Of a stretch of 64,000 nucleotides of DNA, positions 1 to 64,000 are shown piece after piece. The position numbers and the translations under genes are program-made. The stretch is from positions 14,446,001 through 14,510,000 of the forward strand of contig NW_026262637.1 in the NCBI RefSeq assembly GCF_021869535.1, in the 5' to 3' direction. The notes beneath the pieces are model-generated. The model was not told where the DNA came from. It saw nothing but the letters and a program-made list of their open reading frames with translations, and made no database searches. This stretch comes from Mytilus californianus (taxonomy: Eukaryota). Position 1 is the first letter of the stretch; the number at the start of each line of letters is the position of its first letter.

Positions 1-19
1 TTTATTTAACAAACAAAAA

Positions 20-232
20 ATAGAAATACTAAGGATGTTCTACCCCAGATATAGATAACTTTAGCTGCATTTGGCAAAACCTTTGTAATTGTGGGTTTTC
101 AGTGCTCTTTGACTTCGTATTTTATTTGGTCTTTTACATTTTTTTTTATTTGAGCGTCACTGATAAGTCTTTTGTAGACGAAACGCGCGTTTGGTTAACT
201 TTAAACCTGGTATGTACGATTAGTTAATTCGA
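20..232 (+). mobile_element. Decayed retrozyme/Penelope-associated-type dispersed repeat ending in a hammerhead motif
   Basis: Contains the hammerhead-like motif at 155-194. Boundaries are approximate and the element class is inferred from the ribozyme type. Confidence 0.5.
155..194 (+). ncRNA. Degenerate minimal type I hammerhead ribozyme motif
   Basis: CGTCA-CTGATAA-GTCT(TTTGT)AGAC-GAAA-C-GCGC-GTT-TGG. The core has G8>A (CUGAUAA instead of CUGANGA) and helix I is shortened, so it is predicted inactive. Confidence 0.6.
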
Positions 233-828
233 GAATTGAATGCACAGTATCCTCGTTTTTCTTTTTTGTTATTTCAGCTCTTGTAAGTTTGACTATTCGG
301 ATGCCCAAATATTTTAGTCTAAGCAGGCATCGATGTCTCAAGAAACGTTATTTATCGAAATGCAACTCTGGTCCATCAGAATAGCTTCCAGATAAATGAT
401 ATAATTGCAATTGGTTTAAACCTCTGGTGTGAACCTATACACCCCAAGGGTATCACTAGTTAGTGATTAAGCATTATTTCGGGTGTCTAAATACTAAATA
501 CGTATGTTACATTAAAAATGTATAGACAAAGTTTTTGAATTCATTTTTAATAGTTTTTTATCAATGATCACCCTGAATATGCAAAGCTCCGATTCTGAAA
601 TTTATATCGAACAATTTACCTACTAGTAGTTTGTGGTTTCTAAATACTATGACAGGTATTACATGCATAACAGATATTTGTCCAAACACCTGGTTCCAAC
701 TCCATTTGTAGGTAATGCGGTTCATTCTTTTTCGTTGCAACACAAGTAGCCTGATTTATGAGATTTTAATTGATATTGATCTACCAACATCAAAACAACC
801 ACTTACGTTTATATTTCTAATACTCCGT

Positions 829-1143
829 TTGTACCGCTGCTGTGAACTGTCAACATACCGAGGGTACCATACATCCAATATACAAAGTTGGTCCAACCAA
901 GAGCTTGCACGAGGTCGATACCGCAGCTGGGGCATCATTCATCAAGTAGCCAGAGCTGGCCTTATCCGTCCAGGAGATTGCATGGGGTCGATAACAGTGC
1001 TGGTGGACTGTGGGAAAGCTATGGTACCATCCATACAATAGCCAGAGCTGACCTGATAGACTCCGAGCTAGCGCTGGGTTGATACCGCTGCTGGTGGACT
1101 GTACATAAACGGATAGTACCATACACTCAGTACCCAGAGCTGA
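829..1143 (+). repeat. Four diverged tandem units (73-91 nt) of a GATACCGCTGCTGGTGGAC...GGTACC...CCAGAGCTG motif
   Basis: Units start at ~830, 917, 990 and 1081. Conserved blocks are separated by variable segments, and the array is visibly more GC-rich than its flanks. Confidence 0.7.
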
Positions 1144-1799
1144 TCAAAGTGATACATTTTAACTGCACATTTACAGTTTATAGATTATGTAGCTGTTCTG
1201 TTTCAAATCCCTCTGGCAATGTTGATCGTAGATAATTCCGGTTGTTTATATGTCATTGTTTGTTTTTATTCACTCAAACGATTTACTTATGTCCTTAGTT
1301 TCCAAAATGATAGCATGTTGTGGGCACTAAAATGCGGTATTTTGCGTTTATATTGACTTACTAGTAGTATATTACCTTGAAAAACAATATTTCGCTAACG
1401 CTATCAACGCTTCAAAAATAAGTTTCTACTTACAGAAAAGGTTAAATTCTTCGGATCTACAACTGAACCAGTTTTGACAGCCTTACACGATACATTTGTC
1501 TTATCTCTTTACAGTATATAATAAGTCTTTAATGATATAGAACCTTTTCACACGTAGAACACTTTTTCTCTCCATCGGAATTGAAATATTAAATTCATAA
1601 ATAGTTGTATGTCTCATATATAGCACATACTATTTTAACAGTAAACAAAAGTTTATTCGTCAAACTGTTGATACGTCCAGGAATGCTTAATAAACGTATA
1701 ATAATGAAGATGTAAGTGGACGCATTTCTACATGTGCCGGTCCCAATTTTGTATTCCATGATTTGTTGTTTTTGTCATAATAACATTACTAAGATTATT

Positions 1800-1843
1800 G
1801 CATCAGATGCGCATTTCGACAATTAATGTCTCGTCAGTGAAGC
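1800..1843 (-). ncRNA. Minimal type I hammerhead ribozyme with intact catalytic core
   Basis: Minus strand reads GCTTCA-CTGACGA-GAC(ATTAATT)GTC-GAAA-T-GCGC-ATC^TGATGC: CUGANGA and GAAA core, helix II, palindromic GCGC helix III loop, AUC cleavage triplet, and helix I with one U-U mismatch. Confidence 0.75.
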
Positions 1844-2383
1844 GAGGTTAACATTTTGGTAAATCCAAAAAACCTGATACATACGCTAAAGAGCTGATCA
1901 CCGAAAATTGTTCAAAGTATAATACTAAATTTTGTCATTAAAAGTCTTTTTTTTTTATTGTTTTCCGTTTGTTTTTGGTTTTTTTCGGGGTTTTTTTTGT
2001 TTGTTCGAAAGCTTTCATATCTTGTTATATTATGTGGGTATTTCCTCATCATTGAAGACCTGTAGAATAGCGTGTTCACTTTCCGATCCTCATCGAAAAC
2101 TATGTCAAATTCATGTTTTAAACTGTAGCAAATCTCGTTAACTAGTATTTATGCATTTCTTTACAAAATACCATAAACAATGAGAACAATGTTCATACTA
2201 CATGTTCATAAGAACCTATACATTAGCTTTAATTGGATTTATTATCATCTACTTACTTTACATAGGTTTTTTTAATGTTTTATTTTATAAATTATCTATA
2301 AAAACCAAAGACGCCATTCCAGCGGCTCTAACAAATTACTTTTCAAATAACTTGTCATTAAAGCATATGTAATTAAACTGAAA

Positions 2384-3601
2384 TTAATTTTCGCATACAA
2401 AGTCATCGGGTTTCAAGACATCCCATGCCTTTCCTGCAACTTTGGGTGGTCCACTGCAAACAATAATATGTGGATACATTATAGTGTATGTTGCATTGTC
2501 CATCTTCTCCCTCAGCCATTTCAGGTGACAGTCACAAATCCATGGATTAAAATCCATGAATACTGAAGACAAACGTGGCATAAATTTGGTATCGAGGACC
2601 CCAGGGTCGAGGGTACTAAGCTTGTTATCACTCAACCATAGATCTTGTATGTTGGTCAAGGAATGAAATGCTCCTGTCTCTATTTTACTTATCTTATTGT
2701 CGGCAAGGTATATTGTTTTTAATGCTGTAAGTCCATCTAATGTATAATTAGTAATCTTTGACGAAATTTGATCGTCCATAAAGTCTATAATTGTTACTTT
2801 TGTTAATCCGAAAAATGCATAGTCAGCTAGCGTAGAAAGAGTACTGTCCCGAATCTCAATAACCTGGATGTTCGGAAGATGTCGGAAACCAAACGATGGT
2901 ATTACAGTTATGGGATTGCCAACGAAATCAAAATTTTGTAAAGATGCAGGAAAATATGTCATGTTTGGAAATGTTTTAATATTGTTGTATCTCAAAGATA
3001 AATACGTCAGATTCTGATTTTTGAAAAAGGCTGTTAGAGGTATTCCACCATCCTCCAACTGGTTAAAGCTAATGGCTATGTTTATGGCACCGGTCAGTGG
3101 ATCGAATGCGTGTTCTTCAATCTTGCTTAGATTTGTATTACTTACGGTTAAATACTGAATGGAAGGGTATTTAACAAAACTTGAAGCAGTCAATGTTTGA
3201 ATTGGGTTATAAGCTATCGCAAATCCAATAAGTTTAGGAGGTAGTACTTGTGGAATTGAAGTGAAATCATTAATCGATAGATCCAAATCGGCAATGCTAG
3301 GCAAATCAAGTGCACCATCTTGTATACTACCTTCTTTAAACTGGTTATTTGTAAGATCAAGTGACTGAAGATGAATCAATCCTGTAAATGAATCTTTTGG
3401 TACTCCTTTTATCTGATTTGATCCGAGATTTAAAGAAATTGTCGTTATTGGTAAATCCTTTGGTATTTCAGTAATCCCTGTCCCATTACAATACACTTCG
3501 GTATTTGTGTTCTGACAAGTACAAGGGGAGGGACATTCGCCTGTACTCGTGGTAAATAACATCAGATGGAGGTACAGGGTAAACGTTTTAACTGTCATCA
3601 T
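2384..3601 (-). CDS. Secreted leucine-rich-repeat protein (signal peptide, LRRNT, ~13 LRRs, LRRCT; no TM domain), FLRT/SLRP-like repeat pattern
   Basis: 405-aa ORF with CPSPCTC...VYC cap, LxxLxLxxN repeats and NPWICDCHLKWL...C.GP...FVC cap, stopping 2 aa after the last Cys. A 5'UTR splice acceptor (tttcag) lies at ~3627. Confidence 0.92.
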   Translation of the reverse strand: MMTVKTFTLYLHLMLFTTSTGECPSPCTCQNTNTEVYCNGTGITEIPKDLPITTISLNLGSNQIKGVPKDSFTGLIHLQSLDLTNNQFKEGSIQDGALDLPSIADLDLSINDFTSIPQVLPPKLIGFAIAYNPIQTLTASSFVKYPSIQYLTVSNTNLSKIEEHAFDPLTGAINIAISFNQLEDGGIPLTAFFKNQNLTYLSLRYNNIKTFPNMTYFPASLQNFDFVGNPITVIPSFGFRHLPNIQVIEIRDSTLSTLADYAFFGLTKVTIIDFMDDQISSKITNYTLDGLTALKTIYLADNKISKIETGAFHSLTNIQDLWLSDNKLSTLDPGVLDTKFMPRLSSVFMDFNPWICDCHLKWLREKMDNATYTIMYPHIIVCSGPPKVAGKAWDVLKPDDFVCEN

Positions 3602-4890
3602 ACTTACATTGACCGTTCAAGTGCGCTGAAATAAAATTAACTTTGACTCTAAATTATTTTGTCTATATCAGGCAACATTGAACTTGCACAGTTTTTACCG
3701 TTAGTAGGTTTTTTTTCCATTACAGCAGGGGTATAAATATCATAAATTGGTTAAAGGTTTTACCAGACAGTATCATAAAAGAGATTTTAATTTTATCTGC
3801 AGGAATTCACAAATGTCATATTTCGCATCAAGCTTTTGCGATCTTTAAGATATTTACAAAGTTTAGGAATTGCTCTTCAAATCTCTCCCATATGCCATAA
3901 AAACTAACTGGTATTGTAAATAGATTATAATGAATATACAATTGGTTGTTTTCAGTCTATGCATTTTTTGTATTATGGGGGATAATCAGAAATTCGCTAA
4001 TGACTTGTTTGAATCAATACTACTGGTTGTACTCTCTAACGTTTAATGGTTTTAAATTTCTAAAGTTTTGGTTCCGAGCGTACTTGATAAAACACGTGTT
4101 GTAAAGTCATAGTATTTATTTTGATATCAATATATTTTTTTTGAAATATAAAATTACAAAGCAGAACATGTGTGCCTTCTAAAAATGTGCTTAATGCTCA
4201 ATATGTAAACTACTCTTGAAATATGACGTTACAAGGTAAACCGATTTCATCAATATTACATTCACAGGAGCTTTTCTTCAGGGTGTAGTCGTCAATATAT
4301 AAAATCGCTTTTAGTATAAAGTCGGTGATGGTTTTTTTTCGTAACTGCATTGTGACCTTTAGACAAATATCTACAATTTCAGTAGGACATAACACGTTAA
4401 GAGTATCTCGGTTGAAAATAAACAAATATTGAGCAATGCATAAAACTTTTTACTTTAGAGAAAAACAACGCGAAAACATAAACATATAAGTTACGTCCCT
4501 CTTATGCTGATTAACTTAAGATATAATGGTATATACATCGTAGCAAAATATTAGAATAACTTAATATGTACACTTACATTGTAAACTTGTGTCAAAATAG
4601 ATGTGTATAGTATATACTATTATCTTTATTTGTTAAACACTCTTATTATAAATATATACACATATCTAAGATATATACACAAAACCCTAAGTTTATATAT
4701 CACAAATTTAACATACCAGAGCTAGACCTTTTGCCATAAATTGCTTTACAAAAGCGATTATAAAACTTGTATATTTATGAAGTCTTTAAAACTTGTTGAA
4801 GAGAGCTTGTATTTTTGTTTGGGGCATTTTTAATTTTTTATTTTAACTCATAATTATAATAATAAACAAGAATTCGTTGTATTTTCTGTT

Positions 4891-6132
4891 TTATTTACAT
4901 ACAAAGTCACTTGGTTTAAGGTCCGTCCATGTCTTTCCCGCGACATCGGGAGGCCCTGCACAGTCCGTAAGAGTAGGAGAGCCTACTTTGTAAGAAGCAT
5001 TGTCCATTTTCTCCCTCAGCCATCTTAAATGACAGTCACATGTCCATGGATTTCCGTAAATATAAACTGCTGATAGTTTCGGAATAAATGTTGTATCCAG
5101 TACAGCAGATTCTATAGTCATCAGTTTATTCTCACTAAGTCCAAGTTCTTGTAGATTTTTCAAAGGGTGCAAAGCTCCTGCTTCAATTTTAGAAACGTTA
5201 TTTATGTCTAATGACAAGCCTTGTAGTGACACTAAACCGTTAAATGTTAAATTTGTTATTGTACTTGACAAGTGTCCTTGAGTTAAATCTAAAAACCTTA
5301 GATTTTGTAATCCAAAAAACGCGTTGTCTTCAATAGAGTTAATAGTTCCCTGCGCTATTGCCAGGTTTGTTAGGTTCGACAATGATTTGAATGCATGTGA
5401 CGGTATAGTTGTTATCTTGTTACCATAGATACTTATTTTTTGTAAAGAACTTGGAAGATTTGATGTATCTGGTATTGCTTGTAGCTGATTATAATTTAAC
5501 CTCAATTCATTTAGCTTCACATTTTTGGAGAACGCTTTAGGTCTTAAACTGCTATCGTTAAGACTGTTTGAACTTAAGTCGATCACTCGAACATTAATCA
5601 ATGGATCAAAGGCATGCTTCTCGACTATATCAATTTGATTTGCTAGCATGTTAAGGTATTGTATGGACGTTGCATGTACGAAACTATTGGCCTTAAGTGT
5701 CGAAATAGGGTTGTTGTAGAAATTCAAAGTTAAAAGTTTTGGTGGAAGTTCCTGTGGAATTGAAGTAAATAGATTTGCTGACAAGTCTATCATGTCTATG
5801 CTTGACAAATTAAATGCTCCTCTTTCAATGCTATTATCTTGTAACTTATTTCTTGTCATGTCTATGTAACTAAGCTGGTAAAGTCCATCAAATGCGGTCT
5901 TTGGTATGTGAGAGATTTCGTTGGACCTAAGAAGCAATGCTATCGTATTTCTGGGTAAACCTTTTGGTATTTCTGTTATCCCTGTTAGGTTACACACAAC
6001 AGTTGTGTTATTGTATAAACACCAGCATGGTGAAGGACAAGGATCAGATAAGCTGTACTGTAGACACAGGAGAACTAAAATGACTGCAATTTGCTTCAAT
6101 ACTGTGTACATTCTTGTTTGTACTTTGGACAT
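4891..6132 (-). CDS. Paralogous secreted LRR protein (~413 aa; signal peptide, LRRNT, ~13 LRRs, LRRCT)
   Basis: Collinear with the 2384-3601 protein. An acceptor (ttgcag) just upstream of 6141 makes ATG 6132 (or 6111) the likely start rather than 6192. Confidence 0.9.
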   Translation of the reverse strand: MSKVQTRMYTVLKQIAVILVLLCLQYSLSDPCPSPCWCLYNNTTVVCNLTGITEIPKGLPRNTIALLLRSNEISHIPKTAFDGLYQLSYIDMTRNKLQDNSIERGAFNLSSIDMIDLSANLFTSIPQELPPKLLTLNFYNNPISTLKANSFVHATSIQYLNMLANQIDIVEKHAFDPLINVRVIDLSSNSLNDSSLRPKAFSKNVKLNELRLNYNQLQAIPDTSNLPSSLQKISIYGNKITTIPSHAFKSLSNLTNLAIAQGTINSIEDNAFFGLQNLRFLDLTQGHLSSTITNLTFNGLVSLQGLSLDINNVSKIEAGALHPLKNLQELGLSENKLMTIESAVLDTTFIPKLSAVYIYGNPWTCDCHLRWLREKMDNASYKVGSPTLTDCAGPPDVAGKTWTDLKPSDFVCK

Positions 6133-7218
6133 TTCAAGTATCTGCAACAGATTATAATAACATGAGAGAAAAAATGCTTTTACATTTGGCAATACTAGTT
6201 TTTATCAGTATCAGTGTATATGAAAATATATACTCCGATAAAGTACCCTTGGAAGCTGGCACTCTAATTTTCCATACGGACTTTGGGCATTGGTGCATCC
6301 TTAAAATGTCAAGCTGCAATATCTAAAAATATCTAATGACATGTTTAAAGCATCTATACCATACATTCATTTTTATAAATCGTCTTGATTCTAGACAAGT
6401 TGTGGAGAAATCTAAAGAGACCACCAAAGATGTGTCATCAAACACCAGATTATTTAAAGAATAAACTCATTACGATATACATAAGACAACGCGTTGATCA
6501 GATCTCCCACTTTTTATATTGTGGGTCAGCTAAAAAAGTTTATGGAATAGAAGACAATAAAAAGGTATCATTTGATTAATGCCAATCTTTAATTATGTCA
6601 GCGTTGCATAGATGCCTCAGTCTCTGTTCAGTGCCTTCTTGGTTTTGGGTGCTTTTATATTGTTATTTAAAAGGTATACTTATTATTATTATTATTTGAA
6701 AGGTAGATGTTTTGATTATTATCATTAAATATGTAGATTTTTTTGTTATTATCATTTTAAAGGTAGATTTGATGAGGTTGACATTTTCACTCCTTAGCTT
6801 GAAAAATCTGAAGCAACGCCGCATACACGAGTCAGGTCTTCTGGCGAAATATTCTAGGCAGTGAAAAATTAAAATAATGTATCAAAAATCCCGTCAATGT
6901 CAGTTAAAAGAAACTTGGCCTTCTGAATAGCCGTGTATTGCTTACTTCAAGAAAAAGGGGTCTTTCTGGGACTACAAGCGTATTCAATCAATTACAATGT
7001 ATGATTTCTATGTATATTTATACTTACGAGCCTTGTTTACACTTCTATTTCGTTTAATGTCTTATCTCTCTGAGTAGGTGCTTATCCCGTTATATTATAG
7101 ATAAAGTTCTTAATTTTACAACGTGAGATGAAGCATTTTAGATTTTGTTTTTGAACTTTAGTTGAAATCCATAGGAAGATTTAGGTGTGTTTTTGGAAGT
7201 ATGATACGCAAGAATATA

Positions 7219-7249
<31 letters not shown>

Positions 7250-8938
7250 GGAGGGGGGGGGGGGGGGGGACTTGTTAAGGAAAATCTGTCTTCATAAGTT
7301 GTGATCACAGCAGAGTGGAAGTCAGTTCTTCTTCACCCCTTTTTGAAACCCTGGATTTGTCGTGAATGTTCACAATTCAATATTTGGATGATTATGTGGA
7401 ATATTGGAGTCCCTTTTGACACATCTTCCCTTATAAAATTAGTAAACGCTCAATGCAATTTAAAAAGCGTTAATCTTTGTTTCTCTATTACTGATATAAG
7501 ATTGTTGCTTTCGATGGAGATTTTGTTTTACAGGTTTCCTTTACAAGTATTTAATAGATGATTAGAGATTGTAGCTGCCGAGGAAACAGTTTTACTTGGC
7601 TTCATGACCAGGGTTTAATTTCTTCTTACCAGGACGCTTTTGTTGAGATTTCATAACAGAGATAAATGGCCGAACAGAGGGGTTGCCTTTTCAATGGTGG
7701 AAGGCAAATGTCCATGTTATACTGGTTTTCAAGCGGGAAATTTTATGACTGCAACCAAGTGTTGATCAATCATTTCAGAATGTTATAATATACATAAGCA
7801 AAGTGAGAATTGTTTTTTTTTACATTTCACAATCACAGTAATTCTTATTTTAAAATACATTCTGCACTTAATACTCAATATTTATAAGTTTTATTTCAAT
7901 TCAGACTCCAGTAGGGAAAAAATGCAAAAATTAAAATCCTTGCATACTTCTATTGTGGAGGTCACTAAATTAAGCATAATCAATCAGCTTTGTTTCGCTG
8001 AATAGACATTGAACGAAAAATTCAGATGAAATGGCACTAATATTAAAAAACGTCAAACGGGTAACACATTAAAAGCGGTGGGTTTTGTTCCAAAAGTATG
8101 TAAATAAATCCTAAAAATTATCACACATCCTTATAAATTCGTCGTTTTTATATTAAATGAGCAAATTTCGGGCGTCAGTTTTCTACAATCCAAGTTTTCT
8201 CCTTTTATAATTTTTATCCATCTTACTACTTCTAAATTGTCAAAAATTAGGGAGGTGTCAGTTTTTGAGTCTGGCTGTAGTCCCACCTAGGTTCTAAATG
8301 TAAAAATCCCTTTTCTATAACCATGCCAGTATAATCTCTTATGAAACCAGGGACCTGTATGATATATATCTCTGATAAAACCTAGGACTAGTATTTTTCT
8401 ACATTACGGAGAGAAAAAACTATTCTGGGGCTTAAAGGATGAATCTACTAATTTGGTCCCATTACAAATACAGTAAAACATGCATATTATTATGTCTCTG
8501 TCTAATAAAAGCAATAAAGTCATCCATATGGGTGGTGGGATGACTGTTTAATTTGACGTAAGTTGTAAATATCTTTCATATTATAGATTTAAAATTTATG
8601 TATCCCTTTGGGAGTGCTCCTAAGAGAGGAGGAAATTACCTGTAACAGTATCAGTACCAGTAACAGCTTTCAATGAATTTACGTTATTGATTCAAAGCTT
8701 TTGAAAATAATCGCTTTTCTGCTAATTTCGGAATATTGTGTTAATAAAACCCGGGACTATAGATGAAACCTATATTTTATAAAGTTATTCAAATTGCGGA
8801 TTTAGTTTGGAGTTACTTTTCCTGAAATCAATTAAGAGTGAAACGTCCGTCAGATGTCGTGAGTGAAAGTACCTGTTCATGCGTGTAAATCACCAAGGTC
8901 ACGGCTTCCTTTCCGGCACATGGCGGTGTTTAAACTTT

Positions 8939-8953
8939 TGTTTACATGTTTAC
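8939..8953 (+). promoter_or_regulatory. Tandem forkhead (FOXJ1-type) TGTTTAC motifs upstream of the SPATS1-like start
   Basis: TGTTTAC at 8939-8945 and 8947-8953, about 90 nt before ATG 9041. A YY1-like CATGGCGG lies at ~8919. Confidence 0.3.
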
Positions 8954-9040
8954 AAACGAACACGAATTAATTATAAGTAAAATCAATATGTAACGAGAGT
9001 CAATATTTAGGTTCAAACGTTTAAGTAAAACAGATACAAA

Positions 9041-12000
9041 ATGTTGCACGTAACAACAGAAATTGGAAGACCGGGAAAGAAAGGTAAAAATAATATTTAA
9101 TCAGCTGATCCAGTTGAATAATTTTCCTCCAGGTAAAAAGATAATTAACAAATAAGCTTCATTAAGAGTGGACATGGTTAACAAAACAAGGACGTAACAT
9201 CAGCTCTATTGAGCTTTTTACCGACATATCAGCCTCGGCGAGATGCGGATCCACGATTTTGAAAAAAGGGGGGGGGGGGGGGGGGGGGGGGCAAACTAGG
9301 CAACATTAGGAGTGTTAAAGAGTAAAAAGTCTACTCATTAACCATATATGTAGCTCCATAAGAGGGACATGGACCCCTTGCTCCCCTTAATCCACCTCTG
9401 TTATAGCAAGTGAGGGAAATTTCATATGAATTTGCTCAAATTTTTTAACATGTTGATTAAATTAGAAACCCGACATGGCTTAACATGGTTTTACATGAAA
9501 TTTGACACTAGTCGCATATTTCTGAGGGTATTTAGTTTTATGGGACAAACTTATCTGTTTTGGGATTCTGTGTTGGGATCTATTTTCTGACTTGGCCGCC
9601 AACTGAGTGAATCAGCAAATTGCTCCTGACAAGGATCTCAAGAAATATGGGCACAAACTCTTTTCAGATCCCACAATGTAACACGACAACAAGGAAAGAG
9701 TCATTCTACCCGAGGACCATCAGGAATTGGAATGCCTTACCCTCCTCAGTTACATCTGTCAGCAGCCTTGAATCGTTCAAGAGGCTCCTGACAAACTAAT
9801 AAATCAAAAGCCCTTGTTTTTAATCCCCACTGTTAAATATTTGTATAGCACCTTTTTTGTTTGTTACTTTAATCAAAATTATATTTGCGCACACCCAAAA
9901 GTGACAGAATAGTCAACATGATGACGGTGGTCACTAACTGGTAGAAGTAGAAGTAGAAGAATCTCAGTCAGGATTAATGTCAAACAACCTATTTTCACTA
10001 CAATTAGCTTCAAATTATCACCCAAAATATTATTATCATCATTCAACGAATTATTATTTTAGTAACTGTTTGTTTTAAAGGGGTAAACTATTTTTCGTTG
10101 ATGTTATTTCAAGCAAAACTAATGTTGTCACTCTTATCACATGGCAAATGGGGAACCCCAGTATTACCCTCATTTCTTGTCTAATATTACATTTAACATG
10201 TTTATGAGTAGAAAATTTTATTCAGAAAACACTGGATATAATAAAATTCAGAATGGAAATGGGGAATATGTCAAAGAGACAATAACCCGACCAAAGAGCA
10301 GAAAACAGCCGAAGGCCACCAATGAGTCTTCAACACAGCGAGAAAATCCCGCTGGCCCCTAAATAAAAATGTGTACTAGCTCAGTGAAAATGGACGTCAT
10401 ACTAAACTCCAAAACATATAAATGAACTAAAATTAAAAACACATACAAGACTAACAAGGGCCAGAGGGAAGGGATTGAATAAATAATGATATGTACATTG
10501 TATATAAATTATAATATATGTGAAGTTAACTGGTAATCACAAACAGTGGAAAAGATCTTAAAAATCTATTTTTTTATTGCAGAACGTGAAAAGCGACACT
10601 ATCCACAGCTACAGAATGTTTGTACTGATTATGGACCATATAAACCCAGAGGCAGACGATATATACCTCATGGATATGGATTCTACGATGAATGGACACC
10701 ACATAACCAGAACATACAAGTTCAATATTCAGAGTAAGTTATATCTTGCACCATGTAAGCAAACCAACAAAGTTACAAAAAGGCAATTAGGTTTTTTTAC
10801 TGCAGATTTTTTACACAATTTAAATGTGTATTTTACTACAGCATTTACATACATGTACAAGTACCATGTACAACATTTATAATAATATACATGTATATGG
10901 ATATCAAAGTCTTGTCTTAGAAGATACATGTAATCTGATCAGTGTTCTAGTCAGGATTTGAAAAGGGCAGGGTGCTAGTCAGAAAAAGGGCAATTTTACG
11001 TGTAAATGTCATTGAAAAAAGGGCAATTATTTAAGCCTCATAATTTATTAGCATACGTCATAAAATACATATGTACATAACATTACAAACAAAATACTCT
11101 ATATAACTCAGGCATTATTGTAAAATCAAGTTTCAGTTAAAATGGAGTAATAAAATTCAATACTTTTGGCACAATTTTCTGTTTGACTTTAAAAAACTTT
11201 GTTACAACATTGTCTAAAATTGAACAGAACATGTCATTATGACAGTTAATTTTGATATGTAGCAAGTTCTCAAGTGTTGATTGCTTGAGCCTATTTCTAT
11301 GATCACATTTGATCAGCTTTACTTGAGAAAACACTCTCTCAACCTCAGCTGTGCTCAGTGGCAAAACTGCTGCCACACTCATAAGTTTCAAAATTTTTAG
11401 ATAGAGCTCAGTCAATCCTAGTGTTTCATTCATGAGCACAGTTATGCACTTCTGGATTGATCTGAGCTCAGCTGAAGTGTCCCCAATAAAGGAAATGAAA
11501 GATGTCCATTCATGCATGTCATGGACAAGATTGTCACTGTCTATTTTAAAGTGGTCAGGCAGATCCATCATCTCAGTAAGACCATATGTGCAGGGAATTT
11601 CTTCAAACAAGGTCAGGTCAATATCTTTCATTTTTTTTTAATTTGGTGGAGTTTAGTTAAGCGACGTAAAACATTTCAAAATGATAAAAATAATTTCCAC
11701 TTACATAGTAAAGAATGATGTCAAAGTTTTATTTTCGCTAGCATTCTTTTTGGTTTCATCTTTCAGGCGTCTATCTCGAGTCGACATTGTGAAAATAATG
11801 ATTTAAAATTTATTTGGACTTAATTAAGTTCTCAGTTTAATTCTAATCACGAAATCGATCGATAGTCAAGGTTAACACTTTTTATGCAAATTTTTATGCT
11901 AATTAGTTATAGGTGGCACATTGCGCATTGTCAACAAGGAAGAAAAATGGCAACGAACATTTCGACAAAACTCATCCCAGAAAAAGCAAATTTCATAATA

Positions 12001-15000
12001 AAAACGACAGGGCACCCGAGAAACAGCAGAAAAAAGGCACGGGCGTCAATAAAAAAGGGCGGGCGCTGCGCCCTGTTCAAACTTTGTAGCTAGAACACTG
12101 CTGGTAATGTTTTGGACATCAGTAGTCTTGTCCTAGGAGAAACATGTAATCTGATAGTGTTTTGGACATCAGCAGTCTTGTCCTAGGAGATACATGTAAT
12201 CTGATAGTGTTTTGGACATCAGTAGTCTTGTCCTAGGAGATACATGTAATCTGATAGTGTTTTGGACATCAGTGGTCTTGTCCTAGGAGATACATGTAAT
12301 CTGATAGTGTTTTGGACATCAGTGGTCTTGTCCTAGGAGATACATGTAATCTGATAGTGTTTTGAACATCAGTAGTCTTGTCGTAGGAGATACATGTAAT
12401 CTGATAGTGTTTTGGACATCAGTAAACTACTGTACCTGTACATACATGTAGTATATTTATTTCAGACAGATTTTTTCCTTCATGGTCTTTTTTAATTTTC
12501 TGGTTCAAAACATCTTAATATAATGTACCTGTTACATCTGGATGATTAACCCTATGTTACTTGTACTTCAATAAAACTTAAAAAATAAAAATTTAACTAG
12601 CATCTTAATTTTTAATGTGGTCTTTTCAAATTGAAAAAGAATTCAATAATGTTAAACTTTTCATCTGATAATATTTTTATGATTATCTGATTAAAATTCC
12701 AGTTTCATTATACACACATTTTTTCATGAATTATTTAAATTAAATGCAGTTAGGAATAACATAAAACATGATAGCTAGGAAATGTATGTAAACAGATAGT
12801 GTTGCATACTATTTTATAAATTAATATTTAATAAAGGAATTGATACATGTCATGTATTGAAGTTCATTAAATTTGAATATGGAATAGCTAGTGTGTATAC
12901 TACACATGATTTCATGCTGTTGGCTTGTAAGTTATTGATTGCCAATAGAAAATAATCTTATGTTTTATTTATCACGAACAGAGCTGGTCCAGATTGGTCT
13001 TCCAAACTGAAGTATATAGATCATCCTCAGAACCCAAAATACCCAGCAGCAGAGATCTTCCCTGAGAACTGGAAAGCTATGAGGCCATACCCATGTAAGT
13101 ACTTAGTGGTCTTTTTGAACTGTAATGATTAAGCCAAGTGTGTGTAATTATTCAGCTTTGAGGGGTGAAGCTGCATATACATGTACTGTCTGTTTTGATT
13201 TTTGAAGGTTGTTGTTCTGATACATGTATATAACATGTTTAAATGAATAATTTACAATCAATGAATGGTATTTACTAATGATTCTGCAATGATTCTTATA
13301 TTGCATGTCAGTCAGTCAGCACTGTGTCAGTACAGGGTTCTCACTAGGAATTTTTCATGGTGAGTCCTGGGACTCATCACTTTTAGAAATGGTGAGTCCC
13401 AATAGATTTTGATGAGTCCAGGATGCATGTAATTTTTTGTGTCTTAATATAATGAAATATGACGAAATAAAACTAATACAATGCATGTTGGATTGGTAGC
13501 TTTTATTATATCAATAAAATTTATGATCTCTTTACTTAATAGTTATTGTTCATTACAACATATATGTAATAACAGACTTCTTTCTATGTCTATCAATTCT
13601 TGGTGTAGTGGATCATTGACTCTTGGTCTTTTACTTGGAACTGATGATTCAATGTCATCAGGTTTCCTTTTGAAGAAGGACTTTAACTTTGAACTTGACT
13701 GACTCATTGTGATACTGATGTCATTTTGTTAGACAAGCTAGTACCCAGTTAATTATTATTAATTAATTTTAATTATATTTGATAATTGAGTTACATGTAA
13801 TAATCATTTTGATGTTTGCATCATTATAATTATTATAGTCTTTAATAAAAACAAGCAAATCTAAAGTGAACACTGTTCATAATAATGAGTTTGGCTTTAA
13901 TCATTTTTTAATCCGATCTGTTTCAATTTCAATACATTTTTATACGACCGCAAAAAAATTTTGCGGTCGTATATTGGTATGACGTTGGCGTCGTCGTCGT
14001 CCGAAGACACATTGGTTTTCGCACTCTAACTTTAGTTTAAGTGAATGGATCTCTATGAAATTTTACCATAAGGTTCAATACCACAAAAGGAAGGTTGGGA
14101 TTGATTTTGGGGGTTATGGTACCAACAGTTAAGGAATTAGGGGCCAAAAAGGGGCCAAAAATAAGCATTTTTGTAACTTCCAGACATAACTTGTGTGTTA
14201 GTGTATGGATCTCTCTGACATTGTACCACAAGGTTCCATATCACACAGGGAATGCTGGGATTAATTTTGGGGGTAATTGCCTCAAAATATTAGGAATTAG
14301 GGGCCAAAAAAGGGGCAAAAAACATTTTTTTAGTTTCATGACAATAACTTGTGTGTAAGTGTATGGATCTTTCTGAAATTGTACTACAAGGTTCCATATC
14401 ACAAAGGGAAAGCTGGAATTGAGTTTGGGGGTAATTGCCTAAAACGTTTAGGAATAAGGGGCCAAAAAGGGGCCAAAAATAAGCATTTTTCTAGTTTCCA
14501 GACAATAACTTGTGTTCAAGTGTATGGATCTCTCTGAAATTGTACCACAAGGTTCCATATCACACAGGGAATGCTGGGATTGATTTTGGGGGTAATTGCC
14601 TCAAAATATTAGGAATTAGGGGCCCAAAAAGGGGCAAAAAACAAGCATTTTTCTAGTTTCAAGATAATAACTTGTGTGTAAGTGTATGGATCTTTTAAAT
14701 TGTACTACAAGGTTCCATATCACAAACGGAAAGCTGGAATTGAGTTTGGGGGTAATTGCCCAAAACGTTTAGGAATAAGGGGCAAAAAAGGGGCCAAAAA
14801 TAAGCATTTTTCTAGTTTCCAGACAATAACTTGTGTTCAAGTGTATGGATCTCTCTGAAATTGTACTGCAAGGTACCATACCACAAAGGGAAAGATGAAT
14901 CATAAGGGGGTTCAAAAAATTTGGGGGGGGGGGGGGGGGGTTTTTTCCTTTTTTTTTTCTTTTAAAATTTTCCATTTTAAGTTGGTTATTTCTGTTTTAT

Positions 15001-18000
15001 ATTTAAAAGCAAATAATAATGATATGGTAGGAGATACACACCAAACAGGATGTGTAAATTATTATAAAATAAGTATTGTGCAATAGCAAGAAATTTTCAA
15101 TTGCACAGTATTGCACAATAGCAAGAAATCTTCAATTGCACAGTATTGCGCAATAGCAAGAAATCTTCAATTGCACAGTATTGTGCAATAGCAAGAAATA
15201 TCCAATAGCACAATATTGCGCAATAGCAAGAAATTGTCAATTGTACAGTATTGCGCAATAGCAAGAAATATTCAATTGCACAGTATTGCGCAAAAGAAGA
15301 TACTTCGTATAAATTGCATATTTCTTGACCAATTTCAATGGGGTTTTATTCTTGAATTCTTGGGGTTCTTTAATATGCTGATTCTAACCGTGTATTAAGT
15401 TTTTGGATTTTGGGCCCCGTTTTTAAATTGGTCCACATTGAGGTCCAAAGGGTCCAAAATTTAACTTTGTTTGATTTCATCAAAAATTGAATTATTGGGG
15501 TTCTTTGATATGCCGAATCTAACCGTGTATTTAGACTCTTAATTTTTGGTTCTGTTTTCAAATTGGTCTACATTAAGGTCCAAAGGGTCCAAAATTAAAC
15601 TTAGTTTGATTTTAACAAAAATTTAATTCTTAGGGTTCTTTGATATGCTGAATCTAAACATGTATTTAAATTTTTGATTATGGGCCCAGTTTTCAAGTTT
15701 GTCCAAATCGGGGTCCAAAATTAAACTTTGTTTGATTTCAACAAAAATTGAATATATGGGGTTCTTTGATATGCTGAATCTAACCATGTATTTAGATTTT
15801 TGATTTTTGGGCCCCATTATCAACTTTGTCCACATTGAGGTCAAAAGGGTCCAAAATTAAACTTTGTTTGATTTCATCAAAAATTGAATTCTTGGGGTTC
15901 TTTGATATGCTGAATCTAACCATGTATTTAGATTTTGGATATTGGACCATAATAGTTGAATGTCCAATTTAAAATTTTTAAGTTCTTAGACCACATTCAT
16001 TCTGTGTCAGAAACCTATGCTGTGTCAAATATTTAATCACAATCCAAATTCAGAGCTGTATCAAGCTTGAATGTTGTGTCCATACTTGCCCCAACTGTTC
16101 AGGGTTCGACCTCTGCGGTCGTATCAAGCTGCGCCCTGCGGAGCATTTTATTCACCTTTGTTTACGATCGCGATGTTCAAAATGCACAATACGAGAAAAT
16201 GTTATTTGAAGACCAGTAAAATTATTTTTAACCGTAAAATTTTATATCTGCAGTGCTCTATTTTATGCATAGTAGCAACAGTTATGAAATATTATATCAT
16301 TTCATTTCAAATTCTCAAACAAAATTTACTTTTTTGTTTCAATCCATATGTACGTGATGTTCAACACGTGGAAATATTCACGCTTTTCAAATACTCGTAA
16401 AATTTTTAAAAATCAGTGACTATTTCATATTTATTAATTAGTTTGAACAGAATTATTATATTTAAGGATGAAATATGTTTAATTTTTAAAATAGTTATCA
16501 GTCAAGAAAAATATTGATCTACGCATCACATAAATTTTTCAACATAGACTACGGTTTAGTTTCGTGTCAAAACAATGTCGACAATCATGAATCTTCCAGG
16601 CAAACCGATGTGTTTGGGACTCAGGGGATACAATAAGGACGCGTCCCAGGGACTCACAGGTTTCCAAAATGATGCGTCTAGGACGCGTATACACGTCTTA
16701 ACGAGAACCCTGTCATTATGTCTATTAAATTCCATTATCTGTGCCATCTGCAAGCTGCAGTAAAGTGTACTGGTGCAAGATCAAGGATTCAGCAGAGAAT
16801 ATTATATCCTCAAACAGTAATAAGATTGAGTCTGTTGTTATGAACATGATTAACTACATGCAAGAGATCACTGTTAGCTATAGACAGCAACCAAACAACA
16901 CAAAGTAAACATATGTATGTGTAGATCTTTAGAATTTAGATTCATATTTATTGTACTAAGTACTGGGGATTCATTTTCTTCTTTGGGTACTGATTTTATT
17001 ATTTTCCTGGATTGTAGAAAATTGTCTTTTCACAGATATGTAATTTTATGGTTGCATCAGAAATCTGCAAACAAGCCATTAGACAATCTATTTAAATTCT
17101 TGGTTTACCTGTACCTATAAAATTGATCCCCAAGAATATCAATGAATCCACAGTACACATAAAATGTCTTGTTTACTAATGAATAAAAGGAGTGTGTCAA
17201 TGAGACAGCAACCTAAAAGCACAATAAACAAAAATACTTAGAGATCACCATACGGTCTTCATCAAGCTCTAAATTGCACAGGGTCTAAACAAGTTGTTGT
17301 ATATTACTACATATCTTATAGTTATAGCCGCTTCTCTGTTGATGTAATGAATGAATGATTCTGTTTATTTCAGTTACTTATAGGAGGTCAGATAATGAGT
17401 GGTTATTAGACCCTGGACTGTCCAATAAAGGAATGAAATGTACATTTAATGGTGTTCATAGAGCAACTGATACTTCTTCTGATGAAATAACACATAGAAT
17501 GTTATATGGAAGAGGCAGAAGGGGTAATTCTAATGGATAATGTAGCTTAAGTTGAAATTAAAGTTTGTTTGACACTCGAAAGGGGTAATATTGTTGAAAA
17601 ATTAAGCTGTACCAGGTTTGGATACATAGTAAAATATGCTAAAAAGATGTTATAAATTGTGAAAAAAATGGACCAAAACTGACTTACAACATATAATACA
17701 AATAATGATTAATTAAAGGTCATAACTTAGAAATTTTTAATGAAAATATTGTTTTAAAAGTAATATAACAACAATTTTTTGTGAAATTTATAGTATTTTG
17801 ACCTGATTATAAAAAAATCAAAATTGCTGTTTTAGTCATTTGTAATTAGAGAGAAAAAAAATATCAGACAACTTTTTATGATTGGAATGAGAATTTATGT
17901 TTTGAAAAAAATTGAATGTCTGAAAAACTTGAGTGATAATTTTTTTATGTACATTCTTTTACTACATGGTACTTAATATTTTAAAGGAAAGTATATCAGT

Positions 18001-21000
18001 AAAATACCAACTTCTTGGGAAAATATTTAAATCTTGTGTTTATTTTTTATTTACAGAAGTAACCATAGATAAGAGGAATGGTTTATCCTATGCCTCTGAG
18101 GGAGACAAGAATTATCAGGCTCCAGAATATAGTTCTGGCTTCCATAGAGTGGGATCTTCACTTCCACTCGCTCAGTTCGGGTAATTATTTATTGATATGT
18201 TTTATCCTAGTGTTATACAAGTATTTCCAAGTAAATTTTAAATTCAGAAGAAGATGATTCTTTTTGGTCTTAATGATGATTTCAATGTGGATAATAAACA
18301 AATCGGTGAAAACAATAAAATGTTTATGTTAAAAGAATTAATGTGTAAGAAGGGAGATAACTTGAATTATTCTATAAATTTTATTTTTGCAGCACTGTCA
18401 GGTAGTTACATTCTGTCAATTAACATACATTTGTTTGTGTCTGTGTGTTGTAACATAAGTAATCCCAGTTATTGTCCTTTTGTAGAACCAAAAAATGATA
18501 TATTTCCCTTGTCTAATGAAACCACAATATTATAAATGTCTAATGACATAAATTATAAAATAGGCACTTGGTCACCTCACTTAAAATCGGTTCAGTTAAT
18601 CAAATAAATTATCTCTTATTTAAAGCATAATTAAATTTTATTGAGAATGTTTTCAGTTCAAAATTCTTTGCTTAAACATTCATGGCAGTATTACTTAATT
18701 TTTTAACCCCAATATACAATGTATATTGCCAGTGGCTAAACCGATGACAAAAAACAATAGAAAATTCACTCTCCATATGATAAACTCTGAACGTCAATCC
18801 TACATTTGAAAGAATTATTTGTTAAACTCACTTTACAAGAAATATACATGCAAAGACACTATGTTTTATATAAAAATAAGTATGATTGCCAATGAGACAA
18901 CTATCCACCAAAGTTCAAATGAAGTGGATGTAAGCAATTATAAGCAACCATACAGCCTTCAACAATGAGAAAAACCCATACTGTATAGTCGGCTATAAAA
19001 GGTCCTGACAGGAAAAATATGAAACAATTCAATAGAGAAAACTAACGGCCTAATTTAAAACAAAACAATTTATGAAAAACAAATATGACAGACATGAACC
19101 AACGACAACCACTGAACTACAGGCTTGGGACAGACACATACAGAATGTGGCAGGGTTAAACTAGATTGCTGGGGCCAAACCCTCCCCCTAACCTGGGACA
19201 GTGGTGTAACAGTATAACATAAGAAAAAACTATAAAAATCAGTTGAAAAGGACTTAGCTCATCAGATCCATACAAAGCAGAAAACATCTACCGGTAACAA
19301 AAACACATCCCACAACAAAAAAGACACTGAGTAAAGACTGTTTTATTATTTATAGAGATAAATGCACTAAAAGCTTTAACTGAAATTTAAAAAATGTTAA
19401 TCTTTGCTGCATATTGATAAAAAAAAAATGGAAAAAATCCTGTATATATACAAAATCTAAAAATCTTTAAGGTAAAAAAATAATTTTGGAATGTTCCATA
19501 TAGTCCTAAGCATGTTACAATTTCCCAAAATATACCTATTTTTCACATCTTAAGTTTTCAAGTACACTGTTCTGCTCTTGTCACATGATCTTTCAATATA
19601 GAAATGTTGTCTTTTTATAAATATTACAATTTAGATATCAAGTCTGTGCAGGTTGAAAAATAGAAATAAATATTTTTTTTAAAGTAGGTTTTCCTTTTAA
19701 GGATTTTTACTATTTTTTATACATTTTTAAGTAAAGGTCGTCTTGATATCTGTGCATGTATTTGCGGTTTTCTCGATATTCACATTCAATGTTTACATCA
19801 GGATAAAGTTTGTTTGAATTTGCTTAGTAACTTTATTTCAAAATTGTTAATCTTTGCTGCATATCAGTCAATTCCTTTGAATTTTTTCCCTGAACTTCTC
19901 TGATCTAGCTGCATATATATACAGATATTTGGCATGTTCCAGAGAGGTATACAGCCAGTACAAAAATAAATTGAAGTCGGTACTCCAGGAATTTATTTGC
20001 ATAGCAACATTTTAAACCAGTTTTACATCAAGCTTCTATAGCCTGCTGTATTCTTCGTTTGTTATTAACAGAACGTTTTTTCTTGTGAATTTATAATTAA
20101 TAGCGTCCTTGCTAAAACGAGACAAACATCGAAAAGATCAAGAATTCTGTGTTCACAGGGGAGGTAATATTTTGTCACTAGATTTCCCACTTTTGCTATT
20201 TAGTACCCATATTTTAAAGGGTTTGAATTTGTGGCTTTTAACTGACAACCTCCTGCCCCTACAAAAAAGGGAAATTAACAAAAAGCATTTTTAGATCACC
20301 TGACCTAAATGGCCAGGCCTAAAAGGCCAAGTGATCTGTTCTCATCACTTGGCGTCTGTCGTCGATAACTTTTATAAAAATCTTCTCCTCTGAAAATACT
20401 GGGCCAAATTTAACCAAACTTGGTCAAATTCATCAGAAGGGTATCTAGTTTAAAAAATGTATCCCATGACTAGCCTGCCAACCAACATGGCTGGCATGGC
20501 TAAAAATAGAACATAGGGTAAAATGCATGTTTGGTCTATTATCTTGTAAACCCCTATGAATTGAGAAAATCTGTCGGAGCAAAAATGTTTAGAATGATGA
20601 GATCTGCATATTGGCTATTTACTTCAAAACTGTCAGACAATTTCTTAAAGGAGTTACAGCCCTTGAATGACGAATTTCACTGATTTGTTTTTTAAAGTTT
20701 GCCTTATATCTAAAAAACTATAACAGATAGAGAGAAACTGTATGTACCAAAAATGATCAACAAAACAAGATCTACAAATAAGTCCAATGGTCGAAATCGT
20801 CAGACGACTCCTTATTGGAGTTGATGCCCTTCAATTTTTTTTCGTTTTTGCCAAATATCTGAAAATTTGGAGTTAATGCCCTTTGATAATGATTTTTACT
20901 ATTTTTGCCTAATATTTGAAAAACTATAATAGATAGATAGAAATCTAAATTAGGAAAATGATCAGCAAGACTTGATCTACTAAAAAGTCAAATAGCTAAA

Positions 21001-24000
21001 TCATCTCTTTAATGACGATTTTTACCAATATTTTATGCTTTTGACTACTGTCTTGAAGACTATAAAAGATAGATAGACATTTTGAATAGCAAACACCTTG
21101 CAGAAATTGTTGGTTTACTCTTTATAGGAGTGATTGCCTTAATTGATATTTTCTTGCTGTTTTTTGTGTTTTGGGCAAAAACCAAAGAAAATAGAAACTG
21201 TAAACAGAAAAAATGATAGCAATTCAAGATCAACAAAAAGAGATTTTTGTCATGAATTCTATTCTAGTCCACAATGCTAGAGAGAGTCCATTGTTGAAGA
21301 TGCTCATAGACCTAGGTGAGCGACACAGGCTCTTTTGAGCCTCTAGTTTTATTCTGTAAAGAATTAAGCATGTGAAAAAGTACTTTTATTTTAAATAAAC
21401 AAATCAATTATCATGCATCAATTTTCCATTCTCTGGAAAATAATATAAAAAAACTTATGTCTAATCTCACTTTCTTATTAAAACATGAGAATGACAACAC
21501 ATTACATTGATGTAGGCAACAATATAAATAGAATATAAAAATCTGATATGATTGACTTTGTAGTATATGTAGGTGGAAAACACCATGGCCATTTATTATT
21601 CACATCCATGACTAGTAAGTTCCTGTAGAGATCTACATTTATAGGAAGAAGGATAATCTATAAATAATTTAGTTAGACTTTTATGATTTATGGAATGTTT
21701 TTTGGAGATATGTTAATTTCTTAAATTCAATTTTATTAATATGTTCTTTTTTCTTTCTTTTTGGGGATTTAGATACATGTATTTTGTAATTTACAGATTT
21801 CCCTTTTGAATTTATTACTGATAATTGAACTTATTTTATATTAGATATTAGATTTGAATTAAAATGAAGTTAATAGATACTAATTAATTAGGTCTAATGA
21901 TAACTACAATAACAACATCAATATTATATGTATTTATAATATCTGTAAAAGATAAATTGTGTTTGCAATCTCAGTTTTGCTTCTGAAATTATTTAAACCG
22001 TCCCATCAATTAATTAATGCTTCACAGTATTAAAAATTAATAAATGTTTACAATTATTGAAAATCGTTTCATTAATTTTATTTGAAAACAAAATGTTATT
22101 ATGAATAAATAAAAGAAATGACAAGAATAGTCTACATTTAAGTGGATTCCAAACACTGGTCCCTTTGTAGAACATACATTTGTTTTATCCTTATGTTGAA
22201 TGTTATAAATGTATTAATACCAGTTGTATTTCAGTCTCCTTTTGGTATACCAGGAATTTGTTGACACCTGAATTGTTAAATTATTGAAGACAAGTAACAC
22301 AAAAATATATGGGATGTACAACAATGTAGCTTGTATCTGTATTAGAATAGAAATGCTGTACATCAATCTGTTTCTTTTAATGATCCAAGTGCACTGTGCT
22401 CTTTGTATTTAGAAGAAACCTTTTCAAAAGCATTTTTATTATCAGAAAGATATTAGCAATTTTGTTTATTTACTTTACTCAATGAAATGTGTGACTACTT
22501 TTGTGAAAAATGATAAATTCCTGGTTTACCAAACAACAAAACCATTCCTAATTTAACCTTGAGTATGTGTTTAATATTGCTTACCATGTGTTGTGTGTTT
22601 GTTGCAGTGCTAATTTTGGCAAAAAACAAGTAGATACATTCGTACCCCTCCAGCCTTTACCATCTGTCAAAAGGTACCATATCTTTCTTATTAGCATGAA
22701 TTTGTAGTATAATCTTTTAGCATGCACATTTCCTCTTTCACATGTTATACTTTGTTTTATTTTTATTGTTACTCTTTACTGCATGTGCCATTCATATACA
22801 TTGATTTATGTCAGCTGTATATTTCTTGAAGCCTCTGGGGTTTTCAAAACTGGTGGCAATTTGAATACTGCATTTTCTTACTTTCCTATGCTCATTTATG
22901 AAAAAAATACTTTTAAATCTTGGTGAATGTAACACATATATTTTCAGCTTACTTTTGACTTAATTAACTTCTTACTTCTGTTTGAAAACCTTGGTTCTTC
23001 AGTGTATTATTCTAGCATGATCAACAACTGCATGGTTAATAGAAGTTTACAGTATATAAATTGTGATTTAGATACACATTTTTATTGGTGGTGTATGGTG
23101 ATTGATTATTTTGTACAAAAGTACTTTTATTTGTGACCGTATGATGTACCTCTATTTGAATACAGAACAGGAGGCAAAGATCTCAGAAAAATAGTACAGT
23201 TTTTTAGGATCATGCATGGTCAGTTTTGTTAAATTTCTATTATTGTAGCCCATTGTTACCATCTGTACTGAGAATGCTGAGGTACTAGGACAGTGCAGAG
23301 CATTATGTCGGCATGAAATTTCTACTATTCTTTGTTATATATCACCACCAACAGTAATTTTAACTGAATCACCATTTATGTACTTAATGGTATTAGTTAA
23401 TCATATTATAATCAAATGCAAATATAAGAATTTATTTATATTACAACAATTCAAGTTAAATTAAGATATAAATGTTACATGTAATAGTCATGATTTTTAG
23501 TTTGATTTCAATGTAGATAGAATTGAAAAAAACTTTTATTCAACACTTTAGTCTAACTTATTCAAATTATTTTACACTTCAAACTTGGGTCTTTATTATC
23601 TGAAGTTTTAGTTAACATATCTAAACATTGCAGGATTACTGCCAAATTATATAAATATACATGTTAGCAAAATTGTTTTTTATAAATTATGTGGTTAGCT
23701 TTCCCGTTTGAATTGTTTCACATTCTTCATGTCTGGGCCTTTTATAGCTGATTATATGGTATGGGTTTTTCTCATTGTTGAAGTCCCTACAGTGGCCAAT
23801 AATTGCTTACATCTACTTCATTTGAACTCTGGTGGATAATTGTCTTATTGGCAATCATACCTCATCTCATTATTTTTATATTAATATGATTTAAAGCTTG
23901 CTATATGGAAAAGACACTTGTTTATTGTTAAAGATTACCTTTTTTACTGCAGATGTTGTATTTTGGGGCTTTCTATTGTGTTGTTAGGTTTGTGTTGATG

Positions 24001-25042
24001 TCTCATTTGAGTGTACACAACATTCTCTTTTAATCATATTTAAATGTTCTTATTGCCCAAAATTTTATGAAAATGGAAGTTATCTGCCCCTTTATATTAT
24101 GTTCAGGGTATCATTTCTGATAAACTTAATGTTGCTTTACAATGCCTGTTTACAGCTGATGAAGATGATGATTTCCCTTGTTATACAATTAACAGAACAA
24201 CATGTCTTGGAATATTTTTGTTATACTGTTTGCATTGACTGGAGCTTGAAAAATGAATTATTGACATACCAAATTGATATCCATTATAGAAAATTTTAGA
24301 AAGAACTTTTTATGCCCCACCTAGGGGCATTATGTTTTTCGGTCTGTGCGTCCGATCGTCCGTTCATCCTTCAGTCCGTCTGTCCCGCTTCAGGTAAAAG
24401 TTTTTGGTCAAGGTAGTTTTTGATGAAGTTGAAGTCCAATCAACTTGAAACTTAGTACACATGTTCCCTATGATATGATCTTTCTAATTTTAATGCCAAA
24501 TTAGAGTTTTGACCCCAATTTCACGGTCCACTGAACATAGAAAATGATAGTGCGAGTGGGGCATCCGTGTACTATGGACACATTCTTGTTTTATTAATAA
24601 ATTCAATATATAATTACATCTTTTTTTGTCTCATGATGATATGACTGTTTTAAAAAGTTAATTGTTGTTTTGGTAAATTAACAAATCAGTTTATTAACCC
24701 TATTTTGATTATTTATACTTTTTCTTTCAAATTTAAATTTTGAAAACCATTACTTATATATATTTTTTTATTTATAACATAGTAAGGGAAATACTAAAAA
24801 CATACACCAGTACATAAAAATTTGAAATAAATATTTGTTTTTGTTAAAGTATTTGTAATCAAAAAGCTTATACTAAATAGTTTCATTTTTTTTTATATAG
24901 AGACACATTTAGAGAAGTAGAGAGAAGAAAACAGAAAGAAGCAGAAATCAATGTAGTGAAAAATTTAGATGTATGGAAACCTGCCACACCGCTGAACATT
25001 ATACAACACAACGAGGAAGTGGCTGCTGCCACCAAAAAATAA
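9041..25042 (+). CDS. SPATS1: Spermatogenesis-associated serine-rich protein 1-like (SASRP1 domain), 7 exons, 262 aa
   Basis: Exons 9041-9083, 10583-10733, 12982-13094, 17374-17523, 18057-18180, 22608-22673 and 24901-25042, all GT-AG with consistent phases (789 nt). The peptide KCTFNGVH...IDKRNGL...GDKNYQAPEYSSGFHRVGSSLP...DTFVPLQPLP...LDVWKPATPL matches the vertebrate SPATS1 C-terminal motifs as I recall them. Confidence 0.85.
9640..9800 (+). mobile_element. 3' fragment of a CR1/L2-type LINE ORF2
   Basis: Translates ...ESFYPRTIRNWNALPSSVTSVSSLESFKRLL**, the typical C-terminal motif of CR1-group RTs. Confidence 0.7.
10250..10466 (+). repeat. Truncated dispersed repeat related to the family at 18876, 34618 and 35455
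   Basis: Has a GAGACAA...CCGAAGGCCACC...TCTTCAAC layout similar to the other copies. Confidence 0.4.
10940..12100 (-). mobile_element. Non-autonomous hAT (ZNF862-like) transposon retaining the C-terminal dimerisation domain
   Basis: TIR CAGTGTTCTAG (10940-10950) / CTAGAACACTG (12090-12100), with imperfect extension TTTGAA(A/C)AGGGC. Minus ORF 11137-11631 contains LPLSTAEVERVFSQVKLIKCDHRNRL (hAT dimerisation motif). No clean 8-bp TSD. Confidence 0.85.
12105..12424. repeat. 50-bp minisatellite, ~6.3 copies
   Basis: Unit GATAGTGTTTTGGACATCAGTAGTCTTGTCCTAGGAGATACATGTAATCT. One further partial unit lies left of the hAT at ~10899-10939. Confidence 0.95.
14041..14890. repeat. ~160-bp tandem repeat, ~5.5 copies, alternating A/B variants
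   Basis: GTGTATGGAT-like anchor at 14041, 14201, 14359, 14520, 14682 and 14841. Confidence 0.9.
15072..15295. repeat. 35-bp tandem repeat, ~6 copies
   Basis: Unit ATTGCGCAATAGCAAGAAATCTTCAATTGCACAGT. Confidence 0.9.
15345..15950. repeat. ~135-bp tandem repeat, ~4.5 copies
   Basis: TTCTTTGATATGCTGAATCTAACC-like anchor at ~15366, 15501, 15636, 15762 and 15898. Confidence 0.85.
18876..19335 (+). mobile_element. Dispersed non-autonomous repeat (TGATTGCCAATGAGACAACT family) carrying an antisense twister-like fold
   Basis: Same family as copies at 23694 (-), 28286, 33997, 34618 and 35455. Superfamily not determined. Confidence 0.7.
19120..19195 (-). ncRNA. Type-P5 twister-ribozyme-like motif, P4 3' strand deleted in this copy
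   Basis: Minus strand reads CAGGTT-AGGGG-GA-GGG-[weak P1]-TAA-CCCT-GC-CACAT(TCTGT)ATGTG-TCTG-TCCCAAG-CCTG. P5, P2, P3 and T1 (CCC/GGG) can pair and the T2 GC is present. Confidence 0.5.
20291..21348 (+). mobile_element. HINE/Helentron-like non-autonomous element
   Basis: 5' TTTTAGATCACCTG...GGCCAAGTGATC hairpin; 3' AGGTGAGCGACACAGGCTCTTTTGAGCCTCTAG-TTTT. Confidence 0.8.
23694..23880 (-). repeat. Truncated copy of the TGATTGCCAATGAGACAACT repeat family
   Basis: Reverse-complement similarity to 18876-19040. Confidence 0.7.
24307..24590 (+). mobile_element. Short HINE-like element
   Basis: 5' TTTTTATGCCCCAC..GGGGCAT hairpin, (GTCC)-like microsatellite, 3' GTGGGGCAT subTIR plus GTGT-ACTATGG-ACAC hairpin, T-rich flanks. 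Confidence 0.75.
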
Positions 25043-27022
25043 TGATGTGCTACCACTATTAGGCCATATTATTGGTTTTGGCTGCCATTTAAATAGCAAT
25101 GTTCTGCCATAGTTTTCTTATCAGTATTATGACATCCTATCAGCTATTTTTTTAAGTTTTCATGGCATCATGAAATAATATTATATTTTTGATAGCAAAT
25201 GAAATGCAATTTGAATTTATTGATGTTTTGTTATCCAACATTGATTATGTAGTTTCTCAAATCTTTTTTTGCAATAGAGCTCGAAAATGAATTGAACATT
25301 CCCATTCTGTACCTTTTTCTTGATCAAATCTTCTTATTAATCATTTGGTGCAATGCATTTTGCTGTAGACTATCAGTGTTGACAATTTTCTTTTTCCAAA
25401 TTTTAAATGCTAACGTAGATGTAATTAAAATTATTTGAAAAAGGAGTTAATATACATCCCCCATGGTAAAATACTGCCATATAGGGTAAGGCAATTCAGA
25501 TTTTATTCAAAGGACGATAAACTTATTCTGACATAGATTTTGGTAGTTAGTGTTAAATTAGTGCTCACAATTACAGTGAAATTGTATATGTTGTCAGTTT
25601 CTGTTCTACCTTCCAACATCTGCCATCTGTTTTCTTTTTGTATTCAATTTTATTTTATGAAGTAACTAATTTATTGTCAAGAAAATGGCATTTGACAATA
25701 TAAACATAAATGTAGCTATAAATGACTAAAATCAATGCTATTTGAGTGAGCTTTACAGCTTTTTACCATGGTTACTGCCCTTTTGAAACATAATACGTAT
25801 TCTAGATTGTCCTCTTCATGAAATTTCCCTTCTATCCTAATTTTCTGTTTGAATCACTATAGTTCACAGTCTTCATACTGATATGCACAATAGTTACATA
25901 TCATTGTATTCATAAAATACAAATTTACTTATATGATTTGCTCAATTATTTATTTAAGTATATAAGATATTTATGTGTTTATGAAAGATACATACAATGT
26001 ATGATTGAAATAATTTTGTGACAAATGTTTTACATGGTTTAAATTGGGTTATGTAGATGTTTGCTTAAAAGTAATGATACAAAAGAATTTGTCAACACCA
26101 AGTGAATGGACTTCATGTGATAAAACATTATATATGTTCAAATATTGATTCGATGTGTGTATGTGTAATATAAAAAGATTAGGAAAGACTAGGTTCTGTC
26201 TTACTTTGGGCTACTTTAATCTTAGTTTTATGCCATATAATCTTAAACTTCTTAGACCAAAAGAATAAGAGTTTCTTATTTTTCATAAGTTGACCAACAA
26301 TGCACAACAGCTTCCGTATAGAAACTGTAATTACAAATGACATTATACTTGTACTGATTTCTAACATATCAGTATATGAAATGCAAAAAAACAAATTTTA
26401 CCATTTTTCATTCTTGAAAAAGTGACAAATGATCAAGATATTTTGTTATGGAGCCCGAGAAGTATACATTTTAATACTTTTGACTGACTGTATCATCAGT
26501 AGGTGAAATAATTGTTATGTTACTAAAGACATCAATGTTATATGTTTTATGACAATTGCTTTCTTGTTATCAGTATTTAAATATTGATATTACAATCTTT
26601 TAGTTATTTATTTATTCATTTATTTATAATTCTGTTTTTTATTTCCTTTTAATAGTGAAAATATTACTTTAGTCTGAATTCAGAAAAAAAAATCCAAATT
26701 TATTGTGAATGATTAAAGATGATTGAACATTTTGCGTGTTGTATTACGTTTTTGATTTTATAACATCTCCTTTTATTATTCAAAATACTTTAAGCTTATC
26801 ATCAGTATTAAAGCTTTAATGTGATATATTTTATACCGATGTTATCATGTATGTTACAGGGTTTGATGTAAAGATAGAGCTCAATATTATCAAAATTTAC
26901 AATGTGTGAGAAATATACTTTTCAAATCAGTTTGTTTGAATTTAGAAATCTTTTATTTTTGTATTTTCGTGTTATGTTTACATAGATGTGATATATTTAC
27001 ATGTTTGTTCTTTGTTGTTGTA

Positions 27023-27028
27023 AATAAA
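27023..27028 (+). promoter_or_regulatory. Candidate polyadenylation signal for the SPATS1-like gene (~2-kb 3'UTR)
   Basis: AATAAA near the end of an apparently TE-free AT-rich stretch after the stop codon. Not unique; low support. Confidence 0.25.
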
Positions 27029-27285
27029 CAAAGTTGTCTACCTATATTTACGATTTTAAACTATGCTGTTATTTATTTATAAGTATCTGTGATAAATTAA
27101 ACCATTCTTTACAACGCAGTTTGTTTGTATGCTTTTGGAAAGTAAATTGCACTGGTAATTTTCATAATAAATAGATTTTTTATTGGTAGTGAAGTTAAAA
27201 GCCTGTACTGGCTCCCACTCAACTTAAAACTTACATTTGTTAGAGTTCAATTGAGAGTAAGATAATGACTTTTTATTGGAAAACA

Positions 27286-27867
27286 AAGGAGTTGGTCAGG
27301 TAAGGGCTGATTTTGGCCTCAAAATTCAGGTTCATCTGATGAAAGATTTTGGACACTTTTTAAACACTTAAGTGTCTACTTCAGTCGATTCAATTAGTTT
27401 ATGTGAAAGATTTGAACTGATTTAGTCATTAAAGACGCTCAAATTCAAGCTTAAATATGAAAAATCTATCAAATATGCCATAAAATGTCACTTTTCAGAT
27501 GGTTTATGTCAAAAATGAAAGTGGCCGCATTCGTGTTCATTCTCAACCTTTATATATGTTATGAATTATCATCAAATACAACTTACATTTAAATATGAAG
27601 AATGAACACAAATGCGGCCACTTCCATTTTAGACGGAAACTGTCTAAAAATTAACAAAAATGCTAAAATTTCGAAGATTTCAGTAATTTAGCATGACTTA
27701 ATGATGCTAGTACCCGATACATGTGCATTGTATTGTCAAAAACAGCCATTATTTATGTAACAGAAGTATTCTTCTTTCCAATAAATAGCTAAAAATTTAC
27801 ATTTTAACAATTTTGTAAAACTGCTATATTTTGGGGCCAAAAAGGGGTCTTACTGGTCCTACTCCTT
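27286..27867. mobile_element. MITE with ~40-bp imperfect TIRs
   Basis: Left end AAGGAGTTGGTCAGGTAAGGGCTGATTTTGGCCTCAAAAT versus reverse complement of right end AAGGAGTAGGACCAGTAAGACCCCTTTTTGGCCCCAAAAT. Confidence 0.7.
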
Positions 27868-28537
27868 TATAGATGACATACTGAATATTCCTATATCTAT
27901 CAAATTGATGAAAATTGCAGGAATAAATGATTCTCTGTTTTAGAAAAATGAGTGGATATTTCTTTAACTTACATAGGTCACTAAAGTTCTTCAGATTGTT
28001 TCTATTTAACGATTATATTTAAATATTTCTAATTATCTATGACAATGTATTTACAGAATGTATCTGATTGCTTATTATCATAATGCTTCAATCATTTTAT
28101 TCTTTATTAAAATTTTAAGAAAATCAAAAAATTCTTGTTTTAAATAAAAAATAGGACTGGGATGGCAATTAGATAAGTTGAAATATCTAAGCATTAACCA
28201 GAAATGTATGTCTGTAATTTTTTAGAGTTGGATTTATTAGTCTGTGATAGATATGGCTGGTTATCATATATATATGAAAATAATAAGAGGTGGTATCATT
28301 GCCAATGAGACAACTCTCTACCAGAGACCAAATGATGTAGAAGGTTAGCAACTTATGGTCACAGCCTTCAACAATGAGCAATATAGTGTATAAGAATATA
28401 TTTGATTTAAGCCTGATTCATGTTAAATCACAATAGTAAAATTTCTAAACCAATCTATCCCCTTATAGTTAAGAAATCTTTGCATTATGGGATGTTAACA
28501 ATTCTCTTATTTAGAAAAATCTGAATCATTACAATGA

Positions 28538-29352
28538 TTTATTGTCTCGCCTTGACGGAGTCAAAAAGCGAGACATAGGTATGCAGTTTCCGGCAGCTGC
28601 GGTGGCGTCAACAATGTTAGGTCTAGTTTATGGTGAACCACAAGTGGTAGGTCAATGATTTTTGGTATGCAGTTGTATTAGCATTGCCACATGTCATTTC
28701 CATGGAGATTATTTACCCCTGCCCCCTCAGTCATGGTCTATTGACTTTGAAACTTTTGCTTAGTTTACATGTATTAGTTTGTGATTAGGTCAGTTTATGG
28801 GGAACCACTAGTGGTAGGTCAATGATATTTGGTATGCAGTTGTATAAGCATTGGCATATCTTATTTCCATGGAGATTATTTGGCTCCGCCTCCTCAGTCA
28901 TGGTTTATTGACTTCGAAAATTTTGCTTAGTTTACATGTATTAGTTTGTGATTAGATCAGTTTAAAATGAACTGCTAATGTTAAGTCAATGATATTTGGT
29001 ATGCAAATTTCATGGCACTTGCAAGTATTGTTTCCATGGAGATTATATAGCCCCACCCCCTCATTGGATCATTTCATTGACTTTGAAACTTTTACATAGT
29101 TTACAAGTTAATGTTTGTGTTTAGGTTAGTTTAAAGGGAACAACTTATAATTAGTCAATGGTATTTGGTATGCAGTTGTATTAGCATTGGCACATCTCAT
29201 TTCCATGGAGATTGTTTAGCCATGTACCTTCAGTCATAGTTCATTGACTTTGAAAATTGCATAACTTACATGTTCAAGTATTGCTATTTTAATTTCAACA
29301 TTTGCATAATTAAAATTACAAAAAGGCGAGACATATCTCTGTGATAACAGTT
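28538..29352 (+). mobile_element. HINE-like element with internal ~140-180-bp diverged tandem repeats
   Basis: 5' TTTATTGTCTCGCC...GCGAGACA hairpin; 3' AGGCGAGACA subTIR plus a short terminal hairpin. Confidence 0.75.
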
Positions 29353-29824
29353 TATAAAAGTAGGTATTACAAATGAGTGTTGTAAAATTTCAAACTATCT
29401 AGTTCTGCTAACAGAGTGGCTGTATGGCAGATGTAAACATTTCTTACCCACTACAACTCAACATTATGAAGCTGTAGACCAAATATAAAAACTTGCCCTT
29501 TTACAGAAGCCAAGAAAAGTTTGACGAATGAAGTGTGGTAAACACTCGGTAAACAGGCAGTGTCTGTACGACAGATGTAGGACAGTTTACCATGGAGTTT
29601 TGGTCAAATTATGATTTTGGCCCTCATTTCAGGGTTCATTAAACATAGACATAGAATAGTGCAAACGGGGCTTGGTTAGCCTGACCTTGTCTTCGTTTTC
29701 ATGTTTTCGTGGCAAGGACATATTTTCGGTTATTATAGATAAAGGATAACTATATCAGGTAATAAAATTCGCTTACAGTGTACATTTCCGTCTAGCATGG
29801 TTAACTTGAAGTCATTTTCATACG

Positions 29825-30020
29825 ATTGCTTATCCTTCCGAAGCACCTGATCACCCTTAGTTTTTGGTGGGGTTCGTGTTACTCAGTCGCAAGTTTTCTA
29901 TGTTGTGTTTTGTGTACTGTAATTTTTCTATTGGTCTTTTTCTTTTTTTAGCCACGGCGTTGTCAGTTTATTTTCGACTTGTGAATTTATATGTCCCTTT
30001 GGTATCTTTCGCCTATTTTT
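29825..30020 (+). mobile_element. 3' tail fragment of the Penelope-like element family
   Basis: Similar to 36905-37100 (CCTTCCG.AGCAC.TGA...GGGGTTCGTGTT...GGCGTTGTCAGTTTATTTTCGA). Confidence 0.65.
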
Positions 30021-30779
30021 TAACGATGATCCACAACACAACTTCTATAAGATTTATAAAGTAAAAATATACTAAGCGTAGAGAAATACGACTTTAACAA
30101 CTCAAGACTTCATATCGACTAATACAAATTCAACAATTTAATTTAAAAGACATTTATAAGTACATGTAAATATGCAACTTGGTAGCCAAATAAAACAACG
30201 AACTCAAATTTATGGCTGAAGATAAAAACAACGTACTGTAAATACAAGGAACATATACAACTCATTAAAAGAATTAAATCTAATAGAGCATTTCTTTTGT
30301 GAACATTCAACATTTTTTTCTTATTTCTAAATGTATGTGGATAGACATATTTTATAATCGAGGTGTTTTTTCATCCTATATTCCGTAAGAAAACTGGTTA
30401 CAAATTTTATGCACATGACGTCATTAACACTTGGTTAATAACAAACAAAACTGTTGGCCTGTTGTAAATTTACGTCAAACATTTTAAGTAAGAAGTAAGG
30501 ATGAAAAACAATTATTTGTAAATATTAATATGAAGGCAACAACCACATGTCAAACTACTTGCGGTTCGTGCAAAGTTTGCTACGCAATCTGATTTATATA
30601 ACTTAAATCTTCCTGATTCTGCGCTCAACCCTAACATTAAATTAGAAAAATATTTAGAAATCACGTTCATATTCACTTAGTAGTTTTTTCGGTACAAAAT
30701 GTTATTTTAAAGAAATGACCGAACGAAAATTGATACTTTGTACAATTACATGTTTCTGTTTAAAATGGTTCATTATTAC

Positions 30780-32474
30780 TCAGTTTTGAACATGGTAAAC
30801 ATATACACACTCCCCTCCATTACTAGTTAGTACCAGCTCATTTGTTCTGTTGTTGAAATTTACATGAGAAACACTCGCTATTCCATCCTTTTCTGTCAGG
30901 ACAGTATTTCGTTCGCCAAATCGTAGTTTATATAGTGTATTTGTTATAGGCTCACACACGTAAACACCACCAGACGCATCGCTTGCAATGCGACAGTTGT
31001 TCCTAACGTCGCCGTTTTTGTAATATACCGTGTTTTCCCCAGTAACTGATACTTCTGAGATTTCTTTCCGGTCTTTGTGAGTGCAGATGAACGAATCGCA
31101 GCGAAAATTGATACACATATCACTTATATCAGTTTTTAAAGGGATCGATTTTAATATTTCACCATCAAAGTTTATTGAACAAATATAAGCGGAGTCTTCT
31201 CCTTTGATACAACACTGAATACACACCCATATCTGGAAGCCTCTTCCAAATATAAATGAACATTCGCTATTTTGACTTGTGTCTTTTCCAACAAGACTTT
31301 CAATGCATGGTCGAATATATTTCCTGTCTGTTGTAATTGATTGCACATCAACCACAACTATAGGTAGTTTGTTCTTACACGTTACTAAAACACGTGATTT
31401 CTCAAATGAACACAACTGGTTTGGTTCCTCGGGTAGTGATATTGAAACTCGTCCAGTCTTCCCAGATTTGATATCGAAAATGCTAAGTTTGTATTTTGAA
31501 TCCCATTTTGATTCTGTTAGAACGATTCGATTGTCTTCAGTAAAGCAACATGCACCAAATATGAACCCTTTAGTAGGCGTTAGCGTCTGTATTTTGGTTG
31601 CTGATATGAATTCTGTAGATATTTTGCCATGGATATGCAATTGTTTTTCGTTTAACAAGGAATGATCGGTATATCCTGTTTCTTCTAACGATGAGATTAA
31701 ATCGGTCAATTTCCTTGCAAAATTTGCTGGTATCATGTTAAGTTGAATTGATTCAAGTTCTTGCTTTGTTTTTACAATATCTTTTTCGTTTGCATCCTGT
31801 ATTGTTCTGAGGTGTTGTAACATTAGGAAGAAATGTGTTTGATTAGTAATGTAATTAAGGTGATCTGCAGTTTCAATATTTGAATCTAAATCACTTTGTA
31901 ATGTTTTTAACTTGTTCTCAATTTCTGATATTTTGTGATTCTGTTGGCTAAATCTGCATAATACACCTTTTTCTATTTGATCCAACTTTCCATTAACTAA
32001 CTCACGAATTTTCAAAATTTCATTTAGGACTGAGATCTTCTGTTGCTGCAATTGTTCAGAACGATTTGATATTTTGATTACGACATCCTTTGCGTGTATG
32101 TTCAATTGTGTCAACCTTTCTTGTAAACCTTTTAAATCAGATCCATCTTTTCGTTCCTCTGAAGCATTTTCTATGGATTGTACATTTTTACATTTACTGT
32201 GATTTTCAGAAATACACATCTGACATAAAACCTGATCATGGCACTCACAGAATGCCTTTAATGCTTGACCGGCATGTCGATGGCATAACTTTGAAACAGT
32301 TCTGTCCATCATTGAAATTTTCTGGATGTCATTGACTTTATGAGGAGTTGAAAATTTTCTGTGGACTTTCCCACATGGTTCGCATAATGCTTCTAAACAA
32401 TCATAGCACCATAAATTTGCCTTGTTCCTCTCATTGTCTCTAAGACAAGCCGCGCAATTCTCTGACTCTGGCAT
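30780..32474 (-). CDS. RING-less TRIM-like protein: B-box1, B-box2, coiled coil, C-terminal NHL-like beta-propeller (564 aa, single coding exon)
   Basis: CAAC...CYDC...CEPCGKVH...H (B-box1) and CHRH...CECHDQVLCQMC...HSKC (B-box2), then a heptad-rich middle and a beta-strand-rich C-terminus. An acceptor lies 2 nt before the ATG and a candidate 5'UTR donor at ~32820. Confidence 0.85.
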   Translation of the reverse strand: MPESENCAACLRDNERNKANLWCYDCLEALCEPCGKVHRKFSTPHKVNDIQKISMMDRTVSKLCHRHAGQALKAFCECHDQVLCQMCISENHSKCKNVQSIENASEERKDGSDLKGLQERLTQLNIHAKDVVIKISNRSEQLQQQKISVLNEILKIRELVNGKLDQIEKGVLCRFSQQNHKISEIENKLKTLQSDLDSNIETADHLNYITNQTHFFLMLQHLRTIQDANEKDIVKTKQELESIQLNMIPANFARKLTDLISSLEETGYTDHSLLNEKQLHIHGKISTEFISATKIQTLTPTKGFIFGACCFTEDNRIVLTESKWDSKYKLSIFDIKSGKTGRVSISLPEEPNQLCSFEKSRVLVTCKNKLPIVVVDVQSITTDRKYIRPCIESLVGKDTSQNSECSFIFGRGFQIWVCIQCCIKGEDSAYICSINFDGEILKSIPLKTDISDMCINFRCDSFICTHKDRKEISEVSVTGENTVYYKNGDVRNNCRIASDASGGVYVCEPITNTLYKLRFGERNTVLTEKDGIASVSHVNFNNRTNELVLTSNGGECVYVYHVQN

Positions 32475-33996
32475 ATCTGAAATGAATTTCGATGTGATTA
32501 ACTAATAAAAAATTTAGTAGTTCAATGAGTATTCCTCGACTGATCAAAATATTCAACACAAAAAAAGGTTTGTATTATTAAACAGTGCATATGTTTACAT
32601 AGAGATAAATATATAATGATTTATTACAACCATTGTCATATAACACAGTGATTTTTCATAACTGTGGCTTTTTTCTGTTAACAATACAGGAATATATATG
32701 ATATATAAAATATTTGTCGTACTAACCACACATTCGATCATATTTTTGCGTCTAAAAAAGATGTTCAGAAATGTCACAGGTTCATCATGATACACAGTTA
32801 TAGCAATTATAATTACTTACCTTCTACGGAGATCCTGCAATTAGTTCAGTCTAATATTCCAGGTATTCAGATATCAGTCCAGTACTGTGCTAAGTTAATT
32901 ACCTATATGTTTGTATTTACATGTAACACGATAGAAAATTGTATTTTAATTGTACAGTGACGTCAATATAAGGAGATTTCAAATGTAGATATATAAAATG
33001 TATAATAGTATACAAATAGGGTATTTATAATTTACACACCTGAACAATATTTCATTTTTATGTAAATAAGGGTTAATAGCTAGCCATAATCAATCCTTAG
33101 ATATTAAATATCGTTTGAGACGTAGTACAAGTTGGACGTTGGTTCTTGTGATATTATGTAAATCATTTTATTGTTCTTTGCTCAAATCATGACGCAAATG
33201 AAATATAGATTACATTATACGATTAATACCACCATGGTCACGTGTTACCTGGTTATCTTAGTCCATTTTTTTAAATGATTTATCATTTGATATAGTAAAC
33301 GAAGTTAGAAAGTAAATCAAAAGTATTAAAACAAACAACGTAAGCCAAATGTGATTGTGATTAGATTAGGCTGGAGATATACAGCGCCATAATTTTTAAT
33401 TTCCTTAATAATTTTTTATTTATTATCTTTGCTTATTTTGACAGGAAAAATTCAAAAGGAGTACATGATGTTATATTTTAACTATATGTATGTTAGGGCT
33501 TTGCACTCAGGGGATGAAGACGTTTATGATAGTACGTAGAACGTTTTTGACTGCGTTTTGTGTACCAGTAGTAAAAACCTCAGAGATTTGGGAATCTTGA
33601 ATTATAAAAAAATCATAAATCATTCATTCAATGGAAATTTTAAACATACAAGTTACAAATGTGATATATGTACAGAACTTATTTAGCGAAAACAGAGTAA
33701 AATTGTAAGTGCAGAATGATATCTATATTGATGGACTGCTGTCTTATTGACGTTTACCCTGCCTGTACAATTTATTATCATGGCTTTCGGTATAGTTAAA
33801 AAGGCTATCCCATTAGTTACTGCATAATCTGTAGTCCGAGCTACAAGTATTTGTGAGACAAGTTGTAGTCTTATGCTCTGTTTTCCTAACTTTGTGAAAT
33901 TTATTAAAATTAATTCCTTCGCAACTTGGGTCAATTAATGTGTATCCAATTTTTAATAAATCTTTTCACTTTTCCCCGTGATTTGTTGCTCCCATA

Positions 33997-34130
33997 TAAA
34001 AATAAGGAGATGTGGTATGATTGCCAATGAGACAACTATCCACCGAAGTTCAAATAAAGTGGATGTAAGCAATTATAGGCAACAGTACGGCCTTCAACAA
34101 TGAGAAAAACCCAAACCGTATAGTCGGCTA
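33997..34130 (+). repeat. Truncated copy of the TGATTGCCAATGAGACAACT repeat family
   Basis: Near-identical to 18876-19000. Confidence 0.75.
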
Positions 34131-34144
34131 TGTTTGTTACCTAA

Positions 34145-34292
34145 TGGAATTATTATCTATGGTTACATGAAGTTTTTATTTGGTTTATCTATGAAAGTAT
34201 TATTTATGGTTTCATGTAGTTCTTATTTGGTTTATCTATGGAAGTATTATTTATGGTTTCATGTAGTTCTTATTTGGTTTATCTATGGAAGT
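34145..34292. repeat. 47-bp tandem repeat, ~3 copies
   Basis: TATTTGGTTTATCTATG at 34177, 34224 and 34271. Confidence 0.85.
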
Positions 34293-34617
34293 AACATAGA
34301 CATATCGTCAATCAATATAATATTTCCATGGTTTAACTGAACTGTTGTAAAATCAAGGAGTCTTTTTTAACCTTTACCTTTTAGTCCCTTTGATGAAAGC
34401 TTATATAAACTATATAGCTTTTTTAGCTAGCCATAAAACCAGGTTCAACCCATCATTTTCCTCAGGAAAATGCCCATACCAAGTCTGGAACATGACAGTT
34501 GTTTTTCACTCGTTCCGTTCGTTGGTTGATAACGTTGCATTTTGTCAGTTTTTATTGAATTCCTTTTTTTGAATTTACACTGCAGTTCGGTATTTTTGTT
34601 ATACTTTTATAAAAAAA

Positions 34618-34873
34618 AACCAACATGTGGTATGATTGCAAATGAAACTGCAGAGTCCACATGAAGCGGACATAAGCAACTATAGGTCACCACAAGGCCT
34701 TCAATAAATAGCAAACCCATACCGTATAGTTAGCAATGAAATGCCTCGAAATGATAAAATGTGAAACAATTCAAACTGAAAACAAAAAAGACAGACAGCA
34801 ACCAACGACAACCACTGATTTACAGGCTTTTGACTTGAGACAGGCATATAGCTTGTGGCGGGATTAAACATGT
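34618..34873 (+). repeat. Copy of the same dispersed family with a degenerate antisense twister-like P3/P4 segment
   Basis: Minus strand TTTAATCCCGC-CACA..TATG-CCTG-TCTCAAGT-CAAA-AGCCTG at ~34825-34867. Confidence 0.6.
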
Positions 34874-34904
34874 TTGTTGTTGGTGTAGCAACACAGCATG
34901 AAAC

Positions 34905-35335
34905 AAAAGATTCTTTTGGAACTTTGGTTAATAAAAGTCCGATGAAAAAAGCTCATGGGGTCATAAAGGGTGATAAACCATGGTTTGTTAAACTCATGTA
35001 AATTGGAAATAAAAAAAAATTCACTCGTCAAAATATAAATATAATAAACATAAAAGTATAAATAATAAGAAGTCACTGAAAAGAGCAAGTAAGGAATATA
35101 AAACAGAAATAAACAATTGTTTTCAAAAATATCAGTTTAAGACAGAAAAGGAGCATCGTAATATATAAAAAAAAATAACCGAAAGAATTTTGGAAAGTTT
35201 TAAATAGATTTTCCCCGAAACAAAAAAGGGAAAGTTCAATTTCACTACAAGTAATGTATGACCATTTTAAGAAGCCTAATGCAAGTGAGGTAAACGATGA
35301 GAGAGAGTTTCTTCATACAGAATTAAGTTGGTCGG
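34905..35335 (+). mobile_element. LINE ORF2 fragment (endonuclease-RT linker region)
   Basis: Frameshifted translation ...GDKPWF...KRASKEYKTEIN...KEFWKVLN...SISLQVMYDHFKK, typical of the CR1/L2-group linker. Confidence 0.55.
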
Positions 35336-35454
35336 TGGAAAAATACAGCAAAAGAGGATCGTATATGCTGTCATTGCGATTCAAATAAAATTGGTGACGA
35401 ATATCATTATGTACCAATGAACAAATTATGTCATTAAGAGAAAGGTATATAGAT

Positions 35455-35768
35455 ATAAGAAGATGTGGTATGAGTGCCAATGAGACAACTCCCCATCCAA
35501 GTCAAAATTTATAAAAGGAAACCATTATAGGTCAAAGTACGGTTTTCAACACGGAGCCTTGGCTCACACCGAACAGCAAGCTATGAAGGGCCCCAAAAAT
35601 TAGTAGTGTAAAACCATTCAAACGGGAAAACCAACGGTCTATCTTTTTAAAAAACGAGAAACGAGAAACACTTATGAACCACATCAACAAACGACAACTA
35701 CTGAACATCAGATTCCTGATTTAGGACAGGTGCAAACAATTGCAGCGGGTTTAAACGTTTTAATGGTA
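35455..35768 (+). repeat. Sister-subfamily copy of the dispersed repeat with antisense twister-like P3/P4
   Basis: Minus strand TTTAAACCCGC-TGCAA(TTGT)TTGCA-CCTG-TCCTAAAT-CAGG-AATCTGA; truncated upstream of the TAA. Confidence 0.65.
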
Positions 35769-36124
35769 TATACCTACATATTACACAAAAAATCCTTCCC
35801 AATTAAAATTCATAGGTCTATTGTCACAATGTAATGTGCCAGTTCTAACAAAACTGGCACGTTTTTAAAACATTTAGAAAAGATATTTTATAATTTATTT
35901 CATGTTACAATGTAGTATTAAATTAAAATTTTATTCACGTTGCAATTCAAAATATTGCAAAAAAATCAACCAAATTTGGTATATTTCAATTCTACTGTAT
36001 GCTATCGCTAATTTATTTATTGTGTGTTTTGCTTGCAAATATATAATTATGTAATTGTTAATGGATAATTATAATCCTCTTGTAGCACCATACGTGTGCC
36101 TAAGTTGTAATAAATTGTCTTGTC

Positions 36125-36395
36125 TTAGAAAAGGACAACTACTGCTGTTTATGTTAGATTTATTTAAAGTAAGTTCCTTTGGGTAAATTTCGGTAGTATA
36201 TTTAAAGAATTCTGGATTATTTAATGAAAAAATATCATCAAGATAGCGGTGGGTTTTGTTGAATGTGTCAACTTAATGTAACAATGACGTGTCTTTACTG
36301 ATTTTGGCCATAAACTGTGATTCATAGCAATATGGGAATACATCTGCTATTAAAGGGGCGCAATTAGTGCCCATGGGAATACCCACTACCTGTCG
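36125..36395 (-). mobile_element. Penelope-like RT core fragment
   Basis: Translates VYRQVVGIPMGTNCAPLIADVF...RYLDDIFSLNN...IYPKELTLNKSN with one stop (RT motifs GIPMG and YxDD). Confidence 0.8.
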
Positions 36396-36403
36396 ATACA
36401 CTT

Positions 36404-37100
36404 ACTAGAGATAAAGGATACAACAGTTAAGTCTGCCTCATATCATGACTTACATCTAGAAATTGACAATGAGGGTCGGTTGAAAACAAAACTTTACGAC
36501 AAAAGAGATGATTTCAGCTTCCCAATTGTGAACTTTCCATTTCTGTGTATTAACATTCCAGCAGCGCCTGCATACGGAGTATATATCTCCCAACTAATAC
36601 GATATTCCTGGGCTTGTATTTCCTATCATGATTTCCTTGATAGAGGGTTGCTGCTCACAAGTAAGCTATTAAACCAAGAGTTCCAAATGGTGAAGTTGAA
36701 ATCATCCCTTCGTAAATTTTACGGACGCCATCACGAGTTGGTTGACCGTTATGGAATATCCGTTTCACAGATGATAGCGGATATGTTCCTAATGTCGTAA
36801 CTACAATCCCGTTCCCTTTTCACGAATGTGACCTACCGAATTAGACTATTTACCGGGTTTGTACTTACATGAGCAACACGACGGGTGCCACATGTGTAGC
36901 AAGATCTGCTTACCCTTCCGGAGCACATGAGATCACCCCCAGTTTATGTAGAGTTCGTGTTGCTTAGTCTTTAGTTTTCTATGTTGTGTTTTGTGTACTA
37001 TTGTTTATCTGTTTGTCTTTTTCTTTTTTAGCCATGGCGTTGTCAGTTTATTTTCGATTTATGAGTTTGAATGTCCCTCTGGTATCTTTCGCTCCTCTAG
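36404..37100 (+). mobile_element. Penelope-like element 3' part (RT thumb, no C-terminal GIY-YIG) plus structured tail
   Basis: LEIKDTT...KTKLYDKRDDFSFPIVNFPFL...PAYGVYISQLIRY...KFYGRHHELVDRY, stop at 36800. Ending without an endonuclease fits the N-terminal-EN (Naiad/Chlamys) type (inference). Confidence 0.8.
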
Positions 37101-37344
37101 ATCTTTTATCGCCGAAACGTACATATATGTCGTCAGGAAAAAAGTTAAAGCTTCAATCATATCTTCACATTTCCAGTAAGTGTATCTAGCATACTTTCCT
37201 TTTTCGTTACAGAAATAGGCTTTAAACGAGTTACAGCAAATAAATTTGCAATGAGATTTAAGTTCTTTTAAAACATTGAAAAATGCTTAGTATCGGCAAA
37301 CAGGAAATTTGTGTCCGATAGGTCCAAAAAGTGCTCACATTATC

Positions 37345-38382
37345 AACGTACGATATCTACATACGGTCAAATTATCCGTGTGTTGAAATACTTGAAAAAT
37401 GCTTGTATACTATTTTATCTGCAACATAACATAGAGAACACCGCTTAAAAAGTGTCACAAAGGGAAGTAATGCTAAGCTTACAAATGATCTTACATATTA
37501 ATAAATGCAAACTTTTATGTAACACGTTGAGAATAGTTATGGCGTTGGTTGTTTCTTTCAGTCTGGACATAAAACTTATTTTTTGTATGCATGTCGCAAT
37601 TTAAAATATAATTTTGCATAAAATACAACATTAACTGATTCAAAAAAGCTTTCATGGTATTTATAGAAAATGAGCGAATGAGATTATTGAGTCGCGTTAA
37701 AAATTACAATGATAGAGTGCATGCCTTTCCTTTGGCGGCAAATTTATCAAAAAACAAATGCCATTGACTTCAATGCAAACTTATTTAAATTTAATATATA
37801 CCTGGTAAACCGTTCTTACTCTTACTCTAGTTCGTTCAACTCCCTCAGTTTGTGTTTGTTGCCTTGGTTTGTCTGTTCTCGATTGGATTCCGAGATTTGA
37901 ATGTCGGTTAACTACTGTCGCTTTTCTCAACCTTCGGAAATCAGACGCTTTGATATATCATTAAAGAAAGCACAACTCGTCGTTTGCATCAAGCAAAGCA
38001 TAGGGTGATGCGGCATTTTGGATAATTCACGTGGCCTCGTTTACAAACATGGTAGATTTGCACTAAATTCTTATATTGACCCCAATTACTTTCCAATCCT
38101 GTAGTTGAAATTAAACTGCATTCCGCATTCAATTTTATAACCCTAGTTTTGATTCATCTTATAAACAAATTTACATTACAAACATTATCTACAAATCAGT
38201 GGAGTGTTTTCCAGAAAGATCTCCAATTGGGTGTTCTTTGATGATGACAAATATTCATTTACTGAGTTTAGCCTTATATTCACTATTATGTTTTATTTCT
38301 GTTGTACTCAAAGGCGATTTCCATCTTTTCGTCTTCAATTATATCAGGGGTTTAATTTGTTTGTTTGATGAATTAACTATGT
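37345..38382. repeat. Local ~1.05-kb duplication, copy A1 (partner 40428-41498)
   Basis: Direct, highly similar collinear sequence, including the near-identical short ORFs at 38199 and 41312. Confidence 0.9.
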
Positions 38383-38768
38383 ATAATGCAAATAGTCAGT
38401 CGATGTTTTAGACAACTAGCTATAAGTGTCATAAACGTTGACTTCGATGAGTTAAGTACGGTTGTTTATTTGCTATTTGAATTGAATTTAAATTATTTTT
38501 TTTTGTCTTCTAACTACAGTTTTAGTATATCTGTCAGGAATGATAATACAAAAATGATCTTTTAATGAGATTTCCATGTCCGACTTGTCTGGGATCTATG
38601 TAGTTTTAAGATAATTGTAAAGGAGAAAGGATTTCGAAGCTGTCAAAGAATTAACCATCTCTAATGTGCAATTATCAAACTTAACAAATTGGCCACGCTA
38701 CATTGAAATAATTACATAAATTGACAATACTTTGGTATGGGCACCAATAATTTGGAAATATAACTTAC

Positions 38769-39014
38769 TGCAATTCTCTTTAGCTTTTTCGTCAATGGTA
38801 GAAATCTACCATTATTCTTCAGAAGCACAAATGATTTCTTAGCGGCATCTAAAGCAATCTGTCTGTAATCCTCACTCTGGACTAATGACATATCAAGATA
38901 ATTGTAAGGGTTCATCCTCAAAGGATCAAACTCTCCTAGCTTCATTCTGGTGTAAAATAATGGCTTCACTGATTCTAAAACTGTTTCTTTTGACAATTTT
39001 CCAGCTTTGATTGC
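38769..39014 (-). pseudogene. Orphan copy of GH3 beta-xylosidase exon 6, with ~380 nt of its downstream intron (38384-38768)
   Basis: 13 substitutions over 246 nt versus 46236-46481. The donor GTAAG is kept; the original acceptor is replaced by a Penelope-tail copy. Confidence 0.85.
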
Positions 39015-40427
39015 TTAGTCTTTCGTTTTCTATGTTGTGTTTTGTGTACTATTGTTTATCTGTTTGTCCTTTTCTTTTTTAGCCATGGCGTTGTCAGTTT
39101 ATTTTCGATTTATGAGTTTGAATGTCCCTCTGGTATCTTTCGCCCCTCTTTTATCGCCGAAACGTAAATATATGAACCTTTAATTCTGACGTAACGATCC
39201 TTTTTAATTTGAATCCAAGAAGGAAGGCAGAAGACAATTGAACTAAAATATAAAACCAAATACCTGCCCTCCCAGTAAATTGATTATGCTTGTAAATATA
39301 ACAAGTGTGAACACAGAGTTGTGTTGTCTGATGAGATAATTTTTGTAATGACTTGTGCAGGGGTTGATTCTGCAATTGCCATAAAACGCTTCGTTTTATA
39401 AATAGTATTATTCACTACAGATGAATAATGTAAGGGTTTTGATCCACCACCTGTGTTCCCACGGTGATCCAAATTGTTTTAATCTTATCTTCAGTTACCA
39501 CAATCTGTGGTAGTCATTTATATATATATTTGACAGTACGGTTGCCATAATCAGTGATTTGCCGGTAACCTCATATTTTCAGATATACCACGGACAGTAA
39601 AATTGCCAGCGATCTGCGGCACATACATATATTGAGATTACTTATATACAATATGTATAAATTTAAATAATATTAAAGGTTGTGGCTAAATACTGCCAAG
39701 TTGTTGTTGGGTTTTAACAAGCATCTGGGATAATTGAATATCGAAGACAAAAAAGTACACGCATTCCTCCAGATAGTAGCTGTATCTATATTTCGCCCAG
39801 TTTTATGCAAGATATCATGAACATTGAAAGAGAAGAGAGGTCCATGAAGATTGCACAGACCTTGACTTGATAAACTTGGTTTTCATCAATTTAGGAATCA
39901 AAATGACACTTTGGGTCTTCCATAATGAAGATAAAACGGAAAATCTATTCTGATAAGTTCTGTATTTAAACCATGTCAACTGGTAAATTCAGTAAAAAAA
40001 TATCCCGTCCACCGTAGCACAAACCTACTTCCTGAATCAAATGTATACCTTGTTTGCCTATAAAAATCGGACGCTTTCAAATATCATTCTTTAAGTACAA
40101 ATGAAGCCCCATCTCAACTGTCAATAACAAGAACTCAGACTGCAGAAATTGCTAATAAACCAACATCAAAGCGATTTCTTTGTCCAAAACGGGGCAACCA
40201 AAAATGAAGTAGAAAAATGTATAAAAAATGAAACCAAAACCGACTTTGACCAAACTGTGCATTAAAAAAATTAAAGAAAAAATTTACACCATCAAAAGCA
40301 AATTTAACACAGACATCTAAGTACAAATATTTCAACTACAGTTTTATAGTTAAACTTAAAGGCTTACTTATCCTGAAAATTTTTCCGAAATATCTTTCTA
40401 ATAAGAAATGCAATGAATTATGTGATA

Positions 40428-41498
40428 AACGTACGATATCTACATACTCAAATTATCCGTGTGTTGAAATACTTGAAAAATGTTTGTATACAACTTTATC
40501 TGCAACATAACATAGAGAACACCGCTTAAAAAGTGTCCCAAAGGGAAGTAATGCTAAGCTTACAAATGATCTTACATATTAATAAATGCAAAATTTTATG
40601 TAACACGTTGAGAAAAGTTATGGCGTTGGTTGTTTGTTTCAATCTGGACATAAAACCTATTTTTGTATAGACCCCATGCTCCCTCTCACGGTATGCTTAG
40701 TGCGTCCATGCATGTCACAATTTAATACTAGTATATAATTTTACATAAAATACAACATTAACTGATTCAAAAAAGCTTTCATGGTATTTATAGAAAATGA
40801 GCGAATGAGATTATATTGAGTCGCGTTAAAAATTACAATGAAAAAGTGCATGCCTTTCCTTTGGCGGCAAATTTATCAAATAAAATTCCATTGACTTCAA
40901 TGCAAACTTACTTAAATTTAATATATACCTGGTAAACCGGTCTTACTCTTTTTGTAGTTCGTTCAACTCCCTCAGTTTGTGTTTGTTGCCTTGGTTTGTC
41001 TGTTCTCGATTGGATTCCGAGATTTGAATATCGGTTAACTACTGTCGCCTTACTCAACCTTCGGAAATCAGACGCTTTGATATATCATTAATGAAAGTAC
41101 ATCAAGCAAAGCATAGGGTCATGCGGCATTTTGGATAATTCACGTGGCCTCTTTTACAAACATTGTAGATTTGCTCTAAATTCTTATATTGACCCCAATT
41201 ACTTTCCAATCCTGTAGTTGAAATTAAACTTCATTCCGCATTCAATTTTATAACCCTAGTTTTGATTCATCTTATAAACAAATTTACATTACAAACATTA
41301 TCTACAAATCAGTGGAGTGTTTTCCAGAAAGATCTTCTCCAATTGGGTGTTCTTTGATGATGACAAATATTCATTTACTGAGTTTAGCCTACTATTCACT
41401 ATTATGTTTTATTTCTGTTGTACTCAAAGGCGATTTCCACCTTTTCGTCTTCAATTATATCAGGCGTTTAATTTATTTGTTTGATGAATTAACTATGT
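40428..41498. repeat. Local duplication, copy A2 (partner 37345-38382)
   Basis: Direct repeat with small indels. Confidence 0.9.
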
Positions 41499-41559
41499 TT
41501 TATTTAGTTACAAACATTGCAGCTGCACAATTTCAAGTCAGCAGAAAATGAAAAAAACA

Positions 41560-41850
41560 CATTAAATAATTTCATGCGTCCGAAGCGCTTTTCTGGATTT
41601 ACCTTTATTTAGGAACGCTCAAAGCCGAATATTTGAAAGCCGAGAATGTATAAGAACCGAAACAGTTGAAGAGCTATGTGACAAAAAAAAATACCTAAAA
41701 CATAGTCAAATCCATCTAAGGTCAACTTTGCCTGAGGGAGTTGAAAAAAGTAAAATCAAAAGCTCAAGACATCAAACGAATGGATAACAACTGTAATATT
41801 CCTGACTTGGTACAGGCATTTTCTTATGTAAAAAATGGTGGATTAAACCT
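41560..41850 (-). mobile_element. Composite repeat with a twister-like P3/P4 segment and a degenerate hammerhead-like motif
   Basis: Minus strand TTTAATCCAC-CATTTT..AAAATG-CCTG-TACCAAGT-CAGG at ~41785-41850, and GCGTTC-CTAAATAA-AGGTAAATCCA-GAAAA-GCGC-TTC-GGACGC at 41576-41618. Confidence 0.5.
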
Positions 41851-42112
41851 TAGTTACTTTATAATTTCAAAATTTATAAACGGACAATTTAAAAAAAGTT
41901 TGTTATAAATAATGTCAGAAGAATCTGTTGGAGTTTGCTCTAATTCTGTAAAGCCGTCTTCAAGGAGTTTGGAATTCAAAAAGCGGACGATGATGTAAGA
42001 CAATACAACTAGTGCCATCTAAACACTGTCAGACAACAAAACAAATAATAGAAATAATAATACTCAACAATCTCTTATCTATCTCCATTCAATCTGATTA
42101 AAATAAAGATCA

Positions 42113-42315
42113 TGTGTCCACGCTTCGTTTACAAGGATCTGAAAACACTCCATTCTTCTTTCTGTTTAAACAAATTTTCGGATCCTCAGGGTTTCTCGTA
42201 ATGATACACACCTTCAAAAAATTAGAGGCAGACATACATTGGTAGATCTAAACGTGTTTAGAACAGAAAGTAGAACGGAGTGTTGTCAGAACATTGTAAG
42301 CGAAGCGAGGACACA
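42113..42315. mobile_element. ~200-bp fold-back MITE with ~60-bp imperfect TIRs
   Basis: TGTGTCCACGCTTCGTTTACAAGGATCTGAAAACACTCCATTCTTCTTTCTG versus reverse complement of right end TGTGTCCTCGCTTCGCTTACAATGTTCTGACAACACTCCGTTCTACTTTCTG. Confidence 0.7.
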
Positions 42316-42680
42316 GGATATGTAGTCCAATCAGATTGATCTCTATTTAAATTTGAGAATTTTCCGATTATGATTTTTTTCGTTGACAAGTCAAATCTTG
42401 TATATTCTGTATACTTGTATATTCTGTATGAAAACCAAATCAAATATTGATTGCCATTAGTTGTACCCACTTTCAACTAAAACATTTCATGAACAAAAAA
42501 GAAGCATTAAAATACAGGTTGGAAATATACTTAAAGAATAACTTAAATAAATAAAAGATGTTTATTATATTGGATAAATGAATGAGAATTGGATCACATT
42601 TCCATCCATTAGTAATTTTCAAATTATATGTAAATCAATCTATATTCTATAAAACAAAAGTTGTTTAACAAATTCATATG

Positions 42681-45600
42681 CTACGAATGCTTTGGCATCT
42701 CACTGTATTTATTAAGGACTTTTCTGTCTATTATAGTGAATTGCCTGATAAGTATATTTGAAGATGTAACTCGAGATTGTCCAGGTTGCTGTCCGCCTAT
42801 AAATAATTGTATCTTTCCTGAAAAAGAAATAAAATACTTTTTTCTTACACACTTTTCTACATTAATATGCATAACTGTAACCTATACTTGTGAAGTATAT
42901 CGCCACAAATTCAGTATTGAACAGATTGCATCAGAGAAAAAATGAAATACCATTTTATATAGCTTAACATAAGGTTTATATTTTTTGCTCAAGTATTGAA
43001 AATATCTATACGTATAAAAAAAAAAGAAAAAAAAACAACAGCTTTAAAAGGGGTTTGGAACAATTCATATTTTTCAAGCCAAACACTTTCAGACAGAAAT
43101 GATTACACACAATAGTTAATGCATATAATATAAACAAAGTACATTGAAGCACATTCAGTTTATAAATTGCCTTTTAATATACACATTTGAACGTTTCAAA
43201 GACAAAACAAAACATACAAGAACCTTGCAAATGATCTTTGTATTTCTATTATTCTTTAGCATTATAGCAATATCAAACAAAATAAGAAATACCTGGTTCA
43301 ATAACAAATCCTTCCTTGTCATCCCACACAGCCATAGATTCAGGTGATATATATAACAGAAAATTCAACACCTGTTTTGGTTCAAGATGTACTCTCCTGA
43401 ATGACACTAACTGAATATTTGGCATCTCTTGTGTGATGTTTGTCCATTTAAGGTAAATCTGTACTATCTGTAACAACAAGACTCAAACAAAAACAATGTC
43501 TGTTCGTTGTGTCCATACCCATAACGTTACTACAGTCAGTAGTATAATGTAAATCTATCTTTCTTATTTATTTCTTAGAGTGTTTGCAAATTACCCATAG
43601 ATCTATGAAAATGTTTTTTTTTTATGATACACTAATTGCGTTTGCATGCAAAGTTCAATGGTGTTGTAATATATAAAAAGGAATAAAAGGATCACTCGGC
43701 TCCTTTGAAAAAAAAAGAAAATCAAACATGACATATGACGACAGAAGTAAATCCTGTTGCATCAACAAGATTTCCGTGGAATATAAAATCACTTATGTGA
43801 TATACAAGTAAATGATCCGTTCTCTTTCTTGTAGAAGCGTTATAGTGGTTTTTATATTGCCAACTGTATATATATGTTGTGTGGGTCAAGATCTAAAAGA
43901 AGGTTTCTGTCAAATCTATTTTCTCGTGTTTTCTCAATTCATTGATAGACATATCTTGATACACAGAAATTGAAACATGTTTAGCATGTTCCTATTGTTT
44001 AAGTATAAGAATACTATACAGAGTATAAGTATACTTTAATTATGTTTACCTCATCTCCGGCATATGGACCATTATTGCCAACTTCAATTCTAATCCCTTG
44101 TTTGGTTCCAGCTGTGATAGATGGTTTCATCCATGCGTTGTAATAATAAAATTTGGAATATGATAATCCATAGCCGAATGGATATAGCGGTTTTCCTGTA
44201 AAATATCGGTAGGTTCTCTTGGACATGGAATAATCTGTCATTGATGGAATCTGAAATATTACATCTATATGGATTCAAATATTGGAGTGCTGTGAACTTC
44301 ATTATCCCATAAACAAAACTACGACAATATAAGGAATTCACGAGATGTTTAGTTTCAAATCTACTTTGAAGTTGATTTAACACTTATAAATTAGCTTCAT
44401 TACTCATCATTTATTGAATCTGTATTGCCATCACTATTAAAAGAGAATGAGGAGATACCAAAAGTGTAATGTCATAAAAGTTTTTCGTACACGTGATTAC
44501 AGAGGGTTTCTGCGAGCTCTGTACCATTTCATGTCCTTTGTGCAGAATTGTTAAAACTGTTTTAAATCATGAATTACCTAGCAGCAAGTTCATACTTTAT
44601 CCTTCTTTCTTTTAATATGTTTTGTTTTTAAAACAGTAGCTTGGTCACTATTGATGCCCGCAAAGTTGAAATATAAAGTTAAAGTTTATCAAATAACAAA
44701 TATGTGGACGATGTGAATTAATAATAAAATAACCTGGTTCTTATACATATACCACGTAAATGGCAGCCTTCCTGCAGGATTGGAGTTGTTTCCACTGTTG
44801 GTTAAAACCTGTTTAATGGCCTCACCAGTCGCTTGAGCAGGAAAAAAGCATTCCATAATGGAATAAATACGCGGATGTTCATCCATCCAAGTTATATTTA
44901 ATGGACCAGCATTGAATAGCAAAAGTACAATTGGACTTGATCCTAAAGAAAAATAGAACTAAAAATCTTAACTTAGATGTACTAGCGTTCCATCAACTTA
45001 ATGTACATGTTGAAAATTAGGAATTCCTACAGTTTGAAATCACATTTATTTCAGATGGTGTATGTTTGTGTTTAGGTAAGGGATGTTGCCGGATGGAATG
45101 GTCTGTTGCACTGTCCAGTTGTTTTGGTACTTCATGTTATTATTTTAATGTATTTCTATTAATACTGTTGGTCAATAGGTCTACATATGTACATTGGCAT
45201 TGTATGCTTTTCTGCAAATAATGTGGCATCCGTTACTAAATTTAATGGTCCTCTTTAAACTGAAAATAGATACTTTATATTTGTAAATTATATACACACT
45301 GGAATAAACTTGCTATTCATTGGCTGTTGTGACATTCTTATAAATGACATCATTTCTTATTCAATTACCAGAAAATCGAATGGCGTCTTTAACAATTTGA
45401 GACTGATTGACCGGAAGCTCCATGGACCTTCTGTCGTTATCTTCACTTTCTATTTCTTGTCCTGCAATAAAAGGTGTTGATAAACAAGACGAATTTATCT
45501 CAATATTCTTTTAACACGTTACATTATTTTAATATACAAAGTTAAATATAATACATAAATGCAAAAACCAACCTGTTCCGAGACAAATAAATATGACATC

Positions 45601-48600
45601 AACATTTTGCACTGCTGAGTTTATTGCTGAACTGCTGTAATGGGTGCACCTGTTGTCTTTACATCCGGCTGTGAAGTTAGTGACATCTGCCAACTGCTTC
45701 AGACCACCCAATGGAGTTGTGGTATACATTGGCATAACATCTGGGTTGTAGTTACCGAACTGCTGGTTTATATTATTTGCCATGGGTCCTAAAACCTAAT
45801 TACAAAACAACAAACATCTTTTGACCATCAATTCAATCATGTCAAATAATGCAGTCAGTCGATGTTTTAGACAACTAGCTATAAGTGTCATATTCGTTGA
45901 CTTCGATGAGTTAAGTACGGTTGTTTATTTTGCTATTTGAATTGAAATTATTTTTTTGTCTAACTACAAAACATCTGAAACTAAATTTGTTTTGGTATAT
46001 CTGAATGATGATACATAAATGATCTTTTAATGAGATTTCCATGTCCGACTTGTCTGAGATCTTTTTAGTTTTAAGATAATAGTTAAGGAGAAAAGATTTT
46101 GAAGCTGTCAAAGAATCAACTATCTCTAATGTGCAAGAATCAAACTTAACAAATTGGCCACGCTATATTGAAATAATTACATGGAAACTGAAAATACTCT
46201 GGTATGGGAATAAATAATTTGGAAATATGACTTACTGCAATTCTCTTTCGCATTTTCGTCAGTGGTAGAAAGCTACCATTATTCTTCAGAAGTACAAACG
46301 ATTTCTTAGCGGCATCTAAAGCAATCTGTCTGTGATCCTCACTCTGCACTAATGACATATCAAGATAGTTGTAAGGATTCATTCTCAAAGGATCAAATTC
46401 TCCAAGCTTCATTCTGGTGTAAAATAATGGCTTCACTGATTCTAAAACTGTTTCTTTTGACAATTTTCCAGCTTTGATTGCATCAACTGATCAAAATAAA
46501 ATTGTACTAGTATATAAATCCCAGTTTTCGATATCGCAGAAAAACACGAAAATCATCTATTGCCAAACTTTCTACACAGTTGGGATAATTTCATACTAGA
46601 CAGAAAATTAGCAAGATGTGTGATAACAGTGAAAGACAAATACATGTTTAAGACCTATTGAAAACCAAAATGAACTTGTTTTAATGTTTATTTGAAGGTC
46701 TCTTTATATCGGGACAAAAGTACCAACGAATTAGCTAGACATGTACTTTTACATCAAGATGGGATCACGGTCTGCTTCAAATAGAGTGTTGTAAATTGGA
46801 AAATTGCTGCGCACTTGTAATAGGAAATTCTAATTGTTCAAGAAGTTCTTCCCCTTAATGAATTCTTATAAAAACTGAGAGGAGTTATCAAGGGGCACTC
46901 AAAAATCATTGGTCTAATAAAAACAGATAACACCATGCTCAAAAATCATTGGTCTAATAAAATCAGACAACACCATGGTCAAAAATCATTGGTCTAATAA
47001 AATCAGACAACATCATGGCATAAAAGGAAACCGTCGAATGGACAAACGATAACAGAACATTAAACAGAAAACTAACACGAACCTCAATAAAAAAAACCGG
47101 AAGTGAACTCAGGCGCTAGGAAGAGTTAGCAGTCCCTACACCACATATGACATCGGTGGTGTTGCTCATGCAAGTAACAATTAGGTGATGAGTCGGATCA
47201 GTTAATGTCACAATCGAAGAACAGATGATGGAATTGTGGACAGGTCAGTGGTAATATGTGACAAAAACATTCCTTAATGGTGAACCAAATCATGATGGCG
47301 TTCCTGCAACTTTCGAAGGGATGACCTTAACTTTACCGTTTGGAACTCTTGATGCAATAGCTTCCTAACTTACTTGTAAGTACTAAAATAGAGGCGGAAT
47401 ATACTAATATGATACTCAAACTCATCAGTTGAAACCAGACTGACAACGTCATGGTAAAAAACGAAAAACGACCACCAGACTATTAAACAACATTCTACAA
47501 AACACAACATAGAAAACTTAAGACTGAGCAACACAAACCCCACCAAAGACCAGGGGTGATCTCAGGTGCTCCGGAATGGTATGCAGATCCTGCTCCACAT
47601 GTGGCACCTGTAGTGTTGCCCATGAAAGTAAAAATTAGGTAGATCAGTAAGTAAAGAGGACGGGATTGTGGTAACGACAATTGGAACATATCCGTCCTCA
47701 TCTATGAAACAAATATCCCAAACGGCCAACCAACTCGTGATGACTTCCGAAATACTCTATCAACGAAATCATGAAAAAGATACCACGCAAGCCCTTGAAC
47801 AGCATATCAACTGGGAAATATATACCCCATATGAAGCTGCCAGTGGAATGTTGCAACAAAGAAACATAAAGTTCATAATGAGAAAAATTGAAATCCTCGC
47901 GTTCGTCGTGAAGATTAGTTCTCAACCGACCTTCATTGAAAATTGCTAGATGTAAGGATATTAGGCATACTTTACTGTATGTTTTTGTTTTGTTATTTCA
48001 AGTTCAATGCGATAAATGCAGGCAATATAGCCACCGAACTTTGAATCATTCAGTGAATGGACATCATCTATAACGGAAAGTGAAGTTAAAGGATACTTTA
48101 AATATCAGTGTTGTATTTTCATAGAAAAAAAATCTTACGCATAGAAAAATAGATAGGTTTCTCCAAGTTGGTTGACAATTCCAAGTTACACCCTGCATTT
48201 ACACACAAAGCTACTGTGTCTATAGAGTTATTGGTGTAGTGGTGATAGTCTATGATGTTCTCTATAGCAGCCTGGTCACTCACCACGTAACCTGTAAATC
48301 CAAGCTCTTTACGGAGGATATCTGTCAGGAGTTTTCTGTTACCACATGCTGGCACCCCATTTATCCTTCAATATGACTGTATTCTTATAACATTGCATTT
48401 AGTTACACATTAAAATGTCATCATTTGGTAAATGATTTATAAATAAAAAGAGTTTTGGCATATAAATTATATAATCCAACAACACAATAAAAAAAAACAT
48501 CTTGAGGTGAACATACGGTCCCACAGGAATAATGCCTTAGAGTATGTCAAGCTCAAAGTTGTTCCGTGTAGTGAATAATCTTAAAAGGGACAATAATATT

Positions 48601-50986
48601 TAATTCTCCCCAATGGACAGAAAACACCAAGGTATAATCACAGAAATTTGACTTTTCCTTTCATGAGATACCAAGCCTATTCCTTCAAATTACATTTTAA
48701 ACAATTTTTTGTCGTTTTAATAAGCTTTAAGCAAACCTTTCGTCATAAGTTTATTTTTCAGCAAACTATGGCTTATTCATCTATACCTATTGAAGCTACA
48801 CATGAAACTGTAAGTTCCAGCTTCCACACACTTTTTAAAAGCAGGTAGAAATGTCAATCTCCAATCCCTTTCCGTCACCTGTAAAGATAGATAAATATAA
48901 TAAGTAACTTAATCAAAAGATTAGGATAATGATGATATATTCACAAAAATACATTAAGAAATCTTAACAATTCCACATCGCATTAATATAATTTTTTTTA
49001 TTGCAAAATAGATATATTAGCAAACCTTTGCGTCAAATGAGAATCTAGATACAGGAATATTTTCCGGTCCCCCATGGACATCCAGGTGTTTACAGCCAGC
49101 ATTAGTTCTGACATAACGTGGATTTCTTCCTTGTAATCCCTGGACAAAACTATAAGCTAGAGTTCCTGACAGGAGGGGATCTTCTCCATATGTCTCCTGA
49201 ATTATGAACCAATAATTATAAGAAAAATATAAGCTTTTTTTTTAAATATAGCATTTTCATAATAAAATCAGTGATACGTGATAGATCTAAATAGAGTCTA
49301 GCACTCATGTTATTAACTACTGTGAAAACAAATACGCAATCGCCTTGACTGCTAATGTATCTGGTAGTAAAATCCATGTTTGGGGCGTTCATATGCATGT
49401 CCGTTACAGGAAGCCGATGTCTCCTGTAGGGAACACACTCTCTAAACGATACAGAACCCTAGTAAAAACTCTTTGATTCTTTTTGGGCCATGTTATGGTA
49501 TGTTGGTCGGTAAAATTCTGCTCTATCCAACTGACACTTCTTTTTAGCAATGGGACTTTTAATACACATCTTTCGACCCACTTTGCAGAACATATCTGGT
49601 AGATTCATTGTTAATTTCTTCCCGTCCCTAATATAAATGTAACATTTGCCACTGTACATAGAACAAAGTACAAATATTTAACCTATCACAGAATTTAGCT
49701 ATTAGAAATGCACTCTTATACAAGACCACCATTTAATTGAATTGTTTAAGCAGTAAAGACTAAACTTTTTCTATGTTATATATTAATATGATTTTAATGT
49801 CACCACGGAATGTAGTTAATTTAAAACAATTAAAGGAATGAAAAGTTGACAACGAAAAGATTTTTTTTTACTAATACAAGGTCTAAACTTAAAAAGACAT
49901 GTGGTACACTATTAGTCAAACTATGATAATGAATTGATGTTCAGTGTCCAATGGCAAATATTACATGCATAACGAGACGAAAACATGTTAATTTGATATT
50001 GAAATAAAGCCTGCTTTGTACATGACCGACACGCTTTGTCGGAATTTTAACGTGCTCGTTATCAAGATTAAACAGAGGCATGTCATCCTATCATTATTCT
50101 TACTCCGGGTCGATCAGTCTCCTCTTCAAATGTTGCGTGCGTACTTACCATATACACAGAAAAAAGTAATTATCAAGACTTTGGTAAATTCAGTCGGGTA
50201 TCGAATCTACGACCTTACTAAGAAACTTACCTGATTCCGTCCCCATAGTGGATGTCTCATAATATTAACTACAGGACTAAAACAACTGATTCCCTTGTGG
50301 TCACCATAATGTTTATTTTCTCGAAAGAAGTTATATTTAGCTCTAACTTCTATACTTGTAGCTTCAGCAACGTTGTGGATTACGTCTGTGCTACATGCAA
50401 ATAAAAATTCAAACTTGTAAAGAAACATAAATGTACTAGTCTTAAATGAATAATACAAAATTACAAAACAATTAAAATACACGTACATTGTTGAGTGACA
50501 GTTATATGTAATATAATATATTGCAACATACCAGTTAAATTAGAATTAGCTAATCCAAGTCTGACTAGTACATGCGTTACAAAGTATTAGTTGTTTTCTA
50601 AACAGAAAAGAGAATGAGCGTCCACTCTATTTTCTATTTCTAAACACTTCTTACATATTTCTTTTAATATCGCGGACATACCTCCATGTAGCAGCTAATC
50701 CTAACGCCTGTGGAAAAGCCGTGGCATTACCAGAATTCCCATCTCCACGAAGACATTCGGTATTCCAACTCCAAGGATCAATCTTAAGTCTAGGTATAGC
50801 TGGTGCTGGACCACCATGGGGTCCGGACCCACCTCTACTCATCTGCACCATTATTTCTTCTATTGTGAGTCGGTTGATAAGATCGTTGACTCTGTCATGC
50901 CATGACAATGAGGTATTCCGAAATGGAAGTTCTCCGGCGGTAACTAAAGCAAGCGTTGTTACAAACAATAACAAAATATCCTCCAT
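42681..50986 (-). CDS. Secreted glycoside hydrolase family 3 beta-D-xylosidase-like protein, 12 exons, 747 aa
   Basis: Exons 50986-50682, 50390-50231, 49196-49026, 48878-48787, 48365-48139, 46486-46236, 45795-45573, 45461-45369, 44942-44734, 44250-44050, 43467-43293 and 42817-42681, all GT-AG and in phase (2244 nt). Motifs: signal peptide, TAFPQALGLAATW, RHPLWGRNQETYGEDP, CKH, FMCSFN, GYVVSDQ (nucleophile Asp), NPAGRLPFTWY, YPFGYGLSY and a C-terminal Fn3-like domain. Confidence 0.93.
46901..47020. repeat. 40-bp tandem repeat, ~3 copies
   Basis: AAAAATCATTGGTCTAATAAAATCAGACAACACCATGGTC. Confidence 0.85.
47085..48100 (-). mobile_element. Decayed Penelope-like RT fragment with two tail copies, in GH3 intron 5
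   Basis: Minus translation FNFTFRYIDDVHSLNDSKF...IYRIELEI...MRTNLHDEREDFNF, followed by the structured tail at 47525-47635 and a degenerate second tail at 47085-47170. Confidence 0.75.
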
Positions 50987-51484
50987 TATGAAAAATGTAT
51001 AATCACATGATAATGAATTGATGAACAAAAGAAATGTGTAGGTGTCAAAATAAATGTCATTTCAGTTTAATACGAGTCAAGATCATCAATTATAAAACAT
51101 TGTCACACATAAAACAATCATTTTGTTTTTATCCTACTTTACGGAAATTTTAATTTGTCTACTGACTAGATTTGTATATTGTGTGGAATTATATATTTTC
51201 GTTTCAAATGTTTCCTACTGGTTTGAATAGAATATTTCAGTCAATTTCCTTGATTATGTGGACTCTATTCTTTTGGCATCGTACCTCTTTACTTCTATGA
51301 AAGTAGGATTTGCTCTCTGCCAATTTCTCCTTCAATAGATTCCCTGTTATGAATTCTATGCGAAAGCCTACAGCTAGTTTTCAAATTTTTCTGATTACCA
51401 ATGTAGAATTTGATCATGGATATAAAGCAATGTGTATGTGATATATATAATGGCTTTGCTCCTTCTTTTGAAAATCGTATGGGG

Positions 51485-52352
51485 TTCCGCGTAACCATGT
51501 GTCTCGCCTACGATTGCTGCTGTCAGTGTTTAAGTGTAATGTTGACTTAAAAAGTGAGTCCATTTATCAGTAAGATACAGAATTAAAAAAAATATTCAAA
51601 CTTTTTCTTTAGATGCTATTTCTTGGTCTTGAAGATAAGCTTCTGTCCAAGTTTCATAACAATCCATGAAGGTTTACAAACTTATCATGTCAAAAAATTT
51701 AATCCCAGACTGTCTGTAAATGTTAACTGTAAAAAACTGAGTCCATCTATCAGAAAAATACTGAAAATGAAAGTATATTTTCAAAAGTTTGCTTCAGACA
51801 TTATCTCTTAATCATAAAAAAAAGCTTATGCCAAAGTTTCATAAAATACTACAAAGTATTCGATGTGCAACAAACTTTAACCCCAGACTATATCTACTTG
51901 TTAACAGTTACTGTAAAAAAACTAAGTCAATTTATCAGTAAAATATGGAAAAATGAAGAATGTCTGGATACTGTTATTTAGTCATTAACAAGCTTCTGTT
52001 CAATTTTCATAAAATTCCATGAAGCCAAGGTTTGACAAAGTTAGTGATGACTGAAAAATTTCAACCTCAGACTGAATCTGAATGTTAAGTGTAAAGAAAA
52101 AACAAGTCCATTTATCAGTAAAATATCGAAAAATGAAAATAAATATTTTCAAAATTTTGCTCTGAATACTGTATTCTGGTCATAAAGAAGCTTCTGTCCA
52201 AATTCCATAAAAATCCACGAAGGTCTGACAAAGTCATTGATGTATAAAAAAAACTTTAACCACAGACTGAACCTAAATGTTGAAGCCGACAACGTAATCT
52301 AGGATCGCTATGTCTCGCTTTCGCGACATAAATGTCGCAGACTCGACAATAA
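51485..52352 (-). mobile_element. HINE-like element (same end type as 28538-29352)
   Basis: Minus 5' TTTATTGTCGAGTCTGCGAC..GTCGCGAAAGCGAGACA; 3' AGGCGAGACA plus GGTT-ACGCGG-AACC hairpin. Confidence 0.7.
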
Positions 52353-52353
52353 A

Positions 52354-53312
52354 CTGCTTTGCTGAGCGCAGCTGGATACGCCCGCAGAGGTCCAACCCTG
52401 AACAGTTGGGACAAAAATGGACACAATATTCAAGCTTGATACAGGTCTGAATTTGGATTGTATTAAATATTTGACATATTATAGGTTTCTGAATAAATGT
52501 AGTCAAAGAACTTGAAATTGGGTATATGAATTGAATTTATATTCAATTAAAGATTTCTTGATGTTGTGCAATACACTGTGCTGTTGCGCAATACTTAGTA
52601 AATCTGTTGTCAGACTATAAACAAATAAAGTTCAATTAATTCTCAATGTCATATTAGAAATTTATGAAAATGTAAAGGGAGCTTACATCAATAGATATGA
52701 ACAATTCACCAAAGTTTCATGAGATTTGCTGACAGCATTTTTGAGTTATTGTCCGAAAACTGGAAAACCCCACAACTCAGAAACGTAAAATGTAAAATTT
52801 ATAAAATTCTAAACAGAGCTTACATCAATAGATATAAACAATTCACCAAAGTTTCATACAAACTGCTGAAAGCATTTTTGATTTTTTGTCCGAAAACTGG
52901 AAAATCCCCCTTTTTTTATGAATAAAACCCTGTAACTCGGAAACGTAAAATCTAAAATATATAAAAATCGAAAGGGAGCTCATGTCAATAGATATAAACA
53001 ATTCACCACAATTTCTTGCAAGTTGGTGAAAGCATTCTTGAGTTATTGTCCGAAAACAGGAAAATCCCCCTTTTTTTAATGAATAAAACCCCATAACTCG
53101 GAAACGTAAAATCTAAAATTTATAAAAAATGAAAGGGAGCTCACGTCAATAGATATAAACAATTCAACAAAGTTTTATGCAAATTGGTTAAAGCGTTTTT
53201 GAGTTAATGTCCGACATGTTGACGACGGACGGACAGACGGACGGACGGACGGACGGACGGACAGACGGACAACGGTAAACCATAATACATCCCGTAAACG
53301 GGCGTATGAAAA
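52354..53312 (-). mobile_element. HINE-like element with (GACG/GACA)n microsatellite and ~140-160-bp tandem repeats
   Basis: The 3' ~140 nt resemble the 3' end of 13938-16147. SubTIR pair ATACGCCCG / CGGGCGTAT; microsatellite at 53221-53270. Confidence 0.8.
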
Positions 53313-53519
53313 ATTTCGAATGGTTCCATTTCTATAATATAAGGTCGAAACTATGTTTAACCTATACACAATTACTTAAACAACGTGGTCTTGGGTGTAT
53401 TTCAAATAATCCAAAGGTTTTTAGCCTAATACTGCCATAAAGACTTATTTCGAGCAAGCTTGGAGTCATGTTTTTTTTTCCACTCAATACCTTGATTATG
53501 GGAAATACAAGACTATAAG

Positions 53520-54837
53520 AAGTCGATCTATAAAAAAAATTAAGATAACCTAACTATAAGTTGTTGATCATTTAAGCTGTTCGTTTTCTCTATATCTACA
53601 TATCTACTATATAGTTCTAAAGCTAATAGTCAAAACGCACAAATAGGTAAAATTTGTCATCTAAGGCCAGAAACTCCTATAAAGATTTGACAGTTTCAGT
53701 TATGTTGACTTATTACAGATCAATTTTTACAGGGAACAGTCTGTTTTCTTATCCTATTATAGTTATCAAAATAGCCATAAAAAATGCAAATATTATTTTG
53801 GTGATCATTTTTGTTGCTTAGTCTCCTTCTATCCACCCCGGCACTGAAACATCAATTGATACCAGATCCCATCATATTTTTCGCCCAAAACACCTAAGTA
53901 TCGGTTTTTACCGTCATATGAGGGCAATAAATGCAATGAGGTGACAATTACTTATTTCTGTCATGTTGAGGCATTTGTAGATCATCAGTTTGCTTTTCAA
54001 GTTTCTGATGAATCGTTTTACTTTTCAAGATAATAACCAAAAAAATCCAGAAACCAAATGTTAAAATCGTCATCTTATGGCAATATCTCTTAGTTGACTG
54101 TTAGCAATTTGATTTTATTCCTAGGTGTTGCCTTGCTGATCATTTTATCTCTTAAAGTTTCTCTCAATCGCTCTGTTTTCACCAAAAAGGTTGAAACAAA
54201 AGCATTCAAGTGGAACAGCTCCTATTTGACTGACAATTCGGTTATATAATTTTTTGGAGATTTTGTCTTGCTGTCATTTTCTGCTGGTGTGTTTCTTTAT
54301 ATCCATTGTGGTTTTGAAGATTACAGCTAGCACACAAAAATGATAAAAAAAATCAACATGTAAGGGCACTAACTCCTATAAGAAATAAATTGGAATTTCA
54401 ATCGTTTTGATTTATTTGTCTTGCTAGTCATTTTTTTATCCATAAAAGTTCAAGGATATAGCAAAAAATTCTGAAATTTGGTAAAAAATTTATATCAAGG
54501 GGCAGTATCTCCAAAACCGATTTCTGATTTTTCTTATAATTTCAGGGTAGATACATCTTGATCTACTAATCATTTAGATAGTCAATTGTTCTTACTGTTT
54601 AGGTTTTGGAGATACTAGCCAAAACCGAAATTTTACCTCTATGTTCCATTGTCACGTAGTAGCCATGTTTGTAATCTGATAGGAACAAAATGAGGATCGT
54701 TGTACAGGACATGCCATACATTATTAATGTTAAACTTAAAAGTATTTGGCATTGTGTTTTCAAAAGGGGAACAATGTACAATGGATGCAAATTGATGGCA
54801 TAAGCTCACATGGCCCTCAAGAGCCAGGTGAGGCATA
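53520..54837 (-). mobile_element. Diverged HINE-like element (GCTCACCTGG...GTGAGC end type), 3' end unclear
   Basis: 5' hairpin at ~54803-54837; the body resembles the 20291 and 59057 elements. Confidence 0.5.
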
Positions 54838-55479
54838 TATCATAAAAGTACAGATAGAAAAGCTACTGAAACAATCAGTTAATTACAATTTCTTCTTACA
54901 ACAATAGTATTGACTAATAATAAAATAATTTGCTAAATAAAGAGAGGTGAAAAGTAATCAATAAGGTTTCTGTTTGACATACTGGCACAATGCTAGAAAT
55001 CATTTTACTTTGAATCATGTCAAGTCAAAATTAAATGGTTTTTCACAACTTTATTGCCAGAATATAGAATAATCTTACAGTTCATCTTGAAAGATTTGAG
55101 TATTCTTTAATAGACTGATTATATGTTATATTGATTGATTGATTATTGGTTACTTAACATCCAGTGGCAAATAGTTCATGCATGATAAGGACGAGATTAT
55201 ATGTTATAAAGTTTACCCAATGCTTGGAACCACTAAACACAGACTGAGTTGTAATTTAACACATTTGATATTTGTTGTTCCAGAGTCTTCAATGATGAAC
55301 TTAGACAATTTGCAAGAACTTAAACTTAAACACTTACTCCAATTGTTGTTGCAAATAAAATAATTTGCTGAACCCTGATGTCTATTGTATGCTGGAACAT
55401 TCTTGTGCAAAGGCATGTTCTTTTCCTTGTTTATCAAAAAGTCAAGGTACAACAAAAGACCTGAAGAGTTAAAACTCAT

Positions 55480-56118
55480 AAATTGTTGACACAGAGATAT
55501 GTCTTTCCTGTATGTAATTTTTATAGTAAAATGCACATGTTGAAATTAAAATGACTATTTTGAAATATAAAATATTCAAAATCCATGAACTATGACTGAA
55601 GGCACAGGGCCAAATAATTTTCTTAGAAATAAGATATGCCAATTCTAATGCAACTGCAAACAAATATCATTGACTTTAATATCATAAGTGGTTCCCTTAA
55701 ACTGACCTATAAATCACAAACTTTAACATGTTAACTATATGCTACAGTTTCAAAGCCAATCCCCCAAAACTGAGGGCGCTGGGCCAAATAATCTCCATGG
55801 AAATAAAATGTACCAACGCTTATTCAACTGCACACCATATCATTCATTGACTTATCATAAGTGGTTCCCCTTAAACTGGCACTTGTTTGAAAGTCTCTAG
55901 ACCATGATTGAGGGGGTGATGCCAAATAATCTCTAGGGAAATGAGATGTGACAATGCTTATCCAACTGGTACCAAATATTGTTGACTTATCATAAGTTGT
56001 TCCCCTTGAACTGACCTAATCACAAACATTAACAAATTGCTGCCATCACCAATGACGTCACCAGAAACCGCATACCTAAGTCACATATTTTGACTCTATC
56101 AAGGCAAGGAGAGACAAA
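55480..56118 (-). mobile_element. Diverged HINE-like element related to 28538-29352
   Basis: Minus 5' TTTTTGTCTCTCCTTG..GAGTCAAAA..GACTTAGGTATGCGG; internal repeated TTGACTTATCATAAGTGGTTCCC. Confidence 0.55.
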
Positions 56119-57504
56119 AACTAATGTTTTTTATTAATCTTAATATATATGAATAATCAAGTAAATAATTTCATCTTCATCAGTTTATTTGTTATAAAAA
56201 ATATTCATTTAATAATTCATAACAAAAAATAAGATAAATCATCATTAACAAGATATGATTTCAGAATCTGAAGGACTGTAATTAATGTTGTTTGAACAAA
56301 ATGAATACAAGATTTAATCATTGGATGATTATCTATTTTTTAGGGAGCTGCTGTTCTATTCAGAACTTTTTAATGTTTCGCTCATGAAAATATTACCCAG
56401 AATGCTTCAGAATCTGAAATGGCAAATTACAGGAATTATCACATAATAAACAGAGATCACTATAAAAGTTTAACAATAGAATAATTAAATAATCTTTAGT
56501 GAAAACTCTCACATACCACATACCCTCATATAAATTATGATTCGAAACAGCAATTTTGTAATGCAAAAACCTTTTTCAAGTAATTTAGACCTTGACCTGA
56601 GACAAACTGACTTGAAAATCAATAGGGATCTTCCTTTTCATCTTCTTATTATATGTGTTAGATTGCAATCCCATACATGCATCCTTAACCACTTTTTGCA
56701 CAAATTTCTGTCATTTCTTTGTAGCTAGATTAACCTTCATATGTCTCTTGTATTCTGTGACACCTGTCACGGGTGAGACAAAAAATTGCACTTATCTTTA
56801 CATTCATGATAAGGATTCATGCAAAGAAGAGAAAATATATGACAGCAAATAAATATTTGATTATTTTGTTCCAATCTGATATAAATAATTTGAGTTAGCA
56901 TCATGAAACGAAAAAGACTGACAGACTGTCAGATAGGTCAAAAACTTTATAACCCACTACTACTTGGTATGCTAAAGTATGTCTATACAAGACTAGACCA
57001 GGTGGGATTGTGAGCATCTTTGACTAATTATGACTGGATGTTGTGTAATAATCTGCTGAATCAAGATTTTATTGCAAGTATCACAAATGCTTAACATTGC
57101 CCAATGAATAGAGCAAATAAAGACAAGATCAGGTGAAGCCTGTCATCCAATGAACTTATCTTACAAACATTTAATACACCAAATATGGTTGACTCATACT
57201 TATAGAATCTGAGAAACAGGTCAAATCACAAAAACTCCACGAAATGAGGTAAAGAGGTCAGGTGAACACTGTTTGGCAGACATGTATATACCGGTAGTTT
57301 GAAATGATTCTATATTAAATATAGTTGACCTATTACTCATCATAATTAAAAGGATAACAAGACAAATCATCTAATACAGTATATTTATGTAGTCACCAAA
57401 CCCTAAAAATCCTTATGTCTTGTATTCCACAACTTTATGGCAGGCAAGACAACATAATACTTTAAAAAATATAAAAAAATCCCCTCTATATCAAATCCAT
57501 CATT

Positions 57505-60500
57505 TTAGTGTCTTGCTTCCACAATTTTAAATGTAGCAGTGAGAACATTTGAAGGCACTGTCTTCTTCTGGTTGGGTAGCTGTCCACCAACATATACTTG
57601 TATAGAGCCTGTAAGTATAAAAAAAGACCTTATTTTAGAAGTTATAAGACAATGTGTATATTGTCATAAATGTATGCAACTTTTAACTTTGATCTAATAT
57701 ATTAGATATATATATTTGATAAAAACAATTTCTGTTCATTATGTTTCAGATATTATCTGCCTTAAAATAATGTCAAGCAGAAGGATGTAACTAAAACATC
57801 TTATAAAATTCAGCTTATTTCCATCCTTGAATCTGAACACTGGTTTATGTTTATATTTAATTTCAATTTAATTATTGTATTTCCAGTCTATGGAAGAAGC
57901 GAATCAATAAAAATGTTTCTTATATGAAATAGCGATATTGTCTAATATGAAATTGTAAATATGCACACACTCCATGTGGAAAAAGTAGTTTTTGGCAATG
58001 AAAAATATGTTTCATATTTTTAAAAATCATTCAATAAGTCTGGATTATATAACACGTCGAATGGAAGTTTTATAATAAATCACTAGAGCTTAAAATCGAC
58101 AATACCCTGCTTTTCAAGGTCGTTTTGATGGGAAAAAATCAAGTGCACCAGTTCAACAAGAATTGAGGTAAGATTTTGTTAAGAAAATATCAATTTTAAA
58201 ACATATTGTTCAAATACAAACAACAATTGAGTCTAAATATATATTCAATAGTTAGTTAAAAGCAAAAGTTTATGTCTGTGTAAAATTTGAAGTGCTGTGT
58301 TTTTCTTATGTACATAAATAAACAAATACTATAAATTCTAATATGGATGCGGTACTTTTAAAATATGATAGCAGTATTTTTTTAATGTCACTATAAGTAA
58401 CATTGTATGTTAATAAGCAGTTTTAAGGTCACTGCTAAACGTCAAAATGTTTTTGGTAGCATCTTTCCAATTTCTTTTAAATTGGTTTTTGAAGCAAAAT
58501 TAATCAAATTAAGGTTTTATAAACATCGTCGTAATTAAATAGCCAACTATCAAAATAATTGTTCACATATGTTACATCTATTAAATTTCTTTATGAACGC
58601 ATCAAAACAATACATATCCGATATTCTCCCTACACGTATGGAAGCTTTTATGATTAATTTTTTTAATTTACAGGTCCTGGAAGTCTTTCTGTCTACAACT
58701 CAAGCTAATTTAAAATACAACTGTTTTTACGCTTGCAACAACACAATTTGAATTGCCATCATTAAAAACATTTACTTTTAGCAAAGTCCGAATAGATATT
58801 AAATCCGTCAATTCAGTAGATAGTCGCTCTTTTGGATTGGAAAACGTTGGAAAGTTTTCATAGCCAAAACAATTTACGTCTCCAAACTTTCCTCCTGTGT
58901 TCAGTTTTTTCAAGTCTATACTCAATTTATATGGACTATTGGAGTGTTTTCGTTTCTTGGCTATTGTTTGTATTTGTGGTAACATAATGCCTGGTTGTTT
59001 AGAACACTCTTTTATGTCAAAATCGACAGAATCAAGACTTTCTTTACTGGGAACAACTAGAGGCTCTAAAGAGCCTGTGTCGCTCACCTTGGTCTATGTG
59101 CATATTCAACAAAGGACACTCTCCAACATTGTAGACAGAAATAGAATTCATGAAAAAATCTGTTTTTTTTATCTTGTATGGCTGATAATTTAGCCTATTT
59201 AGTTTCTCTCTATCTTCTTTAAATTTTTGCTCAAAACACAAAAGAGGATAAAAAAAATCCTCATTTAAGGGCAATCACTCCTATAAAGAGTGACAGTCTA
59301 CTAAACTATATCGGCAAAATTTGACTTGTTAGTAGATCTTGACTTGGTGATCATTTTTGTGATTTAAAGTGTATCTATTATAATTTTCTATCATATATGG
59401 CAAAATGCAAAAAAAAAAGTGAAAATCGTCTTTAAAGGGCAATAACTCCAGTAAGGAGTTGTCTGACCATTTCCTCCATATTGTCATCATTGTAGATTTT
59501 GTTTTGCTGATCATTTTTGCCTAGCTAAGTTTCTATCTGTCTATCATAATTTTAAGATATAAGGCAAAAACACAAAAAATTGGTCAAAATCATCATCAAA
59601 GGGCAATAACTCTAATAAGGAGTCGATTGACCATTTCAACCATGTTGACCTAATTGTAGAACTTGTCTTGCTGATCATTTTAAAGTTTCTCTGTATCTAT
59701 TATAATTTTCAAGATAGTAAGCAAAAATGAAAAAAAATGGTAAAATTTGTCATTTAAGGGCAATAACTCCTATAAGAAGTCATCTGACAGTTTTGAAATG
59801 TACAGACAATTGGTAGAGCTCAACATTCTGAACATTTTTGCTCTCGTCAGATTTTCTCTCTTTATAATGGTTTTCAAAATAATAGACAAAACTTGCATCT
59901 TATCCCCTATGTTCTATTTTTAGCCATGTAGGCCATGTTGGTTGGCAGGTGGGGTCATCGGACATATTTTTTTAACTAGATACCCCAATGATGATTGTGG
60001 CCAAATGTGATTAAATTTGGCAAAGTAGTTTCAAAGGAGAAGATTTTTGTAAAAGATTACAAAAATTTACGAAAAAATTGTTAAAAATTGACTATAAATG
60101 GCAATAACTCCGTAAGGGGTCAATTGGTAATTTTGGTCATGCTAACTTATTTGTAGATCTTACTTTGCTGAACATTATTGCTGTTTACAGTTTATCTTTA
60201 TCTATAATAATATTCAAGATAATAACCAAAAACAGCAAAATTTACTTAAAATTACCAATTCAGGGGCAGCAACCCAACAACTGATTGTCTGATTCGTCTG
60301 AAAGTTTCAAGGCAAATAGATCTAAGCCTGTTGAACATTTTATCCTATGTCAGATTTGCTCTAAATGCTTTAGTTTCAGAGATATAAGCCAAAAACTGCA
60401 TTTTACCCCCTATGTTCTATTTTTAGCCATGTTGTCCATCTTGGTTGCAAGGCAGGGTCATCAGACACATTTTTTAAACTAGATACCCCAATGATGATTG

Positions 60501-63500
60501 TGGCCAAGTTTGGTTAAATTTAACCCAGTAGTTTCAGAGGAGAAGATTTTTGTAAAAGATTACAAAAATTTACGAACAATTGTAAAAAATTGAATATAAA
60601 TGGGCAATAACTCCTTAAGGGGTCAATTGACAATTTTGGTCATGTTGACTTATTTGTAGATCTTACTTTGCTTAACATCATTGCTGTTTACAGAAAATTA
60701 CCAATTTAGGGGGCAGCAACCCAACAACAGCTTGTCTGATTCGTCTGAAAATTTCAGGGCAGATAGATCTTAACCTGATGAAAATTTCCCCCCCCCCCCC
60801 CCGCGCCCCTGTCACATTTGCTCTAAATGCTTTAGTTTCAGAGATATAAGCCAAAAACTGCATTTAACCCCTATGTTCTATTTTTAGCCATGTCCGCCAT
60901 CTTGGTTGGCAGGCAGGGTCATCGAACACATTTTTTAAACTAGAAACCCCAATGATTGTGGCCAAGTTTGGTTAAAATTGGCCCAGTAGTTTCAGAGGAG
61001 AAGATTTTTGTAAAAGTTAACAACAAACGACGGACGCAAGTGATTAGAAAAGCTCACTTGGCCCTTTGGGCCAAGTGAGCTAATAAAATTAACTTGTGCC
61101 AAAGATTTATCACACTGTCCTCATTTAATTTGATTCCACAAAATCTGACCTGTATTTTTCAATCCTGACATGAATCTTAAAAATATTCACTTAAATAACT
61201 GCTTTCCAGTCCTCCATAACTGTCTGACTACTTCATTGTATCGCATTGCACATGCATTTTCAGTAGTGAACCAGGTAAGAACATCAAGAAATAACTGATA
61301 CAATATGTTGTTAAAAGGGAGAAGTTTATTGGCAAGACATCTGAAAAGAAGCGTTTAAGCGGCAAGCTGTTTTGTTCATAGAGATATCGAATTGCCAACA
61401 GGAAAAAGTCTTTGATATCTAATAAGAACTGATTTTCCTTGTCAACAAGTTTTTCAATGTTAATAATAAATACATCTTCTGTTTGACAACATTTTTCATT
61501 CGTGGTATCTGAAGTTGTTTTATTTATAGTCTGAGGCTGTGCTCAACTGGACTTTTATTACTTGTTTTAAGTTTTTTATTAGGATGACAGATGGTATCTT
61601 CAAAGTTCAGGACAACAGTAATTGTACATTTTTCTTTGTTTGGAATAATTATTTTTCCATTTGAATATTCATTTCCAGGTGTAATTGGGAACCGTATTGG
61701 ATTGAATTTTTTGTCTGAATGTTTTTTTCTTTTAAGAAATAATATTTCTTTGTCTTTGTGGATATTTACAGCATGACCTATGATAGAATCAAATAGGTCA
61801 GTAGAATATTCGCAGTAGCCACATTTAAATTCGCCATAGCATCATCACTGAAAATAGAGTTACTCGGTATAACCATATGATCGAAAATAATGGACTTAGC
61901 AGGTTGTTAACACTGTCAACTATCGATAGGGTAAAACAACATTTTTTGACATAATTAGTACATTTAAGCGTTAATTTTGAAATTTTAGTGATACTTTGCC
62001 TATAACATTTAACCTGTCGTGAAATATAATTGTGATTTATGTTTCCGGTTTTCTTGACTTACATTGTGACTTGTTACCGTATTTATTTTATATGAGAAAA
62101 CTATCGCAGTTATATTAGAAAAATATTGCATTCATATTATAAAATATAGCAGTATCATTGAATTATAGGTGATTTTGGTTTCGAAAACAATTGATTTCAT
62201 CGAAATTGCATTCCACTAATTTGGTACATGATATCAATTGAATGTGTACATCTACAAATGATGAATAGTGCATTTATGTTTCATTTAATCAACATATCGA
62301 TTTTCTCGTATTAATACAACTTGCTTGTTATAATATTACACAATTCATGAAAGTTATAAAGGCAGACGTTTGTCGTGTTAAATGTTACCCGGTTTTAAGA
62401 AGAATAGTCATTACTTTATACTGAGAAATCTTCCTTTCTTCATACAAATGTAAACATTCGTCTGTGATTTCCCACAATGCAACTCGTTCATATAAGACAA
62501 TATTGCTATTTCATATAAGAAAAGTTTTTATCGATTCTCTTCTTCCATAGACTGATTCCAAAGTGCTTTTAAGCACAAAAGAACTTGTTTTACTTAAGGA
62601 ATTTAACTTTGAATTAATGTATCCTTTCCCTTTTTCAAAACAATCTTATTCTGTACAAACCTGGCTCTATAACAAATCCTTTATCAGTCCACACAGCCAG
62701 ACTTTGAGCATCTATTGTCAGTTTGACTGTAACATTGGTATGTCTTTGTATAAACACTCTATCTAAAGTTACCAATTGTAAATTAGGCATTGGTTCCTTT
62801 GTTGTCAACCAATGTAGATATACTTGCACTACCTGAAAATGTGAAATGTATTGAGCAGAGCACAGATAATAATCATACTCTCCCCAAATTTAAACAAAAG
62901 AGACCAAGTCATTGCTTTGATATTGGAAATCTCAAAAATCATTCAAATAAAACACTATAACAGGAGATGTCCATTGCTATTAAGGAGGAAAATTGTATAA
63001 TATTCTTTTGAGAATATGTGTGCACTGCTTGCACTACCACATTTCCATGTTCAGTGAACGATGAAATTTGGGTCAAAACCCTAATTTGGTATATACTTTT
63101 TAAAAGTCACATCATAATAAACATATCTAATAATTTTCAAGTTGATAAGACCACAACTTTATGGTAAACTACACTAACAATTTTTACATGATACTGGACT
63201 GTGTATGCAAGCACTGCGCAGAAAATACAATCCCTCCCTTAAATGTTGTAGGATGGGTCTATAAAATCACTTAATTTAAGGTACTATAATATAGTTTTAT
63301 ATTTTTTGTGTTATTTCATTCTTTAAAATGGCATCAGCCAGAGGACATACTTTAAAACACATTCTTTAAAATACTATATCTTTACCTCATCTCCATCAAA
63401 TAAACCCATATTGGTAACAGTCACTTGTACAGGAACTGGATCCCCAACTTTTACTGAAGCTGGTACCACTAAGTTGGAATAGTTGAATGTAGTATAGGTT

Positions 63501-63944
63501 AATCCAAAACCAAAAGGATACAGAGGTTCTCCAGTAAAATATCTGTAAGTCTTCTCCTTCATACTGTAATCAACCATTGAGGGTATCTGTAACAAACAGA
63601 ATTTGACATGAATCTATTTTGTTGTTATTGGATAAAAAATTCTATATTCAATAATCTCAGGCATTTTTTGTCTAAAATTCGATTATTTAGAAGATAGAAG
63701 TAGAAATGCAACAGGTAAGTCTTTAATCTCACCTGATCAGCATACTTGTACCATGTGTAAGGTAGACGCCCACTTGGATTAACACTATTATTGACTGTTG
63801 TAAACAAAGTAAGTAGAGCTTCTCCGGTGGCTTGAGCTGGATAGAAACATTGGAATATGTTAACAACATTTTTGTTTTCCTCTGCCCATGTTATATTGAC
63901 TGGTCCGGCAGTAAATAACAGTAATACTACAGATACATCACCAC
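57505..63944 (-). CDS. Second GH3 beta-xylosidase-like paralogue, last four exons (5' part outside the window)
   Basis: Exons 63944-63733, 63586-63386, 62832-62661 and 57608-57505 (TAA), with the same intron positions and phases as exons 9-12 of the first gene. Motifs FYPAQATGEA, NPSGRLPYTWY, YPFGFGLTY, VYVGGQLP. Confidence 0.9.
58450..61837 (-). pseudogene. Decayed TE-encoded protein: N-terminal C2H2 zinc finger, then MRYNEVVRQLW..G..LF...LRFMSG.K and NFIVPS...YKLSIDLKKL...GDVNCFGYE
   Basis: Frameshifts and stops throughout. The frame across Q-V-N-F-I / V-P-S-K is restored when the 59057-61081 insertion is removed. Confidence 0.65.
59057..61081 (-). mobile_element. HINE-like element (~2 kb) inserted at a TT inside the TIR element, with internal ~460-500-bp duplications
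   Basis: Minus 5' TTAGCTCACTTGGCCC..GGGCCAAGTGAGC; 3' AGGTGAGCGACACAGGCTCTTTAGAGCCTCTAG-TT. CCCCTATGTTCTATTTTTAGCCATG recurs at ~59904, 60406 and 60868. Confidence 0.85.
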
Positions 63945-64000
63945 CTGGAAATAAAGTAAATATAAACTTTAGTGACCAAGCTCACCTACCCAATCCCCCT

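Follow-up and report, generated by a model that had tools for sequence, protein, structure and literature searches.

The flagged locus in the 64-kb window (the whole stretch of DNA analysed here, which is free of N) is occupied by copy A, a complete unit of a repeat family designated family A (Table 1). By blastn, copy A is 73-82% identical to copies from metagenomes across 250-420 nt. The common 3' end of the family copies falls at ~18867 in copy A, and its 5' end matches the tail-to-head junction of two other loci, L025 and L028; the unit begins with a remnant of a preceding tail end. No attached ORF was found for family A, and copy A itself is without one.

Table 1. Coordinates of copy A and its parts, of the other copies in the window and of the intact relatives on their own contigs.
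Feature	Position	Strand	Remark
Copy A, complete ORF-less family-A unit, ~470 nt	18867..19335	-	head, decayed twister and ~240-nt tail
Conserved CUGAUGAG, half hammerhead core, family-A head	19255..19262	-	without GAAA partner
Decayed P5-open twister-like domain of copy A	19106..19207	-	
CAGG (P5)	19195-19192	-	then UU
A-GGGG	19188-19185	-	then GA 19184-19183
GGG after GA (T1 partner)	19182-19180	-	
21-nt spacer	19179-19159	-	
UAA	19158-19156	-	then CCCU 19155-19152, then GC
Position homologous to twister cleavage site U/AA	19157..19158	-	by alignment to twister architecture
Hairpin CACAU-UCUGU-AUGUG (P3)	19149-19135	-	
UCUG	19134-19131	-	then loop UCCCAAG(C) 19130-19123
CCUG	19123-19120	-	3' end of flagged 76 bases
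Copy B, tail-only, 5'-truncated	23670..23884	+	
Copy C, tail-only	33994..34131	-	
Copy D, 5'-truncated family-A copy	34630..34904	-	covariance model match 34820-34904, 20.1 bits
Copy E, tail end only	28293..28381	-	
Copy F, twister 3' half and tail, L046 lineage	35468..35791	-	covariance model match 35706-35791, 33 bits
RT remnant (GIPMGTNCAP..., RYLDDI)	36072..36401	-	86% identity to L046 RT at 655-869
Copy G, twister 3' half only and tail start	41792..41855	-	covariance model 24.8 bits
Copy H, subfamily of copy G	34436..34560	+	covariance model match 34436-34497, 9.5 bits, E 0.36
Intact copy L048	5808-5911		architecture read directly
Intact copy L049	3258-3359		architecture read directly
Intact copies L051	737-833 and 3093-3189		one either side of RT ORF
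Intact copy L047 (Pinctada imbricata)	15174-15272		architecture read directly
Intact copy L058	3647-3741		architecture read directly
Intact copy L035	1794-1884		architecture read directly
Intact copy L046	2099-2186		architecture read directly

The minus-strand letters from 19207 to 19106 agree with the segments that a sequence-only reading had set out for 19120-19195, and an outer helix, CCACUG/CAGUGG (19204-19199 with 19114-19109), surrounds the whole flagged fold. Copy A keeps P5, P2, the GA, the T1 partner, the UAA, the T2 partner, P3, and the 5' strand and loop of P4. The 3' strand of P4 is deleted, as had been noticed: in an alignment with six family copies (A2), copy A lacks the seven columns that hold TCAGGAG. 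Both palindromes of the P1 region are also lost, and the 21-nt stretch formerly taken for a weak P1 is instead a decayed version of these two palindromes. Copy A is mutationally dead and cannot work, and the flagged locus is a fossil without function; cleavage at the site homologous to U/AA would be a property of intact relatives, not of this copy.

A custom covariance model, which the sequence-only reading had proposed for the genome, was run over the 64 kb and matched its four partial copies (D, F, G and H) and nothing else. All four exist, but the one at ~34440-34490 lies on the plus strand and not on the minus strand. Copy D starts within the second palindrome and continues through UAA, the P2 5' strand, GCC, P3 and a decayed P4 into the tail. 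Copy F contains UAA, ACCC, GC, P3 (UGCAA/UUGCA) and P4 (CCUG/CAGG) with the loop UCCUAAAU; it is 83% identical to L046 2132-2427 and contiguous with the RT remnant of the L046 lineage, with ~900 nt deleted between them. Copy G consists of UAA, UCCA, CC/AC, P3 and P4 (CCUG/CAGG) with the loop UACCAAGU. The same loop occurs in copy H, where P4 is CCCA/CUGG; there, remnants of both palindromes (GCUAGC and AACCAGGUU, the second being identical to that of L054) are followed by CAA, P3, P4 and the tail start, and the GAGGG half is missing. The 5' half (P2 3' strand, GA and T1 partner) is absent from all four partial copies, which are non-functional fragments.

Two candidate readings of these copies were rejected. 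The string GGGAAGGA upstream of copy F was considered as T1 covariation, but the homology of copy F to the intact L046 extends no more than ~5 nt upstream of UAA, so that this string is no homologue of the twister 5' half. Copies G and H, both aligned by the model with a 37-position deletion, were considered as a deletion subfamily, but the deletion is an artefact: the AGGUU in both corresponds to the second palindrome, just as it does in L054. At three or fewer mismatches, CCTGTCCCAAGTCAGG occurs four times in the window against 0.10 expected, one of the four (19187-19202) being the P5/linker stretch of copy A and not a P4 loop.

Better copies were drawn from metagenome and bivalve contigs (L048, L049, L051, L047, L058, L035 and L046), and these intact copies have the complete P5-open twister architecture; none of the contigs was taken to be human. 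Within P5 stand, in this order, a short junction, the P2 3' strand, GA, the T1 partner, the P1 region, U/AA, the P2 5' strand, the T2 partner, and the P3 and P4 hairpins; P4 closes the UCCNAAGU loop, which makes both pseudoknots, T1 and T2. The U/AA followed by P2 and the GA following the P2 3' strand are shared by copy A and every intact relative. In L048 and L047, folding by energy alone recovered P5, P2, P3 and P4.

In a set of 14 copies, 89.6% of pairs were formed, against 25-46% when the partners were slid, and with P3 added to the pair count nine pairs changed on both sides. The covariation score of this set was 0.374, against 0.204 in shuffles, and was reached by 0 of 500; in a set of 25 copies, 11 of them outside the seed of the model, 12 pairs changed on both sides, a number reached by 5 of 500 shuffles, and because the copies are related these shuffle controls overstate the significance. 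In the larger set, 85.1% of pair cells were paired (30-40% when slid), in an alignment (A4) fitted to P2, P3 and P4. Pairs of both T1 and T2 are among the 12, and the search model contained neither pseudoknot.

Concerning the individual helices, P2 was 81-82% paired, with both UA and GC occurring at one pair, and P4 was 89-91% paired in the relatives (CCUG/CAGG, GCCG/CGGC, ACCG/CGGU), a pairing that copy A lacks. The T1 pseudoknot, between three P4 loop bases and the three bases after GA, was 84-95% paired, its first pair being AU in nine, GC in six and GU in four of the 25 copies. The T2 pseudoknot, between the two bases after P2 and the last two loop bases, was 88-93% paired; in the same set, a T2 pair was AU in 14 copies, GU in six, and CG and GC in one each. 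The variation of T2 between GC/GU and AC/GU and the P3 stems that differ entirely in sequence yet can pair, both pointed out before, were borne out. A CCU loop unmatched by AGG had been named as a sign against the fold; the intact copies with a CCU loop carry GAAGG (L046, L048, L049, L051 and L052), which favours it. Judged from these alignments, the P5-open twister likeness is not a chance one but a family trait kept by compensatory change in P2, P3, P4, T1 and T2 across lineages, in line with the earlier proposal that several subfamilies share a selected twister-like RNA.

Another proposed check, with the Rfam twister models, went the opposite way, as none of them reaches threshold. In gathering mode, Rfam gave no match in the whole window. 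The only model matched by copy A was twister-P1, with 14.5 bits (E 9.7) where gathering requires 67.2; L035 matched twister at 12.1 bits, likewise below 67.2. L048, the best copy, had no twister match at E up to 10, and the six metagenome loci with family-A copies had none at E up to 1. The twister-P1 alignments obtained were at chance level and covered the 3' half only. A SECIS match in L035 (25.9 bits) was also below its gathering score. The P4 hairpin string is identical in phage contigs with a full P1-type twister layout, read by eye; scanning viral contigs with this string returned phage twister-like contigs and not the repeat. The tail string had no match in viral contigs and a single one in genome contigs, in a contaminated bacterial bin (L045).

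The type P5 permutation of the twister ribozyme (Rfam RF02684, clan CL00120), reportedly described by Roth et al. in 2014, resembles the family in the order of elements, the U/AA site, P2, the GA followed by the T1 partner, the T2 partner after P2, an optional P3, a P4 closing a UCCNAAGY loop, and P5 as an open helix. The family differs in falling below every Rfam threshold, in having two palindromes instead of a P1 hairpin in most lineages, and in a junction before P2 that is shorter and less A-rich (UUA, AAUA or GUAA, against the conserved A-rich UAAA of the Rfam consensus). In some copies (L027 and L035b, with four G in place of five), P2 may itself engage the G of GA. A P1 helix at the cleavage site, a cis hairpin of 5 bp, was found in L046 only, and in nine lineages P1 is replaced by the two palindromes, whose sequences differ between lineages. 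P1 has been reported to be dispensable for twisters (PMC11662667). The palindromes in its place probably let two copies pair, which is the least certain part of our explanation; the RNAcofold dimer energies (-13 to -14.5 kcal/mol, against -9 to -10 +/- 3.4 for shuffles) were not distinctive.

The motif lies 150-820 nt downstream of an RT ORF with the marks CxC, GxKY and DKA of Naiads, Penelope-like elements whose proteins are diagnosed by an N-terminal GIY-YIG, a KR-rich stretch, CxC, GxKF/Y, DKA and a C-terminal RT (PMC8557442). A Pfam search of the RT fragments and the ORFs upstream gave no match to GIY-YIG and a weak one to RVT_1, and motif reading was therefore used. By this reading, the translation of L056 505-1767 contains YVGET..R..H, a KR-rich stretch, CDC, GPKYR and ADKA, with the RT ORF next, and the YVGET half of GIY-YIG stands at the N-terminus of the protein; L048 contains CSC, GPKYR and ADKA, followed by its RT ORF. 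The Naiad protein features were found in related loci and, through the RT remnant, in copy F, but not in the ORF-less copy A. Naiad insertions are characterised by partial tandems (pseudo-LTR), 5' truncation and TA-rich targets (PMC8557442). Here, the motif stands on both sides of the ORF in L051, tail-to-head junctions occur in L025 and L028, and the family copies have a shared 3' end, variable 5' ends, and termini that are T-rich or TATA.

Going by these ORFs and termini, at least the lineage of copy F and L046, together with its relatives, represents the 3' UTR tails of Naiad elements themselves. The suggestion of Penelope-dependent elements was right about Penelope and too cautious for this lineage, which is not merely dependent. 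The sequence-only reading had not recognised a described element class; the class has been described as Naiad (Craig et al. 2021, PMC8557442), although the twister is not described there, and our literature search found no paper linking twister with Naiad. Naiads are reported to lack canonical hammerheads, and an 'HHR_half_core' was reported in their 3' UTRs (Craig et al. 2021, PMC8557442). The conserved CUGAUGAG of the family-A head was considered as a hammerhead and rejected, since both GAAA and helix II are missing and Rfam gave no match.

Taken together, we consider it probable that 19106-19207 on the minus strand is a dead copy of an RNA domain of the 3' tails (pseudo-LTRs) of bivalve Naiads and of ORF-less units derived from them, the intact domain being a P5-open twister that would cut at U/AA. 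The catalysis, dimer action and biological role that we infer would be as follows. The intact fold would cut element transcripts between U and AA, and transcripts that span two tails (pLTR-ORF-pLTR, or ORF-less units arranged head to tail) would give RNAs of unit length, ending in 5'-OH and 2',3'-cyclic phosphate, the same role as has been proposed for the hammerheads of other Penelope-like elements. Such pseudo-LTR hammerheads are said to include minimal ones that cleave as dimers, in work credited to Cervera and de la Pena (in 2014) and Lunse et al. (in 2017). The likeness lies in a small, here candidate, self-cleaving motif in a terminal repeat or 3' region, in its presence on both sides of the ORF in the partial tandems of L051, and in the hints that two copies must pair; the difference is that the candidate ribozyme here is of another class.

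A bolder version, which we regard as speculative and rather doubtful, is that in Naiads and their ORF-less derivatives the twister would be inactive unless two copies pair by way of the palindromes replacing P1. Only two-tail transcripts (or two RNAs) would then be cut, and ligation might turn the unit-length products into circles that act as rolling templates. The partial-tandem insertions would thereby be explained, and family A would be the first twister-based retrozyme.

A twister-class motif integral to a retrotransposon has a parallel in the Perere-3 (RTE) non-LTR retrotransposons of Schistosoma mansoni, which carry twister variants at the 5' end (PMC8501958). In that LINE-like element, P1 is completed by the target-site duplication (PMC8501958), whereas the present motif is P5-open and belongs to a Penelope-like 3' UTR, with ~240 nt between it and the 3' end. 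Animal non-LTR retrozymes (PMC7229834; bioRxiv 10.64898/2026.07.22.740005) also resemble the present family, as short ORF-less units related to Penelope-like tails, with head-to-tail junctions and one (here candidate) self-cleaving motif per unit. They have type I hammerheads and documented circular RNAs, whereas the motif here is of the twister type. Of the retrozyme hallmarks, no hammerhead was found but only the CUGAUGAG half-core, and ORF-less head-to-tail junctions were found at three loci only. The retrozyme-like reading proposed earlier is possible for the ORF-less family-A unit only. Family A may, in this sense, be an independent non-autonomous, twister-bearing equivalent of retrozymes, whose ORF-less ~455-nt head-to-tail units would be separated into single units by the twister, closed into circles and copied by the enzymes of Naiads. 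We hold this as a tentative possibility, which refines the main explanation and does not exclude it. Consistent with it, copy A, L025 and L028 share the tail-to-head junction, no ORF stands between junction and twister, the remnant at the start of copy A comes from a preceding tail, and animal retrozymes have been argued to be non-autonomous Penelope-like derivatives (bioRxiv 10.64898/2026.07.22.740005); however, this support comes from three loci, and a short terminal redundancy of the autonomous element could account for the junction.

The fold might instead be conserved as a non-catalytic structural signal, such as a 3' UTR element recognised by RT or one for dimerisation or packaging, with a twister likeness due to ancestry or convergence without cutting. 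The failure of the Rfam models, the palindromes instead of P1 and the reduced A-rich junction all fit such a signal, and so does the position of the motif: with ~240 nt of sequence on its 3' side, the tail presumably needed for priming would be lost whenever a single-unit transcript was cut. Nevertheless, what is conserved is important for catalysis and tertiary folding in twisters (GA and U/AA, together with T1 and T2 and their compensatory changes), a set of protein-binding hairpins needs no two pseudoknots to one loop, and P1 is dispensable in the twisters tested (PMC11662667); we therefore judge a purely structural signal unlikely. Far less credible still is a chance resemblance within a SINE-like or tRNA-derived repeat, in which GGTTTAACCC would be B-box-like and TAGTTCAGTGG A-box-like. 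Although these strings are present and the Rfam scores are at chance level, the cross-lineage covariation includes pseudoknots and the motif is contiguous with RT ORFs. A tRNA-derived SINE head was rejected, since ARAGORN found no tRNA-like gene in the window and the two box-like strings, 8 nt apart, have the wrong spacing.

The catalytic reading would matter for the biology of Naiads, which rank with the most abundant bivalve retroelements. They have been singled out as a Penelope-like clade proliferating without a hammerhead, and this was read as a sign that the ribozyme can be dispensed with (PMC8557442). With a conserved, co-varying twister in their tails, the rule that self-cleaving RNA accompanies endonuclease-bearing Penelope-like elements would hold again, and one class of ribozyme would be seen to have taken the place of another in the same task. 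Such a twister would also add tens of thousands of eukaryotic twisters missed by current Rfam models, and would offer a natural case of P1 replaced by palindromes. For annotation, the motif family accounts for an 'unknown' repeat that is very frequent in mussel-like genomes.

We located a conserved twister-type fold in the 3' UTR or pseudo-LTR of Naiads, a clade of Penelope-like retroelements, approximately 240 nt before the 3' end. This trait is a variant of the twister ribozyme and of the ribozyme-bearing Penelope-like element, both known kinds. Direct reading of the minus strand at the flagged copy (copy A) agreed exactly with the sequence-only reading, whose observation at this locus was confirmed with corrections; an outer helix, CCACUG/CAGUGG, encloses all twister-like segments. 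Relative to the family majority in alignment A2 of the copies, a 7-nt deletion takes out the 3' strand of P4, as had been claimed, and both P1-region palindromes are decayed; therefore, copy A is a dead copy, a fossil. The earlier interpretation was supported in part.

The window is AT-rich (~32% G+C) and repeat-rich, contains no N, and carries repeats that were also found in marine metagenome contigs and are similar to those of bivalve assemblies, which makes a mussel-like bivalve its most likely source. In sense orientation, the 3' end is common to all copies of the repeat (...UUGGCAAUCAUACCACAUCUUCUU, followed by T-rich or TATA sequence) and the 5' ends vary, which is the pattern of reverse transcription stopping early. 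Scanning metagenome contigs with an 18-base string adjoining the motif gave more than a dozen family copies, every one damaged somewhere, whose majority sequence (A2) restores what copy A lost, namely the P4 hairpin CCUG-UCCCAAGU-CAGG and a P1 region of GGGAUCCC and AACAUGUU. In a sample too small to judge (window 34881, 35791 and 41855; L030 ~773; L025 ~2675), several truncated copies start ~0-12 nt before UAA, as does copy F at its deletion breakpoint, and a second group starts in or near the P4 loop. Two contigs from bacterial bins, L045 (Saprospiraceae MAG) and L053 (Thiodiazotropha MAG), carry the bivalve repeat or a Naiad ORF, apparently as host DNA that contaminates symbiont or environmental bins.

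Coordinates of the features in the window and in the fetched contigs (L numbers, own coordinates)
Feature	Coordinates	Strand	Remark
Copy A, 5' part	19207-19106 (whole domain)	minus	CAGG, UU(A), GGGG, GA, GGG, 21 nt, UAA
Copy A, 3' part	same domain	minus	CCCU, GC(C), hairpin CACAU/AUGUG, UCUG, UCCCAAG(C), CCUG
Copy B	23670-23884	plus	tail only
Copy C	33994-34131	minus	tail only
Copy D	34630-34904	minus	extends into twister-like part
Copy E	28293-28381	minus	tail only
Copy F	35468-35791	minus	extends into twister-like part
Copy G	41792-41855	minus	fragment of other subfamily
Copy H	34436-34560	plus	fragment of other subfamily
Half hammerhead core	19255-19262	minus	CUGAUGAG
RT remnant	36072-36401	minus	~270 nt upstream of copy F, same strand
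RT remnants	36629-36943	minus	upstream of F-linked remnant; e.g. RRDDFNF, RT C-terminal piece
RT remnant	47119-47720	plus	inverted partner of 36629-36943, 10 kb away
L046	ORF ends 1286; motif 2099-2186		tail end ~2425
L047 (Pinctada)	ORF 13275-14900; motif 15174-15272
L048	ORF 3433-5520; motif 5808-5911		TGA 4042-4044
L049	ORF 1501-2967; motif 3258-3359
L051	ORF 1501-2946; motifs 737-833, 3093-3189		motifs flank ORF on both sides
L052	ORF 1501-2865; motif 3157-3256
L054			motif present; TGA ~1995
L055			motif present; TGA ~1268
L056			TGA 1765-1767
L058	ORF 1915-3372; motif 3647-3741
L035, SECIS-like match	1535-1597	plus	25.9 bits (gathering score 35)
L035, second twister copy	1794-1884	plus
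LRR ORFs	2384-3601; 4891-6192	minus	intact; LRR_8, LRRNT
564-aa ORF	30780-32474	minus
hAT remnant	11137-11631	minus	hAT dimerisation domain
Satellite-like arrays	12051-12500; 14027-14900; 15037-15316; 15352-15950; 28625-29294; 52604-53214; 55566-56033
Segmental duplicates	37367-38387/40448-41503; 38538-39014/46003-46481		spacing 3.1 kb and 7.5 kb

In a full HMMER search, the window RT remnant matched hundreds of bivalve fragments, including Pinctada imbricata proteins annotated as reverse-transcriptase domain proteins, and several contigs of matched proteins contained an RT ORF followed by the twister-like motif; in partial tandems, the fold is on both sides of the ORF. Aligned with L046, the RT remnant and copy F formed two blocks of 86% (RT) and 83% identity (twister half and tail), with ~900 nt between them absent from the window, so copy F is a deleted copy of this coding element. 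On motif reading, the proteins of the motif loci carry CxC, GxKF/Y, and DKG changed to DKA, and in that of L056 the YVGET...R...H half of GIY-YIG stands at the N-terminus, with a KR-rich stretch also preceding the RT. All of these are Naiad diagnostics according to Craig et al. 2021 (PMC8557442). As Pfam matches on these proteins were weak for RVT_1 and absent for GIY-YIG, the Naiad assignment rests on motif reading and the published description. The Penelope link proposed earlier was upheld by motifs following RT ORFs with Naiad marks; in family A, the family of copy A, no attached ORF was found.

Four loci have an in-frame TGA directly after DKA, between the N-terminal and RT parts of the Naiad ORF, which is probably a selenocysteine codon and is consistent with the selenoprotein Naiads of clams; gene callers break or misread the ORF there. 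A SECIS-like match below the gathering score was seen ~200 nt upstream of the second twister copy of L035, on the same strand. The inverted RT remnants in the window suggest nested or inverted Naiad insertions.

Three family-A loci (copy A, L025 and L028) have the same tail-to-head junction, ...CAUAC/UCAAAUGUACCUUUGUUG..., with ~130 nt and no ORF from there to the twister, and the 5' start of copy A is the remnant of a preceding tail end. A tentative and somewhat doubtful reading of these three loci is that family A is an ORF-less ~455-nt unit copied from head-to-tail templates, which would be near the retrozyme-like idea of the sequence-only reading.

Read directly, the intact copies have a full set of P5-open twister elements, correctly ordered and diverged in sequence: P5 as GCGG/CCGC, CGG/CCG, CCGG/CCGG, CAGG/CCUG or CAGAU/AUCUG; P2 as GUGG/CCAC, GGGG/CCCC or GGGC/GCCC; T1 as GGG with CCC or AGG with CCU; T2 as AC or GC with GU, or CC with GG; P4 as CCUG/CAGG, GCCG/CGGC or ACCG/CGGU; and P3 as unrelated stems of 3 to 12 bp, every one of which pairs. 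The T2 covariation and the different yet pairable P3 stems noticed earlier were thus borne out, and a CCU loop unmatched by AGG, named there as a sign against the fold, contrasts with the AGG-CCU pairing of intact copies. In a 14-copy MAFFT alignment, 89.6% of cells were paired versus 25-46% with partners slid by 1-3 columns, and with P3 included, nine pairs showed both-sided change. The covariation score was 0.374 versus 0.204 in shuffles (0/500 reaching the observed value), a control that is generous and overstates significance because the copies are relatives. A covariance model containing P2, P3 and P4 only found 11 additional copies outside the seed, eight of them in a single Pinctada locus. 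Among 25 copies, including decayed ones, 85.1% of cells were paired versus 30-40% when slid, 12 pairs showed both-sided change, and 5 of 500 shuffles were as high; T1 and T2, both absent from the model, were 84% (first pair AU 9, GC 6, GU 4) and 88% paired. Alignment A4 was fitted to three nested helices, and in A3 the L046 row is one column out of register, which lowers rather than raises the P2 and T2 counts. Unconstrained energy folding of L048 and L047 recovered P5, P2, P3 and P4. Phage contigs also contain the P4 hairpin string, in flanks that show a full P1-type twister layout by eye.

The fold departs from the textbook twister. Rfam at gathering level gave no match in the entire window, and none of its models reached threshold, even on L048; in E-value mode, only the 3' half of copy A aligned to twister-P1, at 14.5 bits (E 9.7, chance level; gathering score 67.2). 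Ahead of P2, the junction reads UUA, AAUA or GUAA, whereas the Rfam consensus is UAAA. At the P1 position, nine lineages have two palindromes 3-4 nt apart, the second ending at or adjoining the U of U/AA: GGGAUCCC with AAACCGGUUU, GGGUACCC with AAACCGGUUU, GGGCCC with AACCGGUU, GUGCGCAC with AUCCAGGAU, CAGUGCACUG with AUCCGGAU, UUGAGAUCUCAA with AAACAUGUUU, CGGGCCCG with AACCAGGUU, UGGAUCCA with AAACGCGUUU, and the GGGAUCCC-AACAUGUU pair. Symmetric changes such as AU to UA, or the absence of both central bases, leave the palindromy intact, and L046 alone has an ordinary 5-bp hairpin at this position. Single cases are modest (12-36 of 1000 base shuffles equal them); their recurrence with differing sequences across lineages is not.

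Because palindromes of 8-10 bases cannot fold on themselves, they are most naturally read as pairing one copy with another. However, since RNAcofold dimer energies were within the shuffled range and twister activity was insensitive to P1 defects in high-throughput work (PMC11662667), cis cleavage without P1 and pairing of two copies are equally possible. We infer that the Naiad fold cleaves between U and AA, which would reduce a transcript running from the upstream tail through the downstream tail to a single permuted unit with a 5'-OH and a cyclic phosphate as its ends. Hammerheads of other Penelope-like elements have been proposed to do such unit-length trimming, and this chemistry permits ligation into circles. 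That two copies must pair via the palindromes is less certain than cutting, to which the main rival is that the same fold serves without catalysis, in template recognition or dimerisation.

Naiads lack canonical hammerheads according to Craig et al. 2021 (PMC8557442), who mentioned only half-cores in the 3' UTRs and did not use the word 'twister'. No paper with both 'twister' and 'Naiad' was found, in a literature coverage that was incomplete, so that an earlier description is possible. Twister variants were reported at the 5' end of Perere-3 (PMC8501958), RTE elements with truncated twisters at their 5' ends were mentioned (PMC7761336), and bivalves are among the many taxa for which a 2024 survey predicted type-P1 twisters (PMC11662667). 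The conserved half hammerhead core, which has no GAAA partner, lies ~75 nt upstream of the family-A twister, at the same place in L025, L027, L028 and L035, and may be the Naiad 3' UTR 'HHR_half_core' of Craig et al.

Elsewhere in the window, the two leucine-rich-repeat ORFs are likely host genes, and the 564-aa ORF, whose B-box zinc-finger matches are weak and under the Pfam cut-off, could be either a single-exon retrocopy or a host gene of TRIM-like type. A hAT transposase remnant was also observed. The satellite-like tandem arrays have units of 50, 160, 35, 135, 167 and 160 nt, the 167-nt-unit array having an inverted counterpart 26 kb off, and the recent segmental duplicates are 92-98% identical.
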